Below, piece by piece: positions 1 through 64,000 of a stretch of 64,000 nucleotides of DNA (within the stretch, counting starts at the first letter, position 1; each line of letters opens with the position of its first letter). Position numbers and translations under genes: made by a program. This DNA comes from Amphiscolops sp. MND2022. Its lineage: Eukaryota. The notes beneath the pieces were generated by a model. That model worked only from the letters and a program-made list of their open reading frames with translations. It had not been told where the DNA came from and did no database searches. Location: positions 2,046,001 through 2,110,000 of the forward strand of contig OZ076420.1 in assembly GCA_964187785.1 (NCBI GenBank), read 5' to 3'.

Positions 1-85
1 GTTTCTCAAGTAAGTACCTTACGTAATCACCGTTAGCCAAATAGCACGCTGAATATGACGCTACTTTGAAACTTATAATGTGACA

Positions 86-133
86 TTTATTTATTATTTG
101 TTTATTTGTTATTTATTTATTTATTTATTTATT
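86..133. repeat. (TTAT)n-like microsatellite
   Basis: Direct reading of imperfect TTAT/TTTG repeats. Confidence 0.7.
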
Positions 134-1743
134 ATCTGAAATTTATTTGCATTGAAACCGCGGTAAAATTGATGACGGTCTCAGGTGCTTTCAAAATTAG
201 AACGGCGTCTTGATGAAATCTGCAAAATTTTGCGACTCGGAATTGCCGCCAAATTTAGGATGCATTTTATTGGCAGCTTGATAAAATTAGGTTGAATCAG
301 TGAAGTTTTAATGCATGGAGGTTTCCTTGAAAATTCTATAAAGTCATGAAAAATTAGCTTGGTAGCCTACAAAAACTTGTAAAAAGTTCAAGCAGTTCCA
401 ACCAGGGTATACTATTGTGGCCGATAATACTTTGAGAAATGGAGTGTTGGTTTATTTCCTATTTTTCAAACAAAACGAGATATAATTGTCAAAAGTTATA
501 TCCCTTTTGCGAGTTCTCTTGCACCATAATTTTTGCATCATTTTGCACCACAATTTGCACTATTATTTGACAGACTTGGTTCCAAAATGAGACCAATTAA
601 AAGAATTGGTAATTTCAGAAGCTATTTTAGGTTAAAAAAAAACAAAATTCGGAATAGCGCACTATTTTCGAACGTCCACCTCCTTCTGAGTAAAAACGCA
701 ATATAGTTCGGATATGGCCTCTAAAATTTGGATAGTATTGAAAAAAAATATTGGTGGAATTATATTGAGAAAACATTGAGGTATGTGTGTAGATTACCTT
801 TAAGGTGTGACGTTAGATTACCGTTTACATTACCATTAGTTCAGGTGTGTGTGTAAGGGGTTCCAAAAAAGGTATAAAAAGACCCACGAGTTCCGATTCT
901 CTTCGAAAATGGGAGTCGGGTCAATTTCACTATGTCAACACAGAGGCAGCTTCTACAGATATACTAGTTATAATAAATCCAGAATTCGATTGTCGAGGCG
1001 GTGGATGCATTGATTTTTTCTTTGGTTCTTTTTATTCCGTGAATTTTTTCTTCAATTTGATCATTTCTCAAAAGCAATTCCACTGAACTGGTGGTAGTCT
1101 ACTGGAGGTCTTTTCTGGCTTTTAAATAAATAAATTTCTGGATAAATTCATTTAATATTTATTTCGTATTATATTTTAGGAGCTTTTGTTTTCTGTGAAT
1201 TGGCAGAAAAATTTAATTGAGATTTATTTTAAAACCATTCGGCAGACTTGGTGCCAAAAACGATGTCCATTTTTCAAAAAAAGTAAAAATTAAAAAATCT
1301 TTTTTGAAAAATTAGGTCGTTTCAGATGCTACCTGAGAATAGTGACCCTGGTTGAAAAAAATGCGATCCTTGTGGGATTCTTGCAATATTTTTTGCAAGA
1401 AATCAATGACATGCAAGGAGGTGTAAGAATCTTACACGATCGTACAATCAATGCATTTTCCTTGAACTTCTTGAAAGAATCTCGCAAAAATCTTGCAATG
1501 AAGCATTTCCTTACAAAACCCGGAACCCCGGATTGATGATATATTGTTTGCTTTAATGAGCTAGAGAAAAAATGATGACCATCCTTATGCTTGCAAACCA
1601 TTTTTTTATCTCGGAAAACAAATACCCCCCATCGGGTTTTTTAACGATACCAGGCATGATAGATTAAAGGAACCAACATGGAAAAAGCATGCAAGGAAAA
1701 ACTTTTTAATGAGCCATAAATTTTTTTCTCCTTTTTTCAACAG

Positions 1744-1889
1744 AACCACAGGCTGGCGAGTTGTCACTGAGCGACCCAACTTGTGAATTCACAAAAACCG
1801 GAGACTTCTGGCAAATCTCTTACAACTATCTGGACTGTGGCGTCCAGCGGGAAGAATTCGCGGAGAACGGAACAATCCTCTACACTCAG
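1744..1889 (+). CDS. ZP-domain protein, exon (ZP-N: PQAGELSLSDPTCEF...LDCGVQ...GTILYTQ); upstream exon(s) not identified
   Basis: Polypyrimidine+CAG acceptor at 1741-1743; ZP-N-like L.DP.C...CG...I.Y pattern; ends in phase 0 at CAG followed by GGATGA (non-canonical donor) and an in-frame TGA. Confidence 0.85.
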
Positions 1890-2120
1890 GGATGATCAAC
1901 GATTTTTATAAAAACTAAAAATAAATCCCAAAAAATCTAGTAAAAACGCATTTTAAATTGTTTATCTACGAGCGTCATGTTTCAATGTCAAATTATGTTC
2001 TAAGGGCAAGGAGATTCGCACAGTGCCGAAAGCCTAAAGTGGACATTCAGGCTCGAAAAACGTCTGTAAGTGAAAACGAAAAAAAACGAAAGGGAAAAAG
2101 TGCCGAAAAAATCCAATGTT

Positions 2121-2184
2121 GACCAGAGGTGGATTCGAACCCACGAACTTCTGATGCCAAGCTTCGCACGCAAACTACTGGGTC
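2121..2184 (-). repeat. Degenerate tRNA-like (B-box) module inside an intronic repeat
   Basis: Minus strand GACCCAG...GGTTCGAATCC...CTGGTC; only 64 nt with no clean anticodon arm; related B-box motifs near 11880 (-) and 22585 (+). Confidence 0.4.
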
Positions 2185-3919
2185 TGACGTCATGAATCTA
2201 TAAAAGAAGATATTTGTAAATGTGGACGCTCGGGTGAGCTGAAGAAAAAATTTCGTGAATGAGCGCAGAATAAAATGCATCAAAAGTATGTTTATATCTG
2301 TTGAGACGAAAAACGTTGGCACGAACCATGTTTGTTATTTGCCTCCAAGCGGCAGCGGGAGAATAAGGAACTAGGTTCGAAAACTATTATAATAATAGTG
2401 CATAAATATGTCTGCTGAATCGGAGGGCCTACACACATAGAAATGTGTCTGTAGCGATTTAGCTTGTCAGTTATGCACAGTAATTATGTCGACTTAGATA
2501 ATAGAATAATTGATGTCGACTTATTCCTAACTAATACATTGATTTATAGTTAAAAGTTGCTGATTCTAAATTATGGTGCAGAAATTTGGCGTGAAAATAG
2601 GGACTGCTTTCCTATACAATTTTAGCTTGGTGCAGGGGTGAATTATTGTTTTTTTTTTAAATCAGACAACAAACAAATATCAAAAAGTGCGGATAATTTT
2701 TGCTGCAAGTGTCGTAGCAACGCTAGAGACAATCCTCTAAGTATTAATAGCCATATCAAGTTCCTTAACTGCCCAAAAAGTTTTTCGAGCATAAAAGTTG
2801 TTTTTCTGTTGTGGAGGTGGAAGTAGAAAGAAGGGACCATTTTTTGGATGTCTTTCACTATGTCAACACCCCCCCCCCCTATATCACTCGTTACACTATG
2901 TCCCCCCTTGAGAGAAAGAATGTTTGTGGCGCATTTATATTTATCTCCTATTGGCTAATCTCTCATGCTATTCTGTCAATCAATTGATGTCGTCATAACT
3001 AACGACACTTTTTATTGGTTCTTTTTATCAAAATCACCACTCAGCCAATCAGAAGAGTTGTTAGATAAGAGCAGATCTGCGCTATTAGAATGTGCAATAC
3101 ATGTATTTAATAGCGTTTCACTATGTTCCCCCTTTTTGCCTCAGGGGGGATATAGTGAAAGAGATCCCATTTTCTTTAGACCCCCACGCCCCCCTATACA
3201 CCATGTTTCAAATCCCCCAACACGAAAGAACATTTAATACTTGAAGAAAAATATATCACAAATAAGAGAAATAATTATGGCCGTGAATACTGAAAGAATT
3301 GTCTCTACAGCGGTTTCGCCACTGCCAGCAAAAAATGACCCTTACTTTTTGATTTTTTGTCCGAAATATCAAAAATTCACGCTTGGAACAAGTTTAAATC
3401 GTATATAATGGTCCCTAATTCAGCGCAAATTTTGTCCGCCACAAAATCTAATGAGCCTCTATTAACTGGAGTCAGTGTAAACGATAGGATTATGTCGACA
3501 TCGATTTTTTATTAGACCAAAATTTTAACGCAAACGATGTCGACTTAACGGGAAGAAACATGGTCCAAGACAAGATATACCTGGGGAAAGGCTGTAAATA
3601 AGAAACATGGTCGGCTCTTTTTCCTATTCAGAGAAAAAAAACAAAAAAGAAATTATATATATAATAGATAGATATGCTATCTGTATGATTTTTTATGTAT
3701 TTATATATTTATATATTAAATATTTATATAATTTATATTTCATTTTTATATCTAAATTGAAGATATATTATCATATGTATTAAACTATACAATTATTTGC
3801 AAAAACATCTTGAAAAGTGTGGGGGAAACGGAAAAAAGTCCACAAGGCCCGTCCTTTGGAACTTCAAACTTGATCACCCCTGAGCATAATTATAACTGTG
3901 TCGCCTCACCCTCCTACAG

Positions 3920-4140
3920 TTTGTGATGTTGGGAGACACTGAATTCGTTCACTTCCCAGGCAGCAATCTAGGGTACGTGAACGCAGCCTCCCATGTGAAG
4001 ACCCTGGAGTGCCACTACAGACAGGGCGAAGTGATCGGGACGGAAGTGGAGACTTTCCGGGAAGACTTCCTGGGTTCTGTGGGCTCCTTCGATGTGCAAC
4101 TGCTGCTCTACACTGACAATACATGGAGCACAGTCGTCGA
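3920..4140 (+). CDS. ZP-domain protein exon (end of ZP-N, LECHY, linker, start of ZP-C)
   Basis: TACAG acceptor, phase 0 start, GTTAGA donor in phase 2; phases match both neighbouring exons. Confidence 0.9.
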
Positions 4141-4310
4141 GTTAGAACCACACTTTTTCCTGATATTTTTCCTTCGTTTCCCAACATTCCCGGATGTTTT
4201 TTTTGCGAAATTTGTAGACAAATTCGAAATTTTTCAACAAAATTTTGATCATTGACAGAGGTTTAGCCCAACTAAGCACCATTAAAATTAGCCTTTTTTC
4301 AAGTTTCTAC

Positions 4311-4407
4311 AAATGCAGGGAAGTTTTCCAAGATTTTCCAAGATGCAGGGAAGTTTTACAAAATTTTCCAAGATGCAGGGAAGTTTTACAAAATTTTCCA
4401 TGCAGGG
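4311..4407. repeat. 30-bp tandem repeat x3 (AGATGCAGGGAAGTTTTACAAAATTTTCCA)
   Basis: Three consecutive near-identical units. Confidence 0.85.
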
Positions 4408-5229
4408 TCCCTGATTTTTCCATGTTTTGTCAAAAATTAGCCTGTATTTTATTCATTTGCCAACAAAATTTCACGGCATTTTCAACTAGGTTTCACAAGA
4501 ATTTCAAGTTCCTATGTTTTTATAGGTCTTTGGAGCTCAACCATATGACACCGTGAAAACATTTTTACGGCAGAAATTTGACAGATTTACGGCAGAATTT
4601 TTGTAAATTTTTCTCGAAACATTGCATTTTTAGCTTAGCAACACCATTACTCACAGTGCATGAATTTTTTACATGCTTTAATAGGTTCTCTGACACTTTT
4701 ACCAAGCTTTTGGGAGATTCTTTGAGATGTTTTCAAGTTTTTATCAGGATTTCAGGTGAGAGAAATGAAAATTGAGTTTCTTAATCTAAGTCAGAAACGA
4801 CAATTTTGATATGGAATTTTTCCACTTTTTGCAGAGTTTTAAGCAGGTTTTTGATATCGCTATTTTTTCGCCAATTGCCGAACCGCTAATTTCAAAATCG
4901 CTATTTGGCTTTAAAAATTTACTCTGAACAATTGAATGTCTGACTTGAAGTATGTTTTGAAAATAAATGGTGACTTAATTTAGTTTTTGCAAAAACTACC
5001 GGAATTTTTTATACTACGTGGGGGTTTACAAAACTGAGAGTTCAAAATTTTCGGAAATCATCTTTTTGAAACTCAGTGTGTCTGAAGTAAATTCGAATTT
5101 GGATATTCTACTAGTTACCGCTAATTTCAATCACTATTGAAATCGCTAAAAAGTTCCTGCACCGTTGCTAATTCGCTAAATCGCTTATTAGCAGTGCCAA
5201 AACTCTGGCTTTAAAACCAGTTGTTGATC

Positions 5230-5230
<1 letters not shown>

Positions 5231-5261
<31 letters not shown>

Positions 5262-5275
5262 TTCTTCTTCTTTTT
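5231..5275. repeat. (TTTC)n/(TTC)n microsatellite
   Basis: Direct reading. Confidence 0.9.
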
Positions 5276-5482
5276 CCAGAGTTTCTTTGTTGATTTGAGA
5301 GATGAAGTGATGTTTTAGTTTCGTCTTGATACTCTCATAGGAGTTTTTATTTTTCGATACGGAATCTGGTATGTTGTTCCTTCCACAGGACAGTCTCTTT
5401 TTTCATGAAACAGTTATGTAAAAAATTGGTCGTGGCATATGCGTCAAAAAAAGCCTAAAATCGCACTTTCTTTTTTTTTCAG

Positions 5483-5641
5483 AGAGTACCCTTATTATAT
5501 CGAGCAAGACAACACAGAGATAGCGTTTGAGGCTAAGCTGAATTCCGGAGACGGTGATTTGCGAATCTACCTCAAGGAATGTTGGGCGGCTCCCTCCGAC
5601 GATATCTACGACACAGATAAAGTCGTTATCATGAACAACGG
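5483..5641 (+). CDS. ZP-domain protein exon (ZP-C: EYPYYIE...LKECWAAPSDD...IMNNG)
   Basis: T-run+CAG acceptor; YP..V / CWA.PS / NGC are ZP-C hallmarks; GC donor (GG|GCTAGT) restores NNG-C with the next exon. Confidence 0.9.
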
Positions 5642-6673
5642 GCTAGTTCACTTTTATTTCCATACTTTTCGGAGCAATCACTGAAGCAACAATCAATTCA
5701 AGTACAATTTTAAAATTGACGGCTTTTAGGGAGTTGTTTTTTTCTCTCAGTCATTTGTCATTTTTGTCATTCTCTTTCGTTTAAAGCAGACATTTGACTC
5801 GCTAATTTTTTTTCGCTAATCGCTAACTAACGCTAATCATATATCGCTAATCGCTAACTTCGCTAATTGATAGTTGCTAATCGCTAACACTAATTAAGAT
5901 CTATATTGAAAAGTTTAATTCACATTGTGTTTAAAAATCGATCTGAAAAAGAATTCAATACTATTTACTGTGTAAAACTATGTTTAAAACATAGTAAAGA
6001 TAGATAAATGATAATATATAACAGTTCTTGGGAGGAATCAGTATATGTAGAGACAATTTGTGATATGTATGTAATTTTCGATCCAACATTAAGCGTTATG
6101 GAATATTTACCAATAGAAAAACGCCATCGCTAAGCGGTCGCTAAATAATATGTATTACGCTAACTTATTTTCGCTAATGTAATCCTTCGCTAACGCTAAA
6201 GCGGCGTTACTAGCGATTAGCGTCAAATCTCTGGTTTCAAGTGAACGTTTTTCGTTAGAAATAGCCGACTATAGTTGTGACAGTTTTTCTAAGACCACCG
6301 AACTGACAAATTTCCATAAAGTTTCTATAAATTGTAGCTAACTTGATCCCGCCTTTTCGCCTAGCGGTTAAGACGGATTTCCAGGGCCTGGTGATTAAAT
6401 GCTTGCAAAGGTTGACAAAACAAGCGGTTTTTTCGACGGCACTTTTTTCTGAATTTTTCAAACCGGAACACCTCCAAAGCGACTTGGTAGACTTCATTCA
6501 ACAGTTTAGACGTGGTCGTGTATTCCGTCTCCAATTTTATGTTTCTTGGAGATCGACCAAGGAATTTTTTGTTGAACGCTGTACATCTTTCTCTCCGATA
6601 AAAAGAGGGGTGATAATATCATCACATTCACTGAGTGTACGAGTTTTGAAAGTAATCGTTCGAAAATACCTAA

Positions 6674-7069
6674 AACAAGCCGCGAACGGCCAAAGTCGGC
6701 GCTATATCTAAGACTCAGAAAGCGCGAAGTTTTTAAAATTGTAAAAAAGTGGACCTTATGGGATTTTAGAAACTCCAGTTTGTTCCAAAGTATGAAAAGG
6801 GGATCCCTTTGGAGACATTAAAAATTTTTCCATTTTCCAGTAAATGAAAACAAAATGAATGCCGAAAAAAGGAAAAGGGTACTTTGAGATTTTTAGCATC
6901 TATTCTGTTGCAAAATATTGAAACAAATGAACGGTGCACCCTCCGCATTTTGAACCTCCCCCAAGTTGTTGAAAAATGAACTGAACAAAAAAGTGGACAT
7001 TTCGTGTCTAAAAAAACTACCAACTGTAACTGTCGGGCACATTTTCTACTAAAATGCGCCGACTAAAAA
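6674..7069 (-). mobile_element. HINE/Helentron-like non-autonomous element, variant copy
   Basis: Sub-terminal inverted repeat AGTCGGCGC/GCGCCGACT, terminal stem-loop GCCG-CGAA-CGGC, ends CTTGTT, T-rich 5' end. Confidence 0.6.
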
Positions 7070-7975
7070 GAAAAAAAAAGTTCCGAAACCTATTTTTCGC
7101 GACGTGGCGAGCTGACCATTACAATACAGCTGCGGCATTTCAGCATGCTATGTCGGCATTTCAGCATTGCAATGTCACGTTGCACTCCTGATTCGACTGC
7201 AGCCATGAGATAAACCGAAATACTTTGACAGGTACTTAGAATAAAACTCAATCCCTTAAATCTCTGAATAGGTTTCTCAGCACGTTTTTGTGCCGTTGTT
7301 CATTCTATAGTTCATACAACAAAACTAATATTCCATGAAAGCATTCAAGATCAAAAAAACTTTCACGAATTTTTTCAGGGATGCAGCGATGTCGTGAGTT
7401 TTATTCAATCTTAACACTCAATGGATAGAGAGAAGGTTCCGAAGCCATCCAAAAAACTGGTGCTTAAACTTCAAAGAGCAAAATCTTGTGAACTATTCGA
7501 GTCCGACAAACGATTCATAAAGCGTTCGCCGCCCAGGCTCCGGACTTTGCACCAGAACCTTGCACGCCTCGTGTCTCTGATTACAACTCAGTATGTTCCA
7601 AAACATCCTAGGGCCGCTACGATCCAATCTTGATACCAGTGAGATAGTGGCCTTAAAAGGGAAACCGGAAAAACCGAAAACCTACACGCATCTTTTTTGA
7701 ATGATCTATAAAAACATTTTTTCTTGATTGTTCAGTCCCGTTTTCTTGATTCCAGAGACATTAAGTCAATAGTTCGTGACAATCGTGCAAAGCTATGTAA
7801 CATCGTCTAAAAATCATATTCAAGAGTTTTATTTTCTATTCGTTCAGCTAGTGCACTCAGTAATTTGCAGAAACTAATTAGTACGAAATCGTCCCAATTG
7901 TCCATTCAGGGTTGTTACGTCAACAGACAAAATTTTGGCAAAAAAGACTTTTTTCAAAAAAGTCTCGTTTTTCAG

Positions 7976-8163
7976 GTGCTCTGAAGACAGTGACTTCAAC
8001 TACGTGTGGAGTGAGTTCGATCCCCACTGGGTGCGCTTCACTTATGTTGCTCACAAGTTTGTTAATCTGTCCAGAGGGGGCGAAGCGTTGGAGCAAGTCT
8101 ACTATTACTGCTACTACGAGCTCTGCGACTACAATGAACCAGAGTGCAAAGAGAAAATGGACG
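7976..8163 (+). CDS. ZP-domain protein exon (ZP-C: CSEDS...VRFTY...VYYYCYYELC...C)
   Basis: TTTTTCAG acceptor, GTAAAC donor; RF..F and VY..C..LC ZP-C pattern; 188 nt fits phases 2 to 1. Confidence 0.92.
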
Positions 8164-8188
8164 GTAAACTTGTTTCTTTTTATATTTA

Positions 8189-8817
8189 AACAAGACGGGA
8201 ACGTCTAAAGTCGGCGCTATATCTAAGGCTCAAAAAGCGCAGAGTTTTCTAAATATGCCCAAGATGTATTCATGAAAAGCTTTGAAAACACTTTCGAGAC
8301 ACCCAAAGTGTGCCTTTCATGCTAGATATGACTGGAAAATCACTTTTCCCGACTGGAAACAAAAAAAATTTGAAATTTTTTGCGAAAAATTTTTTTGAAA
8401 AATTTTTTTTGGAAAAAACTTCGAAAACGTCGCATAGAGCCGAAAAATGAAAAGGGGGGACCCTTTGGGATTCATTAACATACTTTCTGTTGCAAAACAT
8501 CAAAAAATCCGAAGGGGGACTCTTTTGAGACTTTAAAAATTTTCGAAAAAAAATCGCACAGTGCCGAAAAAAAATTGAAAGGGGGGACCCTTTGGAGTCT
8601 TCCGGTTTTGTAGGTTACGTAAAAAAGGTAAAAAACGAAAGGGGGACCCTTTGCAGTAAGTTTGCATTGGTTGAACTTGGCCTGAGTGAACTTATCAGTT
8701 TCTGTAAAAAGTGGTACATACGCGATGAGCTCTGTGGTCTGCCGAAAAAAAAGAAAAAAAAACTAGCCACTGTAATAGTCGGGCTTTTTTCCTTAAAGGA
8801 AAATGCGCCGACTAAAA
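8189..8817 (-). mobile_element. HINE/Helentron-like non-autonomous element
   Basis: Near-identical to 61549-62169; sub-TIR AGTCGGCGC, stem-loop GACG-GGAA-CGTC next to the AACAAG end, internal GGGGGACCC repeats. Confidence 0.7.
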
Positions 8818-10415
8818 AGACTGTTTCCTTTTTTTAGCAAGCGGAAATGCTTGATTATTGCAAAAATATAAATCAATGATAGTAATTTGTGGGTTGAACG
8901 ATTTAAGTTGAACAATTAAAAGATCTCATTTTTAGAAGAAAACCGACACTTTTTGAAGAAAATACCCAACCATATCTTATGTTTTTTCGGCACAGGACAA
9001 TTTACTGAAGATTTTTAAAAAATTGCTATATTCTTCAAGTTTCTCTCAGAATTCTTGGATTTTTCAGATTTTCTTCCAAAAAACTCCTTTTCCGAGTCCT
9101 GAGGATGACCTCTTTGATTATTTTTCTGTCCTGTGGAACCAACGAGAGTTTTTCTATGAATTTTTTGCCACTTTGCAGGTTTTCCTCCGAAAAAAAACTA
9201 ATTTCGTCAAATGGGACCCCTTAACTTTTTTGAAAGTTTTTGGCTTGGAAAAAACGGTTTCCGAACTTAGAGGGTCTCCTTTTGAGTTTCTCGGCACTAT
9301 GAGACTTCACCGGAGAGAGAAAAGAGATTCGACGTTGTTTCCAAAAATTGGGTTTTGGGTATTTTTGGCGCTGTAAATTTGATAAAATTTTCCATAATAA
9401 TGTTCTTTCGCACATTCAAAATACTCATTTTCTCGTAATTCCAAACGTTTTTAAACTCAGCAAGTTTTCTTCCAAGTTACGATAATTCAAGCGAGTTGTT
9501 TCTTTTGAGTTTGACACTTCATACATACTTCAATTTTCATGTATTTCAACAATTTAAAGTTCAAAAATTCGAGCGAATAGTTTCCTTGTTGTATTCGAGT
9601 TTTATCAAACCGCTCGAAAGACTGATAATAATTTGGCGGTAATTTCAAGCCGCGAAGTTTTCAAAGTTTCATAAAACATCAGTTCTATTTTCAAATGCCG
9701 CTAAAATTTCATCAGTTTCAACGTCATTTTAATGCAAAGTAATTTAGTCACGTTATAAGCTACAAACTACCGTCTACTTCAGCGTGCTGTTTGAGAAGTG
9801 GTGATCACATCAGATGAGTAGTTGATGAATCAAAGTGTGGATGCAAAGTGATCGTGTCAGTCATGAAGAGAGAAATGATTTCAATTTCTATTTGAACTGT
9901 GGAAACTGCAGCATAATTCTAACAAAACCCGGGCTGAGATTGCAGAAAATTTTTCCATGCGCAGGCATGCACCCTGAGATCATTTTTGATAAAATTGAGA
10001 AACTTCAGGTACCCTGCATGGACAATTATGTAAAAACTTCACTGCTTCTTGTGAAGACTTATAAAACTTCCCTGCATCTTGGAAAATTGTGGAAGCACTT
10101 CTGTGCGCTTTGAAAAATATACCGTACATTCTATAGAAAAAGTGGAAAAAGGTTCTAGCAATTTATGGAAAAATTTATGGAAAAACTTTATCAGCAGATC
10201 CGAAAACTCTGTATAGGCATCTCAAAGGGCGCCGACTTAGAGAAGCAGAACTGTTAAATAATGTGCCACCGGAAGTTCACTGGAAACATTTACCGTTTAT
10301 AAAAACTGTACGTACATGCAGGCCTGCAGAAAGTAAAAAATTCCAACAGTGTCGACTAAGAAATAGTTGGGAAAACTTTGATTTCCTTTAAAACCGTTTT
10401 CATATTTTTCTACAG

Positions 10416-10556
10416 GCTGGGAAGCGCGTTGTACAGAAGAAGACTTGAGAAAACGCAGAGAAGCGCCTCGAAATACGATGAACTCTGGCCTCATTGTGGC
10501 CTACATCACTTTCCCAACTAACACAACAGCTGCGTTTGTTTCCCAAGGCGACGATG
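10416..10556 (+). CDS. ZP-domain protein exon (last Cys, RKRR furin site, external hydrophobic patch SGLIVAYI)
   Basis: CTACAG acceptor, GTTAGA donor, phase 1 to 1; consensus furin site follows the ZP domain as expected. Confidence 0.9.
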
Positions 10557-11219
10557 GTTAGAATTTTTGGTTGAATGGATCCTCAAAATGGTTCTTTTTT
10601 GTTATTCCCCACCATCTAAGTTTTTTTTGAAAAAATGTTGTGAAAAAGATTGAAATAAAAAGTCGTTGGAATGAATTAGAAACCTTCGTTTTATATTTAT
10701 TCTCAGGTAGACAGTTTAGAATTCAGGTACAAACTTTGTTCACGCTATATTTCCTTATGAAGTCACGCATTCTTGATGAACACTCAACAGCTTCCTGTTT
10801 TGAGCCACAAAAAACGGTTACTTTTCAACATATTCACAGTCAAAATGTGTGAAAAATTTTCTTCGAACAAAAAACTATTTCAAGAGTTCCTTTCATGTTA
10901 TGGAAAAATTTCACATCTAATTCAGCTAATTTAGAAAAATTTTGTAAACTTCTCTCGAAAAAGTTTGATAGTTGGGGAAGGGGGTTAAGAAAAGAGCCCT
11001 CAAAGTCAACCTAGTTCATGGTATAACATAATTCCATAACAATGTAGTGCCTAGATGCTAGAACGATGGTTTCGACGTTTGCCATATTATATTTGTAAAC
11101 GTACAAAAGCATACATCAACAAGAAAGGTCGCAATGTTACCAAAATTGTGACAAAACTGGAATGATTCCCATGTTTTTTGGAACTGTTGCTCCAAATTTG
11201 ACAAGAAGCCCATTTCCAG

Positions 11220-11419
11220 ACATGGTGGTGGGTGCCAAAACTCTGGCTGTGTTTCTGGCCCTGGTCGCAATTCTGTCTGTGGTTCTGATGACGTCATTTC
11301 TGGTCATACTTCGATTCACACACGCCGGGTTTGCGCAGTGCTACGAGAGGAGTGTCTCTAGTCTGCACAGGAAAGTCCAATCTATCACGACGTCATCATC
11401 GATGTTGAAATACTTATAA
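11220..11419 (+). CDS. ZP-domain protein terminal exon (TM helix LAVFLALVAILSVVLMTSFLVIL, short cytoplasmic tail, TAA)
   Basis: TTTCCAG acceptor in phase 1; hydrophobic span then stop, typical of membrane-anchored ZP proteins. Confidence 0.9.
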
Positions 11420-13206
11420 AAGAAAGAGAACATACGCAGTGAATTGACGTCGGTACATGTACCGTATCGGAGTTACGGTTTGCTTGTACTGTTACACGAA
11501 CTACCGATTTACACGAGAAAAGGAAGCCATTTCATTGGCTTTCGGATAAGTATAAAAGTTATTCAGCGTTCGCTCGGTCACAAAAATACTCGGAAGTGAA
11601 CGAAATGAACTTGATATTCGGGCGTGAAAAGAAACTGGAACAAGGAATCAAAAATTTAGTTCCGGCGATCTTTGATCTCCAAAATAAAATTGGATCCTAT
11701 CACTGCCATTCTACTGGGCAACGGTTTTCGAACTGTATCTCAGTGAATTGCTGAAGGAGCAATTACAGCAATTACGCGGCGAAGCTTTTGCCTGAAATGA
11801 AAAACATCTTCAACAAGACGCCCGCTAAGCACCGGGATATTTTCCGCGACACTTATTGCAAAAAAGTATGGCGAAGTAGAGGATCGAACCCACGACCTAC
11901 TGGCTGGGAAAGCAATAAGTGAAGTGCACTTCACTCGATGGAGTGGAAATAAAGTGGAGTTTTGGCAGAATTTGTAAAAAAAACGCGTCACAGATCATGA
12001 TTTTCCTCCCCCATTTATGTGGGCGGAAAATAACAAGGAATACAACTAAAAGTCTTCTACCAAAATACTGTCAAACCTCACCAAAAATTCAGTTGAAAAT
12101 TCTCTAAGGAAAGTCTATAACTGGCTGACTGATCTTAATTGTATACCATTCGACGTGAAAAACATGACTCCGTCGCAACTCAAACAAACTTGTTTCGTTA
12201 TATGTTATTGACAATTGACATCTCCTCACAATGTTTTATTGAATCCGCAATAAGTACTATTGAAGTCACAGAAAAATAAAGTCCAAAGCGAAAAAATTGA
12301 TAAACTAAATGTGCCAAAGTTGGGTCTCTAGGGTGCTCATTTTCCCCCGAATTGGCCATATTTGTAAATTAACTTATTGAGGTTTCTGTTATGAGTATCC
12401 AAATAATTGAACAAATAATCCTATACCTATTCTTTGTCAATTCCGACCACTTTTGGATAAGTGGGAAGGGTGTTTTTTATGGTAAAATTACAGGTGATGA
12501 CAGACGAAATGGAATTTTACCAATGAATTTGGAAACGATTTTTCAATTCGAATTTTGATTTTAAGTCGATACACGGTACGGTACACGATAGTTTTTTTGT
12601 ACACGATACCGATGCACTACACGAAAATACACACGGTACACGATTTTCAATACACGAGTCAATTCACTAAACAAGCGGATAATAAATTTAAAAGTATAAA
12701 AATAATCAGTATTATTCATGGAAACATTGTATGGACTACATATTAAACCAACCCGTGAAGAACAGTTATGTTTACCTCAGTAATAAAAATTCAGTAGTTC
12801 TTGTTAAAAATTACATTTATACTTTTGAATTTAGGGAAATGAATAACATGTTTCAAAATATCCATTGCTACTCAGCCAAATGGTTTTAAGTGAAACGATT
12901 TTTTACGATATTTTTGTCAGCGTCAATATTTTAAATTTCGGAAATTATTGCCCCCTTTGTTGAAAATATAACATGGAGCGTTACTTGTATGTTTCATGGA
13001 GAATTCACGAAATAGCAGTAACATGTAAAAACATCGATGATGCTGTCAGCAGCAGTTCAACTCCGAGTGTGGATGCAAGCAGTACTTCTACCAACGCGGA
13101 ATACCACCGGGAGATTCCCAGGCTGAAGGAAAATGGAATCCGCTACCTGTGAACTAGAGAGAAATTTGCGAATTTCTGTTTTCCCTCTCATTTTCCCTCC
13201 TAATTA

Positions 13207-13437
13207 CCCAGCGTTTGAAATCTTGAATATCTTGCCAAGATTTTAAGAAAATCTTAAATTCTTGAATATCTTGGAAAGATCTTAGGTTTTATCTTAACAT
13301 CTTGAATTTCTTGGTAAGATCTTGGATTTCATCTTGGATATCTTGACAAGATCTTCGATTCTATCTTGGGTTTCTTCGAAGATCTTGCCAGAACTTGGCA
13401 AGATCTTGGCAAGATATTCACGATGTCGAACGCTGGG
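13207..13437. mobile_element. MITE, ~35-bp TIR (CCCAGCGTT...), TA flanks
   Basis: CCCAGCGTTTGAAATCTTGAATATCTTGCCAAGAT vs reverse complement of the right end (3 mismatches); TA on both sides; internal ATCTTG repeats. Confidence 0.85.
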
Positions 13438-14431
13438 TAACCAATAATTAAGCTGAATGGTACTTAATTAGTGAAGATTTCGAAAATAATGAATAATCAA
13501 AATCCGTAATGGCAAAATTATTTAGCAGAACAAAGAAAATTTGGAGCTATTTATTGATTTTTGCAACAATCCATGGGCTCGAGATTAACAAAAACGTCGA
13601 ACTTTTGAAAAATCAAGAAGAACGTCGAACTTCTTGCAAAAAAACTGGAAGGGAGAATAGGAAATCTGAAGCTGTTTATCAGAATTGTTGAAGTTATAGA
13701 GCTTTATTGAAGGTGTTTGTATGATATCATATGGCACAAATGCATTTTATACATCATCCTATAATGCTGCACCTAATTATCCAACAAGACTGTGAAAAAC
13801 TATAGTTTTATATATAAAAAATATAGTCTATGGACTATACTTCTCACAAGGGTACACCTTGTTTCTTATTTCCCCAACACGTAAACCACTTTTATACCAA
13901 AAAATCAGTTTTTAACGAATGAAAGTATTTGACATGGTTTCCAAACTACGAGTATTTTGGCTGGAGCTATTTTGACACAAAATTTGAGCAAAGTTTCAGG
14001 CCTGGAACAAGCTAAAATCGAAAATGAACCCAGTGTTAAAATATCTAAGAACTCTTGCCAAGAATCCCGCAAATTCTTGAAACCCTTGGTAAGATTCACG
14101 GTCCAAGATAGTTCAAGATCTTATCAATGGTTTTCCGAGATCTTGGCAAAAGTTTCATTGGGTTTCAACATTTTTCGGAAGGTAACTAAAAACTACTTGA
14201 AATTACAGAAGGTCAATATACTTTTTATACAATTTACTTTTTGCAGAAACTGATTGTTTCGAAACAAACTTCCGAAAAGTACCTGTGAAGTCGCTCTAAA
14301 TACTAAACCACGCTGAGGAACAAAAATTACACCTCTATGGTTACAGTATACAAAACGATGCCTTCTCATCAAATATTCCGTCAGTAATATTCTGAACGTA
14401 TCTGATCCTAAGAACTTGAAGATATCATCGT

Positions 14432-15250
14432 CCCGGGTTTTCGATCTTAGCGAATCTGCGCAGATCTGCAGAATGTTTGCAGAACTCTGCAGATATGTGC
14501 AGATTCGAAAATAAAGACTCTTTCAGAAACTCAATAAAAACCCCACAGCGATGTCAAACGAATAATAAATATATTTAAAACTGGGGAGATGTCTTATTTA
14601 TGTTAAAATGATGAAAAATTTTCTGCAGCAATCTGTATAGATCTGTAGAGATTCGCAGATCTTTACAGAGCCAAACAACGACCAATAAATTACTATAACG
14701 TATTCCGAATTACCAGCAATTATTAAAATTACTCCAACAAACCTTGTCCCGAAATATTACAACAACAACACTTTATCAACAAACCTATCAATACAGAAGG
14801 TTGCCACATGTCAAATTTCATCCGTCAAAACGAAGTCAATATGGAAACGAGTCTTTCAACGTTCGACAACCACTTCTGGAAAGTCGAGTGAAATGGATGA
14901 ACTACGGTGTATAAACAATACCGCACATTCTCCAGTCACCATAATTACCGTGATGGGGACAAATTTTCCTTCTCGAGAAATTTGAGTGATGGAGAGATTC
15001 AACTGACTAAACCTTGGTCAGCTAAAATACTCAATAAAGTAGTCGAAGAAGTCCAAAAATGCAGTAATTTGGTCATTTAGAAGCTGCAGAAAAACATATT
15101 TCTGCAAAAGCTTCAAAGACAACCTGCACACTTCTGTAACGATTCTGCAGATATGTTTGGTTCTTCAAGATTCAGTGCAACGATCTTTGCAGAACTCTGC
15201 AGAAAAAAACCTGCAGATCAGCACAGATTTGCAAAGGTGGGAAACCTGGG
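14432..15250. mobile_element. Older MITE-like element with imperfect ~40-bp TIRs and CTGCAG-rich subterminal repeats
   Basis: CCCGGGTTTTCGATCTTAGCGAATCTGCGCAGATCTGCAG vs CCCAGGTTTCCCACCTTTGCAAATCTGTGCTGATCTGCAG; TSD not intact. Confidence 0.6.
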
Positions 15251-17143
15251 ATCAGATACAAGTACATCATTGTATTTTGTGATACAAAACTTGGACCATG
15301 TTTCTTATCCGGCCGCTGGGGGGAAATAAGAGAGAAGGTTCCAAGACCATTATGTCGACATCGTTTGCGCTGAAATTTCTGTCCAATGAAATACTTGATG
15401 TCGACATAATCCTATCTTTTACATAGATTAACAGTTGAAAGTTGCTCATTTAATCTTATGGCAGAGAAACTTTGCGTTGAAATAGGGCCTTTTTATACGA
15501 TTAAAACCTGTTTCAAGCGTGAATGTTTGCTGTTTTGGACAATAATATCGAAACATTTAGGGTCAGTTTTTTTCTGGAAGTGGCAAAACTGCTGTAGAGA
15601 CAATCCTCTAAGTACTCACAACCATATAAAAGTCTCCTATTGGTGAAATCTTTTTCTTCGAGAATAAAATGTTCTTGCTTTTTGGGGGGATTCGAAACGA
15701 GGTGTACCTGGGGGATAAACACTTGGTTCCAATATTTACTTTGCCTATATGTTTCTCACAGTCAAACGGCCCCTCTTTGCTTGATTCATTTCATCGCAGT
15801 ATTAAAAATTGAACGATCTAGTTTTAGATATGACAAAAATTGCCAATGTTGCAGTTTCGATTTAATTTATGATTTTATTGGGAAGGTGAATTCATTTCCA
15901 GTGAAAGGCAAGAAGTTTTTTCTCGAATTTCGGAGACCCAAGCCAGAGAAAACTTGGAAATCAAGTTGTCAGTTAATGCTTTAACAAACAAAACATTCCT
16001 TTTTCAAAATCAGCTCTTTTGGAGATTTGTATTTTCTCACATGAGCTATTCTCACATGTCATGCCAGCATGATAGAAATATAGATTACTAAATATCTGTA
16101 ATGTAAATACTATGCCTTATGTACTTACTTATGGGCAATCTGATGTCATATAATAAGAGCTATGGTTGTGCGCAACCCTACGTTACTTGTACCTAACCCC
16201 TAAATTTCCACCTGAGTTTGAGCTATCTTTTTAATTAATACTGAGCACCCTAGTTCCGGTGTCCGCACATATGATTCATGCTATTTAGCAAAAGCGCTAT
16301 TTCACACTTGTGGTTTGTCACGATAAGGGAGAGAGTGGTTTTCGGTCAAACTGGACAGGCGGATGAGACAAATGGAATTTGTTACTTGTTTGGCAAGCTC
16401 CTGCCTCAGAGCGAACTAACGTGACAGTCCATCGTAAACATCGCTACTAATCTATTGAACCCTTAGACTGAACGGTAAACTGAATTTCGTCTATTTTCCA
16501 ACACTGCGACTGATTTTAGGATATAGTTAAAGTTTAGATTAGTGCGTTTCATGAGAATCCATCCTCATCAGCGATATCAGTTTAGTTAAATGCTCATGTA
16601 TTACGAGCGTAAATTCATCGGAAATCCATCAGCGGATTTGATTTTACTAAATTTCGACTTGGCTTCATCAATAGAAAGTCACATAACAAATTCACCAGCG
16701 AATTTGTTTAGTTGCTGTATCCACACTGTTTTCCTTTTCGTGCTCAAAAACAATCATTTATCCATCAACGTAACTAAGCGAGAATGAGAAAAGTACATCT
16801 TATTTCCATATATAAAAATGACTGAGCTGAATTGTTTGATATATTTAAAAGGTTCACTGTATTTACATCGATGATCCAGAAGTTCTGCTGAAATTGGTAG
16901 TGCTGATTAAAAGTTCATCATTTATACATCTGAATTACGGGTGTGTGCTGAAAATCACTTGTTCTGCTTGAAATTCATCATCAGTTCATCGTTTAGTTCA
17001 TTTAATGTGATTATGATTCATTACTGGCAGTATTGGTGCAGAAACTCATCGTGTCTACATCACCATAGTTACGATAATGCTGTGCAGGCAATCAGTGACC
17101 TGTAAACCAGTAATGATTCATACGCAATTGTGCAATATGCAAA

Positions 17144-17962
17144 TGTAACTTACGGGTAGGCCCACCAGCGGCAATTCGCACCACTGGTAGTCACGTGACT
17201 TACCAATTAGCACCAGTCACACGAACCAATAAGAAAAACGGATGGTAAGAATTTGAGTTTTACCATCCGAGCAGGACAAGCGAATTGCTAAAGAAAATCC
17301 GCCATGATTGATTAGTCAATGAGATTTGACAGCGAGTTACAGTATAGTCGGTACCTTTGGACCACCAAAATCATCTAAATTTCATCTTCTGCCTTGCATA
17401 TCCTGCCAACGAAGCACTGACAAGTTAATTTTACACTGAGAAAAACTGATATTATACAGATAAATTTCTTCGAATATTTGTAAATCCATCACTTTCGTAT
17501 CGCAAATTTGAAACCATTCAAAATCGTTAGTAAATCGCCCATTCCAATTGAGATTAGTGAATTATTTGCCCAGAGATCATAAAACCGAATTTACATCACT
17601 GAAATATAATACAATCCAGTCTTAATCCAAAATCATCTTTTCCTTATCACATGAGCGTAGATTGAGGAACCAGGCTTAGAAACGGCGAAATCATCGATCC
17701 AACATCTGAAACACCTTCCACTATTTCTCTTATGATAGACGAAGCAAATTCCGTAGATACTGACCACAGTGAAAACAATGACGCTTCCTCCCAACTTGCC
17801 GAAATTAGGGGAAATTACGAGAGGAAAATCAGTGGCCTGCAGTCAGAATTTAGTCAATTGAAGGACTTAATGATGGCTACTCTAAAGAAGTCTGATGACG
17901 ACAGCCACAAAATTAACGTCCAAGGTCTTTCAAAGCAGCCCAAGGTTGGGCTTGAGATCACA
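17144..17962 (+). mobile_element. Possible solo Gypsy LTR containing a gag-leader ORF (17732-17965)
   Basis: Starts TGTAAC, ends TCACA; acidic/coiled-coil ORF runs to the terminal CA, as in the LTRs of the 43944-60868 element; no matching TSD found. Confidence 0.35.
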
Positions 17963-20229
17963 TGAAATTTTTGGGACAAAATGTTATCGTATAACAATTT
18001 TCCGGAACAAATCTCCCATTTCTCGGTAAATTTCTTAGAACAACCTGACTTTTTGAAATTTGCAAGAAATCAAAACATTCAATGTATTCAAAGATTTCAT
18101 TGAACAAACAATGAATTGCAAATACTCAATCGCTTTTTGGAAACTGAGTTTTTAACAGAGTTAAGAAAGAATTAGATAAGTACAAAACATGATGATTGGA
18201 GTTGTTTAACAACCGCTATGGTGTTTCAATCTGAAAAAAGCTTTTTTTTGTTTTTTTTTATTTTTCAGCGTAAGAAAAACTAACAAGAGGCGCAGTGACA
18301 CTGTTGTCTTTTCCGTACCGTTACGGGACGCCTTTGAGCAAAAAACAGGCTTTTTCAAGTCACATGATCCGAAAACTAGTTCGTGCATATAAAACATCCA
18401 CATAGGAAGTAACAAGCCGGGATTCACCCAAGCTCAAGGATCAAAAAAGTAAAGTATTTTAAATATACAAAAGAACATTTGCTAAAATTTCATCAATTTT
18501 ACACTGCCAAAAAACACCACAAGGGATACGCATAAGACTGGAAAACCACTTTTTCCCCAACTGAAGCCTTAAAAAATCATTTGCTCCACAGAAAACCTCT
18601 CAAAAACGAAAAATTGAGGACAAAAATATTTCGATTTTTTTCAAAAAGTTCTTTGATGAAGGTATCCGGTAAATCGAATTGTGTCGAAAACCCTAAGAAG
18701 TCCGCTATGCTTGGAAAACGATTCGTTTCCAGTGAAAATTGAGGGAGGTTTCGATAGAAACAAATTAGAAAACGTCGGTGTTGAAAAAAAAACAAAAATT
18801 CTTATATATTGTGCTGAGAAAACCTAATTTGAAAACAAAAAATAATCGTTTTCAAAAATCTTACGATGCCAAAAATTGTAGACGCGGGCCCTTTGGGCTT
18901 TTTGAAAATCCAATTCGTTGCAAATTATCAAAAAAATTGAAATAAGCGTAAAAATTTTGGTCTAGTGCAGATTCCAACCCACATTCTTCTGATTTTCAGA
19001 TCTCAAAAAAATCCTGATTAACCTCTGTACCAAGTGGCAATAGACGTTACAAGTTACTAAGCAACAGCTTGTTAAATCTGTCAGTTCGTCGGTCTTAAAA
19101 TTAAAAAAGTCACAACTATAGTCAGTCTGCTCTTTGTACGAACGAGCCGAATTAATTTCGGGCTCGTGATAGTTCCTGCAACCAAAAAGTTGATAACAAT
19201 TTAAACAAGTTCAAGGCATAAATTTCCAGACCAAACCAAAAGAATGACCGTAAAAGTGCTCCCAATTGCAACCATTTTCTGAAACACTTTTAGAACTTTA
19301 ATTGGCGCTATTTGAATCAGAAAAGTTTCATCGAAGGACCCCCGTTTTCACGTGTGCTAGTCTGAAGGTTATCACCTTGGCAATTTCGAATAAACTTCCA
19401 AAACAACTTTTAAAGGAGAATTTTCTGAAAACATTTTTCAATGTTCTTTTTTGAAAAGTTTCAAAAAAGTTTGATTTTTGTTGGTTTCAGTTAGAGAAAA
19501 AGCAGCTCTCAAGTCTGAACTTTTTGGTTTTTCCGAACGATAATGAACTCAGCATATTCGATTAGGAAGCATCCAAACCTTTTTAAAGACCCCGCTTAGA
19601 ATATGGCGAACAGAGCTCGTTTTGTTTTCATGTGATTGCAATTTATAAAAACATTCGAGACAGAGGTCCCTTTGTTTTATCAAGTTTTTTTAATGTGCCA
19701 AATAATCCAGGGCACCCGTTGGATTTTTTTCTGGTCATTGGGCCGAAATTAGTGAAAGACTGTGAAAAAAGTTAACATTTTTGATGTCCTTGAAAAAACT
19801 CACTGTTTGAGTGAGAATCAAAACAATGTCGGTCCCTAATCAGAATCAGCACCTTGTATGGGTACCCAAAGTCGGTACCCAATCAATAGCGAGCAGGCCC
19901 AGTCGAAAAAACTGAGGGGTCGTCTGTGTATGTATCCATTAACATCAAAAGTCAACACAATATGATCGAAGTCGGTGCTTTAATAAATATAAGGTAATAT
20001 AGGCTTGAATGAAAAGAAATTTTTTGGTACAAAGATGTAACAAATCCTAATTGTTATCAAATACCCTGGCAAAACTGTAGAGTGGAAGATTGAATTAAGT
20101 AATAAAGAAACAACCTGCCAAAGTGAATTGAACTAGCAAAACAAAGAATCTGCCACAACGTCGATATCATACAATTCAATCACTTGCTAGCAAATTCCGT
20201 TTTCATCGCAAATTTAGTTAGTCGTCGAC

Positions 20230-21406
20230 ATGGCGCTGCGAGCAAATGATAATGATGACAATTCTAACTCTCCAATGCCCGGTTGTCTTGAAACGGCAAA
20301 GGTTATATGTTTATATCGGTCAAGAAACGAGGATAAAGGGAGAACCAGTGTGTGCAGTGAGTGGAAGTCGCCAGAATACGAAAGAAAGTTGGGGATGTGG
20401 AGCAGGAGATTTCACGCTAGGCCGTTTGCCTAATCATGCAAAGGACCAGAGTCGTTCTGTAATTATTGCGGTAAAAAGGCCCACTTAGAAAGAGTGTGTA
20501 ATCTGAAGAGAAAGGACCGCACAACAAAGCGGCAAGTTGTTCAAAGTCAATGGCAATCGCGATCAATTCAACAAACGAGTGCAACTGTTCGATCAGGAAG
20601 AATATGACGATGATGACAAAAACTACACAGTACTGAATGTTGAAGGCGACGAATAGAATGTAAAGCCATTTTACATGCAAGGATTTTTTAACGGGATTTT
20701 TTTAAGATAGAAAACAATGATAGATTCAGGATCGCCGGTGACAATTTTTGCATTCGATTAACGGAAGAATATAATGAAACGTGACAATCTGCAAGTCCGT
20801 AACATGATGCAGGGCACGAAGTAAGTGGATTTGAACAGAGAACAACTTAAAGTTACTAGGATATGTATTCCGTGAGTTGCAAGAGTTCCGGAAAAGAAGA
20901 GATAAAGAGCGAAATTGTCAGAAGCGAAGACGAAGCAAACAGAGAATGCCAAAATGAGGAAGCAGAACGGATAGAAGAGACAAAAGTGAAGGCTGCTCAG
21001 ACAGTCCCAGTAGAAGGATCAGTCAAGTGGGAAATGAGCGCTAACCGAACATCAAGCAGAACAAAGGAAAAACACGATTGGCTGGGACAACACGTAATGG
21101 TAGCATAACTCGAGCCATCATCGAGTGTTGAGGAATTAGAAGTATGTCTTCCCACCGTGTACGAGATCACAAAACTCGGAGAGCATTAAACTGTTTTAAA
21201 CTTTTTATAAACTATCGTGTTGTTGTAACAAGGAGTGTGTTCCATTCACGTTATTTAGGGCGCTAGTATGATTTTGATTGATTAGTGAACCACCAACAAT
21301 GGCAGTCTTAGATAGTATAATATTTTATATACATATGTAACATTGGTGTAAAACTCTTGATGAAATTTGGTGTCATTGTTGTATATCGTCGTTACCCGAT
21401 CCCACA
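20230..21406 (+). mobile_element. Internally deleted Gypsy remnant (gag zinc knuckle, protease, pol tail, putative short LTR 21236-21406)
   Basis: CNYCGKKAHLERVC (Cx2Cx4Hx4C) from 20458; IDSGSPVTIF near 20719; AAGGAG then TG...CA segment. Confidence 0.6.
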
Positions 21407-22434
21407 GCAAAATTGACTACCTTTCAGTCGTTTCAGTCGGTGATTACCTTTCGAATTGTCAAAGTTTTATAAATTTCATTGCTTTCTGACGTCGTAGAGA
21501 CTCCCTCCGGTTTTTATGTTTTCAGTTAAATAAACGCCTTTTGCAAGCCGAAATGTCTCATCTTTGTGTAGTTTCGGCACTGTGAGATTCATCAGAATTT
21601 TCTCAATAATTGGTGTTGAGCATATTTAAAACATTTAGCTCTCTTTGAGCCCTAAGTGGCGTGCCAATTCAAATTGTTTCCGGGGTTTCTTCGATTGTGA
21701 AAGTAAACAGACTAGCGAAACAGATATTCTTGACATGAAGCCAGTGAGTATTTACTAATTAATCGTGAACCCGGTCGAACACCAATACATTTTCTCCGAT
21801 TTCATTTCCAACTACTTGGAAGACAATGCATTATTCTTGCAGGTATCTTGTCTGATCTGACAGAATCTGACAGGTTTGTGTGAAATGTAAGAAACTTGCA
21901 AAATTCTTCCATATAATGTCTGGTATGTTCCACTTCTGCAAGATTCTTGCAAAAAATGTATGGCAGTTCGACTAGGGAAGGATTGAGAAAACATCAAATG
22001 TTACAATGGAATACATTTGTAGAAAAAGCTTCAGAGGCCTAAATTCAATTGGAATCTTGCTTGTTTCAAAATAATTATGCCTTCTTTATTTCTTTTGGGA
22101 CTGTCCAATTGAAGATTGTTGTTTTTGTGTGTGGTCTTTAGTGAATTGTTGTTCGTTGTTTAACTGGTAGTTGTCCAATTGTTGTGAGACGTGGTGTGTT
22201 CGTTGGAGAAGTTCTTTCTTGACAGAATTGATCCACGTGCTTTCTTTCCACGTCGAAGGATCCGAGCAAGTTTTCCTGTTACTCTCAAATTGGCCCCCTC
22301 TGAAATGGAGATGTGGTTTTTTGAAACCAAGCAAAACTACTGAAGTTACCATGTAAGAAAATCCTATTCTTACCCAAAGATACGTCTGCGAAATGAGTTA
22401 CATAAGGACTTGTTAAACAAGAAACCAACCCCTA

Positions 22435-22906
22435 TTTTCAGTCAGCGCCTTTTCCCTTAAGGAGATAACCCGACTATTACAGTGAGTAGTTTTTTTCAGT
22501 TGACAATCTCACTCTGAGTGGTCCACTTTTTACAATTTGCTCATTTATTCAACTTCGACCAATTTTCTGAACCCGGAGAGCGTGGGTTCGATTCTCGCAC
22601 TAAACCACGAATTTTTTATGCTTCCAAAAGTAGAGGCGAGATCAAAGGGTCTACCCTTTGGGTTTTTTCGGCACTACGCGACTTTTTTCGAATTTTTTAA
22701 AATTTTTGAAATCCATCAAAGGGTACCCCTTGCATTTTTTTTGGTTTGTAAAAATGTTTAACGAGCCTAAATGGCCTCTTTTTGAGTTTTTCGGCATTGT
22801 GCGACTTAAAAAGAAAATTAAATCTTTCCAAAAGTTTCCAATAGTTGTTCCTTGAATATTTTTGAGCCTTAGATATGGCGCCGACTTGGGACGTTCCCGT
22901 CTTGTT
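22435..22906 (+). mobile_element. HINE/Helentron-like element copy
   Basis: TTTTCAGTCAGCGCC start; GCGCCGACT sub-TIR, GACG-TTCC-CGTC stem-loop, CTTGTT end. Confidence 0.65.
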
Positions 22907-23939
22907 CGCTTGTGGAATGAACAATCATTTTTTACGGATATATGTGCAGTTGTTGGAAATCTGGTCGCGTCATGACGACCCATTCAACAATTTGTGCTCT
23001 TTTGAGTGCCTTCTCACACCCAGTTGAGACTGCCTGAGTTTTTTACATGCCGCAGGCCTGCAATTTTGTTTATAAAACTCAGAAAGTTCATCAATGAACT
23101 TCCGGTGGTAAATCATGTACAAATACGATGCATTTTCCACTAGTGCTAATAAATTTGAAAATAAAATCCACTTCGTTACCGACACAATCACTTTGTATTT
23201 ACACTCTGTTTTCTCATCTACTCATTTGATGTGATCACTGCTTCTCCATTAGCACGCTAAACATGATGCTAATTTGCAGCGACAAAATTTACGTCTAACA
23301 ATATATCATAACGGTAATTTTTTACACCACTGCAGGTACTGTGCGTTAAATTAGCGGTGAAACGGTGTCGGGTCACAAGTGCGAAAGAATAAAATTAAAG
23401 TTTTATCGTTCAATAAGATTTCAGGAATCCAGCGTAAGAACTACTTAGCACTGTATAATTCTCTGCAATCTGATTGGCTGACGCGGGCGGACCGGAACGA
23501 ATTCCGTTCAAAGAATTTAAAAAACGAATTTTACAATTTCCCCTAGTCAGCTTTGTTCACATACTCCTAGTGCCCTAAATGCAGGAGCGAAGCGAAGCGG
23601 GGCGACGTGCCATATGGCCATGCCTCAATGTTTGCTACTTGGCGAAGGGAGCGAAGCGACCGAGCCATACAACAAATATGATATGTATTTTTTCGGACTT
23701 GTGCAACCCAAATTTATTTCGGACTTGTGAATAGCCGCCGGTAGAGCTGATAGCAACTCATTCAGCAACTGATGACACTTACAAAATTTCAAGGCTTAAA
23801 ATTGCTGCCTGGAGTTTAACTACTGAACGTTAATTTACTACTAAACAACTAGACCGGCAAACGAACGGGGAGCGCATTTAAGATAGTGCAAAGGGTCCTA
23901 GGTTCTAGTGCAAAGTTCAAGGTAACCTACAAAACCGGA

Positions 23940-24418
23940 CGAGACTATAGGGTCCCCCCTTTGAGTTTTTTTCGGCACTGTGCGACTTTTTTCGATTTTT
24001 TTTGTCTCCAAAGGGTCCCCCTTCAAGTTTTTTGATATTTTACAGCAAACTGAAGTTTGGAAAAGCCCAAAGGGTCTCCCCTTCCAAGTTTTTCGGCACT
24101 CTGAGGCTGGCTCAAAACTCGTATTTTTTTCGATTTTCGTTTTTTCGAAAATTTCCTAATGTCTCGAAAGGGTCCCCCTCAATTTTTAAAATGTTTTGCA
24201 ACATAATAGATATTTCACAATCCCAAGGGGTCCTCACTTTTAGATTTTTTGGCACTATGAGACTGTTCAAAATTGTTATTTTTTGTCTGAAATTAGGTTT
24301 TCTCAGTATATATCTACTAATATTTTTTCCCAAACTATCCGAAACTTGGACGTACTATCCTTAGTAAAGCGCTATATCCGAATTTTTGACGTTATATCCG
24401 AATTATATTCCGTTATAC
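23940..24418 (+). repeat. 5' part of a HINE-family repeat interrupted by the giant LTR element; continues at 43196-43385
   Basis: GGGTCCCC-type internal repeats; GCTATATCCG motif on both sides of the insertion; CGTTCCCGTCTTGTT end at 43385. Confidence 0.5.
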
Positions 24419-24764
24419 TGATATACCATGATTGATGCTATACTATAAATTATATTTATCCCCCCGCCCCGTGTATGTCTAGACTGTAAAACTACAATTG
24501 TACTCCATTCATATTCTAGATGTAAAATGATTGATGTAACCACTTTATATTCAATACCATAGATCGATGTAACTAATTTATATTCAATACTATAAACCTT
24601 CATTTAGAACACAACTTGAATTGACTCTTCACCGATTAGTTGTCTTCACTTTAAGACCTAATAACTGCAGCTCTATTAGTGTCTCTTAAAGTACTAATCG
24701 TAACATCAATAAAAAGATTCAATTCCTCGTATAACTAAAATACCAACTACAACCAAGTACTTTA
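24419..24764 (+). repeat. 5' LTR (TG...TA); TATAAA 24591, AATAAA 24708, 33-bp internal duplication 24533-24594
   Basis: Matches 42846-43191 except at 2 substitutions. Confidence 0.97.
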
Positions 24765-24766
24765 AC

Positions 24767-24778
24767 TGGTGCGACCAG
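24767..24778 (+). promoter_or_regulatory. Primer-binding site TGGTGCGACCAG (tRNA unassigned)
   Basis: TGG starts 2 nt after the LTR end. Confidence 0.75.
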
Positions 24779-24844
24779 CTCATTTCTTTCCTTCTCCTAA
24801 AACACTTTCTTCTTATTTCTCATTTTCCTTTCAAACAAACTTTC

Positions 24845-25093
24845 TGTACTAATCACACAACGTGATTCGACTCATTGTCGGTACACATCTGAAGTCTTCT
24901 GTACTAATCACCTTCCGTGGTTCGACCTAGTAGTCGGTACATTTCTTTCTGTACTAATCACTTTCACGTGATTCAGCTTTTTGCTGGTACACTATTCTTT
25001 CTGTACTAATCACCTTTTGTGATTCAGCTCCGTGCTGGTACAATCTCCCCTTCTGTACTAATCACCTTTGTGATTCAGCTTTCCGCTGGTACA
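24845..25093 (+). ncRNA. Array of five ~41-nt three-way-junction structural units in the 5' leader
   Basis: Each unit is TGTAC-T-[AATCAC loop GTGATT]-[CGAC/CAGC loop GTCG/GCTG]-GTACA, with conserved or compensated stems and variable loops. Confidence 0.8.
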
Positions 25094-25231
25094 TTTCCTT
25101 TTTCCCCTTAACCCCTTGTATCTTAGTTCGCCTGTAACGGCTCCACCTTTTCAACCCTTCTCCTTTCATTTTATATCATTTCCCTTCTTATTTTAAACAT
25201 CTCTCCATTTTCATCTTTTCCAAAATTTTCT

Positions 25232-25372
25232 ATGCCTTCTCTCAATGACTCTGTTTGTATTTGCCTAATACTCCTTTACTTTCTTGGTCTCTGTGCCATT
25301 GTTCTTCTTCTTCTTCTTGACAAATTTATTCTTCCTTTCATTCCCCATGTTTTTGACCAATATCGAACATAA
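25232..25372 (+). CDS. uORF1, 46-aa single-pass membrane peptide (MPSLNDSVCICLILLYFLGLCAIVLLLLLDKF...)
   Basis: First ATG downstream of the LTR TATA box; ~22-aa hydrophobic run then DK; G residues fall mostly in first codon positions. Confidence 0.45.
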   Translation: MPSLNDSVCICLILLYFLGLCAIVLLLLLDKFILPFIPHVFDQYRT

Positions 25373-25381
25373 TCTTTTTTA

Positions 25382-25495
25382 ATGTTCCTCACTGAAAACC
25401 TCGCCACTATCATCCTTTTCGTTTCCTACATTTTTGCAATGCTTGTTTTTTTAATGCTCCTCATTGAAAAAATTGTTGCATCCCTTTTTCACTAA
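25382..25495 (+). CDS. uORF2, 37-aa membrane peptide (MFLTENLATIILFVSYIFAMLVFLMLLIEKIVASLFH)
   Basis: Same frame as uORF1, 9 nt downstream; similar layout (Y...hydrophobic...EK). Confidence 0.45.
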   Translation: MFLTENLATIILFVSYIFAMLVFLMLLIEKIVASLFH

Positions 25496-25606
25496 TTCCC
25501 CTTTCTTCTGAAATTCCCTATCTCCTTCTCCCTTCTCCCCTTTCTACTTCCCCTTATTTCCTTTCTTCCTTTTATTACTTTCCTTTCTTTTCTCCTCCAC
25601 CTTTAT

Positions 25607-25843
25607 ATGAACCTCCTTTTTCTTCACTATAACCCCTTCTTCGCTCTTTTTCAACTTGTCTTCATTTCCTTTTTTCTTATTATAATACCCATATACATTC
25701 ATTCGTTTCTCTCTTCATTTTATTTTGCCCTCTTTAAAATAATTCATCGTTATTTCTTCCCTCTCCCAATTGAACCGTCAATTCACCCTGATATTATTAT
25801 GGATTGGATTTGGTTACATTATTTCCCTCATAGACACTCCTAA
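25607..25843 (+). CDS. uORF3, 78-aa hydrophobic protein whose stop overlaps the gag start (TAATG)
   Basis: TAA 25841-25843 overlaps ATG 25843-25845. Confidence 0.45.
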   Translation: MNLLFLHYNPFFALFQLVFISFFLIIIPIYIHSFLSSFYFALFKIIHRYFFPLPIEPSIHPDIIMDWIWLHYFPHRHS

Positions 25844-28487
25844 TGACTGATCCAATTCAACCTCTTATCCCTCTCCCCTTTGTTTTCAATACCTCTCAAC
25901 GTATTACCCGTGATGTTTCACAAACCCTCACTCAATTTCTTAACAATCTCATTTACAATTCCACCACTCCTCTTCCTTTTGAAACCTACCCCGAAGATAT
26001 ATATACAACTCCTCTTATTCGTGAACACCATGATTCATATTTATATTATAATGAAACCCATTCTCTTGTTCTAAATTCAGAAGAACCCCCATTTTCTATT
26101 CCCTTCACTTCTCTCATAAATCGCTCCGATACCTTTCGTAAAAACATCTACCCTAATAATATTTACATCCCTATCGCTAAAGTCTTTACCACATTCCTCA
26201 ATCATCTTCAAGAAAACAATAACCTTTTAACCAAACATGTTTTTAATCCTTCTTCCATACAGGACCTTCTTCAAAAGGAATCCCTTTTCAATCTTTCTAA
26301 TATTGAACAATTTAGAACTATTGAAAATAATCCTCACCATTGGCTTACCACTGATATTCTTCAAATTCACCATTTTCAATATCAATTCTTTCAAAATCTT
26401 ACCCTCAATACAAAAACCAAAGAACAAATTCAAATTTACTCTCTCTTCCTCCGAAAATTTTTTAGACACAATTACCAACTCGTTTGGCACTCAAAGTTCC
26501 AAGACGCCTGTATAAATTTTCCTCAACAGTTTTCTTCAGATGAATTTTTACCTTTTATTATTAATTCTGATAGCCAACACCAACAGTATTATAATCTCCT
26601 TGATTTTCCATCCTCTCATTTTCAATATCTTGCCTATGACTCCAATAGTCTTGATAAAAGTCTTAACCTTCCCTCTCCTATTCGTCCTTATACCCAACAA
26701 TCTTACCTACCTCCCTCAACTGATACAACTTCCAACATCTCAATTCAAACTCTTCCTTCATCTTCAAATGCTTTAATAAATCCCATCTCTCTTAATAATC
26801 AACATAATCCTACTTCTATTTCTCAAGTCACCTTAAATAATGAAAACCTCTCTCCTTCCAACTCTCCGAATCAATATAACACACCTTCTAACACTCCACC
26901 TGCTGTTCCCCCCAACTCAGTTTCACTCCCTACCTCCTCCATTCCCACATTACCCCCCATTCCCCTCTCTTTCAATAATACTCTTCATACTCAATCTTTT
27001 CCTCCAAATCCTCCAATCTCTTCTATTTCTCAAACTTCTTCTTCTACTACACAACCCACCCCATATAATCCTTATGTTTCTCTTTATCCAGCTTTTCAAA
27101 ATTTCCCCACTAATTCTCACCAACCTCCTCCTAACCCCCCTCAACCTACTCTTTCCACTTCAACAATACCTTTCAACTCTTCTTCTCTTCAGCCATCTCC
27201 TCCTTTTCCCACCACCCCTTCTGTCCTTTTGCTGCACTCTCTGATCCCATTAAACTATTTGATGGCCTTGACCATACTTATCCTCCTGAAAAATTCTTGG
27301 CACATCTTAGTGCTCGAGTAACATTTCAACTTGGACCTCAACCTGTTGATATTCACTCATATTTAACATGGCATTCTCGTCGAATGTCTCTCTTATATTG
27401 TTCCCTCACAGGAACTGCTTCTAATTGGTTTGATCGCCTCCCCCAAGTTTATAAAGATGATTGGTCATCTTTCCTCCAAATTTTTAAGAAACAATTCTAT
27501 TCCCAAAAACATGCATACCATGCTCAAATTGAAGCTCTTTCCCTTGTTAAAAAAGATAATGAAAATGTCCGTCACTTTGCTCTTAAAGTCGAAACACTTG
27601 TTAAACAAGGATGGTACAATGAATACCCGTCCACTATTAATCTTAAATGTAATGAAATTTTCACTCGTGGTCTTCCAAAAAAATTAAAAGACTTTGCCAA
27701 CAAACGCCAAGTTAAACATATTTCCAGTTCCTTAGAACCATCAATTCCTTTTCACTCTCTTGTCAATATGGTCGATTCCGAAGATATTACTCTTGAAAAA
27801 ATTAAAACTCAAGAACTTTCACTTGAAATAAACAATTTATCTACCACTTTTCAACAAAATACAAATATTCAAGATCCTCCTTCAGAACCTCCACACGTTC
27901 AGGTCATTGATCCGAACAATAAATCCAAACCTCAATTAAAAAAATATTGTTCCTTTTGCCATAAAATTATTAATCACTCTGTTTCAACTTGCTTTCGTCG
28001 CCTTAATTTACTCAAAGAATCGAAACCACAATCTCGATCTCCAACTCCTACCTTTTATCAACATTTTAAAACTCCTTCAAATAAATCTCGTTATCCTCGA
28101 TACCGTAGTCGAAGTCATAGTAATCCATCTCGCAAATCCTCTCGCGACAATCGCTACGACAATCGCTACCATTCTCGTTCTAATTCACGTTCACATTCAC
28201 GCTCTAAATACAACTATAAAACATCCTCTCGTACATATTCCCCTTCTCATAATCGTGATAGATCTAGATATGACAAACATTACCATCAAAATCCTTACAA
28301 ACCATATTCTTCTTCACGAACATATTATAACTCTAATTCTTCTCGTAGCCCATCTAAATATTATCCCCGTTCTCGTGAACGTGGCTCCAACTTTAATACT
28401 TCTACTTTTAACAGATACACCTCTCCTTATCGTCCTCCTTCTAAACCACGCAATGATCGTTATCGTAGCCGATCTCATTCAAATTAA
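25843..28487 (+). CDS. gag: Gag (~880 aa reconstructed; -1 frameshift near 27225): long N-terminal domain, P/S/T/N linker, capsid, Cx2Cx5Hx4C knuckle, RS-rich tail
   Basis: ORFs 25843-27321 and 27297-28487 join as ...PSV(P)FAALSDPIKLFDGLDHTYPPEKFLAHLSARV...; retrotransposon-gag motif LTGTASNWFDRL...W..F...F. Confidence 0.85.
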
Positions 28488-31400
28488 AATCACCCCTCTC
28501 CACCTCAATATAAACCTTCCTTAAATCTTACACATCCGTCTACACCACCCATTCAAAGCAACTCCCCTTCACAAACTCATTTTGAAATAAACATGTACCA
28601 CCCTAATCCTCCATTCCCTCAATCTTCTTCAACTTCTACTGAACATGCTAATGCTCTCACACCTTCCACTTGGTTTGTTAATTTATTTCTTTTTAAACCC
28701 AATGAAGATACCTCTATTCCCTCTAAATTAGAACTATTATTCTTACTTGACAGTGGAGCATCCATCTGTGTTTTAAATTTACCCACCTTCACCATTTTAG
28801 CCGATCATTTTTTAAAATGTTCAAAACACTCCCCACCTCAAAATGAATATAAAACTTTAACTGTTGCCAATAAATCTGAAGTACCTATTCTCCATAATCT
28901 TATACTTACACTTCATACCTCCCTCCAAGGAAATACTCGTACCCTTGTTATCCCCTTTGCAGTTGCAAATATTAAATATAATATTCTTGGAACTCCCTTC
29001 TTTGAAAAATATGTTAAAACCCTCAATATTGAAAGCATGTCATTAACATTCAATACCCCACATGAATCTCGTATCAATACTCTCCCTTTTACGGCTCATA
29101 AAGAAAAAGATTATCCATATTTTTCTTACATATACACCATCAATGTTAAAAATAAAGTTTATTTTAAACCAAATGCTTCTCAAATTATTCATTTTCCAAT
29201 TCAACCAACACTTCCTTTAACATTTAAAACTTCCGATAATGAAGTTAGATTTCCTTCCACACCCCATCCATTTTTTAACACACGCTTCAACTCCACCTTT
29301 AATTTCCTCCAAGTATATCAAAATACTAATACCGAACCTTCCAGTTGTTCTGTGATTATTCAAAATATCACACATCATTCTGCCATTCTTGCCCCTGGAT
29401 CTATTGGATACATTGAAGTTCCAGCCACTAATATTCAACCAACTCATTACAAAGTTAATGATGTTAACTCTTTAATACACACTGTATTTCATTCATATTA
29501 TCCTGATCTTTCTGAACCAAAACCTCCTCGCCGGCGTTCTTCTCTTCGAAACCCTCAAATTGAAATAAACAATTTGCAACCTTCTCAAATTTTAACCCGA
29601 TCTCTTCCACCATTACCATATTCACCAGACACTCAACAATTCCTTCATAAATTTAAATTCCAATACTCTGATGTAACTGATGAAGAATATTTACAACTTT
29701 GCTCCATTCTTGTTAAATATCGATTATGCTACGCTACACATAAAAATGATGTTGGCCGGATAGCTACTCCTTTTAGAATTCGTCTTAAACCTAATGCTAA
29801 ACTTCAAACTCAAAGACCTACCAAAGTTCCTATTCACTATAGAGAAAAATTAAAAACACTCCTTGATGAATTAGAAAAACACAATATTATTCGTCAAATT
29901 GGTTCCACTCATTCTGACAAATCCATCTATGGTACTACATTTTTAAACCCCCTTATTATTATCCCTAAGGGAGATACTATTAAAGTCGTTTTAGACGCAC
30001 GCCATCTTAATTCAAACACCGATCAATCTTTCGAATCTTGGCCTATTGAACCACTAGCCCCCCAACTTGCACGTGCTAACAAAAAATTCAAATCCGCTAT
30101 TGACCTTATGTACGCTTATGCCCACGCTCCTTTAGATGAAGAAACTATAACTTTAACAAGTTTCTCTTCTGGTGACAAACTTTACGCTTTCATCCGTGGA
30201 TTTTATGGCCTTAAAGGCTTACCAAATTTCTTCACCAAACAAATGCATTCATTCTTTCAAAAACTTATTGACCAAGGTTTTGCATTAGTTTATATAGATG
30301 ATATCCTTCTCCTCGCACATACAAAACCACATATGTTAACCTTAATTGAACAACTTCATCAAATTTGTCAAACAAATAATCTTAAAATTGCTCCTGAAAA
30401 ATCTTTCTATATCCTCCTCACCGTCAAATTTCTTGGACATGAAATCGGTAATAATACAATTAAACCTATCTCTTCTAAAGTTGATGCTCTTCACAAATTA
30501 AAAACTCCTACTTCAAAAACTGAATTAAAGCGCTTTATTGGATCAATGAATTTTTATTCTAAGTTCATCAACAAATTACACATCTCTTTAAAACCCTTTT
30601 ACACTCTTCTCCATGATGATATTCCATTCGAATGGACCCCCGATTTAGATAAACTTTTTAACCAAATCAAACTTTCTCTTTCTAAAGAAGCAGAACTTGC
30701 TATCCCAAATACAACTCATCCGTTTTATATAACTGTCGATGCCTCTTTAATAGGCCTAGGTGCAGTTTTATTTCAACCAAACTCCAAAAATAAAATGCAA
30801 ATAATTTCTTATAATTCTCGTATTTTAACAACCCAAGAACAAAAACTTTCTACCTATGATAGAGAACTTTGCGCTATTACCTTTGCTCTTTCTCAATATG
30901 AATTTATTATAATTGGCTCCAAATTTCCAATAACTATTTTTACAGATCACAATCCTATTCTTTTCCTTTTCACCCGTAAAGGTAATCTAACTCCTAGACA
31001 ATATAAAGCTCAAATGCTATTAACCAAATTTTCAAATTTACAAATAATCCACACAGCCGGTACAAATCTTACTGTTGCAGATATGCTTAGTAGAGATTTT
31101 TCAACTATTAATACCCAAACATGCCAACTTCAACACAAAACTCTTCCTCCTCATATTGATTTTCTTCAACTTAAAAATAACAATATTTTACAACCTATTC
31201 ACTACCTCGTAAAACATGAAGATGTTCTTCCTACACAAAAAAATGATTCACACCTAATTTTGGCTGATTACGGTGATGATCAATTCACACTTCGTATACA
31301 AGATAAAGGCAATGTTGTTAAATACACTCCTCTAGATTCCTTTTCATTTCAATCTGTTTCTTCATTCCTGAATAAATACAAAAAACCTGTCAAAAATAAA

Positions 31401-33737
31401 GTCAAAACCTTACTTCAAGAAAACCCCCCTTTAAATGAAACTGATTTATACGAAACAGACGATCCTGTTCTTAAACGTATTCCTCATCAGCATTCCCAAC
31501 CATCTCATGAACTTCACACTCTTTTTACCGAAATACAACACCATTATTTCAATGATATCAATTTGTCTCAAGACATCCTAACCAACTTTACCAATTCCTC
31601 TCCTATTATTAATAGTATTATTGAAAATAATGCTATAATTCAAACTACTCCAAAACCCATACACACTCAATCTTTACCATTTTTTGACCCCTCCTTCTTT
31701 GCTCATCGTAAAGCATTTGATAATTTCTTCCTTCCTTCTGACACGTTTCTCACAGTACCTATTTTACTCCAAGCCCAAAAGGATGATCCTGTCCTTTCTA
31801 CAGTATTTAAATGGTTAAAACAAAAACAAAGACCTCATTCCTTGTCTCTAGTTATTAAAGCTAACTCCTTTTTATATACATATTATAAACAATTTCAACA
31901 TTTATACCTTGATCCAAGTTCTCATCTTATTCAATATTATACTCCTAATTCTCGGGTTTTTGAATAAATCTTTATTAAAACTCAACCCTCTATTAACCAA
32001 ACACGTATATGCTTACCATTCAAACTTTTCTATGCTGCATTTAGTAAAACACATTCTCATGGTCATTCCGGTGAAAAACTCTCAATTAAGACATTTAATC
32101 AATTTTATTTCATCCCTCATTTACCTTTATGGTTCTCAATTTTCATCCATGACTGCATAGAATGTCAAACTAATAAGCATTTTCCTATTAAACCCCAAAA
32201 CATTTCTCCTCCTCTTCCTTTTTATGAGAATGCTACCCACTTTAATTACCGGATTTCTATGGATACTAAAGGCCCTATTTCTCCATCTTCACAAAACAAC
32301 TCCTATATTTTTGTCATCATAGATGCATTCAGTCATTTTGTTGTTACAAATCCAGCTCCTCATATTACTTCAAAATATGCTATTCAAACTCTTCTCCACC
32401 ATTGGATCACAAAATTTGGTCCCCCTCAATATCTTGTTACAGACCGAGGTACTGAATATATAAATCAAGATATGGCTCATCTATGCTCTCTTTTTCATAT
32501 TAATCACTCACCCCGAACTCCTTACTCTCCTTGGACAAATGGTTTAGTTGAAGTTCAAAACCGAAATCTTGGAACTCATCTTCGAATTTTTCTACAAAAT
32601 CCTCCTACCAATTGGTCATTTCAAACACAAATGTATGCATATGCTCATAATACGACACCTCTTTCTCAACTTAAACATTCTCCTTATCAGATTGTTTTCC
32701 ATACTCATCCTCGTATACCTCTCACCTTTTCTCTTAACTTACCTCGTAATGCTTCAAAAAATTGTATCGCAACTTATTGTGAATCTCTTCCCCCCATTCC
32801 CATTACAGCACCCAAGATCTTAATCCCTTCTTTCACTCAATTCTTGAAAAACCTATCTCCTCCTGGCTTTTAGCAGCTGAGACTGCAATGTTAGAAATAT
32901 ATTCCACTGTCCATCGTCATATAAATCATAAACTTAATTCCCTAAACAACTCACCTGAAACAATTACCTCTTAATACATTTGTCATTCATACTAATTTTA
33001 AACCTGTTAATTTTTCAAAAAAGCTCAAACCTCTTCGAATTGGCCCATATAAAATACTTAACCATCTTTCTGAAGTAACATATGAACTCCTTTCTCAAGA
33101 CGGCTCTACCTTTCAAACCCATCGAAATCATATTATACCATATTATCCCAAAGAACCTATAATTTTTCCCTATATTAAACATTACTACTCTACTCCTTCC
33201 CTTATTAATAATCCTGATACTGAATCTTACCAAGATACCTTCTCTCGCTTTTCCTCCTTAGAACCACTCCAAACCTCAAATCAGTCTCAAACTCTTACAT
33301 CTTCGAATCATAAAAAACATAACAATTCCCCCACTTCCATCCCTACATATCAAAACCTTTCCAGGTATTCTTCTTCACAAGATAACTTACATAATATTCC
33401 CCCTTCTACCCCTACTAACCAAAACTCTTTACATTCCTCTCCTTCCTTTCACAATACCCTTGACACTACTTTTGACTCTCAAGACTCTGACTCTGAAATG
33501 CTTCCTAATCCAATTTATTATTCAAATTCCTCAAATGATTCTTTCCCCCAATTCTTTCCTCGTATTGCTGATTCTTCAAATCTTTCATCATCATCTCCTT
33601 CACTTGATCCTCTAGATATACCTAATTCTCCAAATGAAACTACTTACACACGAGCTCCTCACTCTCCTTATAATCTACGTTCACTTCCCCCCCAACAATA
33701 TAATCCCACAAAACCAAACATCAATTTTCCCCCCTGA
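28488..33737 (+). CDS. pol: Pol: protease, RT, RNase H, HHCC zinc finger, integrase, GPY/F tail; nonsense codon at 31965 and frameshifts near 32790 and 32950
   Basis: LDSGA 28746, YIDD 30291, TVDAS RNase H, HSHGH...CIEC in frame after TAA 31965, D-D(35)-E counted from TDRG to NGLVE, IGPYKI. Confidence 0.95.
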
Positions 33738-33986
33738 TTAAATATTCATTTTTAATTGAATTTCCTACCCTTCTATACTGACGTTAGTCTAGACTTCTAA
33801 TACAGTCTGACGAATGACAATTTAATTATGACAATGTAGTTAGTAATTGTCTCTTATACACCTTTCTTCACTTTATCTTGCTGAATTTAGCTGAACGGTT
33901 GCTCTAATAAAAACTTGATTTCATAAAAAATAAGTCTTAAATTTTCTCAGACCTTTCTTCAATATTTCCTCTCCTCTCAATAATAA

Positions 33987-35412
33987 TCTTTCTCCATCCC
34001 TTCATATTTAACCCTCTCTGTTTTAACACCACACAATTTTCTATTTTCTAAAACCACCCCAATAAACTTTCATTTTGTTTCCATCCTGGATCTTACTGTA
34101 TTTTTGTCTGATTCCTCCTCTCAACCTTCTTCTTCTGTTTCAAGTGATACTATACCTTCATCACAAAGTTTTTTACCAACTTCTCAACAACCTCCCCTAA
34201 ACCCTACACCAATCACCCCCTCTTTAGATACCACCCCTGTTAACACCCCAAGTCACACTCCTATTAAAACTTCTGTTCCTCAACATACTCAAACTTCTTT
34301 AACTCTCCCACTTTCTGATACTGAATTCCCTTTTGATATAACCCCTGCCCATTCTCCCCCTCCTTCCTTTCATATCCCTGACCCTAGCGATATTAATTCT
34401 ACTCTCCTACGCAATATTAATAATCCAAACATTCCTAAATCAAATCTCATACCTACCTCCATAAAATCTTTCCGTAGACGTTCCCAATTAGATCATTCCT
34501 TTTCTATTCCTCCACCTTGTTCTCATACTTCTTCTAAATCTTCACTCCCCTTAGCTAAACCACTAAAAATTCCTGCTCTCGAATCCCTTGATTCTCTTCA
34601 AAAGAAATCTGATTTAAGTGAAGTTGATTCAACTACTTGCTCTCTCCTCTATCCTCGTCTTCCTCCTTCAAATTCCGCCTCTAAATACACCACTTCTTCT
34701 TTAGATAACCTCCTCGACAAAACCTCCGAATCTACTCTTCACCCACCACTTCGTCACAGATATAACCTTCGTAATAATCGTCGTCTTTCCCCTTCTCTTG
34801 AACTCTTCTCTTTTACGTCACCACGCTCAATCTCTTTCTTCCGAATCTCTAACAGCAAATTCTCCAACTTCCGGAATTGACACTGCCTTTTCTCAACGTT
34901 CTTCTATTTCCTCTTATACTCACACTGGTCACCTTTTCTCTCGTCCCACTTCTCAAAACTCCAGTACTCTTTCATCTGACAGCCATATACTTAATATTGA
35001 CCTTACTACTGACCAATACTCTACTCCTCCTACACCTAATCGTGTCGATTACCCTTTAATCGTAAATAGCACCCTTGTTAACAACCCCCGCCAAGACCCT
35101 CGTTTTCTCTACCTTGCAACCCATAAACTTAATTCAAATCCTCACATCTCTGATGCACGCCGTCGTAAAGAATTTCTTCGTCTTGAAGATACAAATTTAG
35201 AACTCAAATTTGAAATTACAGTAAAATTCCATAAATTAAGCCCCCACCCTATTCCTTCACATACAACAGTTCATTTTAAATCCCTTCCTCATCCATTTAT
35301 TACCACAAATCTTAACCTTTTTGTCAGCGACCATCCCCCCTTCCGTCTTCTACACGGTTCAATCACTTTTCTTAATACCCTAACGTTTTTAAAATATACT
35401 GCACAATTTTAA
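33987..35412 (+). CDS. ORF-X, AUG-less Ser/Pro-rich protein with a structured-looking C-terminal ~100 aa (frameshift near 34800)
   Basis: Overlapping open frames 34104-34880 and 34798-35412, neither with an in-frame ATG; stop lies 1 nt before the env ATG. Confidence 0.6.
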
Positions 35413-35413
35413 C

Positions 35414-37792
35414 ATGCTCTCTTCCTTTCTTCACTCGTTCTTTTACTTCCTTTCTTCCTTATTCTTAGCTTTTTTCCAAATTACTCCCTCTCCTGATCAT
35501 GTGGATCCCAACGATCCTCATATATCGGATCTTTTAGTATCTCATTATGACTGTTCTAAACAACACAATTTAAGACAATTTAGTCTTACCAGAGTCCAAC
35601 CTTGTGCTCAGGCTCCGTCTGCTTTTGAAAGTACTCGTGCTATTGTTGATGTTTTTGTTCGTGCTAAAGCTAAACGTCTTAAAGCCTGGACTTGTGAAGC
35701 TTATGTTAAACGTGAAAAATTTGTCTGTGCCCAATCCGATTACAAATACCGTCGCCATGATCGTACGGATTATCACCAAAATACTATGGAACGCCCCCGT
35801 ACTCTCGATCCTACTGAATGCAAACATGCTATTCGCCATTTAAATGGTACTAATAATCCTCAACTTGATGCTTTTAATTACTCCAACTCTTTTACATTTT
35901 TCAATGATATTCAAAAACAACGCCTTTTAGAAACAAAACAACCTCCCTTTCGTATTACTAAACTCAATACCTTTCACTATGGTGCTTTTGCTTGGATCAG
36001 CAATTCCCAATTAGTTTTAAATTCTACTTTAAAAGAAAAAGCTGTTTGTTGGGATCGCTATGAATATATTATCGAAAAAGATAGTTGGTCTCTCATCGTT
36101 AAAGAAATTGAAATTACTTATGATGATAAAGATAACAAACTTATTTACCATGGACATACCTTACCCTGCCTCCATGATGATGGTTTTTGCAAACCAACTA
36201 TATTAACACCTTTTACCATTGTTTGGTTTCCTGAAGACCTTTGTTTAATATTTTCCATACATTCTTTTATTGGTAGAATGTCTAAACTTAATAATCGCTA
36301 TTGGCTTGAAACTGAACACTTTTTTAATAACCACTCCTCCACTATTTCAACCGATACTCCTTATCATGATACCAAATCTCAAACCCGTCTCTCTCGTTTT
36401 GAAATTTTCCCTGAAAATAAAATGTTTTGTAATAAACCGACTCCTCTACATCTTACTCAATATCCTGATCTTTTTATAACATATAAAGAAGGATTTAATA
36501 TGCAAACTGGTAAACCCAATCCTCTTCAACTACCGCAAAATGAACAATATAATCAACTTACTACCCAGTTAATATCTGGAAAATTAATTCATACCCAAAA
36601 TAAATTTCTTTTCCCTGCTTTAAATTCTTCCAATAATTTTGCCACTATTGACTATGAAGCCCATATTAATACAAAAATTGACTATTCTATAAATCATGTA
36701 TTTAAAAGCATGTCTGTTGCCGAACTTAACACCCTCCATACTATATGTGAAGTCGAAAGAACTCAACTTTTAACCATTCTCGCCATGTCCGTAAAAAATC
36801 CACAACTTGCTGGTTTTCTCTTAACTCAAAACCGTAGTAACTTTTTATATGTCGAAGGCTCTACTGCCTGGCTATACGACTGTCCTCATCATCTTTCACC
36901 TCTTTATATTGCAGACCAATGCTATGACAAAATTCCTGTTAATTATCTTGACACCGTCATGTATGTCGACCCTATTACACGTCAAACTTTTGAGTATGCT
37001 AATCAAATTCCTTGTGAAAATAATCCTCAAAATGTAATATCTCTTGACCCTGATACCGATCAATATTATGTTTTAACTCCACAACCTATTAAAAAAGATC
37101 CTCCTCTTCTTTTTGAACCGACTCAAATTCAAACTGCTATTAGTCCTAACACCTTTACCGCTCAAGATGCTGGAATCTATTCTCAAAAAGAATTGAAACA
37201 TTTTTGGAATCGTGTTTTATTTACTAAACACTCCGACAACACTCTTCAACTCCTTGGAAAAGCTATTAGCTATGAATTCATGAATCAACAATCTGATAAT
37301 TCATTTCCTGATAATCCTTACCGTTCACTCCGAATTGGTCTTCATGACTATATGTTTAACTTAACTCCATTTTTTTCACCTGATTGGTTCACCGATGCTT
37401 TCATAAAACTTTTTGGCTACCCATGCTATATTTTAACCCAATGTGGAATTTATTTCTCTACCGCTCTCTTCCTACAATTTGCTTTCAATACACTCTTTAG
37501 TATTTATCGTTCATTTACTGTTCGAAATTTGCTTAAAAAACAAATCTCTGTAATTACTGCTTTAGGCTTTGGTTTCTTTGGAACCATTACCCAAACAATG
37601 ATGACTGCTATGATTAAATCATCCAATTCACCATCAGATCCTAACGATTCAGATTCCCCCCACTCCCCATTGGCAAAAACCCATACCCTATCTTCTAGTC
37701 CCAAACCTCGTCCACCCAAATACCATACGAATATTAAAACGAAACTCCTTAATTTAAAAAAACAAAACTCCAATGCAAAGATTTTCACCTAA
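35414..37792 (+). CDS. env: Env-like type I membrane glycoprotein, class III fusogen-like (herpes gB / chuvirus G family); tail probably continues in 37773-38168
   Basis: N-terminal signal peptide; YDC...FSL..VQPC...C...C; ICEVER...EGSTAWLYDC...CYDKIPV...DPITR...IPC; C-terminal TM (IYFSTALFLQFAFNTLFSIY). Confidence 0.85.
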   Translation: MLSSFLHSFFYFLSSLFLAFFQITPSPDHVDPNDPHISDLLVSHYDCSKQHNLRQFSLTRVQPCAQAPSAFESTRAIVDVFVRAKAKRLKAWTCEAYVKREKFVCAQSDYKYRRHDRTDYHQNTMERPRTLDPTECKHAIRHLNGTNNPQLDAFNYSNSFTFFNDIQKQRLLETKQPPFRITKLNTFHYGAFAWISNSQLVLNSTLKEKAVCWDRYEYIIEKDSWSLIVKEIEITYDDKDNKLIYHGHTLPCLHDDGFCKPTILTPFTIVWFPEDLCLIFSIHSFIGRMSKLNNRYWLETEHFFNNHSSTISTDTPYHDTKSQTRLSRFEIFPENKMFCNKPTPLHLTQYPDLFITYKEGFNMQTGKPNPLQLPQNEQYNQLTTQLISGKLIHTQNKFLFPALNSSNNFATIDYEAHINTKIDYSINHVFKSMSVAELNTLHTICEVERTQLLTILAMSVKNPQLAGFLLTQNRSNFLYVEGSTAWLYDCPHHLSPLYIADQCYDKIPVNYLDTVMYVDPITRQTFEYANQIPCENNPQNVISLDPDTDQYYVLTPQPIKKDPPLLFEPTQIQTAISPNTFTAQDAGIYSQKELKHFWNRVLFTKHSDNTLQLLGKAISYEFMNQQSDNSFPDNPYRSLRIGLHDYMFNLTPFFSPDWFTDAFIKLFGYPCYILTQCGIYFSTALFLQFAFNTLFSIYRSFTVRNLLKKQISVITALGFGFFGTITQTMMTAMIKSSNSPSDPNDSDSPHSPLAKTHTLSSSPKPRPPKYHTNIKTKLLNLKKQNSNAKIFT

Positions 37793-38481
37793 TTCTTCTC
37801 CAAGTAAACCTATTTCTTCTCCTATTCCACATTCTACTCCCACTAATACTGAAGATCATTTACTCCCACCCCCACATTATAATTCTCACCTTTCATCTCA
37901 TAATAATCTGTCTCCTCGACCTCCTCAAATACCTTCATTAACTTCCTCTTTATATTTGTATAATTCTCCTCCTCCTGATGACACCAATTGTGATAATTCT
38001 TCAAATGATTCCCCCATACATAACCTATGGCAATCTACAAAACTTTATCCCCCTACTCCGCCACCAATTAAAACTAATGACATCCCCTTAACTTCTGTTA
38101 ATAATATTTTTGACCCCTCTGACAGTCCTGTCAAAGTTTATTCTTCTTGCCGTTTTCCTCCTGAATAAATTTTCATTTCTTAATTTCTTCATTCCATATC
38201 CTGCATATTAATACTTTAATTTACTTACCTCCAAATCAATTTTACATATTAATATTTTACCTCCTTTACATACTAATTATATATATCGTTACCTTTTTCC
38301 CATTTCATTTGTAGTCGTTTTTGCTTTTTATTTGGTCACTTCTTTCTCTTCTCCAAAATCACTCAGCTTTCACATTTCATAACATCCTCTTTTGCATCTA
38401 CATACCTTTTTCAAACTACTGATACAACGTACGTTTGTTTCGCACTCAACTTTTGTCTTAAACTCCTTTCGTGATTTCAAA

Positions 38482-39968
38482 ATGACAAATATGAATCCTG
38501 AAGAAGAACTCTTGTCCAGTATAGCTTCATTGTCACCCCCCTTTCTCTTAAATCTGGTACCCTCGATATTCCTCTTGTCACTGACTCCTCGCTTCCTCTT
38601 GATTCTAACCCCACACCAGAACCCACTTTAAATGGTACTTCTACAACTTCGCAATCCCTTAATAAACCATCTTCTGTAAATCTTAAAACTCGTCATTCTC
38701 CTACCCCGCCTCCTAATAACCTTCATTTTACTGTTGACAATCATCAAATTCCGCACAAAAAGAAATATAATATTCTTGAAGATCCCGTCTTCATTGCTTC
38801 TGGTATCCTCCCTCCAACCCTTCACCCATTGAAAACTCCTTCCCAATCTAATACAATGACCGACGAATTTCTTGGCACACATCCCAATTTTAAAGCCAAT
38901 CTTCCTTCACTATATATGACTCCTACATCTTATAAATTTCGTTTCCCTCAAGATCGTAATTTTGATCATTATGTCGCCTATGCTTCAAAAAACCTACCAC
39001 AACTTGCTTTCTGGCAAAATAATCGTATTCGTTTCTTCCAATTTCAATTCAATCTTCTTGAACCAACACAACATGATTTAAATACCAATCCAAATGATAT
39101 TACCACCACTCGTTCTGTTAAAAAACTTCACCATCAAACCTACCAACTTTTTTTAGAACAAAAACATCCCCAAAATTTTATTTTTCAAAATCACAAATTC
39201 ACTTCCCCGTTTTCCTACCACTCTCACTATTCTTTAAATCATCTCTTCACTATTGGAACAATTCGAAATTATGATCCAGTTAAACAATATTTTATTCTTT
39301 CTTCTTACCATGATCCTACTCGCCCGTTGTTTGTTCCTCAAGAAGCTCTTAATGTAAATGATGACTTTCTCCTCCCAACTCATATTCCTAACGCTGTTCC
39401 TAACTTCTTCCCCAAAATGAATAAATTAGTTGAAACACCTCTTGACGATCACTCCCGCTCTTTATATACAGCTCTTATTCACAAACACTATTCTCTCGCA
39501 CAACTCAATTTTATTATTGCAAAACTCTCCTCCTTTATTTTGAAAAAACAATATAAATATTTCTCTTTAAATGTCTCTGATGAAATTCTTCAAACTCTTC
39601 CTAAACATACTCCTCCTAATACAGTAACTGAATCTTCTCAGGCTCCTCCTCCAACAATCCCTCCTCAATCAAATTCGTATGTGCTTCAGACTACAAACCC
39701 TAATGTTTGTATCAACTCCTTCTCTTGTCCTACAGATAAATTTGTCTCCGAAATTCTCACTCTTCTTCGCCCTCATGTTGAAATTGCTCCTAATACTGAT
39801 CCATTTGTTATTTTAAATCACATTTTTGACACGTTCCGTACTCTCCAATCTTTACTTCAACTTCATTCTTCAGATATCCAAAATTTGACCCTTTCTACAA
39901 TTCATGTTAATGATTTTCACAAAAAACTTGTTTTACTTGAAACTCCTCCTCAATTGACTTCATCTTAG
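38482..39968 (+). CDS. ORF-Y, ~495-aa unknown accessory protein (frameshift at the C6 run 38536-38541)
   Basis: ATG 38482; after the C-run the frame of ORF 38829-39968 is open from 38541 with no stop. Confidence 0.7.
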
Positions 39969-40618
39969 CATTCTTCTTTTCCAGAATTTCTTTTCTGTGC
40001 ACTTTCTCTTACAGTAATTCTCTCATTTGGTAAGAAATCAAACCTTTTCTATTAAACATCCTTCCTATATTTCCCAACATTTTTCTCCTATTTTGTTTAA
40101 TGATTCGTTTTCTTCTCCAAGCCTCTTATCTTATACTTTCAAAACTTTCCTCAACTCTTTTCCAATCTTTAACAATAACTCTTTTCACTTCCTCAATCTT
40201 ATCTTCTTTGACTTTAATACCTAATTATATATACATATAATTTCATTTCCTTCCTCCTCATTTACATATATCACTCCATTTTCCTTTCACTCTGACACTT
40301 CTTCCTATTAACTTCTTTACATTTAAATACTCTCACTTGACATTTTTAATCGTTCTTCTTTTAAAAATTTTGACAACAGGCTCTTCATCTTTTAATTCTA
40401 TTAATTTTAAAGTAATTTCCTTTTCTCATTTTTTTTCTTCTCATTTACTCTTTCGAAATCTCTCAACTTCACTACTACTACAAAATTTTCCTTACTAATT
40501 TTCAACTCATCTTCTTAAATCAATAAATTTCATCACAACATTTTCTTTCTCTATATTAAACTACTCTCTAGTATTTACAATAAGTACAAAATAATTCTAC
40601 AATAATTTTGTTTTAGTC

Positions 40619-41440
40619 ATGTCAGATTATCCTTCTTCTTCTCTGGCATACCCTCTCCTTAACCAACTCCTTGACTCTCTTCCGCCATTTCCTGTCTCTT
40701 CTACTTCTTCGACATTCACACTCTCGACCATGGATACTTCTTTGTCTGTAGCATCATCATCAGATACTTCTTTGTCTGTGGCATCATCATCATCATCATC
40801 ATCTGTTTCTTCAACTCCTACTATTCAACCGCCACTCAGCTCTCTTGTGACCACAACTACTCTTCAACCGCCACTCAGCTCTCTTGCGACAACAACTCCT
40901 TCTCTCCAAATTCCCGTGATTTCTTCTCTTCCACATCCAACTTTGTTGCCAATCTCCACTATTCCCCTGCACCCTCACGATGCAGTCGCAACTTCTCCCA
41001 ATCTTCAACAATTTTCAGCTGTCCGACAATTGACGCACGATCTTCAAATCAAAAAACCACGGCACCCCAAACGTCCACAGCTCTCAAATGGAAACGGTCC
41101 ACCTGTCCGTCGACTGGTCCACACAGTGGTCTACAAACAGAAACTTTCACAATATATCGACGCACTAAAAATGTACGAAAAACATTTAGATGAACTCATT
41201 TATCAAACTACGCTCCAATTAGATATTATTAATAATAAACTCCCCCATTCAAAATTACGTAAATTTAAATCGCCTCCCTTCACACATAGACCTTTATCCC
41301 CATTGACTATTCAAATCCCCTCTCATAATTGCTGTCACTATAACAATTACATTCAATGCACTACCCCCCATTGTTCCCATGTTCCAGTAAAATATACATG
41401 TCCTTCTCCTTTACCCCCCTCTCTCTTTCCCCCGCATTAA
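40619..41440 (+). CDS. ORF-Z, 273-aa accessory protein (S/T/P-rich, basic KKPRHPKRP, coiled coil, Cys/His cluster); may extend to 41538 by frameshift
   Basis: ATG-initiated 273-codon ORF; internal in-frame 30-bp and 39-bp duplications. Confidence 0.7.
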   Translation: MSDYPSSSLAYPLLNQLLDSLPPFPVSSTSSTFTLSTMDTSLSVASSSDTSLSVASSSSSSSVSSTPTIQPPLSSLVTTTTLQPPLSSLATTTPSLQIPVISSLPHPTLLPISTIPLHPHDAVATSPNLQQFSAVRQLTHDLQIKKPRHPKRPQLSNGNGPPVRRLVHTVVYKQKLSQYIDALKMYEKHLDELIYQTTLQLDIINNKLPHSKLRKFKSPPFTHRPLSPLTIQIPSHNCCHYNNYIQCTTPHCSHVPVKYTCPSPLPPSLFPPH

Positions 41441-42845
41441 TTCCCATTCGTATTGAACCCGTAACACCACCCTCTCAATCCCCCACTCCTTTAAATGATT
41501 TAGATAATTTAGTAACTTCCTTAAACGATGTCGATTGAACTTTGCCCTATGTTTCTTTTAAATTCATTTGTACATTTTGTTCAAAATCATCTATGCTTCT
41601 TGGTGTTTTCATACATTTCACCCCGCCCCCTACCTACATTGATTGTCACCCCCCCACCCTTTTATTTTCAACATTTCACCTTCTTTTTTAATGATGATTT
41701 AAAATTTTTTCTTTAGTGTTAAACAAAATTTTTCATAAATTTCTCTTATAACTTCGGTTCTACTGGACATAATTTTCTAAATTACATATTCCCATGCCCC
41801 TTCCGACCCAATCTCTTCCAAATTGTGGAGCTATCTTTTTCTATTCAATTTTATTCCACTTCAATAAACATTTTTTTCAACTAAATTCCAATTTTTAACC
41901 TTTCTCCCAAAAACATTTTTAACTTTACTCCTCTATAACTTCGGTTCTAAAAAATCTCCTCTTTTTTCCTTACTCTTCCCAATTCACATATTCAAACACA
42001 CTCACCTCACTGACAAACTCTTCATCCTTTGCCAATTCTGCAACTGAATTGGTTCGCTCAAAAATTTTGAAAAATGTGTGAAATGACCTGCCACATGATC
42101 TAAATTTGAACAAATGTTGACTCACATAGATTTGTTTTCGCCGCCAACTTTGATCTAATCACGCCGCCTTGTTTTGAAGTTCTACAATTTCATTTTCGTT
42201 GCTCACAAGCCAAGACTCAAAAAAGATCAACGCTTAGTTAACAAACAACTAAGAATCTTTTGTCTTCCATGTTGAACTTCTCTGTCAATCAGGCTGCCAA
42301 AATCTTGCCAAAATTTTTCTGTCACACTCCCGCCTGCCACTCAAATCTTTTGCCGCCTCGGAAGAAAACTAAACATTAAGAAAATTTAGAATGAATTCAA
42401 TACCAAAATAAATCTTATGTGAAATTTCATACCCATCACCAACATGAACGTAAAAGCAACTCTAAACAAATGCTTATTTTAAAAACTCCAAATAAATTCT
42501 CTAACTTATTGATCAAAATTACCTAATTTCTGGAAAATTTTCGCTTCCCAATGTTGCACGTAACTCACGTAAGGAAAGATACAACACGAAGACAACTTTC
42601 AAGACAATTTCCAAGACAACTTTCTCTTGAGATATAAAAATTTTTTTTCCATAAAAATTTATATTAGCAAATACCAAATTTCCTTTTTAACCAAATACCA
42701 TATTTCCTCTTTAGATTTTCTCGTATTATACATTAAACCAATCTCCGACAATTTTAACAACACCCCAACTTTTGAATATACACTAATCAATCTTAAATTT
42801 AACACCACAGTTTACTTCCATTTTTAATTTCAAAACCCGGTCGGA

Positions 42846-43191
42846 TGATATACCATGATTGATGCTATACTATAAATTATATTTATCCCCCCGCCCCGTG
42901 TATGTCTAGACTGTAAAACTACAATTGTACTCCATTCATATTCTAGATGTAAAATGATTGATGTAACCACTTTATATTCAATACCATAGATCGATGTAAC
43001 TAATTTATATTCAATACTATAAACCTTCATTTAGAACACAATTTGAATTGAATCTTCACCGATTAGTTGTCTTCACTTTAAGACCTAATAACTGCAGCTC
43101 TATTAGTGTCTCTTAAAGTACTAATCGTAACATCAATAAAAAGATTCAATTCCTCGTATAACTAAAATACCAACTACAACCAAGTACTTTA
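42846..43191 (+). repeat. 3' LTR (TG...TA)
   Basis: 344/346 identical to the 5' LTR; followed by TSD ATAC. Confidence 0.97.
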
Positions 43192-43943
43192 ATACCAAGG
43201 AGGAGGCGGAGGTTCGAAAAGCGCTCCCATTTGGGCCAGCACGCTATATCCGTAGTTTGAGACGTTACACCCCGCAACAAATTGGATTTTCAAAAACCCA
43301 AAGAGTCCCCCCTTTTACAATTTCAAAAAGTTTGAGCTTTTAGATACTCAGATATGGCGCTGACTTTAGACGTTCCCGTCTTGTTCACCATTGTTTGCCG
43401 TTTCACGTACGTTGTATTCAAAAATAGTGGTACCGATTGGCTAATTCCCGCTAACAGACTGATTTCTTCGTGTTTGGGCTCTTGAATATGGTTTTCGAGA
43501 CTTGTTAGTAAACATTCATATAGACTTCTTTGCTCTGATTGTTGTATAATATTTGTAGTATATCTGTTCGCTTTTTGTTCAGTTTCTTTCGCTATAATGC
43601 GGATTGTTTTTGCTTCAACTGTTGGAATAATATGTAACCTTCGTACTGTATATTGGCTGTTACTTTTGAAAAGCATTTTCATGTCGTCAAAATGTCAAAC
43701 TGAAACTGGAGCGCGGAAATGTCTACTTTGATATCTAAGGAAAGTTTCCAAAAATTTCTCACTTAGTTTCAGTTTGTCACAATTCAATTTTGTTGAGCTA
43801 GACTTTTTTTCGGAATTGTTCTGTCAAGATACTTTCAAAAAAAAGTGGGCTTTGAAATTTTCTGCGGTTTTCTTGATAGCGATAGACTTTTTATGTCTTT
43901 ATACTCTTAGAATATAAGCCTGATATTTCCATTTGCATACTTC

Positions 43944-45894
43944 TGTTACGACTATTCACCGGGGTAGTTTTCAGAGTAGTCGCAGTGGTTTTAGTTTTTA
44001 CAGATAAAGATTTTACTGCTAACGAAACATTTTCGGATTCAGAATTAGATTCTTCGGGAGCGGTCAAAGTAGTTTGTTTTTTGGCAACAGGTGCTATTAA
44101 TTTGAGCATTTCCTTTTGGTTTTCAGCTAAGATTTTTGTGAGGTCCGATAGAAGCTCTTTCCTAAAAGTAGACTTTATTTCCTCTAAATTCTCAGTTCAG
44201 ACCTTTGGTGATAACTCGTTACGTCTACGGAATTTTCACTCTGGTTATTTCCACTCAAAGGAGTCTCCTGATCTACAGAAACTAATTCTTCTACTGCTTT
44301 CATTTCTGGCTTCTAGTAGTCATTTAGAGAAAGAGAATGAAAATGCTTTGGAAGTTTTGGAATTCTCCAAAGAGAGCGTTTTGTTTTTCAACGTGGTAGT
44401 CACGTAACAGCAAATGATTGAATTGAATATTTACATGTGCTCTAGATATATATACTTTCTCAGCATCATTTGTTCCTCACCTAAAAATTCTTAGAAATCC
44501 TAAAAATCGGTTTTGTTCACTAAAAATGCTTTATCATCCTTATTATTTTAGCCCTTCAATCATTAGTTAGCATTTCAAATTTTCTAGTCACGGCTCATTA
44601 CAGGATGGCTGTTGAAAACAATTTCGTTCAGCAATTCCATTTCCGGTTTATTCAAAGAAATGGCGGGAAAATAAAAGTCTAGTCAAGTTTCTACCGAGAA
44701 CACACAATGATTCTGCGCAAGACTAGCGAAAAACCGTCCTGTCACGGCAAAAGAATGACAAGCAGAAAATAACGCCGATAATATTACGGAAAATTCTAAG
44801 CTATTGTGCCAAAAAATTTTGAGCTGCTTCATGGAAGGAACAAATGATGCTGGAAAATGATGAATACAAGGCAACAATTGGGCTTACATGTCCTATAACG
44901 TCGTTATAACCTACACAAACTATACATGTTCATGATTTGTAAGAAACAGCTTTCTCAAGCAAACAATTGACATTGCAAAAGAGTAGAAATAGAAAAGAGC
45001 ACCTTCTCAGCATCACTACACAGCAAAGATAGTTAATTTCCTTGTCTCGCCATACAGCACGACTTTCCAAATCATTCCTAGCAAAACGGAAGATTTCCGG
45101 AACAATTTAGTTCCCATACTGTTAATAATAGCGGACTAAAGCAATCTTGATTTTACAATTTGCTCCGTAACTGCTCCGTACGTATTAAATTTGGATATAG
45201 CAAACTTAACACCGTTTAGTTTTACAATTTGCAATGTAGCGGTTCCGTACATATTAAGATAGGATATATCAAGCTAGCTAGCTCCGGAGGTAAAGCGGAG
45301 CAACGAAGTCATTCCAAATCATTCTTAGTGACGTCAATTGAATACTTCTTACTAGTTTGAGCGCAAATATGCTAGTCTTAACTGCAATGCTATTGGTCCG
45401 TAAAATTAGAAAATGCAAATCACTGACCCCAGTTCCCAGTCTAAGCCGCGTCCATTACGTTGCTTATATTTATTTAGATTACGTACTTGCAATTTGAATA
45501 GATTTTGACAGCTCCTTCAACCACTATTGTGACATATCTATTGTGTTTTGTATTTATCTTTTTCAGATTTGACAATGTTATCCGTTAGCATCGCGGATTC
45601 AAATATTGATCTCTGTTTGGTTTTTCAGGGTAGAAAAGAATTAACCTTATTTCATTTGTGTTTGCTTTTATTCGTTTAGTTTGACATGGAAAACGGTGCG
45701 AACTGAGACCGGAAGTAAAATATCTTAGGCGTGAATTAAAAGGTCGGAAGTTTCTATATTTTCAGAACTCACATTTTGGGTTCTCACGTAACGGTTACGT
45801 TTATCAAAAAATTATTTCCGCCTTAGCAATTTGTCGTGCTGTAACTTAAGAAAAACAAGGTAAGATATTTACTTATTTACTTTTTGAAAGCTCC
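43944..45894 (-). repeat. 3' LTR of the older Gypsy (first ~74 nt missing)
   Basis: Homology to the 5' LTR ends at GAAAGCTCC (45894 vs 60794), directly abutting the pol tail. Confidence 0.88.
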
Positions 45895-46024
45895 GTGGCG
45901 TTTCCTCCATAGTTACAGCGTCAAGCATTCAAAAATTGGGGTGCGCATGAGGCTTAGGATTAGGACGTAAATTGTATCTTCCTGTTTTTCTTGGATTATA
46001 TCCAACAGTTATGGGCGGTAGAGT

Positions 46025-47593
46025 ATGCGGTATTGGGGGGCTTTCCATATGCGGCGGAGTTATTATGTACTGATTATCAGTAGTGTCCAAGTTAAATACA
46101 TAACATCTCCGGAAGATGTTTTTTTCTCAGCAGAATTTTCATCTGCGGTTGTTAAAACTGCCTCATTTTCCGTTGTAGTTCCGTCATCGATTGGCATTTC
46201 TGTTATTGTAGCTTCTTCATTTCTTTTTCCGGTACGTTTCCGAACAGAACTTCTCCGAATTCTGTTTCCCAAGCTTGCGCGTACCAATTGTCATGGGTTG
46301 TTTTCACTTCAGGATCTGGAAATTGATTTTCCATTTTGACTGTTACGTCAGGTACTCGTCTAATGGATACATATAGCCTCAGGCGAAGTCTATGGAGGAT
46401 TTGCGTGTATCTTGTTCCCGTTCTTCGTACGACGTAGTTGTTGTTAGAAAGGACTTTGACCACTATGTAGGGTCCCGTCCAGATGCAATCTTTAAAGGCG
46501 AAGTTCATTGACTGGTTATCGGCCTTCGGATTCAGGACATAGCAATATCATTTACTTTCAATGGCGTTGCTGTCGCTTTCGTTTATCATAGTATCGCATA
46601 TGTTTCAAATAGGATTGCATGATGTTGTCCTTGGTGAATTTCTGTTATCTGTTTTTGTAATTCATCCCTTAGGTCTTCATTGGCGTCTTTTTTCCATTCT
46701 GGCTTGAGTCCTAGTTTGATGTCCAGAATGTTGTACTGGATTCGTCCGTGAAACACTGTTGTCGATTCACAGCCTAAATTTTCATGGTAGCTCGTGTTGT
46801 AGTTCATGATTGCAATTTGTACATATTTATGCCACATTGAACGGCACTCTCCCGTCGATATCTTTGGTGACGTTTTCAACGATGCATGAGTCCTTTCGGG
46901 TATTCCTATCGTGCAAATCCGTATGTCACGTGTCTGTGATAATTGGTTTACGACGTTCGAAGGAAATTGTGATCCTTTGTCGGTGAGAATCACTGTTGGT
47001 AGGTAGCAATGTCGGGTCATTACGTCAACTATGTATCGGCCGACTGTTCTGGCTGCCATGTCCTGGGTGGGGTATGCGAAGAGATATCGGGAGGAGACTT
47101 CCATCATCGTTATAATGTGCTTGTAACCGTTTGATGATGGTAAATTCGGTAAGATATCACCTTCTAAGCAATCTTCTGGGCCGAAAGTGAACTCTGTGTT
47201 GCCGAGCATTTTTGGTCGTATTTGTCTTGTGTCGATTTGTTTATTAGCTATGGAGTCTGGGCATATGATTATTCAAGCTCTAATCTTGCGAGCTAATCCC
47301 GGGTAATAGTATTTGTTTCGATATTCATGGATCATTTTGGTGATTCCTGGGTGTTTGTTCATTTTGCCATTTAGGGTTGATAGTAGTTCTGGTACTATGT
47401 GCTTTGGTATCAGGATTTGATGGTGTGTTACCGTGCCATCTACTCCGTAGTAGTTCCGCATGAGAACTACGTCTTTGACGATTATTTGTTCTTCATGTCG
47501 CAAAAGATTTCTTCCTCGTGGTTCGGTTCTGAGGAGATTTTTGTCCTATTTTTCGTGTAGTAGGCGTAACTTTAGTACTTTCAGGAGCGGGTC
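46025..47593 (-). pseudogene. Older Gypsy zinc finger, integrase and GPY tail remnant
   Basis: HPGITKMI; LTDKGSQF; WTGPYIVVKV; YNLRPNP tail. Confidence 0.88.
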
Positions 47594-47935
47594 TGTGATA
47601 GACTCAAACCTAAAACTTTCAAATAATAAATCGGAATTGCCTCACCGGGATTTGTGGAAGAAAAGATGCTGTTCTTTTGATTCCAGTAATTTCGATTTAA
47701 TTTGGATTTAATTTCGATTTATTTTGCTCGTTTCCAAAATAAGATTGAACCAAATCATGAATAAATTTGACACTGAAATCTGAATGCAAAAAACAATGAC
47801 TCATGCATCAAAATCAAGAAAGTCAATCAAATCAATTTCCAGAATATTGTCCCCGTCGTTTTGCAGGGCAAAACTGAATCGGAAGTGGTATCGTCTCAGA
47901 ACATTCAGATCTTCGACATGAGTTCCGTTCAATGG

Positions 47936-50900
47936 TCAGGGCAAGATTGGAGCTAGTTTTATGGCGGGCTTGATAAATTTTCCCTTTTGGCATCGCAGCT
48001 CAAAAGAACGGTTGACTCCATCATTGCTCGGTAATGCTTTGGTTATTAGACCAATGGGCCACATTCCTCGTGGTGTGTTATGTTCTAATATCCATACAAG
48101 ATTGCCTTTCTTCAACACGTCCACAGAATTTTGCCATTTTTGTCTTGGACGAAGAGTTGCTATATACTCCTTCATGAGACGCTTCCAGAAATGATCTAGA
48201 AGGGATTGTTTCTTTCGGTGAAAAGTTATTAGATCTTGAGTTTCACAACATTCATAAGCAGGCCGGAGAAAATGGTTCGGTGTTAGGCTCTCAACATCAT
48301 GTATGCTTAGGCTGACTGGTGGTAAAGGGAGACTGTTGGTGGTAGTTGCTCGATTTCGCACATTAAAGATGTGAATAATTCTCTCGACAAATATTGCGAA
48401 TTCGCAATGTTGAAGAAGAACCGTTTCGCAAGTCCGATCAGTCTCTCCCTTCTTCCACCATAATGTGGTGATCCGGGAGGGTTGAATTTCCACTTTAGAG
48501 ACGGCATACGCTCAAGTGCTTGTTCCTCTTCATTAGTTGGTTTCACATTTTTGTCTAACAGCGCTGCACATCGTTGAAAGTTGCTGGCATTATCTGATAC
48601 GAACAATTCAAGTAGTCCTCTACGAGAGACGAAACGTTTGATTGCTAAAACCGTGGAAGTGCTGGTAGTTCCCTCACAAAATTCAATATGAACGGCTCGG
48701 GTTACCAAGCAAGAGAAAATCAGACAATAGAATTGTTCAACCTTGCTTTTGGTTATCGATAGCCCAAAGAAGCCAAAATTATCTAATCCGACGTTTTTGA
48801 AAACTGCAGGACGTAAAGAAAACCTATATGTGGGAAGGTTGCCCATCCTTGGTTGAGAGTGCAATTGGCGCTGTCGTCGACACACGAAACATCGATGAAT
48901 GATTGATTTAAAACGTGGTGCGGAGTTTCAAAATCCAAAACTCCTGAAGTAAATCATTGCGCAAATATTCGGCTCCAACATGTCCTTTTGAAGCATGCTG
49001 ATGTTCAAGAAACATACGGACAATTTCATGCGCAGCATCTAAGATGATAGGATTAGCAATTGCAAAGGCAACTGGTGCATGTTGGATTCGACTCGATGGC
49101 AGGAGCATTCTTTCAGAAGATAGGAAGGGTGAAAAGTTGATTATACTGCTTTTCGGGGATATTGGTTGATTGCGACCTAAACTTATGATTTCGTTTGCAA
49201 AACTTTCTCCCTGTGAGATTTTGAACAGTAAAGATGTTGCTTTCAGTTGAGCTTCAGTGTGAGTAATACGGATCCTTCTCATTTTGTTCGTGAATTTCAG
49301 ACATGCTATAACAACATTCACTAGGCGACTCCACTTCAAAAATTGTGAGTAATTAATGAACTTAGAATGATTTGTCACCGTTGTGACGGAAAAGGATTGT
49401 GCTTTGGTCCAAACATTGTCTTTGGTTGAATATGAGAACGGCATCATAGGCCCTTAGTCCTTATTGGTTGAAAAAGATGGACCTCTCAACCAGTCACTAT
49501 TGCTATGTGTTTCGCTGGCCGGCAATCCAGGTGGAGCGTTTTTAGCAGGGTTTAACTTTGACGGAACATATCGCCATTCTGATCGCTTGCTATGATCTAA
49601 AATTTCACTCAACCGGTTAGCAATGAATATTTTGTGACGTTCGTGCGTGTTACTGATCCAATGTAAAACAGAACTACTGTCGGACCAGTGATGGACATCG
49701 ACAATATTGAAGGTAGTCTCGTTGCATATGGTACGACACATTCGTATGGCGTAAACTGCTGCTTGCATCTCCAGTCGAGGAATAGTCTGTTGTTTCAATG
49801 GACTTTCTGTTGCTTTACCAATTTTGAAGCTACTTCGCGAGCTGTGCTCGTTTGACAGAAAGACGTAGAAGGCAACAACAGCCATGGCAGACATAGATGC
49901 ATCGCAGAAGATATACAGTTCGACCCTGTCGCTTGGAGAGAACGGATGCTGTCTTGGGATGCTAACATTTTGCAGAGTCTCCAATTCTTGGATCCAACGT
50001 TTGATCTCACAATGGAAAAGAGTATCGGTTATGAGTTGATCCCAGTTCTGACCAGTTTGCCAAGTTTTTTGCAGCAAAATTTTGATACGGATGAGGAAAG
50101 GCGCGATAAGACCCAGAGGGTCATACAACTGTGAGGTGAGGCTCAACAGACTACGTTGTGTTAACTTGGAGGGCAGCTTCAAGGCCTTATCAGGAGGTGT
50201 GAAACAAATTGTATCTTCGGACACGTTTCATTGAAAGTCAAGTACACGCTCCAAATTATCAGCAGCGAACACTTCCTCCACAGGTTTGCTGAGTAGGGCG
50301 GGATCCATGCTCTCACAAAGGGATCGCGAGTTGCTGCACGACTTGACTAATTTGAAATTTCCTTCCAAAAGGGCGTTTTGTAGTTGATGTTGTACCGATG
50401 CAACTTCATCTATAGTGTCGAACGATGCAACGTAATCATCCATATAGAAGTTCGCCTGTACTTGTTTGATGGCGTCGGGATATTTTTTCTGCTGGTCTTC
50501 GACACACTTGCAGACGGCATAGTTTGCGCATATTGGAGAGTCACGGGCCCTGAAGATATGTCGCTCGTATACGTCTGGGACAGAGGAAATTTCTTTATTC
50601 CAAAAAATCGCAGGAATTGTCGATCCTCCGTTCTGACTTTCACCTGCATGAACATGGCTTCAATGTCTGATTGAAGTGCTACACGTCGTTCACGAAATCG
50701 AAGTTGAATTGCCAACATATTTCCCTGCAGATCGGGGCCGACGAGCAGTTTGTCGTTTAGACAAATGCCTGCATAGCAGGAAGCAGCATTTGTTATGCGA
50801 CGAAGTTTGCCTGGTTTGTTGGGATTGGTAATACCGTAATGAGGTAGATACCACTTCGTATCTAGGTCTTCAAGTGCGCTAATTTTACGGATATAACCGG

Positions 50901-53449
50901 CTTTTAAATCCTTTTGAATTTCAGCGTCACATCGATCGAGTAATCCATCATCTTTTGCCAATTTTCGTTGAAGGCCCTGGAGATGAAGTTCTGCGAGGCG
51001 ACGAATATTTAGTAAACATTGGTCATTTATCGAAAGTAAACCCGTTTCGTAATGACCCGAAGGAGTTTTATTGCAGGTGGACTCTAAAATCTTCAGAGCC
51101 TTCTGATTGTCAATGGTATCTATGTCCTTCTCCCTCGGGGTTCCTTGCGATTCCACTTGCCACCAATCGGAAACTTTATCGAAGAGTGCGGACTCCCAAA
51201 TGAAACAATCGTCACAAAAGTAAGTGTCAACTATTTTGTTTTGGTTGGATATTGTTTCACTGGTAGACATACAAGGCCCCGTTAGAAACCAGCCCAATAA
51301 ACATTGAACTGCCGTAGGCGTGTTTGCAGGGCCAGATAAGATGTTTCTACCTACTATCAGATCGAACACATCTAATCAGAGAAGGGCCGTGACGTCGCAT
51401 ATTTTGAGATTTGGAAAATTAATGGCATTCAGGTGTTTGTACGAAGCAGAAACGTGAGAACGATTTATGTTTAGTTGTGGAATCTGAGGGTTCTCCATCA
51501 CGAGAACTTTTTTCCAGAGATATTTCACTGAGCTGGAGGAATCTGCTATTTCTAAATCTCCCTCGTGCACGTACTGAGAACAAGCAGTATTAATTCTACG
51601 CAAAGTCAATTCTTTCGGGTTACGAAGTGGATTTTTTAGGGCCAGAGCCATGTCCTTGTATAAAATGCTGCAAGTACTACCCTGATCTAAAAACGCGTAC
51701 GTGGTCACATGACAATCGTTATTGTGAATTGTAAGTGATAAAATTTGAAGTAGAACAGTTGTATTGGGCTCCCCTTGTGTTGCAAGGACGTGTTCGGTTG
51801 TAGTAGTAGAGTCAACTGAGACATTAATTGAACGTTGTGCTGATAGAATTGATGGTCGACCGCCATGAAGTAATGTATTATGCCGTTCATTGCAATTGCG
51901 AAACTTGCAGGAGTGTTGCGAAGGACATTGCGTTACTTTGTGGTTGGGACTTGAGCAGTTGAAGCAAAAGTTTAACTTTTGTACAACGATGTAACATTCT
52001 TGCGGTGATTTGTTTTTTAAAAGTGTGCACTGAACAAATTTAAGGGACAAAAACTCGATGAATTGCGAGAAGGAAGTTGTGAGTTTGTTGTAACATTTTT
52101 CTGAGGGCTCGTGCAACGCTGAGTGCTTTGCGATTTCCATTGAGAGTTAAAATTTCCATAGTTGGAAGTGTCATTGGATCTGAGTGTTGAAACTTGCGGA
52201 GCGTACCATGTTTCTCTAAAAGTCGCTGTGACATTTTCTTGATGAGGCATAGTGCTTAGGTGAGGTATCCGTTCCATCGCTTGGGCAATACGTTTCAACC
52301 AGCTGTTGAATGTTTCAAGTGTCGGGTGGCCCATTTTTCCAATGATGAGAAATTGATGCAATTTGATAGCTGTGAGGCAGTTTGTCGGTTGCGTGTTTCA
52401 ATTTTGCTGTAGAATCAACGTCTGCAAAAAATTTATGTTCTTTGAATGTCTGAACCAATGCATTTAGGAAAGATGAAAAATTTGAATATGTTTCCGGTCG
52501 GGAAGGGACGGGTGGGGCATATGAAGCAAGCTTTTCAAAGAAACTATTTACGATTAGTGAGGGTTGTCCGAATCGCAAACGGAGTTCTTCCATTGCTCGA
52601 TGGAAAAGATCACCATTGCACTTAAACCCTTCAATTGTTTCCTTTGCACGGCCTTTGGTCAGTCCCTGAAGGTACGCGATCTTCTGATCATTTGTCATTT
52701 GAGTGTTGCCGATCATGAACTGGAACCTACTACTCCAATCACTCCTCTTGAGCGGATTACCATCAAACGGATCAAGTTGAAGTTGTGGTAGCAACTGTAA
52801 GAAAGTGTTAAAAATGTATGGCTGTTGTACCATTGGTGGGAACGGTGGTGCGTTTGCCGATGATGTGGAAGGTGTGTTGTCACCATTGGATCCCCTTAAC
52901 TCAGTGCAACCTGCAACTGTTGCTTGTGCCGAGGCAAGTTGAGAACAGTGGATTGGTTCGGCAATTTGATCCGCTTGGCGTCCTGATTAGTCAAGGCGGT
53001 GTCAACGCCTAGATTTGTATCTTGGCCGTTTATTGCTTGTGAGTTCGATTGTGTAAATCCATTGCCATCAACTGCTTCTGCAGGTAATGCAGTATTTATG
53101 GCACTTCCCTCACTCTGATGGCCAACAGTGAATGGGTTTGTGCGTTTGGTAGATAGCTCCAAAACCTGAGAGAGTCAGCTTCCAAAGTCACTTGGAGCAG
53201 ATCATCAGTCAGCGAGTCCTGCTCGTCTGTCGATTCCGCTAAGTCAATCGCAGCAAAAGTTTGTTCTTCCAATTGCGTTAGTTGATCGTCAAGGTTTTGC
53301 TGCAATTGGACTGCCAGAGTCAAGTCATTGTCAGTTACTGCTCTATTGAGTGTGGAGAGTGTTGGTTGAACGCGTTGTTTCAAAATGCGCAATTCCGATT
53401 TCACAACTGCGGCTGAAGCAGTTTTTTGTTTGTTAAGCATTGTGTACAA
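47936..53449 (-). pseudogene. BEL/Pao gag-pol (DUF1759-like gag, multiple Cys/His knuckles, protease, RT, Pao RNase H, integrase, DUF5641-like tail), frameshifted
   Basis: FDGNPLKRSDWSSRF; CFNCSSPNHKVTQC; FLDQGS; WYLPHYGI...KLRRI; MDDY; FCDASM.A; SDNASNF; FWKRLMKEY. Confidence 0.93.
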
Positions 53450-54289
53450 GCTAATAAATCATGAGAAGCAGAAAAATTATCAATCAATAACCTTGGCTAC
53501 CCAAGTCACATCAAACCAATATGCGTTTCTGAAATATTAGACTTCGTAAACAATTTAAAAAACAACAGTCAGATCTTCAGTATTCTTGTGTAGGCAGGTC
53601 ATTTCACAGCTGAGGACTGTTTGTTCCTTTTAGCTGCTCGGCGGCGTTTGGAAAGCCGTGTTTTTTTTGGTAAATCGGTGTAATTGGTTTTGATAGCGTC
53701 TGATAATGTTTAATGTTCTCAATTCCAAAATGGCTTTTTGGTGTAGCTGTCAAAATTCTTCGAGGAAAAACTGCTTTCGAACTTGTCGAGCAGGTAGAAG
53801 ATCATTAACTAAGTCTATTACAGGTACTCCAGTTGACCGAAGTTGTTGGAGAACGTTTGGGGCACCAACTCTTTGACAATAAATAATAGCAGATAAACGA
53901 GGTTTGATTTTCAAAACACTTCCAAAGAGTTTTTGAGGTGATTAAGCCTTGTAAAAATTGCTCTTGTGCTGTGAAATGGTATTGTTGATGATATCGTGCC
54001 AGAGAATTATGTTTTCGGTTTTTTTCAAGTGGTACTGCAAAAGGAAATTCAGGGATTTGTTCCTGTTCTGCACAAAAGTTTGGAGGGTGGCACCAGGTAT
54101 TGCTAACACGTATGTATACAAGCGTTTGCGACTGTTTTTGGAAGAGTTTGCATTGCATGATGTAATGAACTACTGGCAGCTACGATGAACATCAACGGAA
54201 AAAAGAAAGAACAACTTTCGATTTTGTGTATTTCAAATAAAAGTAATCGTCCAATTTTGACAGTTCGAGGGGAATAAAAAAGCAGATTT

Positions 54290-54306
54290 ATCACGTCGGG
54301 GTCACC
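54290..54306 (-). promoter_or_regulatory. BEL primer-binding site complementary to the tRNA-Trp 3' end
   Basis: Minus strand GGTGACCCCGACGTGAT equals the known animal tRNA-Trp PBS TGGTGACCCCGACGTGAT without its first T; 9 nt from the LTR. Confidence 0.8.
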
Positions 54307-54601
54307 GGAACTTGATGTGATAGACTCAAACTTAAAACTTTCAAATAATAAATTCGAATTGCCTCACCGGGGTTTGTGGAAGAAAAGATGCTGTTCTTTT
54401 AATCCCATTAATTTGCTCGTTTCCAAAATAAGATTGAACCAAACCATGCATAAATTTGACACTGAATTCTGAATGCGAAAAACAATGACTCATGCATCAA
54501 AACCAAGAAAGTCAATCAAATCAATTTCCAGAATAGGGTCTGCGTCCCGTTCGTTGCGTTTTCGGGCAGTTTCTTTGATTGCTCCAATTGCGTAAACTGC
54601 T

Positions 54602-55867
54602 CATTACGATACACGTACCGGTAAGCTTCTGTCAGTCAAGCTGCGTAATCTGAGTAAAATGGTAAAATGGTCATTCAGCGTAAGTTAGTCAAGACGGTCT
54701 ATGCTTCAACGGTGTAGCAAAATCAACGCGCGTAATGGAAAATTGTGTAAGTTAGTCAAAACACGTAATTAGAAAAAAGCGGAAGTTAGTCCAAAAATAC
54801 TCTTTTTCGTAAGTCAGTCAAAACGTTGACTAACTTCCACTTTTTGCAAATTGAGGGACTCCTATACTTCCGAAAAGTGGAATGTGGTCAAAATTTTGAC
54901 TAACTTACACCATGTTTTTATGCATTATATGCCTTGAAAGAAATCAATTACCATTCGCAAATGTTGAAGAGTCACTCTTCAACATTTGCGAATGGCCCAT
55001 TCCCGGGGAATTGATTCCTTTCAAGGCGATATAGCTGAAAGGTTATAGTAAATAAAAATAAATAAAAATAAAAATAAATGAATTAAAATATACAAATAAT
55101 GAATTCGATTGTGAGGATTCATGATATTATTCATTTATTCAATCGATTAAAAATTAATTGATGTTTATTGATATTATTCAATAAAAAATTAATAACGTAC
55201 ATATTTGGTTTTGATCCCTGTTGTGAGCAACATCAAGAGAAGTTGTAACAAATAATCTATACGAAGTTGAAACTTTATCAAACCGAAAACAGTAGTTTAT
55301 GGAATACCGATCTTGAATTATTGAACTAAAAACGAAGTTTGGACCATGTGCCTTATTCTCCCTCAGATAAATACTGTTTCTTATCCAACAACACCCCCCC
55401 CCATCCAAGACTTCCCAAACAAATGAAAGTAGGTCTCATAATGAAGGGGCGGTTGCTTCATTGAACTTGGTAATTTTGGTCGCTGTCGTGAGCACTTCCT
55501 GTAGTCAGATTTACTGTTTATGCGATTTGATACTGTGTAGGCGAATCAAGCAGTGTAGTTACGAGTCGGCGTGTGCAGCTCACCAGTAAAAACCCGTAAT
55601 TGCCAGAACTATGTGTAAATATGAGATGCACAGTGTAGTTAGTCAAATTGCTTAAACTAGTCATATGGTGTAAGCTAGTCAATTACTGTACTATCCAATG
55701 GTGTAAACTAGTCAACGTACGTAGCAAAATCAACGAGTGTAACGGCCTATCAATGCGCGTAATGTGAGAAAAGTGTAAAACTTCCAAAAAAAATATTCGC
55801 GCTCTGATTGGACAAAAATCGAACTAGCAGGATCCTGCTAGTTCGTACCGGCATGTGTATCGTAATG
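54602..55867. mobile_element. 1,266-bp non-autonomous TIR DNA transposon (CMC/EnSpm-like)
   Basis: 22-bp TIR CATTACGATACACnnnCCGGTA (2 mismatches); 2-bp TSD CT; many (G)TTAGTCAA subterminal repeats; excision restores Gypsy pol IPPNT-AVYAIG. Confidence 0.88.
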
Positions 55868-56102
55868 CTGTGTTGGGTGGTATTTTGAATATTTTTGTTA
55901 CCTAAGTAGATAGCTTTTGTTGTTCTTTTTCGTATATTGCTCGTTGTTTGCTTAGTGCCTTTCTGGCAAAAACTTCTTGTTCTGATTCTTCTTCTTCGTC
56001 TGGTAGGAAAATAGGATGTTCTTCATCGGCGATATCCGTTGATTGTAGATTGAGTTCGATGGGCGTCGTTATGATGTCGTCCCGTAGTTTAAGTTGTACT
56101 TT

Positions 56103-57646
56103 TTATTTAGGGGTCTGTTCTAGTCGGGACAGGAAGTCGGCTGCAATATTTTGCCATTCCGCTACGTGCATGATGCGGAATCTAAATTGTAGTTCGTAGT
56201 CACATGCATTCCATAAGGTAGGTGGGTGGTTTTTTGAAAAAACCTCGTTACCGATCTGTTGTCTGTTAGTAGTAGCGTCGGCAGTGTCGTTTCCCACAGG
56301 ATGTGACTGTACTCTAGGAACGCGTGGTAGATGGCAAGGAATTCTTTGCTGTATATCGACATATTCAGCTAGGACGGAGAGAACACGTGTGATCCGAAGG
56401 CAAATGGGGTGAAGGTTTTCCGTGTCAAGAGTATCTTTTTGTCGTCGTTTTCCTCTATCATTAGTGCGTATCCAGATGCTCTGAAGCTTTCGTCTGTCAA
56501 TAATACGTATTGTTTCCCTCCGACAGATTGTCTGATTGCTAATCCACATGCTTCTGCGAGGCTTGCTCTAATTGTTTTAAATTCGTTGACAAGCTCCTCA
56601 GAGATGATTATTTTTGCATCTGCTTTCAAGAGTTCATACATTCCAATCATCTTCTCTGATAGTCGGGGTAAACAGTTTCTGTAGTAGTTGACGAATCGAA
56701 AGTATTTCTAGACTTGTTTCTTGGACGTGGGAAACCTATTTTTTGATAGAAATGTATTAGGCTACTCCGTCCGAGGTAATGGTTCTTCCAAGGAATTCGA
56801 CTTGGGTGACGCCAAAGAGGCATGTTTCAATTGTCAGTTTTAGGCCAGCTTCGCGTATGTATGAATTTGAAAACTGCTCTGATATTTTTTATGAGTTGCT
56901 CCGTTGTATTGGCGGCAACCCCAATATCGTCTATATATTGGGCACACTGATCTGCTTTGATGACTGTGTCGAGGTACTCCCGCAAGAAACTTGAGAATGC
57001 TGAAAAGGCCCTGCTGAGTCCTTGGGCAAGCCTTCGGTAGGCAAACGTCCTACTAGCAAAATTAAACGCAAGCAGTTCTACTGACCTTTGATCTGCCATT
57101 TGGAGGCAGTGGTAGGCTTGGGAGCATTCGAGTTTACAGAACATCTTTTTCCCCGCTACGTGTTGCGCAGCATCTGAGAGGGTGCTGATGGGGTAGTTGT
57201 TGTTGATGTAGTCATCGGAGAGAGGGCGTTGATCTTCCACAAGTCCACTGATAGACGCAGTTTTAGTCGTTGGGTTTACGTTGTGCAAAGATGGGGCTGG
57301 TGTATTTGGAGAATGGGAGGGTTGTGATGATCCCATATTTGTCCATTAAGGCCAGTTCCACCCTGAGGTCCTCTTTGAGGTTTATGGGTACCGGTAAGCT
57401 CTGTGTGTATACGGGCTTGTCATTTTTAGGAACTAAGCATACCTTGAATTGAGTATTCATTCCGATGTCGAGACGGTGGCGGGCGAAGCTATCATTGTAT
57501 TCAATAATGGACTCCAGGTTTTCACGATTTTCTTCCGTTAATAGTGACTCGTTCCATTTGAACATTGAAAAGAACTGAGTTCTAGAGCGTTCGTCTTGTT
57601 TAGAGTCTGAGAAATCGTTGCTGAATGGGGGTGTGTTCTGACTCAT
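56103..57646 (-). pseudogene. Older Gypsy RT and RNase H remnant
   Basis: QAYHCLQMAD...FAYRRLAQGL...YIDD; LTDESF..SGYAL, ELLAIY/LLTDNRS RNase H motifs across frameshifts. Confidence 0.9.
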
Positions 57647-58319
57647 CTCCGGGATTCTCGGTGTTGGGAACCAAAGTTTTTCTTCTGTATCTTCTGGGGA
57701 ATCGGCTTGCTGACATACGCAACAAAGTCGTCATGTTCTTTGAGAAGGTTGAGTGCTGCTATGTCTAACAGCCGTATCGATTTCGTTTCTTCGGGCTTTA
57801 GTGTTTGTAGTTATGCCAGTTTGGTGTGTGGGTTAATTGTGTACGGGAAATTTGTTGTGTTGGCTAGTTTTTTTGGCTACGCGTTTGTCTCGGGTTGTTG
57901 TTAGGGCTACAATGAGTTTTGCTGCCTCGTCAAACTGTGGTAGGGGTTGTACTGTCCCAGTTGTTGGGTGGTCTTTACTCACTGTTACAGACGCGTGGAT
58001 GATTCGTGTAGCCTTTGCTGGGATGGTATGTTTTCCCTCAGTCTTGATGGTTATGGGTTTCGGGTTGCACTACTGCATCTCGTATGTTAGAGCCAAGGTG
58101 ATTTGTATTTTCGGGAAGTCTATAGTGCCTTGTGCGGTGTCAATGATTGCGGAAAGTTTTCGGAGTAAAGTCAGACCTATTATTGGGTAGGACGTTTTGG
58201 TCGTGATGATGGTTTCTTCGAACAAGCAGTCTTCGATTGAATTTCAGCGTGTATGTGGCAAGGGTGTTCTCGAGTTCGGTGTTGGCGTATTGTATTTTGA
58301 AAGGGTCGGTGGTGCTTTT

Positions 58320-59352
58320 TCAATTATGGATGCATTTGCTTCCCTTTTGTATTTTCTCCGCGTCTCGTTCGCTGATGACTTTTATATAGGCCCCTGAGTT
58401 GACTAGAACGTTGATTTCAACCTCTTGGAAATCAAGGGGGATGAAAAGCATCATCTTTCTCTTCTTGAGCATAATGGCTGACATTAACCGGATATAGTCA
58501 TCATGTTTATCGTGTTGTATGAATTCTTTGACGACATTGAGGTCGCAAGGCTGTCGTTGTGGGCATTCCGCTACGTCTTCGTTGTATGTGCGGTAGGTGG
58601 TGGTGGGGAGGGAGAAGGGATATCCTCGCTTTGTGGTTTTGCTTGTCGTGACCAAATCGTTTTGTCTTCGATACAATTGATGTCTATTGGTGGCATCTAT
58701 TGGTGGAGACGTAAAAGTGACCGATTTTTATTTTGTTTTTGAATAACTCTTCGAAAAAATCGAATTTTTTAGACTTACCATCAAACACTGGTAGTGATGC
58801 CGTGAGCGCTTTTGGCATAGCGGGCAAATTGGACGGTCGGTAAACGTCTGGTTGTGGTGCGAACAGTAGTCTCGATGTCGAGGGACGTTCGTTGGGTTGC
58901 AGACTTTGTGAGAGATGTGAGCTTGTTTTCTTTTTCCCCAGATTCGTGGAGTCATTAAGGAATCCTGTCACCACGTTACTATTTACCGGGGTAGTTTTCA
59001 GCGTAGCCGCAGTCGTTTTAGCTTTTACAGGTGTTAATGTTACTGCTAACGGAACGTTTCCGGATCAAGAATCAGGTTCTTCGGGAGTGCTCAAAGTAGT
59101 TTGTTTTTCGGCAACAGGTGCTATTAATTTCAGCATTTCCTTTTGGTTTTCAGCTAAGATTTTTGTGAGGTCAGACAGAATCTCTTTCCCAAGTGTAGAT
59201 TTTATTTCCTCTAAATTCTCAGTTCCGGGATTTGACCATTTACTCGTTCCGGGTACGGGATGTTCAGTCTGATTATTTCCACTCAAAGGAGTCTCTTGGT
59301 ATACAGAAACTAATTCTTCTACTGCTTCCTTTTTCTGGCTTCTATTAGTCAT
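58320..59352 (-). pseudogene. Older Gypsy gag (internally deleted) and protease remnant
   Basis: LPVFDGKSKKFDFFEELF gag motif; degenerate VNSGAY protease motif; stops and frameshifts. Confidence 0.75.
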
Positions 59353-60868
59353 TTTAGTAAGAGAGAAAGAAAATTCTTTATGTTTTGAAATTCTTCAGAA
59401 AAAGTGTTTTGTTTTCAACCTAGTATTCACGTAACAGCAAAGGATTGAGTTAAATATGTATATGTGCTCTAGACATGTATATATAATATATATATACAGG
59501 CATATTTTCTCGCCTAAAAATTCCTTGGAATCAAAAAAATCGGTTTTGTTTGTAAAAATCCTTAAAAATCCTTATTATTTTAGCCCTTCGATCATTAGTT
59601 CAGATTTCAAAATTTCTAGTCACTGCTACCTTACGGGATGGTTGTAGATAACATTTTTGTTCAGCAATTCTATTTCCGGTTTAGTCAAAGAAAGCGGCAG
59701 AATAAAAGTCTAGTTAAGTTTCTACCGAAGAAAGCACGCTGACGTGGACAATGATTCAGCGGAAGACCAGCAAAAAAACGTCCTTTCACGGCAAAAGACT
59801 GACAAGCAGAAAATAGCTATGATAATTTTATCGAAAACCCTAAGCTAAGCTGCCAAAAAGAATTAAGCGGCCTCATGGAAGGAACAAATGATGTGGAAAA
59901 TGATGAATACAAGACAACAATTGGGCGTACATGCTCTATAACATTGTAATAATCTACACAAACTTTACATGCTCATGAATTGTAATGAACAGGTTTCTCA
60001 AGCAAACAACTGACATAGCAAGTAGTAGAAATAGAGAAGAGCACATTTTCAGCATCACTACACTATGCAAAGATAGTTCATTTCCTTGTTTCAACCTACC
60101 GCACGACTTTCCAAATCATTCCCAGCAAAACGGAAGATATTCGGAACGAAATACTTCAAGTACTAATAATAATAGCGGACAAAAGCAATCTTGATTTTAC
60201 ATTTTGCTCCGTAACTGCTCCGTACGTATTAAGATTGGATATAGCAAGCTTGAAATCCATTAAATTTACAATTTGCACCGTAGCTGCTCCGTACGTAACA
60301 CTTATGGTCCGTAAAATTAGAAAATGCAAACCACTGGCTCAGTCTAAGCCGCGTCTATTACGTTGTTAATATTTACTTAGATTGCGCACTTGTAATTTGA
60401 ATAGATTTTGACAGCTCCTTCAACCACTATAGTGCCATTTCTATTGTGTTTTGTATTTTTCTTTTTCAGATTTGACAATGTTATTCGTTGGGATCGCGTA
60501 TTCAAATATTGATCTCTTTTGTTTTTCAGGGTGGAAAAGAAATTATTTTATTTCATTTGTGTATTCTTTTAATCGCTAAGATTGATATGGAAAACGGTGC
60601 GGACTGAGACCGGAAATAAAATATCTCAAGCGTGAGTTAATAGACCGGAAGTTTCTATCCTGTCGGAAATCACTTTTTGGGTTCTTACGTAACGGTTACG
60701 TTTATTGAAAAAATATTTCGCCTTAGCAATTTGTCGTGCTGTAACGTAAGAAAAACAAAGTAAGATATTTACTTATTTACTTTTTGAAAGCTCCCTGGCC
60801 GAGTCCAGTGTAAAATTTATGTATTCCTTCATGGCAGGTGTAGCACCGACCGGGAGCGGGTCGTGACA
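58974..60868 (-). repeat. 5' LTR of the older Gypsy, followed by PBS TGGTGACAGGAT (58973-58962)
   Basis: Homologous to 43944-45894 over its length except the first ~74 nt; contains the gag start (59352). Confidence 0.88.
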
Positions 60869-60977
60869 ACTTCTTCGTAGAAAACTTTTCCATTTTTTCA
60901 AAAGACTGTCGATAACGGTATTCCCAATTTTTCTGATAGTTTTTAAAGATCCTTTGTCTCATTTTAATAAACATATC
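60869..60977 (-). CDS. Unknown host gene, exon C, interrupted by the older Gypsy
   Basis: TTTCTCCTAG acceptor in phase 0, DMFIKMRQRIF...FSTKK, ending at the ACTTC TSD. Confidence 0.65.
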
Positions 60978-61168
60978 CTAGGAGAAAGTTATGATCAAAA
61001 ATGGTCGGTTTCCGGCAACCAGAAGTTGTTATGAACAAACTAAATGAACTAACCTAAGCTTGAAAGATAATGAACAACTTTAATCCTTGGAACTTTTTCC
61101 TCAAAGCTTACGGATTTTTAAGGTAGTTAGATTTTCTGGATTAGGTTCATTCTCGATTTTTGTCATAC

Positions 61169-61497
61169 GCTATAGAACACAAACCTGCCGCGTGCATGGG
61201 CGTAAAAAAGGGTGTCTGAATCCAATTTTCCTGTATAATCCTGTTTATAGTCGGGATTCATGAGCAGGTAGAGACTTGGTTCATTTTGGGCTGTCTTGTT
61301 TTCCCAGAAAAAGTTGACTCTCGCCATGGTGTAAAAAGTCCAATGGTGCCAAATTAGAAAACTGTACTTTGACGAATGAATGGATTTGCCAAAAGCCCAA
61401 TTTCTTGCAGATAGAAGATTTCGGGTTAGGATCCGACTATCATTGCCCAATACATCTTCTGTGGATATCAAAGATTTCAGTCCCGATGGATTCTTAA
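61169..61497 (-). CDS. Unknown host gene, exon B (KNPSGLK...FYAHARGRFVFYS)
   Basis: TTTTTTTCCAG acceptor (phase 1), GTATGA donor (phase 0), 109 codons with no stop. Confidence 0.7.
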
Positions 61498-61548
61498 CTG
61501 GAAAAAAACACACAGCGAATAACATAAAGAGAAAACGTATTATAAACA

Positions 61549-62169
61549 ACCAAGACGGGAACGTCTAAAGTCGGCGCTATATCTAAGGCTCAAAAAGCTC
61601 AGAGTTTTCTAAATATGCCCAGGATGTATTCATGAAAAGCTTTGAAAACACTTTCGAGACACCCAAAGTGCTCGATATGACTGGAAAGTCACTTTTCCCG
61701 ACTGGAAACAAAAAAAAATTGAAATTTTTTTGAAAAATTTTTTTGAAAAGTTTTTTCTGAAAAAAACTTCGAAAACGTCGCATAGTGCCAAAAAATGAAA
61801 AGGGGGGACCCTTTGGGACTCATTAACATACTTTTTGTTGCAAAATATCAAAAAATCCGAAGGGGGGACCCTTTTGAAAAATTAAAAATTTTCGAAAAAA
61901 AATTCGCACAGTGCCGAAAAAAAATTGAAAGGGGGGACCCTTTGGAGTCTTCCGGTTTTGTAGGTTACGTAAAAAAGGTAAAAAACGAAAGGGGGGACCC
62001 TTTGCAGTAAGTTTGCATTGGTCGAACTTGGCCTGAGTGAACTTATCAGTTTCTGTGAAAAGTGGTACATACGCGATGAGCTCTGTGGTCTGACGAAAAA
62101 AAAAGAAAAAAAACTAGCCACTGTACTAGTCGGGCTTTTTTCCTTAAAGGAAAAGGCGCCGACTAAAAA
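61549..62169 (-). mobile_element. HINE/Helentron-like element in a host intron
   Basis: Near-identical to 8189-8817 with the same termini. Confidence 0.7.
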
Positions 62170-62812
62170 TGAGTGACTTCATAAGGAAAAATAGTGTGAA
62201 CAAATTTTGTATCAATTCCAAATGTCACCCTGGAAATGAAATGAAAATGAAGGTTTCTGGTTTGTATTCGTCTTTTTTCATGAAATTTTCACTGATTTTC
62301 CACAAAAATTTCGGCGGCGGGGGTTCAGAAAAGAGCCTTTGCAGGCATTCAATTACGCCACACTTGCTTGAAGCGTCACAAAAGATGCCTATTGACTTAT
62401 CATTACGAACGGATGAAGAGAATCCGAGAGATGCGGTGGAACATGGGTGTAGCTTTGCCCCCCGAAGCGAAGCCCGTTACAATTTGTCGGAGGCTGAGAA
62501 GATGCATTTTCCAGATATTCGTTTAGTTGAACAGTTTTGAACAAAAATTTCGTCGCATTCGAGTCTGTTTTGAAGCAAAACAAAAAAACAGTGACTGTAA
62601 TAGTTGGGCTCTTTTATTAATACTAATTAAGATTCGACTAAGATTGCGGAATTGCTATTGTAAAAAAGCATACCTTATACCTTTTTTTGGGGTGCAGTTG
62701 GTATTAGCAATTTCGAGTGTATGAGACAACTAAGGTTAGAATCAATGATTTAGGCTATCAAGCAAAAAGCATAACCAGTGTTTCACAGAATCTAATCAGT
62801 AAAATGACCAAC

Positions 62813-63042
62813 CTTGTATAGTAGCCGGTTCTCTGGTGTATTTCTTCTCATCACTAGCGTTGCACTTGAAAAGTTCAAAATCTTTCATCAGGAAAGTTTC
62901 TAAACCACTTCCGGTTTTTTTCTTGTGTCGATGACTAATTGCAATTAGGACGGCCATCACATTTCCATATTTGGAGACATCGAAAGTCGGCATTTCGTCT
63001 AAGTCACCGATCTCTATGGTTGTGACCAGGGATGTAAAGTAT
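62813..63042 (-). CDS. Unknown host gene, exon A (5' end lies in the gap)
   Basis: Open frame YFTSLVTTIEIG...REPATIQ; donor G|GTTGGT in phase 1 matches exon B. Confidence 0.6.
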
Positions 63043-63242
63043 NNNNNNNNNNNNNNNNNNNNNNNNNNNNNNNNNNNNNNNNNNNNNNNNNNNNNNNNNN
63101 NNNNNNNNNNNNNNNNNNNNNNNNNNNNNNNNNNNNNNNNNNNNNNNNNNNNNNNNNNNNNNNNNNNNNNNNNNNNNNNNNNNNNNNNNNNNNNNNNNNN
63201 NNNNNNNNNNNNNNNNNNNNNNNNNNNNNNNNNNNNNNNNNN
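63043..63242. other. Assembly gap (200 N)
   Basis: Run of N. Confidence 1.
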
Positions 63243-64000
63243 AAATATATTGTTTGGACAAAATTTTCGCTTGTACATTTACTGTATTCATAACCGTCAA
63301 TAATTCTACAAAACTTCTTGAATCAATTTTTCTATACGACTAGTAACTGAATCCGAATAATTTATAACAGTTAGTCAAGAAATTGAATCAATTTTTGTGA
63401 ATTTTGCGTTGTAATCAATAATACTTGCCAACATCAAATTATATTGGCCCAAAACAGAAATACATTGTGTTGTATTCTTGGTCTCTACGGTAAAAACGGA
63501 TGGTTATTCTAGAAAGTAAACTGTTGGTATCACCTATACTGTAGTAACTTTCATATTGTAATGGTCTATATGTAGCACAACATAAATAATCAATGTTGAG
63601 AGTTTGTTTGTAAATAATCTCTCTGTCTGTTACCGTATGTTACGGAATGTTATGAGGTCATTGTTTTGGTATGATGTCACATTCCCTCCCCTACGGGGTA
63701 GTCCGGTGGGGGTTTGTTGTGTCATCTTGTACGGCTGTAGAAAGTTGACTTCATTTTCGTCTTTCCCTATTTGACGGTCGTTTTCTTCTTCACTGTTCTC
63801 CCTTGTTGTTTCCTGTAATAAATGATCACTGTTAATTAATTTTTTCTTGTTATTATTTGTTTGGTATGGTACTCCGCCTAATTTTTCGGTTTGTTTTGCA
63901 AAAGGTAGTCTATTTGAACTTCTGGCCGATTCTGTCGGTTTATTTTGGTTTTTCTTTTTATATCTACCTTGCTCCGGGGTTAAGCTGTTGTTCTTTGGGA
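63243..64000 (-). mobile_element. 3' end of another Gypsy element (pol tail, PPT, start of 3' LTR at 63681)
   Basis: Minus strand purine tract AGGGGAGGGAA directly followed by TGTGAC; upstream degenerate pol-tail-like sequence. Confidence 0.55.

Follow-up and report, generated by a model that had tools for sequence, protein, structure and literature searches.

An 18.8-kb Ty3/gypsy element with a gB/chuvirus-type envelope gene and six extra ORFs under purifying selection in the genome of Amphiscolops sp.

The window is a 64,000-nucleotide stretch of contig OZ076420.1 of Amphiscolops sp. MND2022, and positions 24419–43191 are occupied by a Ty3/gypsy element of 18,773 bp (Table 1), which is about twice the usual size for such retrotransposons. 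The paired LTRs (2 mismatches, 0 gaps, ends TGA...TTA), the target-site duplication and the primer-binding site had all been named in the original prediction, whose coordinates for the element are exact and which was also right that coding is confined to one strand, every ORF of the element being on the plus strand. Duplications of 4 bp also flank the two other copies with both ends covered, and TGGTGCGACCA is found at all seven 5′ ends of copies examined. No polypurine tract precedes the 3′ LTR in three of three copies, the conserved AAAACCCGGTCGGA being found there instead. The LTRs, the short target duplication and the primer site of putative tRNA type are features of Metaviridae, and we regard the missing polypurine tract as an oddity that does not exclude membership. 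The plus strand is very poor in G (1,585 G in 18,773 nt, 8%), and the GC skew of -0.3 to -0.7 is confined to the element. The layout comprises eight separate frames between LTRs of only 346 bp, and the predicted count of up to six accessory ORFs (uORF1–3, X, Y and Z) stands. An assembly artefact was rejected as the source of this layout.

Table 1. Positions of the features of the element within the window
Feature	Position	Strand	Remarks
Target-site duplication ATAC, left copy	24415..24418		right copy 43192-43195
5′ LTR, 346 bp	24419..24764	+	TATA-like sites 24444 and 24591; AATAAA 24708
Primer-binding site TGGTGCGACCA	24767..24777	+	2 nt behind 5′ LTR
Five three-way-junction RNA units, 40-42 nt	24845..25093	+	folding versus shuffles
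uORF1, 46 aa, one predicted transmembrane helix	25232..25372	+	dN/dS 0.08; hydropathy
uORF2, 37 aa, one predicted transmembrane helix	25382..25495	+	hydropathy
uORF3, 78 aa, one predicted transmembrane helix	25607..25843	+	dN/dS 0.10-0.17
gag-pol, one frame of ~2,640 aa in the family	25843..33737	+	Pfam, frame lengths; broken in window copy
ORF-X, 444 aa from conserved CUG	34086..35412	+	frame change near 34800 in window copy
env, chuvirus/gB-type (class III) fusion glycoprotein	35414..38168	+	frame change near 37750 in window copy
ORF-Y, 495 aa	38482..39968	+	frame change near 38500 in window copy
Pyrimidine tract and AG, 2 bases before Z start	40605..40618	+	candidate splice acceptor; AG at 40615-40616
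ORF-Z, ~300 aa	40619..41538	+	frame change near 41430 in window copy
Conserved AAAACCCGGTCGGA where polypurine tract expected	42832..42845	+	identical in 3/3 copies
3′ LTR	42846..43191	+	repeat scan

The gag-pol product consists of an N-terminal domain without assignment, capsid, zinc knuckle, RS-rich stretch, protease, RT, RNase H, integrase and an SH3-like domain, followed by an S/P/T tail with a YNLR motif, and gives Pfam matches in the order PF03732, PF00078, PF17917/9, PF17921, PF00665 and PF24626. The protease has no Pfam match and was placed by an LLDSGA motif, which we take to mark it. Gag and pol had been predicted as separate genes but are a single frame in the family, as indicated by stop-free frames of 2,600–2,660 aa that enclose 16 of the 40 matches to pol and 36 of the 136 to gag-N. 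The best relatives of the RT among solved structures are Ty3 RT (E 2.6e-35), with 126 bits compared with 66 bits for foamy Pol, and pol matched Ty3-type domains and no Pao-type Pfam family. The window copy itself is decayed, with stop codons at 28485 and 31965 and frame changes near 27200, 32800 and 32950 in addition to those listed in Table 1.

The env product matches PF24664 with 95 bits (cut-off 27; E 2.9e-27) and has a signal-like N-terminus, 14 ectodomain cysteines, C-terminal hydrophobic helices and a long tail with PPxY. Thirteen to 14 of the ectodomain cysteines are common to the env of three other lineages, being kept at 27–53% identity, and this pattern together with the PF24664 match points to a gB/chuvirus-type env behind a Ty3/gypsy pol. 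A baculovirus F-type env was ruled out, PF24664 being the sole Pfam match. The PPxY motif is found in three of four full-length env homologues, with a shuffle rate of 0.22 in the Pro-rich tail of the window env. A 131-aa ORF at 37773–38168, considered as a seventh extra ORF, is the env tail, as the frame stays free of stops for at least 923 aa in 36 of 57 env matches. We found no furin-like site in env, no sequence match in the PDB and no relatives among viral contigs.

The leader contains an RNA array that folds better than shuffled sequence (z -6.16; 0/100 shuffles equally good) and has 3–6 units in other copies. The stems are kept while the loops vary, with CGAC/GUCG replaced by CAGC/GCUG between units, and the array is a candidate packaging/dimerisation or export signal. 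It has no Rfam match at E≤1, and the hammerhead core motif is missing from the unit. The three uORFs are present at 7/7 of the 5′ ends, uORF1 being frame-changed in one, and their membrane helices were called by hydropathy only. uORF1 has no Pfam match, uORF2 shows 92% amino acid identity between subfamilies, and the uORF3 stop overlaps the gag start (TAATG) at all seven ends. The gag AUG is preceded by 8–9 upstream ATGs, which is many for pure scanning, so that shunting, an IRES or a spliced gag RNA is also possible for gag.

ORF-X does not consist of two pieces but is a single frame of at least 440 aa in 17 of 20 near copies. It has no AUG, and its putative start is a CUG that is conserved and lies in strong context: 19 of 20 near copies have CCATCCTGGATCT at the X start, and the two diverged subfamily stretches both have the CUG with A at -3 and G at +4. 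An extension of pol was rejected, as pol ends at 33737 and the X frames of the copies start ~250–350 nt later. In the window copy none of the three frames of the X region contains an AUG along its 1.33 kb; among 21 copies the count of ATG is 0 in 13 and 1 in 8, a further copy (1/22) that could not be delimited being left out. Codon shuffles of X give ~6–7 ATG (P≤0.0005 in each of three subfamilies), and the other ORFs contain 7–21 ATG per kb. The env ATG lies 1–7 nt past the X stop, and an AUG-free X abutting env is a signature suggestive of leaky scanning to env. One X-env fused protein is present in the database (P0272, 1 member) and was read as a mutated copy.

The N-terminal part of X is S/P/T-rich and contains LYPRL and YNLR, and its C-terminal domain of ~125 aa is conserved. 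Of the X homologues, 43 of the 51 near ones and 8 of the 14 distant ones contain YNL[RC], against a shuffle rate of 0.005; the YP.[LIF] motif is weak (shuffle rate 0.2). The chromatin-binding peptide of PFV Gag, GGYNLRPR, holds the same four residues according to the part of the source consulted (PMC12125541). The presence of YNLR in the pol tail as well means that X may be dispensable for tethering. For Y, 30 homologues down to 40% identity and 530 representatives by profile were found, and its core is the most conserved of all ORFs measured (dN/dS 0.03–0.04). Neither X nor Y has a Pfam match, neither the X C-terminus nor the Y core gave a usable ESM Atlas match, and Y has no relatives among metagenome contigs. 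AlphaFold2 models of the C-terminal domain of X, built from a single sequence (pLDDT 32), and of Y, built from a 12-row alignment (pLDDT 38), were too poor for a fold search, and the roles of X and Y are candidate assignments drawn from short motifs. ORF-Z has an S/T-rich N-terminal part, a basic helical middle and a Cys/His patch, and the pyrimidine tract and AG ahead of it are arranged alike in three of three subfamily stretches.

Related copies in the genome number at least 136 and fall into several subfamilies, with at least 57 matches for env, 88 for Y, 40 for pol, 136 for gag-N, 89 for X and 142 for Z, all counts being lower bounds. The LTR pairs of three copies differ at few positions (2/346, 0/320 and 4/310), suggesting that the family is young and recently active. 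Two further env lineages of the same genome have extra genes of other kinds, one of these lineages being ~19.4 kb with other ORFs and a captured MATH domain, and neither lineage as retrieved gives a match to X, Y, Z or gag-N. The condition that the original prediction had set for its refutation, accessory ORFs absent or out of frame elsewhere, does not hold: most other copies have them in open form, matches being without internal stop in 69/89 cases for X, 81/88 for Y and 124/142 for Z. Between subfamilies (dS ~0.8–1.2), dN/dS is 0.08 for uORF1, 0.04 for uORF2 (the one unsaturated cross pair), 0.10–0.17 for uORF3, 0.10 for X, 0.05 for Y and 0.26–0.30 for Z, compared with 0.06–0.10 for env and 0.15 for gag-N. 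These values were obtained by counting on single pairs (three subfamilies, seven 5′ ends), and dS is near saturation in some uORF2 and uORF3 pairs. Purifying selection acts on each of the six extra ORFs, dN/dS ranging from 0.04 to 0.30.

A strand with 8% G is also poor in stops, and T/C-rich DNA by default reads as hydrophobic or S/P/T-rich, so the extra ORFs might be by-products of composition or, as an alternative, nested insertions. We give this reading practically no weight. The excess of third-position changes and the dN/dS far below 1 occur in the true frame only; shifting the frame abolishes the signal, with pN close to or above pS and stops appearing, which refutes both versions. In 200 shuffles the longest frame did not exceed 256 aa in the X region or 206 aa in the Z region, X and Y have homologues at 30–48% identity, and the extra ORFs hold fixed positions across copies with no terminal repeats of their own in the repeat scan.

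The closest likeness is to the HSV/gB-type ancient errantiviruses of Chary and Hayashi, which, in the portion of that paper covered, share the Ty3/gypsy pol, the gag-pol-env order, the gB/chuvirus-type env and many near-identical copies (PMC13524379); a gB-type env in Gypsy elements has thus already been described. An RNase H plus "mini" domain bridge is also described for that group. The present element differs in its 18.8 kb and six extra ORFs. Burro/GYPSM1 of planarians and Ogre of plants are likewise giant Gypsy elements with extra coding capacity, according to the sections available (PMC6431247). The Burro env resembles mononegavirus fusion proteins, and Burro shares a MATH domain with another env lineage of the present genome, but it carries env and extras in one 4,873-aa polyprotein where our copies have separate frames; Ogre owes its size mostly to its LTRs and has 1–2 extra ORFs, in contrast to 346-bp LTRs and eight frames here (PMC6431247). 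The MDG1/412 group also has small ORFs before gag (sORF1 and sORF2), one a membrane protein, but no env in the text covered (PMC11952523), whereas three membrane micro-proteins and env occur here. The uORFs share with sORF2/FAST-like proteins the membrane helix, by hydropathy only, and their sequences contain neither an N-myristoylation motif nor a polybasic patch. Likened by description only, Cer1 is a Gypsy element whose regulatory accessory protein, CERV, is made from spliced RNA (PMC10309623), and Oikopleura Tor is one with env from an internal promoter (PMC4402516), each with one accessory gene at most in the text covered. Rice tungro bacilliform virus follows the same leaky-scanning logic, with a non-AUG start and an AUG-free run of 895 nt versus 1,330 nt here, but as a plant pararetrovirus without LTR or env it is, on the account covered, an analogy only (PMC3542737). 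Foamy viruses and foamy-like fish ERVs are also large through accessory ORFs (PMC6431247) and share YNLR (PMC12125541), as far as these sources were covered, but belong to Retroviridae, in contrast to the Ty3-like RT of our element. In layout the element is closer to complex retroviruses such as foamy virus than to ordinary retrotransposons, but the likeness is in layout only, their retroviral RT and class I env being absent here. The baculovirus F-type env of classical errantiviruses (insect gypsy) and the Bel/Pao-type pol of Anakin, which has a chuvirus env, were not found in the element.

The LTR hallmarks, near-identical insertions, single gag-pol frame, gB/chuvirus env and six selected extra proteins lead us to read the element, with a probability of roughly 0.7, as a decayed copy from a family of complex Ty3/gypsy elements with env (endogenous metaviruses) that has been active recently and would be expressed as follows. 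A full-length RNA from the 5′ LTR would be marked for packaging or export by the leader junction array, and ribosomes would scan past three weak-context uORFs, each encoding a small membrane protein, and start again at the TAATG overlap to make gag-pol. A bicistronic sub-genomic X-env RNA would yield X inefficiently from the CUG, most ribosomes reaching env by scanning through the 1.33 kb that lack an AUG. Z would come from a spliced RNA, and Y from another sub-genomic RNA, probably through an internal start since no acceptor is conserved. Particles would carry env as they bud, with the PPxY of its tail and the LYPRL of X as late-domain-like motifs for ESCRT, and would pass between cells of the same host, probably from soma to germ line. 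X would most likely be a virion-associated adaptor that tethers to nucleosomes via YNLR, like foamy-virus Gag. The original prediction of an infectious-type metavirus with a gene set like that of complex retroviruses is supported, the word infectious deriving from the conserved env only.

Two other readings were considered. With the same genes, the element may replicate in the germ line without being infectious, env and the small membrane proteins serving local fusion or host manipulation. The missing furin-like site would fit this, as would the small membrane protein that env-less MDG1 elements are described, in the part of the source covered, to use for direct cell-to-cell transfer (PMC11952523). 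We consider it unlikely, however, since an env ectodomain with dN/dS of 0.06–0.10 and 13–14 cysteines kept at 27–53% identity is expected of a working fusogen. A slightly smaller chance is given to ORF-X being the second exon of a spliced gene with an upstream AUG and no CUG start, as in Tat/Rev or CERV; the export protein CERV of Cer1 is reported, in the text covered, to come from spliced RNA (PMC10309623). AG dinucleotides do occur 30–290 nt upstream of the X CUG in each subfamily, and the first 100 codons have a low dS (0.39), indicative of a signal that overlaps them. None of the acceptors keeps its position, however, protein conservation begins at the CUG while the upstream frame varies in length (453–531 aa), and splicing alone leaves the missing out-of-frame AUGs in X unexplained.

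In the literature that we searched, outside Repbase, Dfam, GyDB and most subscription papers, this layout was not described. The pre-filters in PMC13524379, as given in the part covered, dropped regions >10 kb, pol-env gaps >1 kb and LTR pairs >14 kb apart, so that this survey of 1,512 elements, the largest for env-carrying Gypsy elements, appears to have missed the class through its size filters; the main text as covered is without the words "accessory" or "extra ORF", and the seven supplements were searched for five host terms only. There is a minor but appreciable chance that the family has an entry that was listed and not remarked upon. New here are the CUG/AUG-free cassette of X, its YNLR motif, the leader junction units and the lack of a polypurine tract. 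More broadly, and at somewhat less than even odds, we propose an undescribed radiation of ~19-kb "complex metaviruses". These would be infectious Gypsy elements with class III env and a complex-retrovirus organisation reached independently. They would have lineage-specific accessory sets, a CUG-started chromatin-tethering X with leaky scanning to env, three micro-proteins resembling viroporins and a multimeric RNA element for packaging or export, and would prime the plus strand with no polypurine tract.

Accessory-gene complexity is usually ascribed to vertebrate retroviruses. Six extra proteins under selection in an active Gypsy family would mean that such complexity arose separately in Metaviridae. 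The family yields three new protein families (X, Y and Z), three conserved membrane micro-proteins and a structured RNA array, and its CUG/leaky-scanning env cassette is clean and testable. With 100+ copies in subfamilies, the gain of accessory genes may be traced inside one genome.

The Ty3/gypsy element is bounded by a 346-bp direct repeat pair with two mismatches and the termini TGA...TTA, with ATAC on either side, and TGGTGCGACCA begins 2 nt 3' of the 5' LTR, bearing out the paired LTRs, target-site duplication and primer-binding site of the original prediction. The two other copies with both ends available have identical termini and 4-bp duplications, with LTR mismatches of 0/320 and 4/310. 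Pfam matches inside the element comprise retrotransposon gag, RT, RNase H, integrase and a Tf2-like SH3 domain, and its RT is nearest to Ty3 among solved structures. The gag-pol N-terminus is a domain of about 290 aa under selection, without a Pfam match, and a long Arg/Ser/Tyr-rich stretch lies 3' of the zinc knuckle. In other Gypsy elements, dUTPase-like domains sit between protease and RT; here a beta-rich stretch without a Pfam match occupies this position. The + strand between the LTRs contains 8% G, and the strand bias is extreme (GC skew -0.3 to -0.7), stopping sharply at the LTRs; the skew of the other two env lineages of the genome is only mild (-0.11 and -0.17). No polypurine tract was found before the 3' LTR, where a conserved 14-mer stands in its place; this is non-purine and contains GGTCG, the complement of CGACC in the primer-binding site. 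Within the 1.3-kb 3' untranslated part, one block is conserved at 72% between subfamilies versus 63–64% in its flanks and is a possible cis element.

Positions of features in the window, or in L051–L053 (fetched stretches of the same genome, contigs in brackets)
Feature	Position	Strand
Element (18,773 bp)	24419-43191	+
LTRs	24419-24764; 42846-43191	+
N-terminal gag-pol domain	25843-26700	+
Arg/Ser/Tyr-rich stretch	28020-28480	+
Beta-rich stretch	29100-29450	+
ORF-X	34086-35412	+
PF24664 match	at 35414	+
ORF-Y	38482-39968	+
ORF-Z	40619-41538	+
Conserved 3' block	42050-42400	+
14-mer	42832-42845	+
Stop codons	28485; 31965	
Frame changes	near 27200, 32800, 32950, 34800, 37750, 38500, 41430	
GGGTCCCCC-type repeats	6673-8818; 22450-24400; 43200-43385; 61540-62169	both
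Long repeat pair	43951-45899; 58978-60799	
Decayed Gypsy pol pieces	46586-47272; 56100-57730	-
Repeats flanking Bel/Pao-like element	47594-47857; 54316-54546	
Bel/Pao-like element	47900-53000	-
Second env lineage	L053:365-9901 and L052:1-9901 (G000:C8)	
Third env lineage	L051:7026-8597 (G000:C1)	

The insertion site lies inside one copy of the non-coding interspersed GGGTCCCCC-type repeats. From its translations only, a decayed Bel/Pao-like element with pieces of integrase, RNase H, RT and gag was recognized nearby, apparently splitting another decayed Gypsy pol; the long repeat pair (80–95% alike) that encloses the pol pieces may be the LTRs of that decayed element.

With its stop codons and frame changes, part of which may be assembly errors, the window copy is dead; its family is not old. 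The genomic copies, whose collection had been proposed as a check, are numerous in this genome of 1.07 Gb (1,929 contigs): counted as lower bounds from the best candidates only, matches number at least 57 for env, 88 for Y, 40 for pol, 136 for the N-terminal gag part, 89 for X and 142 for Z, which form one near group plus subfamilies at greater distance. Among the matches listed, 69/89 for X, 81/88 for Y and 124/142 for Z lack an internal stop, so these frames are kept open in most other copies, a further check. Both gag and pol are present as predicted, though not as separate ORFs; stop-free frames of 2,600–2,660 aa contain 16 of the 40 pol and 36 of the 136 N-terminal gag matches listed, and gag-pol is therefore a single polyprotein. 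Env frames of at least 923 aa hold 36 of the 57 env matches listed, so that the small ORF 3' of env is the env tail and was rejected as a separate gene.

The six extra ORFs (uORF1–3, X, Y and Z) are real genes, in agreement with the up to six accessory ORFs predicted. Pairwise counts of changes covered two diverged copies, each in part, and a further four 5' ends. Between subfamilies, dN/dS is 0.08 for uORF1, 0.04 for uORF2 (with saturation in two of the three cross pairs), 0.10–0.17 for uORF3, 0.10–0.11 for X, 0.05 for Y and 0.26 for Z, the last from a single pair, Z being broken in the other diverged copy; the comparison values are 0.06–0.08 for the N-terminal part of env and 0.15 for that of gag. 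In the other two frames of the same alignments the signal is lost and stops appear, and frames of such length never arise in shuffled X and Z regions (200 shuffles each). Database homologues number 65 for X, with identity down to about 30%, and 30 for Y, down to about 40%; a Y profile search yields 530 representatives, for the most part fragments, and also reaches a remote family of 29 members, intact and 543 aa long. All X and Y homologues are without a name, with no Pfam or Atlas match above cut-off.

The transcripts and translation routes of the element are those we infer from sequence. Each uORF has one membrane helix and a pyrimidine at -3 of its start, and in 7/7 5' ends the stop of uORF3 and the AUG of gag overlap, forming TAATG. 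Ribosomes would scan through uORF1–3 and then stop and restart at TAATG onto gag; given the 8–9 ATGs upstream of the gag AUG, shunting or splicing may serve instead. The leader also contains an array of 3–6 units of 40–42 nt, every one of which folds as a three-way junction (array folding z = -6.16). Stems are constant and loops variable, with a double swap from CGAC/GUCG to CAGC/GCUG, and the units matched no Rfam family. By its position, the array is a candidate signal for packaging, dimerisation or export.

X contains no methionine, and its conservation begins at a CUG whose context is -3 A and +4 G in 19/20 near copies and both diverged stretches. Between this CUG and the X stop, all three frames are free of ATG in 13 of 21 copies, and the other 8 hold a single ATG (the limits of one additional locus could not be set); the other ORFs have 7–21 per kb, and codon shuffles of X give 6–7 (P<=0.0005 for each of three subfamilies). 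The env AUG lies 1–7 nt past the X stop. The depletion of AUG in X and the closely following env AUG are the signature expected of a bicistronic X-env RNA, on which X would start at CUG and env would be reached through leaky scanning. The logic would resemble that of rice tungro bacilliform virus, for which the available text of PMC3542737 describes leaky scanning; among the records listed in a literature search, no case of this kind was found for a Gypsy element. Z has a pyrimidine tract and an AG two bases 5' of its AUG in 3/3 subfamily stretches, and no conserved splice acceptor was found for Y across the subfamily stretches.

Env matches PF24664 (Monjiviricetes fusion glycoprotein) with 95 bits (cut-off 27), and 13–14 cysteines of its ectodomain are common to three other lineages; no furin-like site was found in env. 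Going by its conserved env, the element is probably infectious. LYPRL in X and PPxY in the env tail (3/4 full-length homologues), both statistically weak, are what we take to be ESCRT late-domain motifs. YNL[RC] occurs in X in 43/51 near and 8/14 distant homologues (shuffle rate 0.005), YNLR is also present in the pol tail, and GGYNLRPR is the peptide of foamy virus Gag that binds the nucleosome acidic patch (available text of PMC12125541 and PMC6021111). All protein roles are read from motifs: X may be a virion adaptor produced in step with env, at less than even odds; the uORF products are tentative candidates for viroporin-like or fusion-assisting proteins; and a regulatory function of Y or Z (export or anti-silencing) is likewise possible rather than probable.

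PF24664 has 123 matches in the genome, in env frames of 700–950 aa. The two examples fetched belong to other Gypsy lineages, with pol 36–37% identical to that of the element. The second lineage is about 19.4 kb long, with LTRs of about 2 kb (98% alike). Its gag and pol are separate, pol includes a weak Macro-domain match (E 0.13), a 4.9-kb pol-env gap holds several ORFs, and two ORFs lie 3' of env, one a MATH/TRAF domain. In the third, an 821-aa env frame is followed by a coiled-coil-like ORF of 524 aa. In the one copy of each examined, no extra ORF matched X, Y or Z.

As far as the available text of the sources goes, gB-type env has been described in Ty3/gypsy elements across animals (PMC13524379), and the env of the element is therefore not new. 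That survey excluded regions >10 kb, pol-env gaps >1 kb and LTR pairs >14 kb apart, and accessory ORFs go unmentioned in its available main text. Giant Gypsy elements (Burro and Ogre, PMC6431247), elements with a single extra ORF (CERV, PMC10309623; bdelloid ORF3s) and sORFs upstream of gag (MDG1 group, PMC11952523) are likewise known from the available text; Burro was rejected as the identity of the element. No account of six separate selected extra genes together with a CUG/leaky-scanning env cassette was found in the literature, Repbase, Dfam and GyDB lying outside the search. The element lacks the F-type env of classical errantiviruses and is not one of them. The predicted likeness to the accessory set of complex retroviruses holds for the layout, which works as one, although the element is Ty3/gypsy and not a retrovirus. 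Its best classification is among the gB-type errantiviruses, of which it would be a new and complex variant.

Follow-up and report, generated by a model that had tools for sequence, protein, structure and literature searches.

Packaging signals of the Ty3/gypsy superfamily are poorly defined even in yeast Ty3; in the available text of a study of its genomic RNA, the packaging sequences are not precisely defined, and dimerization proceeds via one 6-nt palindrome (PMC11381356). Repeats in insect leaders have been read as DNA elements. Among retroviruses, the accessible parts of two reports describe how the single knuckle of MoMuLV binds a UCUG linker, with several UCUG being exposed by a register shift on dimerization (PMC7599994), and how NC of HIV-1 makes its first contact with a weakly paired helix adjoining a tandem three-way junction (PMC7395439). 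Errantiviruses with a gB-type env were sought in a screen whose LTR pairs were limited to a distance of 14 kb, and the terms "packaging" and "untranslated" are absent from the available main text of that work (PMC13524379).

The locus considered here lies in a 64,000-nt stretch of contig OZ076420.1 from Amphiscolops sp. MND2022, referred to as the window. It belongs to a Ty3/gypsy element with env, 18.8 kb long and present in hundreds of genome copies, which carries a row of five putatively T-shaped units between the PBS and gag (Table 1).

A giant env-carrying Ty3/gypsy element

The element has two LTRs, a target duplication, a tRNA PBS, the expected domain order and a gB-type env after pol, the marks of an env-carrying Ty3/gypsy element. 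Over 12 nt, its PBS is the complement of a host tRNA-Met(CAT) gene at its 3' end with CCA added, and the junction of LTR end and PBS has 338 matches genome-wide versus 2 for the control. At two loci (L054 and L055), the LTR end is directly fused to a longer antisense tRNA-Met stretch without a leader behind it; these fusions are apparent products of primer read-through that became fixed in the genome. Because the LTR carries TATA and poly(A) motifs, the array is placed, by sequence, in the putative leader of the element's genomic RNA.

Table 1. Coordinates of the element and of the five units within the window
Feature	Position	Strand	Remarks
Target duplication ATAC	24415-24418		4 nt, before 5' LTR; ATAC again after 3' LTR
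5' LTR	24419..24764	+	346 nt, TG...TA; 2 mismatches vs 3' LTR
LTR motifs	24444, 24591, 24708		TATAAA at 24444 and 24591; AATAAA at 24708
PBS for tRNA-Met(CAT)	24767..24778	+	complementary to tRNA gene in locus L053 plus CCA
Unit 1	24845-24885 (24842..24885 with UUC flank)	+	UCUG at 24843; hairpin B CGAC/GTCG
Unit 2	24900-24941 (24897..24941 with flank)	+	hairpin B CGAC/GTCG; U-G wobble in hairpin A
Unit 3	24950-24991 (24947..24991 with flank)	+	hairpin B CAGC/GCTG
Unit 4	25002-25042 (24999..25042 with flank)	+	unit type duplicated in 6-, 7- and 8-unit copies
Unit 5	25054-25093 (25051..25093 with flank)	+	
Small hydrophobic ORF 1	25232..25372	+	46 aa; first AUG 3' of array; kept in diverged subfamilies
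Small hydrophobic ORF 2	25382..25495	+	37 aa
Small hydrophobic ORF 3	25607..25843	+	78 aa; stop overlaps gag-pol start (TAATG)
gag-pol region	25843..33737	+	capsid, zinc knuckle, RS-rich stretch, protease motif, RT, RNase H, integrase
env, class III (gB-like) fusogen	35414..37792	+	PF24664, E 3e-27
3' LTR	42846..43191	+	followed by ATAC

Pfam domains follow in the order gag, then RT-RNase H-integrase (PF03732, PF00078, PF17917, PF00665), and the closest named proteins are of the gypsy type, at 25 to 31% identity. A frameshift near 27.1-27.3 kb interrupts gag-pol in the window's copy, as do stops at 28487, 31967 and 32873; in other copies gag-pol is a single frame of ~2,640 aa. At 27900-28487, Gag carries a single zinc knuckle and, after it, a long RS-rich stretch, an arrangement conserved in related families, whose Gag proteins have one canonical CX2CX4HX4C knuckle. 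Four or five ORFs of 200 to 490 aa have no Pfam match; those around env (33987-35412, 38502-39968, 40595-41440), of 235 to 488 aa, are candidates for accessory proteins.

Three small hydrophobic ORFs between the array and gag are kept across subfamilies. They recall the sORFs of the MDG1 group as presented in the available part of PMC11952523, although they begin with MP, MF and MN rather than MG and, unlike those sORFs, belong to an env-carrying element.

The sense strand of the element (24419-43191) contains 8.4% G and is C-rich with a GC skew of about -0.5, and the flanking DNA differs. Elsewhere in the window, positions 46586-52986 and 56103-57730 (- strand) hold decayed retroelement pieces resembling the Bel/Pao and gypsy types in their translated motifs, and 43951-45899 is repeated at 58978-60799. 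ARAGORN calls a tRNA-Ser at 35183, and another locus (L042) clusters five tRNA-Val-like repeats within 3 kb. An endoplasmin exon of the host shows 60-63% identity to its counterparts in named animals from many phyla.

Five probable three-way-junction units behind the PBS

The initial annotation described five tandem three-way-junction units just downstream of the PBS, and their coordinates and stems, the wobble in hairpin A of unit 2 and the switch of hairpin B between units 2 and 3 were all recovered exactly. The position is likewise borne out: the array begins 67 nt 3' of the PBS and ends ~140 nt before the first conserved AUG. When each unit is folded alone, the three-way junction (closing helix, one unpaired U, hairpins A and B) is both the MFE and the centroid structure. 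The exact sequence TGTACTAATCAC occurs 5 times in the window, every time within the array. Folding of the 261-nt array region gives a z of -6.3, with none of 200 shuffles equally stable, a value inflated by the repeat structure; the two 120-nt folding windows of the array rank 1 and 2 of 156 over the element (z of -4.8 and -4.0, 20 shuffles each).

Genome-wide, the unit pattern has 1,186 matches versus 0 for a reversed control; a loose pattern with only the closing arms fixed gives 7,714 matches versus 9,836 for its control and is uninformative as a count. We parsed 85 PBS-anchored leaders, made up of the 30 best DNA matches, 10 loci picked from pattern or match listings and 45 loci from PBS lists (5 from one list and 40 of 53 from another), with one decayed copy (L033) excluded. 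A sequence-only pattern allowing four mismatches, which therefore misses heavily decayed units, found 401 units in 80 of the 85 leaders, 186 in a young subfamily and 215 in others, with 1 to 8 per leader and mostly 4 to 6. Unit duplication is frequent, and some units have decayed across whole subfamilies. A deletion shared by L037 and L038 was left out of the evidence because the flanks match, likely reflecting one duplication. No Rfam family reached its threshold in the search, in which two weak snoRNA matches with E above 1 both fell outside the array, and the unit pattern had 0 matches in viral contigs and 0 in metagenome contigs.

Selection on structure and on sequence

The array is very probably a selected RNA structure. 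Pairing is retained at 2,770 of the 2,790 pair cells of the young subfamily, which has 111 distinct loop sequences, and at 2,953 of 3,225 in the other 215 units, which have 109. Compared with the window's units, 187 units of other subfamilies show 0.076 differences per site in stems and 0.445 in loops, about six-fold more, with the four-mismatch limit of the parser capping the stem value; the comparison across copies proposed in the initial annotation thus favors structure. Four pair-breaking stem changes are each common to 2 or 3 young copies, and loop changes are common to up to 15. Private changes number 14 per 5,430 stem sites versus 9 per 1,840 loop sites, reaching stems too, as expected after insertion.

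The hairpin B switch is only part of a wider pattern, in which five covarying pairs, wobble intermediates, the divergent loops and a sister array bear out structural selection well beyond what was first noticed. Corrected mutual information over the 214 distinct units, out of 242, that have a foldable loop places the five variable pairs at ranks 1, 2, 8, 9 and 10 of 465 column pairs, the remaining high-ranking pairs being cross-terms among the same columns owing to shared ancestry. Hairpin B occurs as CGAC/GTCG, CAGC/GCTG, CAAC/GTTG, CGAT/ATCG and CAGT/ACTG. Pair 3 of hairpin A is U-A in 150 units, U-G in 27 and C-G in 21, and the U-G wobble of the unit-2 type is found in 30 of 186 young-subfamily units. 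The ratio of G-U to A-C is 73:30 in the five variable pairs, compared with 37:40 in the ten that are fixed (Fisher p 0.002, on cells that are not independent), and this excess of G-U in the variable pairs points to the sense RNA.

Sequence is conserved as well. Ten of the 15 pairs are fixed in sequence and show no covariation, 206 of 215 units retain the junction U, and the three unpaired bases 5' of the unit are U, U and C in 194, 200 and 182 of 205 units; spacers elsewhere are 37% U and 35% C. The ten fixed pairs and the unpaired UUC flank mean that sequence is selected alongside structure. The earlier view of selection on structure rather than sequence therefore holds in its first half only, and the free variation then ascribed to loops and spacers alike applies to the loops, the spacers being constrained at the UUC flank. 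The module therefore combines a fixed core (UUC flank, closing helix, junction U and junction-side pairs) with a folded scaffold.

Counterparts in sister and more distant families

A sister family, 73% identical in RT and 66% in capsid, has an array at the same position behind the PBS and a similar small-ORF set before gag (L097, L107-L110). Its array (L097-L099, L107-L110) lies about 110 to 420 nt behind the PBS and is composed of bulged stem-loops with a fixed ATTC-type bulge. The sister unit pattern has 5,370 genome-wide matches, with 0 for the control. Among the 100 sister matches listed, counted by eye, 94 have CTGAC/GTCAG, 5 have CCAAC/GTTGG and 1 is mismatched; L107-L109 have a GCAAC/GTTGC closing helix. 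Different closing helices thus stand side by side, each matched inside its own unit. Common to the sister units and the window family are the 5' UU, junctional AC/GU pairs and a stretch of ATTC, and from position and these short shared motifs we infer that the two modules are homologous. Four sister loci were also considered as non-coding derivatives, a proposal rejected since all four carry gag.

In a more distant family (L104 and L105), three tandem AAAGC-loop hairpins with differing 9-10-bp stems lie 118 to 221 nt behind the PBS, and no such array is seen at five other loci from distant families that use the same primer. A further family (L100 and L106) has long LTRs with CRE-like TGACGTCA repeats, an inverted CCAAT pair, a TATA box and 86-nt tandem repeats, and its PBS matches tRNA-Met over at least 17 nt. 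A look-alike junction in its LTR (115 matches) was set aside as plausibly two inverted CCAAT boxes before the TATA box.

Pairing partner of the closing arms

With which arm does the 3' arm of a unit pair? The closing helix shows no covariation in the window element's family, and since all closing arms are identical, the 3' arm may pair with the 5' arm of its own or of the next unit. For the whole array, Turner-2004 parameters prefer the next unit's 5' arm, and the probability of in-unit closure is 0.00 to 0.04 under Turner-2004 and Langdon parameters. Under Turner-1999 and Andronescu parameters, most settings rank the all-in-unit structure ahead of the drawn alternatives, and for some units the in-unit probability reaches 0.8. 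The helix is weak, at about -2.5 to -4.6 kcal/mol per unit.

The first and last closing arms are conserved as well as the inner ones, and GTAC occurs within 25 nt beyond the first and the last arm in just 5 and 6 of 75 leaders; long-range pairing between these two arms could occur. In 11 loci with a decayed last unit, the 3' arm of the preceding unit is intact in 10. These decay patterns, together with the sister closing helices matched within their own units, favor in-unit closure, and the closing helix probably pairs within the unit. The three-way junction first proposed is thus probable, being the fold of the single units and favored by the decay pattern and the sister family, and is qualified by a closing helix without covariation, on which the energy models are split.

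What could read the array

The reading that we prefer, with about even confidence and by analogy with retroviral leaders, is that the array would be a multivalent packaging signal, with the Gag/nucleocapsid of the element itself as its reader. By computation, a structured RNA lies between PBS and gag and related Gag proteins carry a CCHC knuckle, as for a retroviral psi. A family-specific module at the same place is as expected with an element-encoded reader. In 178 of 186 young units and 164 of 215 others, UCUG is formed by the flank together with the helix's first two bases. Each unit would close on itself into a three-way junction; a weak closing helix with interchangeable arms may open or swap partners, which would expose the G of UCUG at the 5' edge of the unit. 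Several Gag molecules could then occupy the row and seed assembly, in the manner of the MoMuLV psi, and the number of units would be tunable through duplication. Several observations weigh against this reading. A sequence scan of the LTR and leader found no GTRAG, a strong splice donor that would restrict the signal to unspliced RNA. No conserved G is seen in the loops, where G accounts for 169 of 2,429 bases; in the sister array UCUG is confined to one unit type, and UCUG could be a by-product of the conserved U-rich flank. The low in-unit probabilities under Turner-2004 and Langdon parameters, the five array-less loci with the same primer and the pair-breaking stem changes common to young copies count on the same side. 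Dimerization, which the initial annotation had named beside packaging, gains no support from folding: the closing arms can swap between molecules, but the predicted gain is matched by 7 of 40 shuffles. Kissing loops of MoMuLV are of the GACG type.

Other accounts have to be set against this one. A chance palindrome in tandem, made symmetric by slippage, conversion and template-switch repair, would suit the ready duplication of units, the private changes in stems and the decay of units in whole subfamilies. It is most improbable, since the loops have turned over and the stems and unpaired flank have stayed, stems rich in G survive in a genome of 8% G, wobble pairs were fixed instead of repaired, and the position of the array is common to a family 27% diverged in RT. 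The consensus of STAR-family RNA-binding proteins (QKI, GLD-1, SF1) is UACUAAY, and TACTAAY is found in 156 of 205 units of other subfamilies with a pyrimidine at the varying position in nearly all units, as if the fold masked sites for such a host protein. The motif is mostly base-paired, however, sister units lack it and transitions alone explain the pyrimidine, so this role is very unlikely. A branch point with 3' splice site (TACTAAY...TTCAG) was rejected as well, with no AG in units 1 and 2 or in sister units and no upstream donor found. As for DNA, the array might be an insulator or enhancer repeat like those in the 5' UTRs of gypsy, ZAM, Tirant and Idefix, its fold a by-product of inverted protein sites; 19 of 49 Drosophila melanogaster LTR-element 5' UTRs are tandemly repeated, some acting on DNA, in the accessible part of PMC8872304, and the L100/L106 look-alike may be mere inverted CCAAT boxes. 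We hold little belief in this account: array units have no CCAAT, half-site spacing varies between 3 and more than 10 nt, nested pairs change jointly, the wobble is strand-biased, and the fixed double-stranded motif without strand-specific pairing of the gypsy/ZAM type is not what is seen here.

Translation control, also raised in the initial annotation, would have the array recruit ribosomes or gate scanning ahead of the three small ORFs and gag-pol, the last in a stop-start overlap. Plant viruses have T-shaped translation enhancers, the first conserved AUG follows 140 nt after the array, and the small ORFs are kept across subfamilies with a similar set in the sister family. This role is nevertheless unlikely, because stacked hairpins close to a capped 5' end hinder scanning, free loops and a variable unit count are unlike an IRES, and family-specific modules better suit an element-encoded reader than the host ribosome. 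We also doubt that the reader is a Rev/Rex/CERV-like export or RNA-fate protein, encoded by an accessory ORF or the RS-rich part of Gag and exporting full-length RNA: the response elements known so far are mostly located in env or the 3' region, and it is psi that usually sits beside the PBS, as the array does. To its credit, a repeated sequence-plus-shape core suits an oligomerizing protein, and ORFs without a Pfam match are at hand. Cer1 encodes a protein of this sort, according to the available text of PMC10309623.

Returning to recognition by Gag, it is a tentative and rather doubtful extension that a whole clade of giant env-carrying retroelements might use family-specific modules (three-way junction, bulged stem-loop, AAAGC-loop hairpin), each read by its own Gag, as a copy-number-tunable packaging code. 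If true, such a code would keep co-resident families apart and be readable from covariation over thousands of copies. The 41-nt module, with its compensatory variants, fixed core and sister counterpart, offers a testable candidate for Gag recognition with a built-in specificity control. Were the function export or translation, both the repeated RNA element and the group of giant elements that carries it would still be undescribed.

Comparison with known systems

A covarying repeated junction in a retrotransposon leader was not found in the largely open-access literature searched, and the array is apparently an undescribed RNA element. In the accessible part of the Ty3 work, the 5' region belongs to the same superfamily and is likewise structured at the 5' end, with no repeated module seen (PMC11381356). 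The 5' UTRs of gypsy, ZAM, Tirant and accord share tandem repeats of variable copy number between PBS and gag; these are described as DNA-binding sites in a source whose available text lacks the term "secondary structure" (PMC8872304), whereas the repeat here covaries as RNA. With the errantiviruses of PMC13524379, as far as their accessible description goes, the element has in common LTRs, PBS, gag-pol-env order, a class III fusogen and many recent copies, and it differs in its length of 18.8 kb, the three small hydrophobic ORFs before gag, the Pfam-less ORFs and strong G depletion.

Closer in build are the retroviral core encapsidation signals, as given in the available portions of two reports. 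That of MoMuLV (SL-B, SL-C and SL-D) shares the leader position, several small helices in a row, a single-knuckle Gag and a UCUG beside a helix with a shiftable pairing register, but consists of three unlike hairpins with kissing loops, whereas here one module is repeated, with free loops and no dimer signal detected (PMC7599994). That of HIV-1 shares leader three-way junctions and a labile helix with a G that could be bound first, but has two nested, non-repeated junctions, two knuckles and exposed GGAG loops, in contrast to the side-by-side copies of one junction seen here (PMC7395439). Overall, the array, known here from its sequence, resembles a retroviral psi in position and build.
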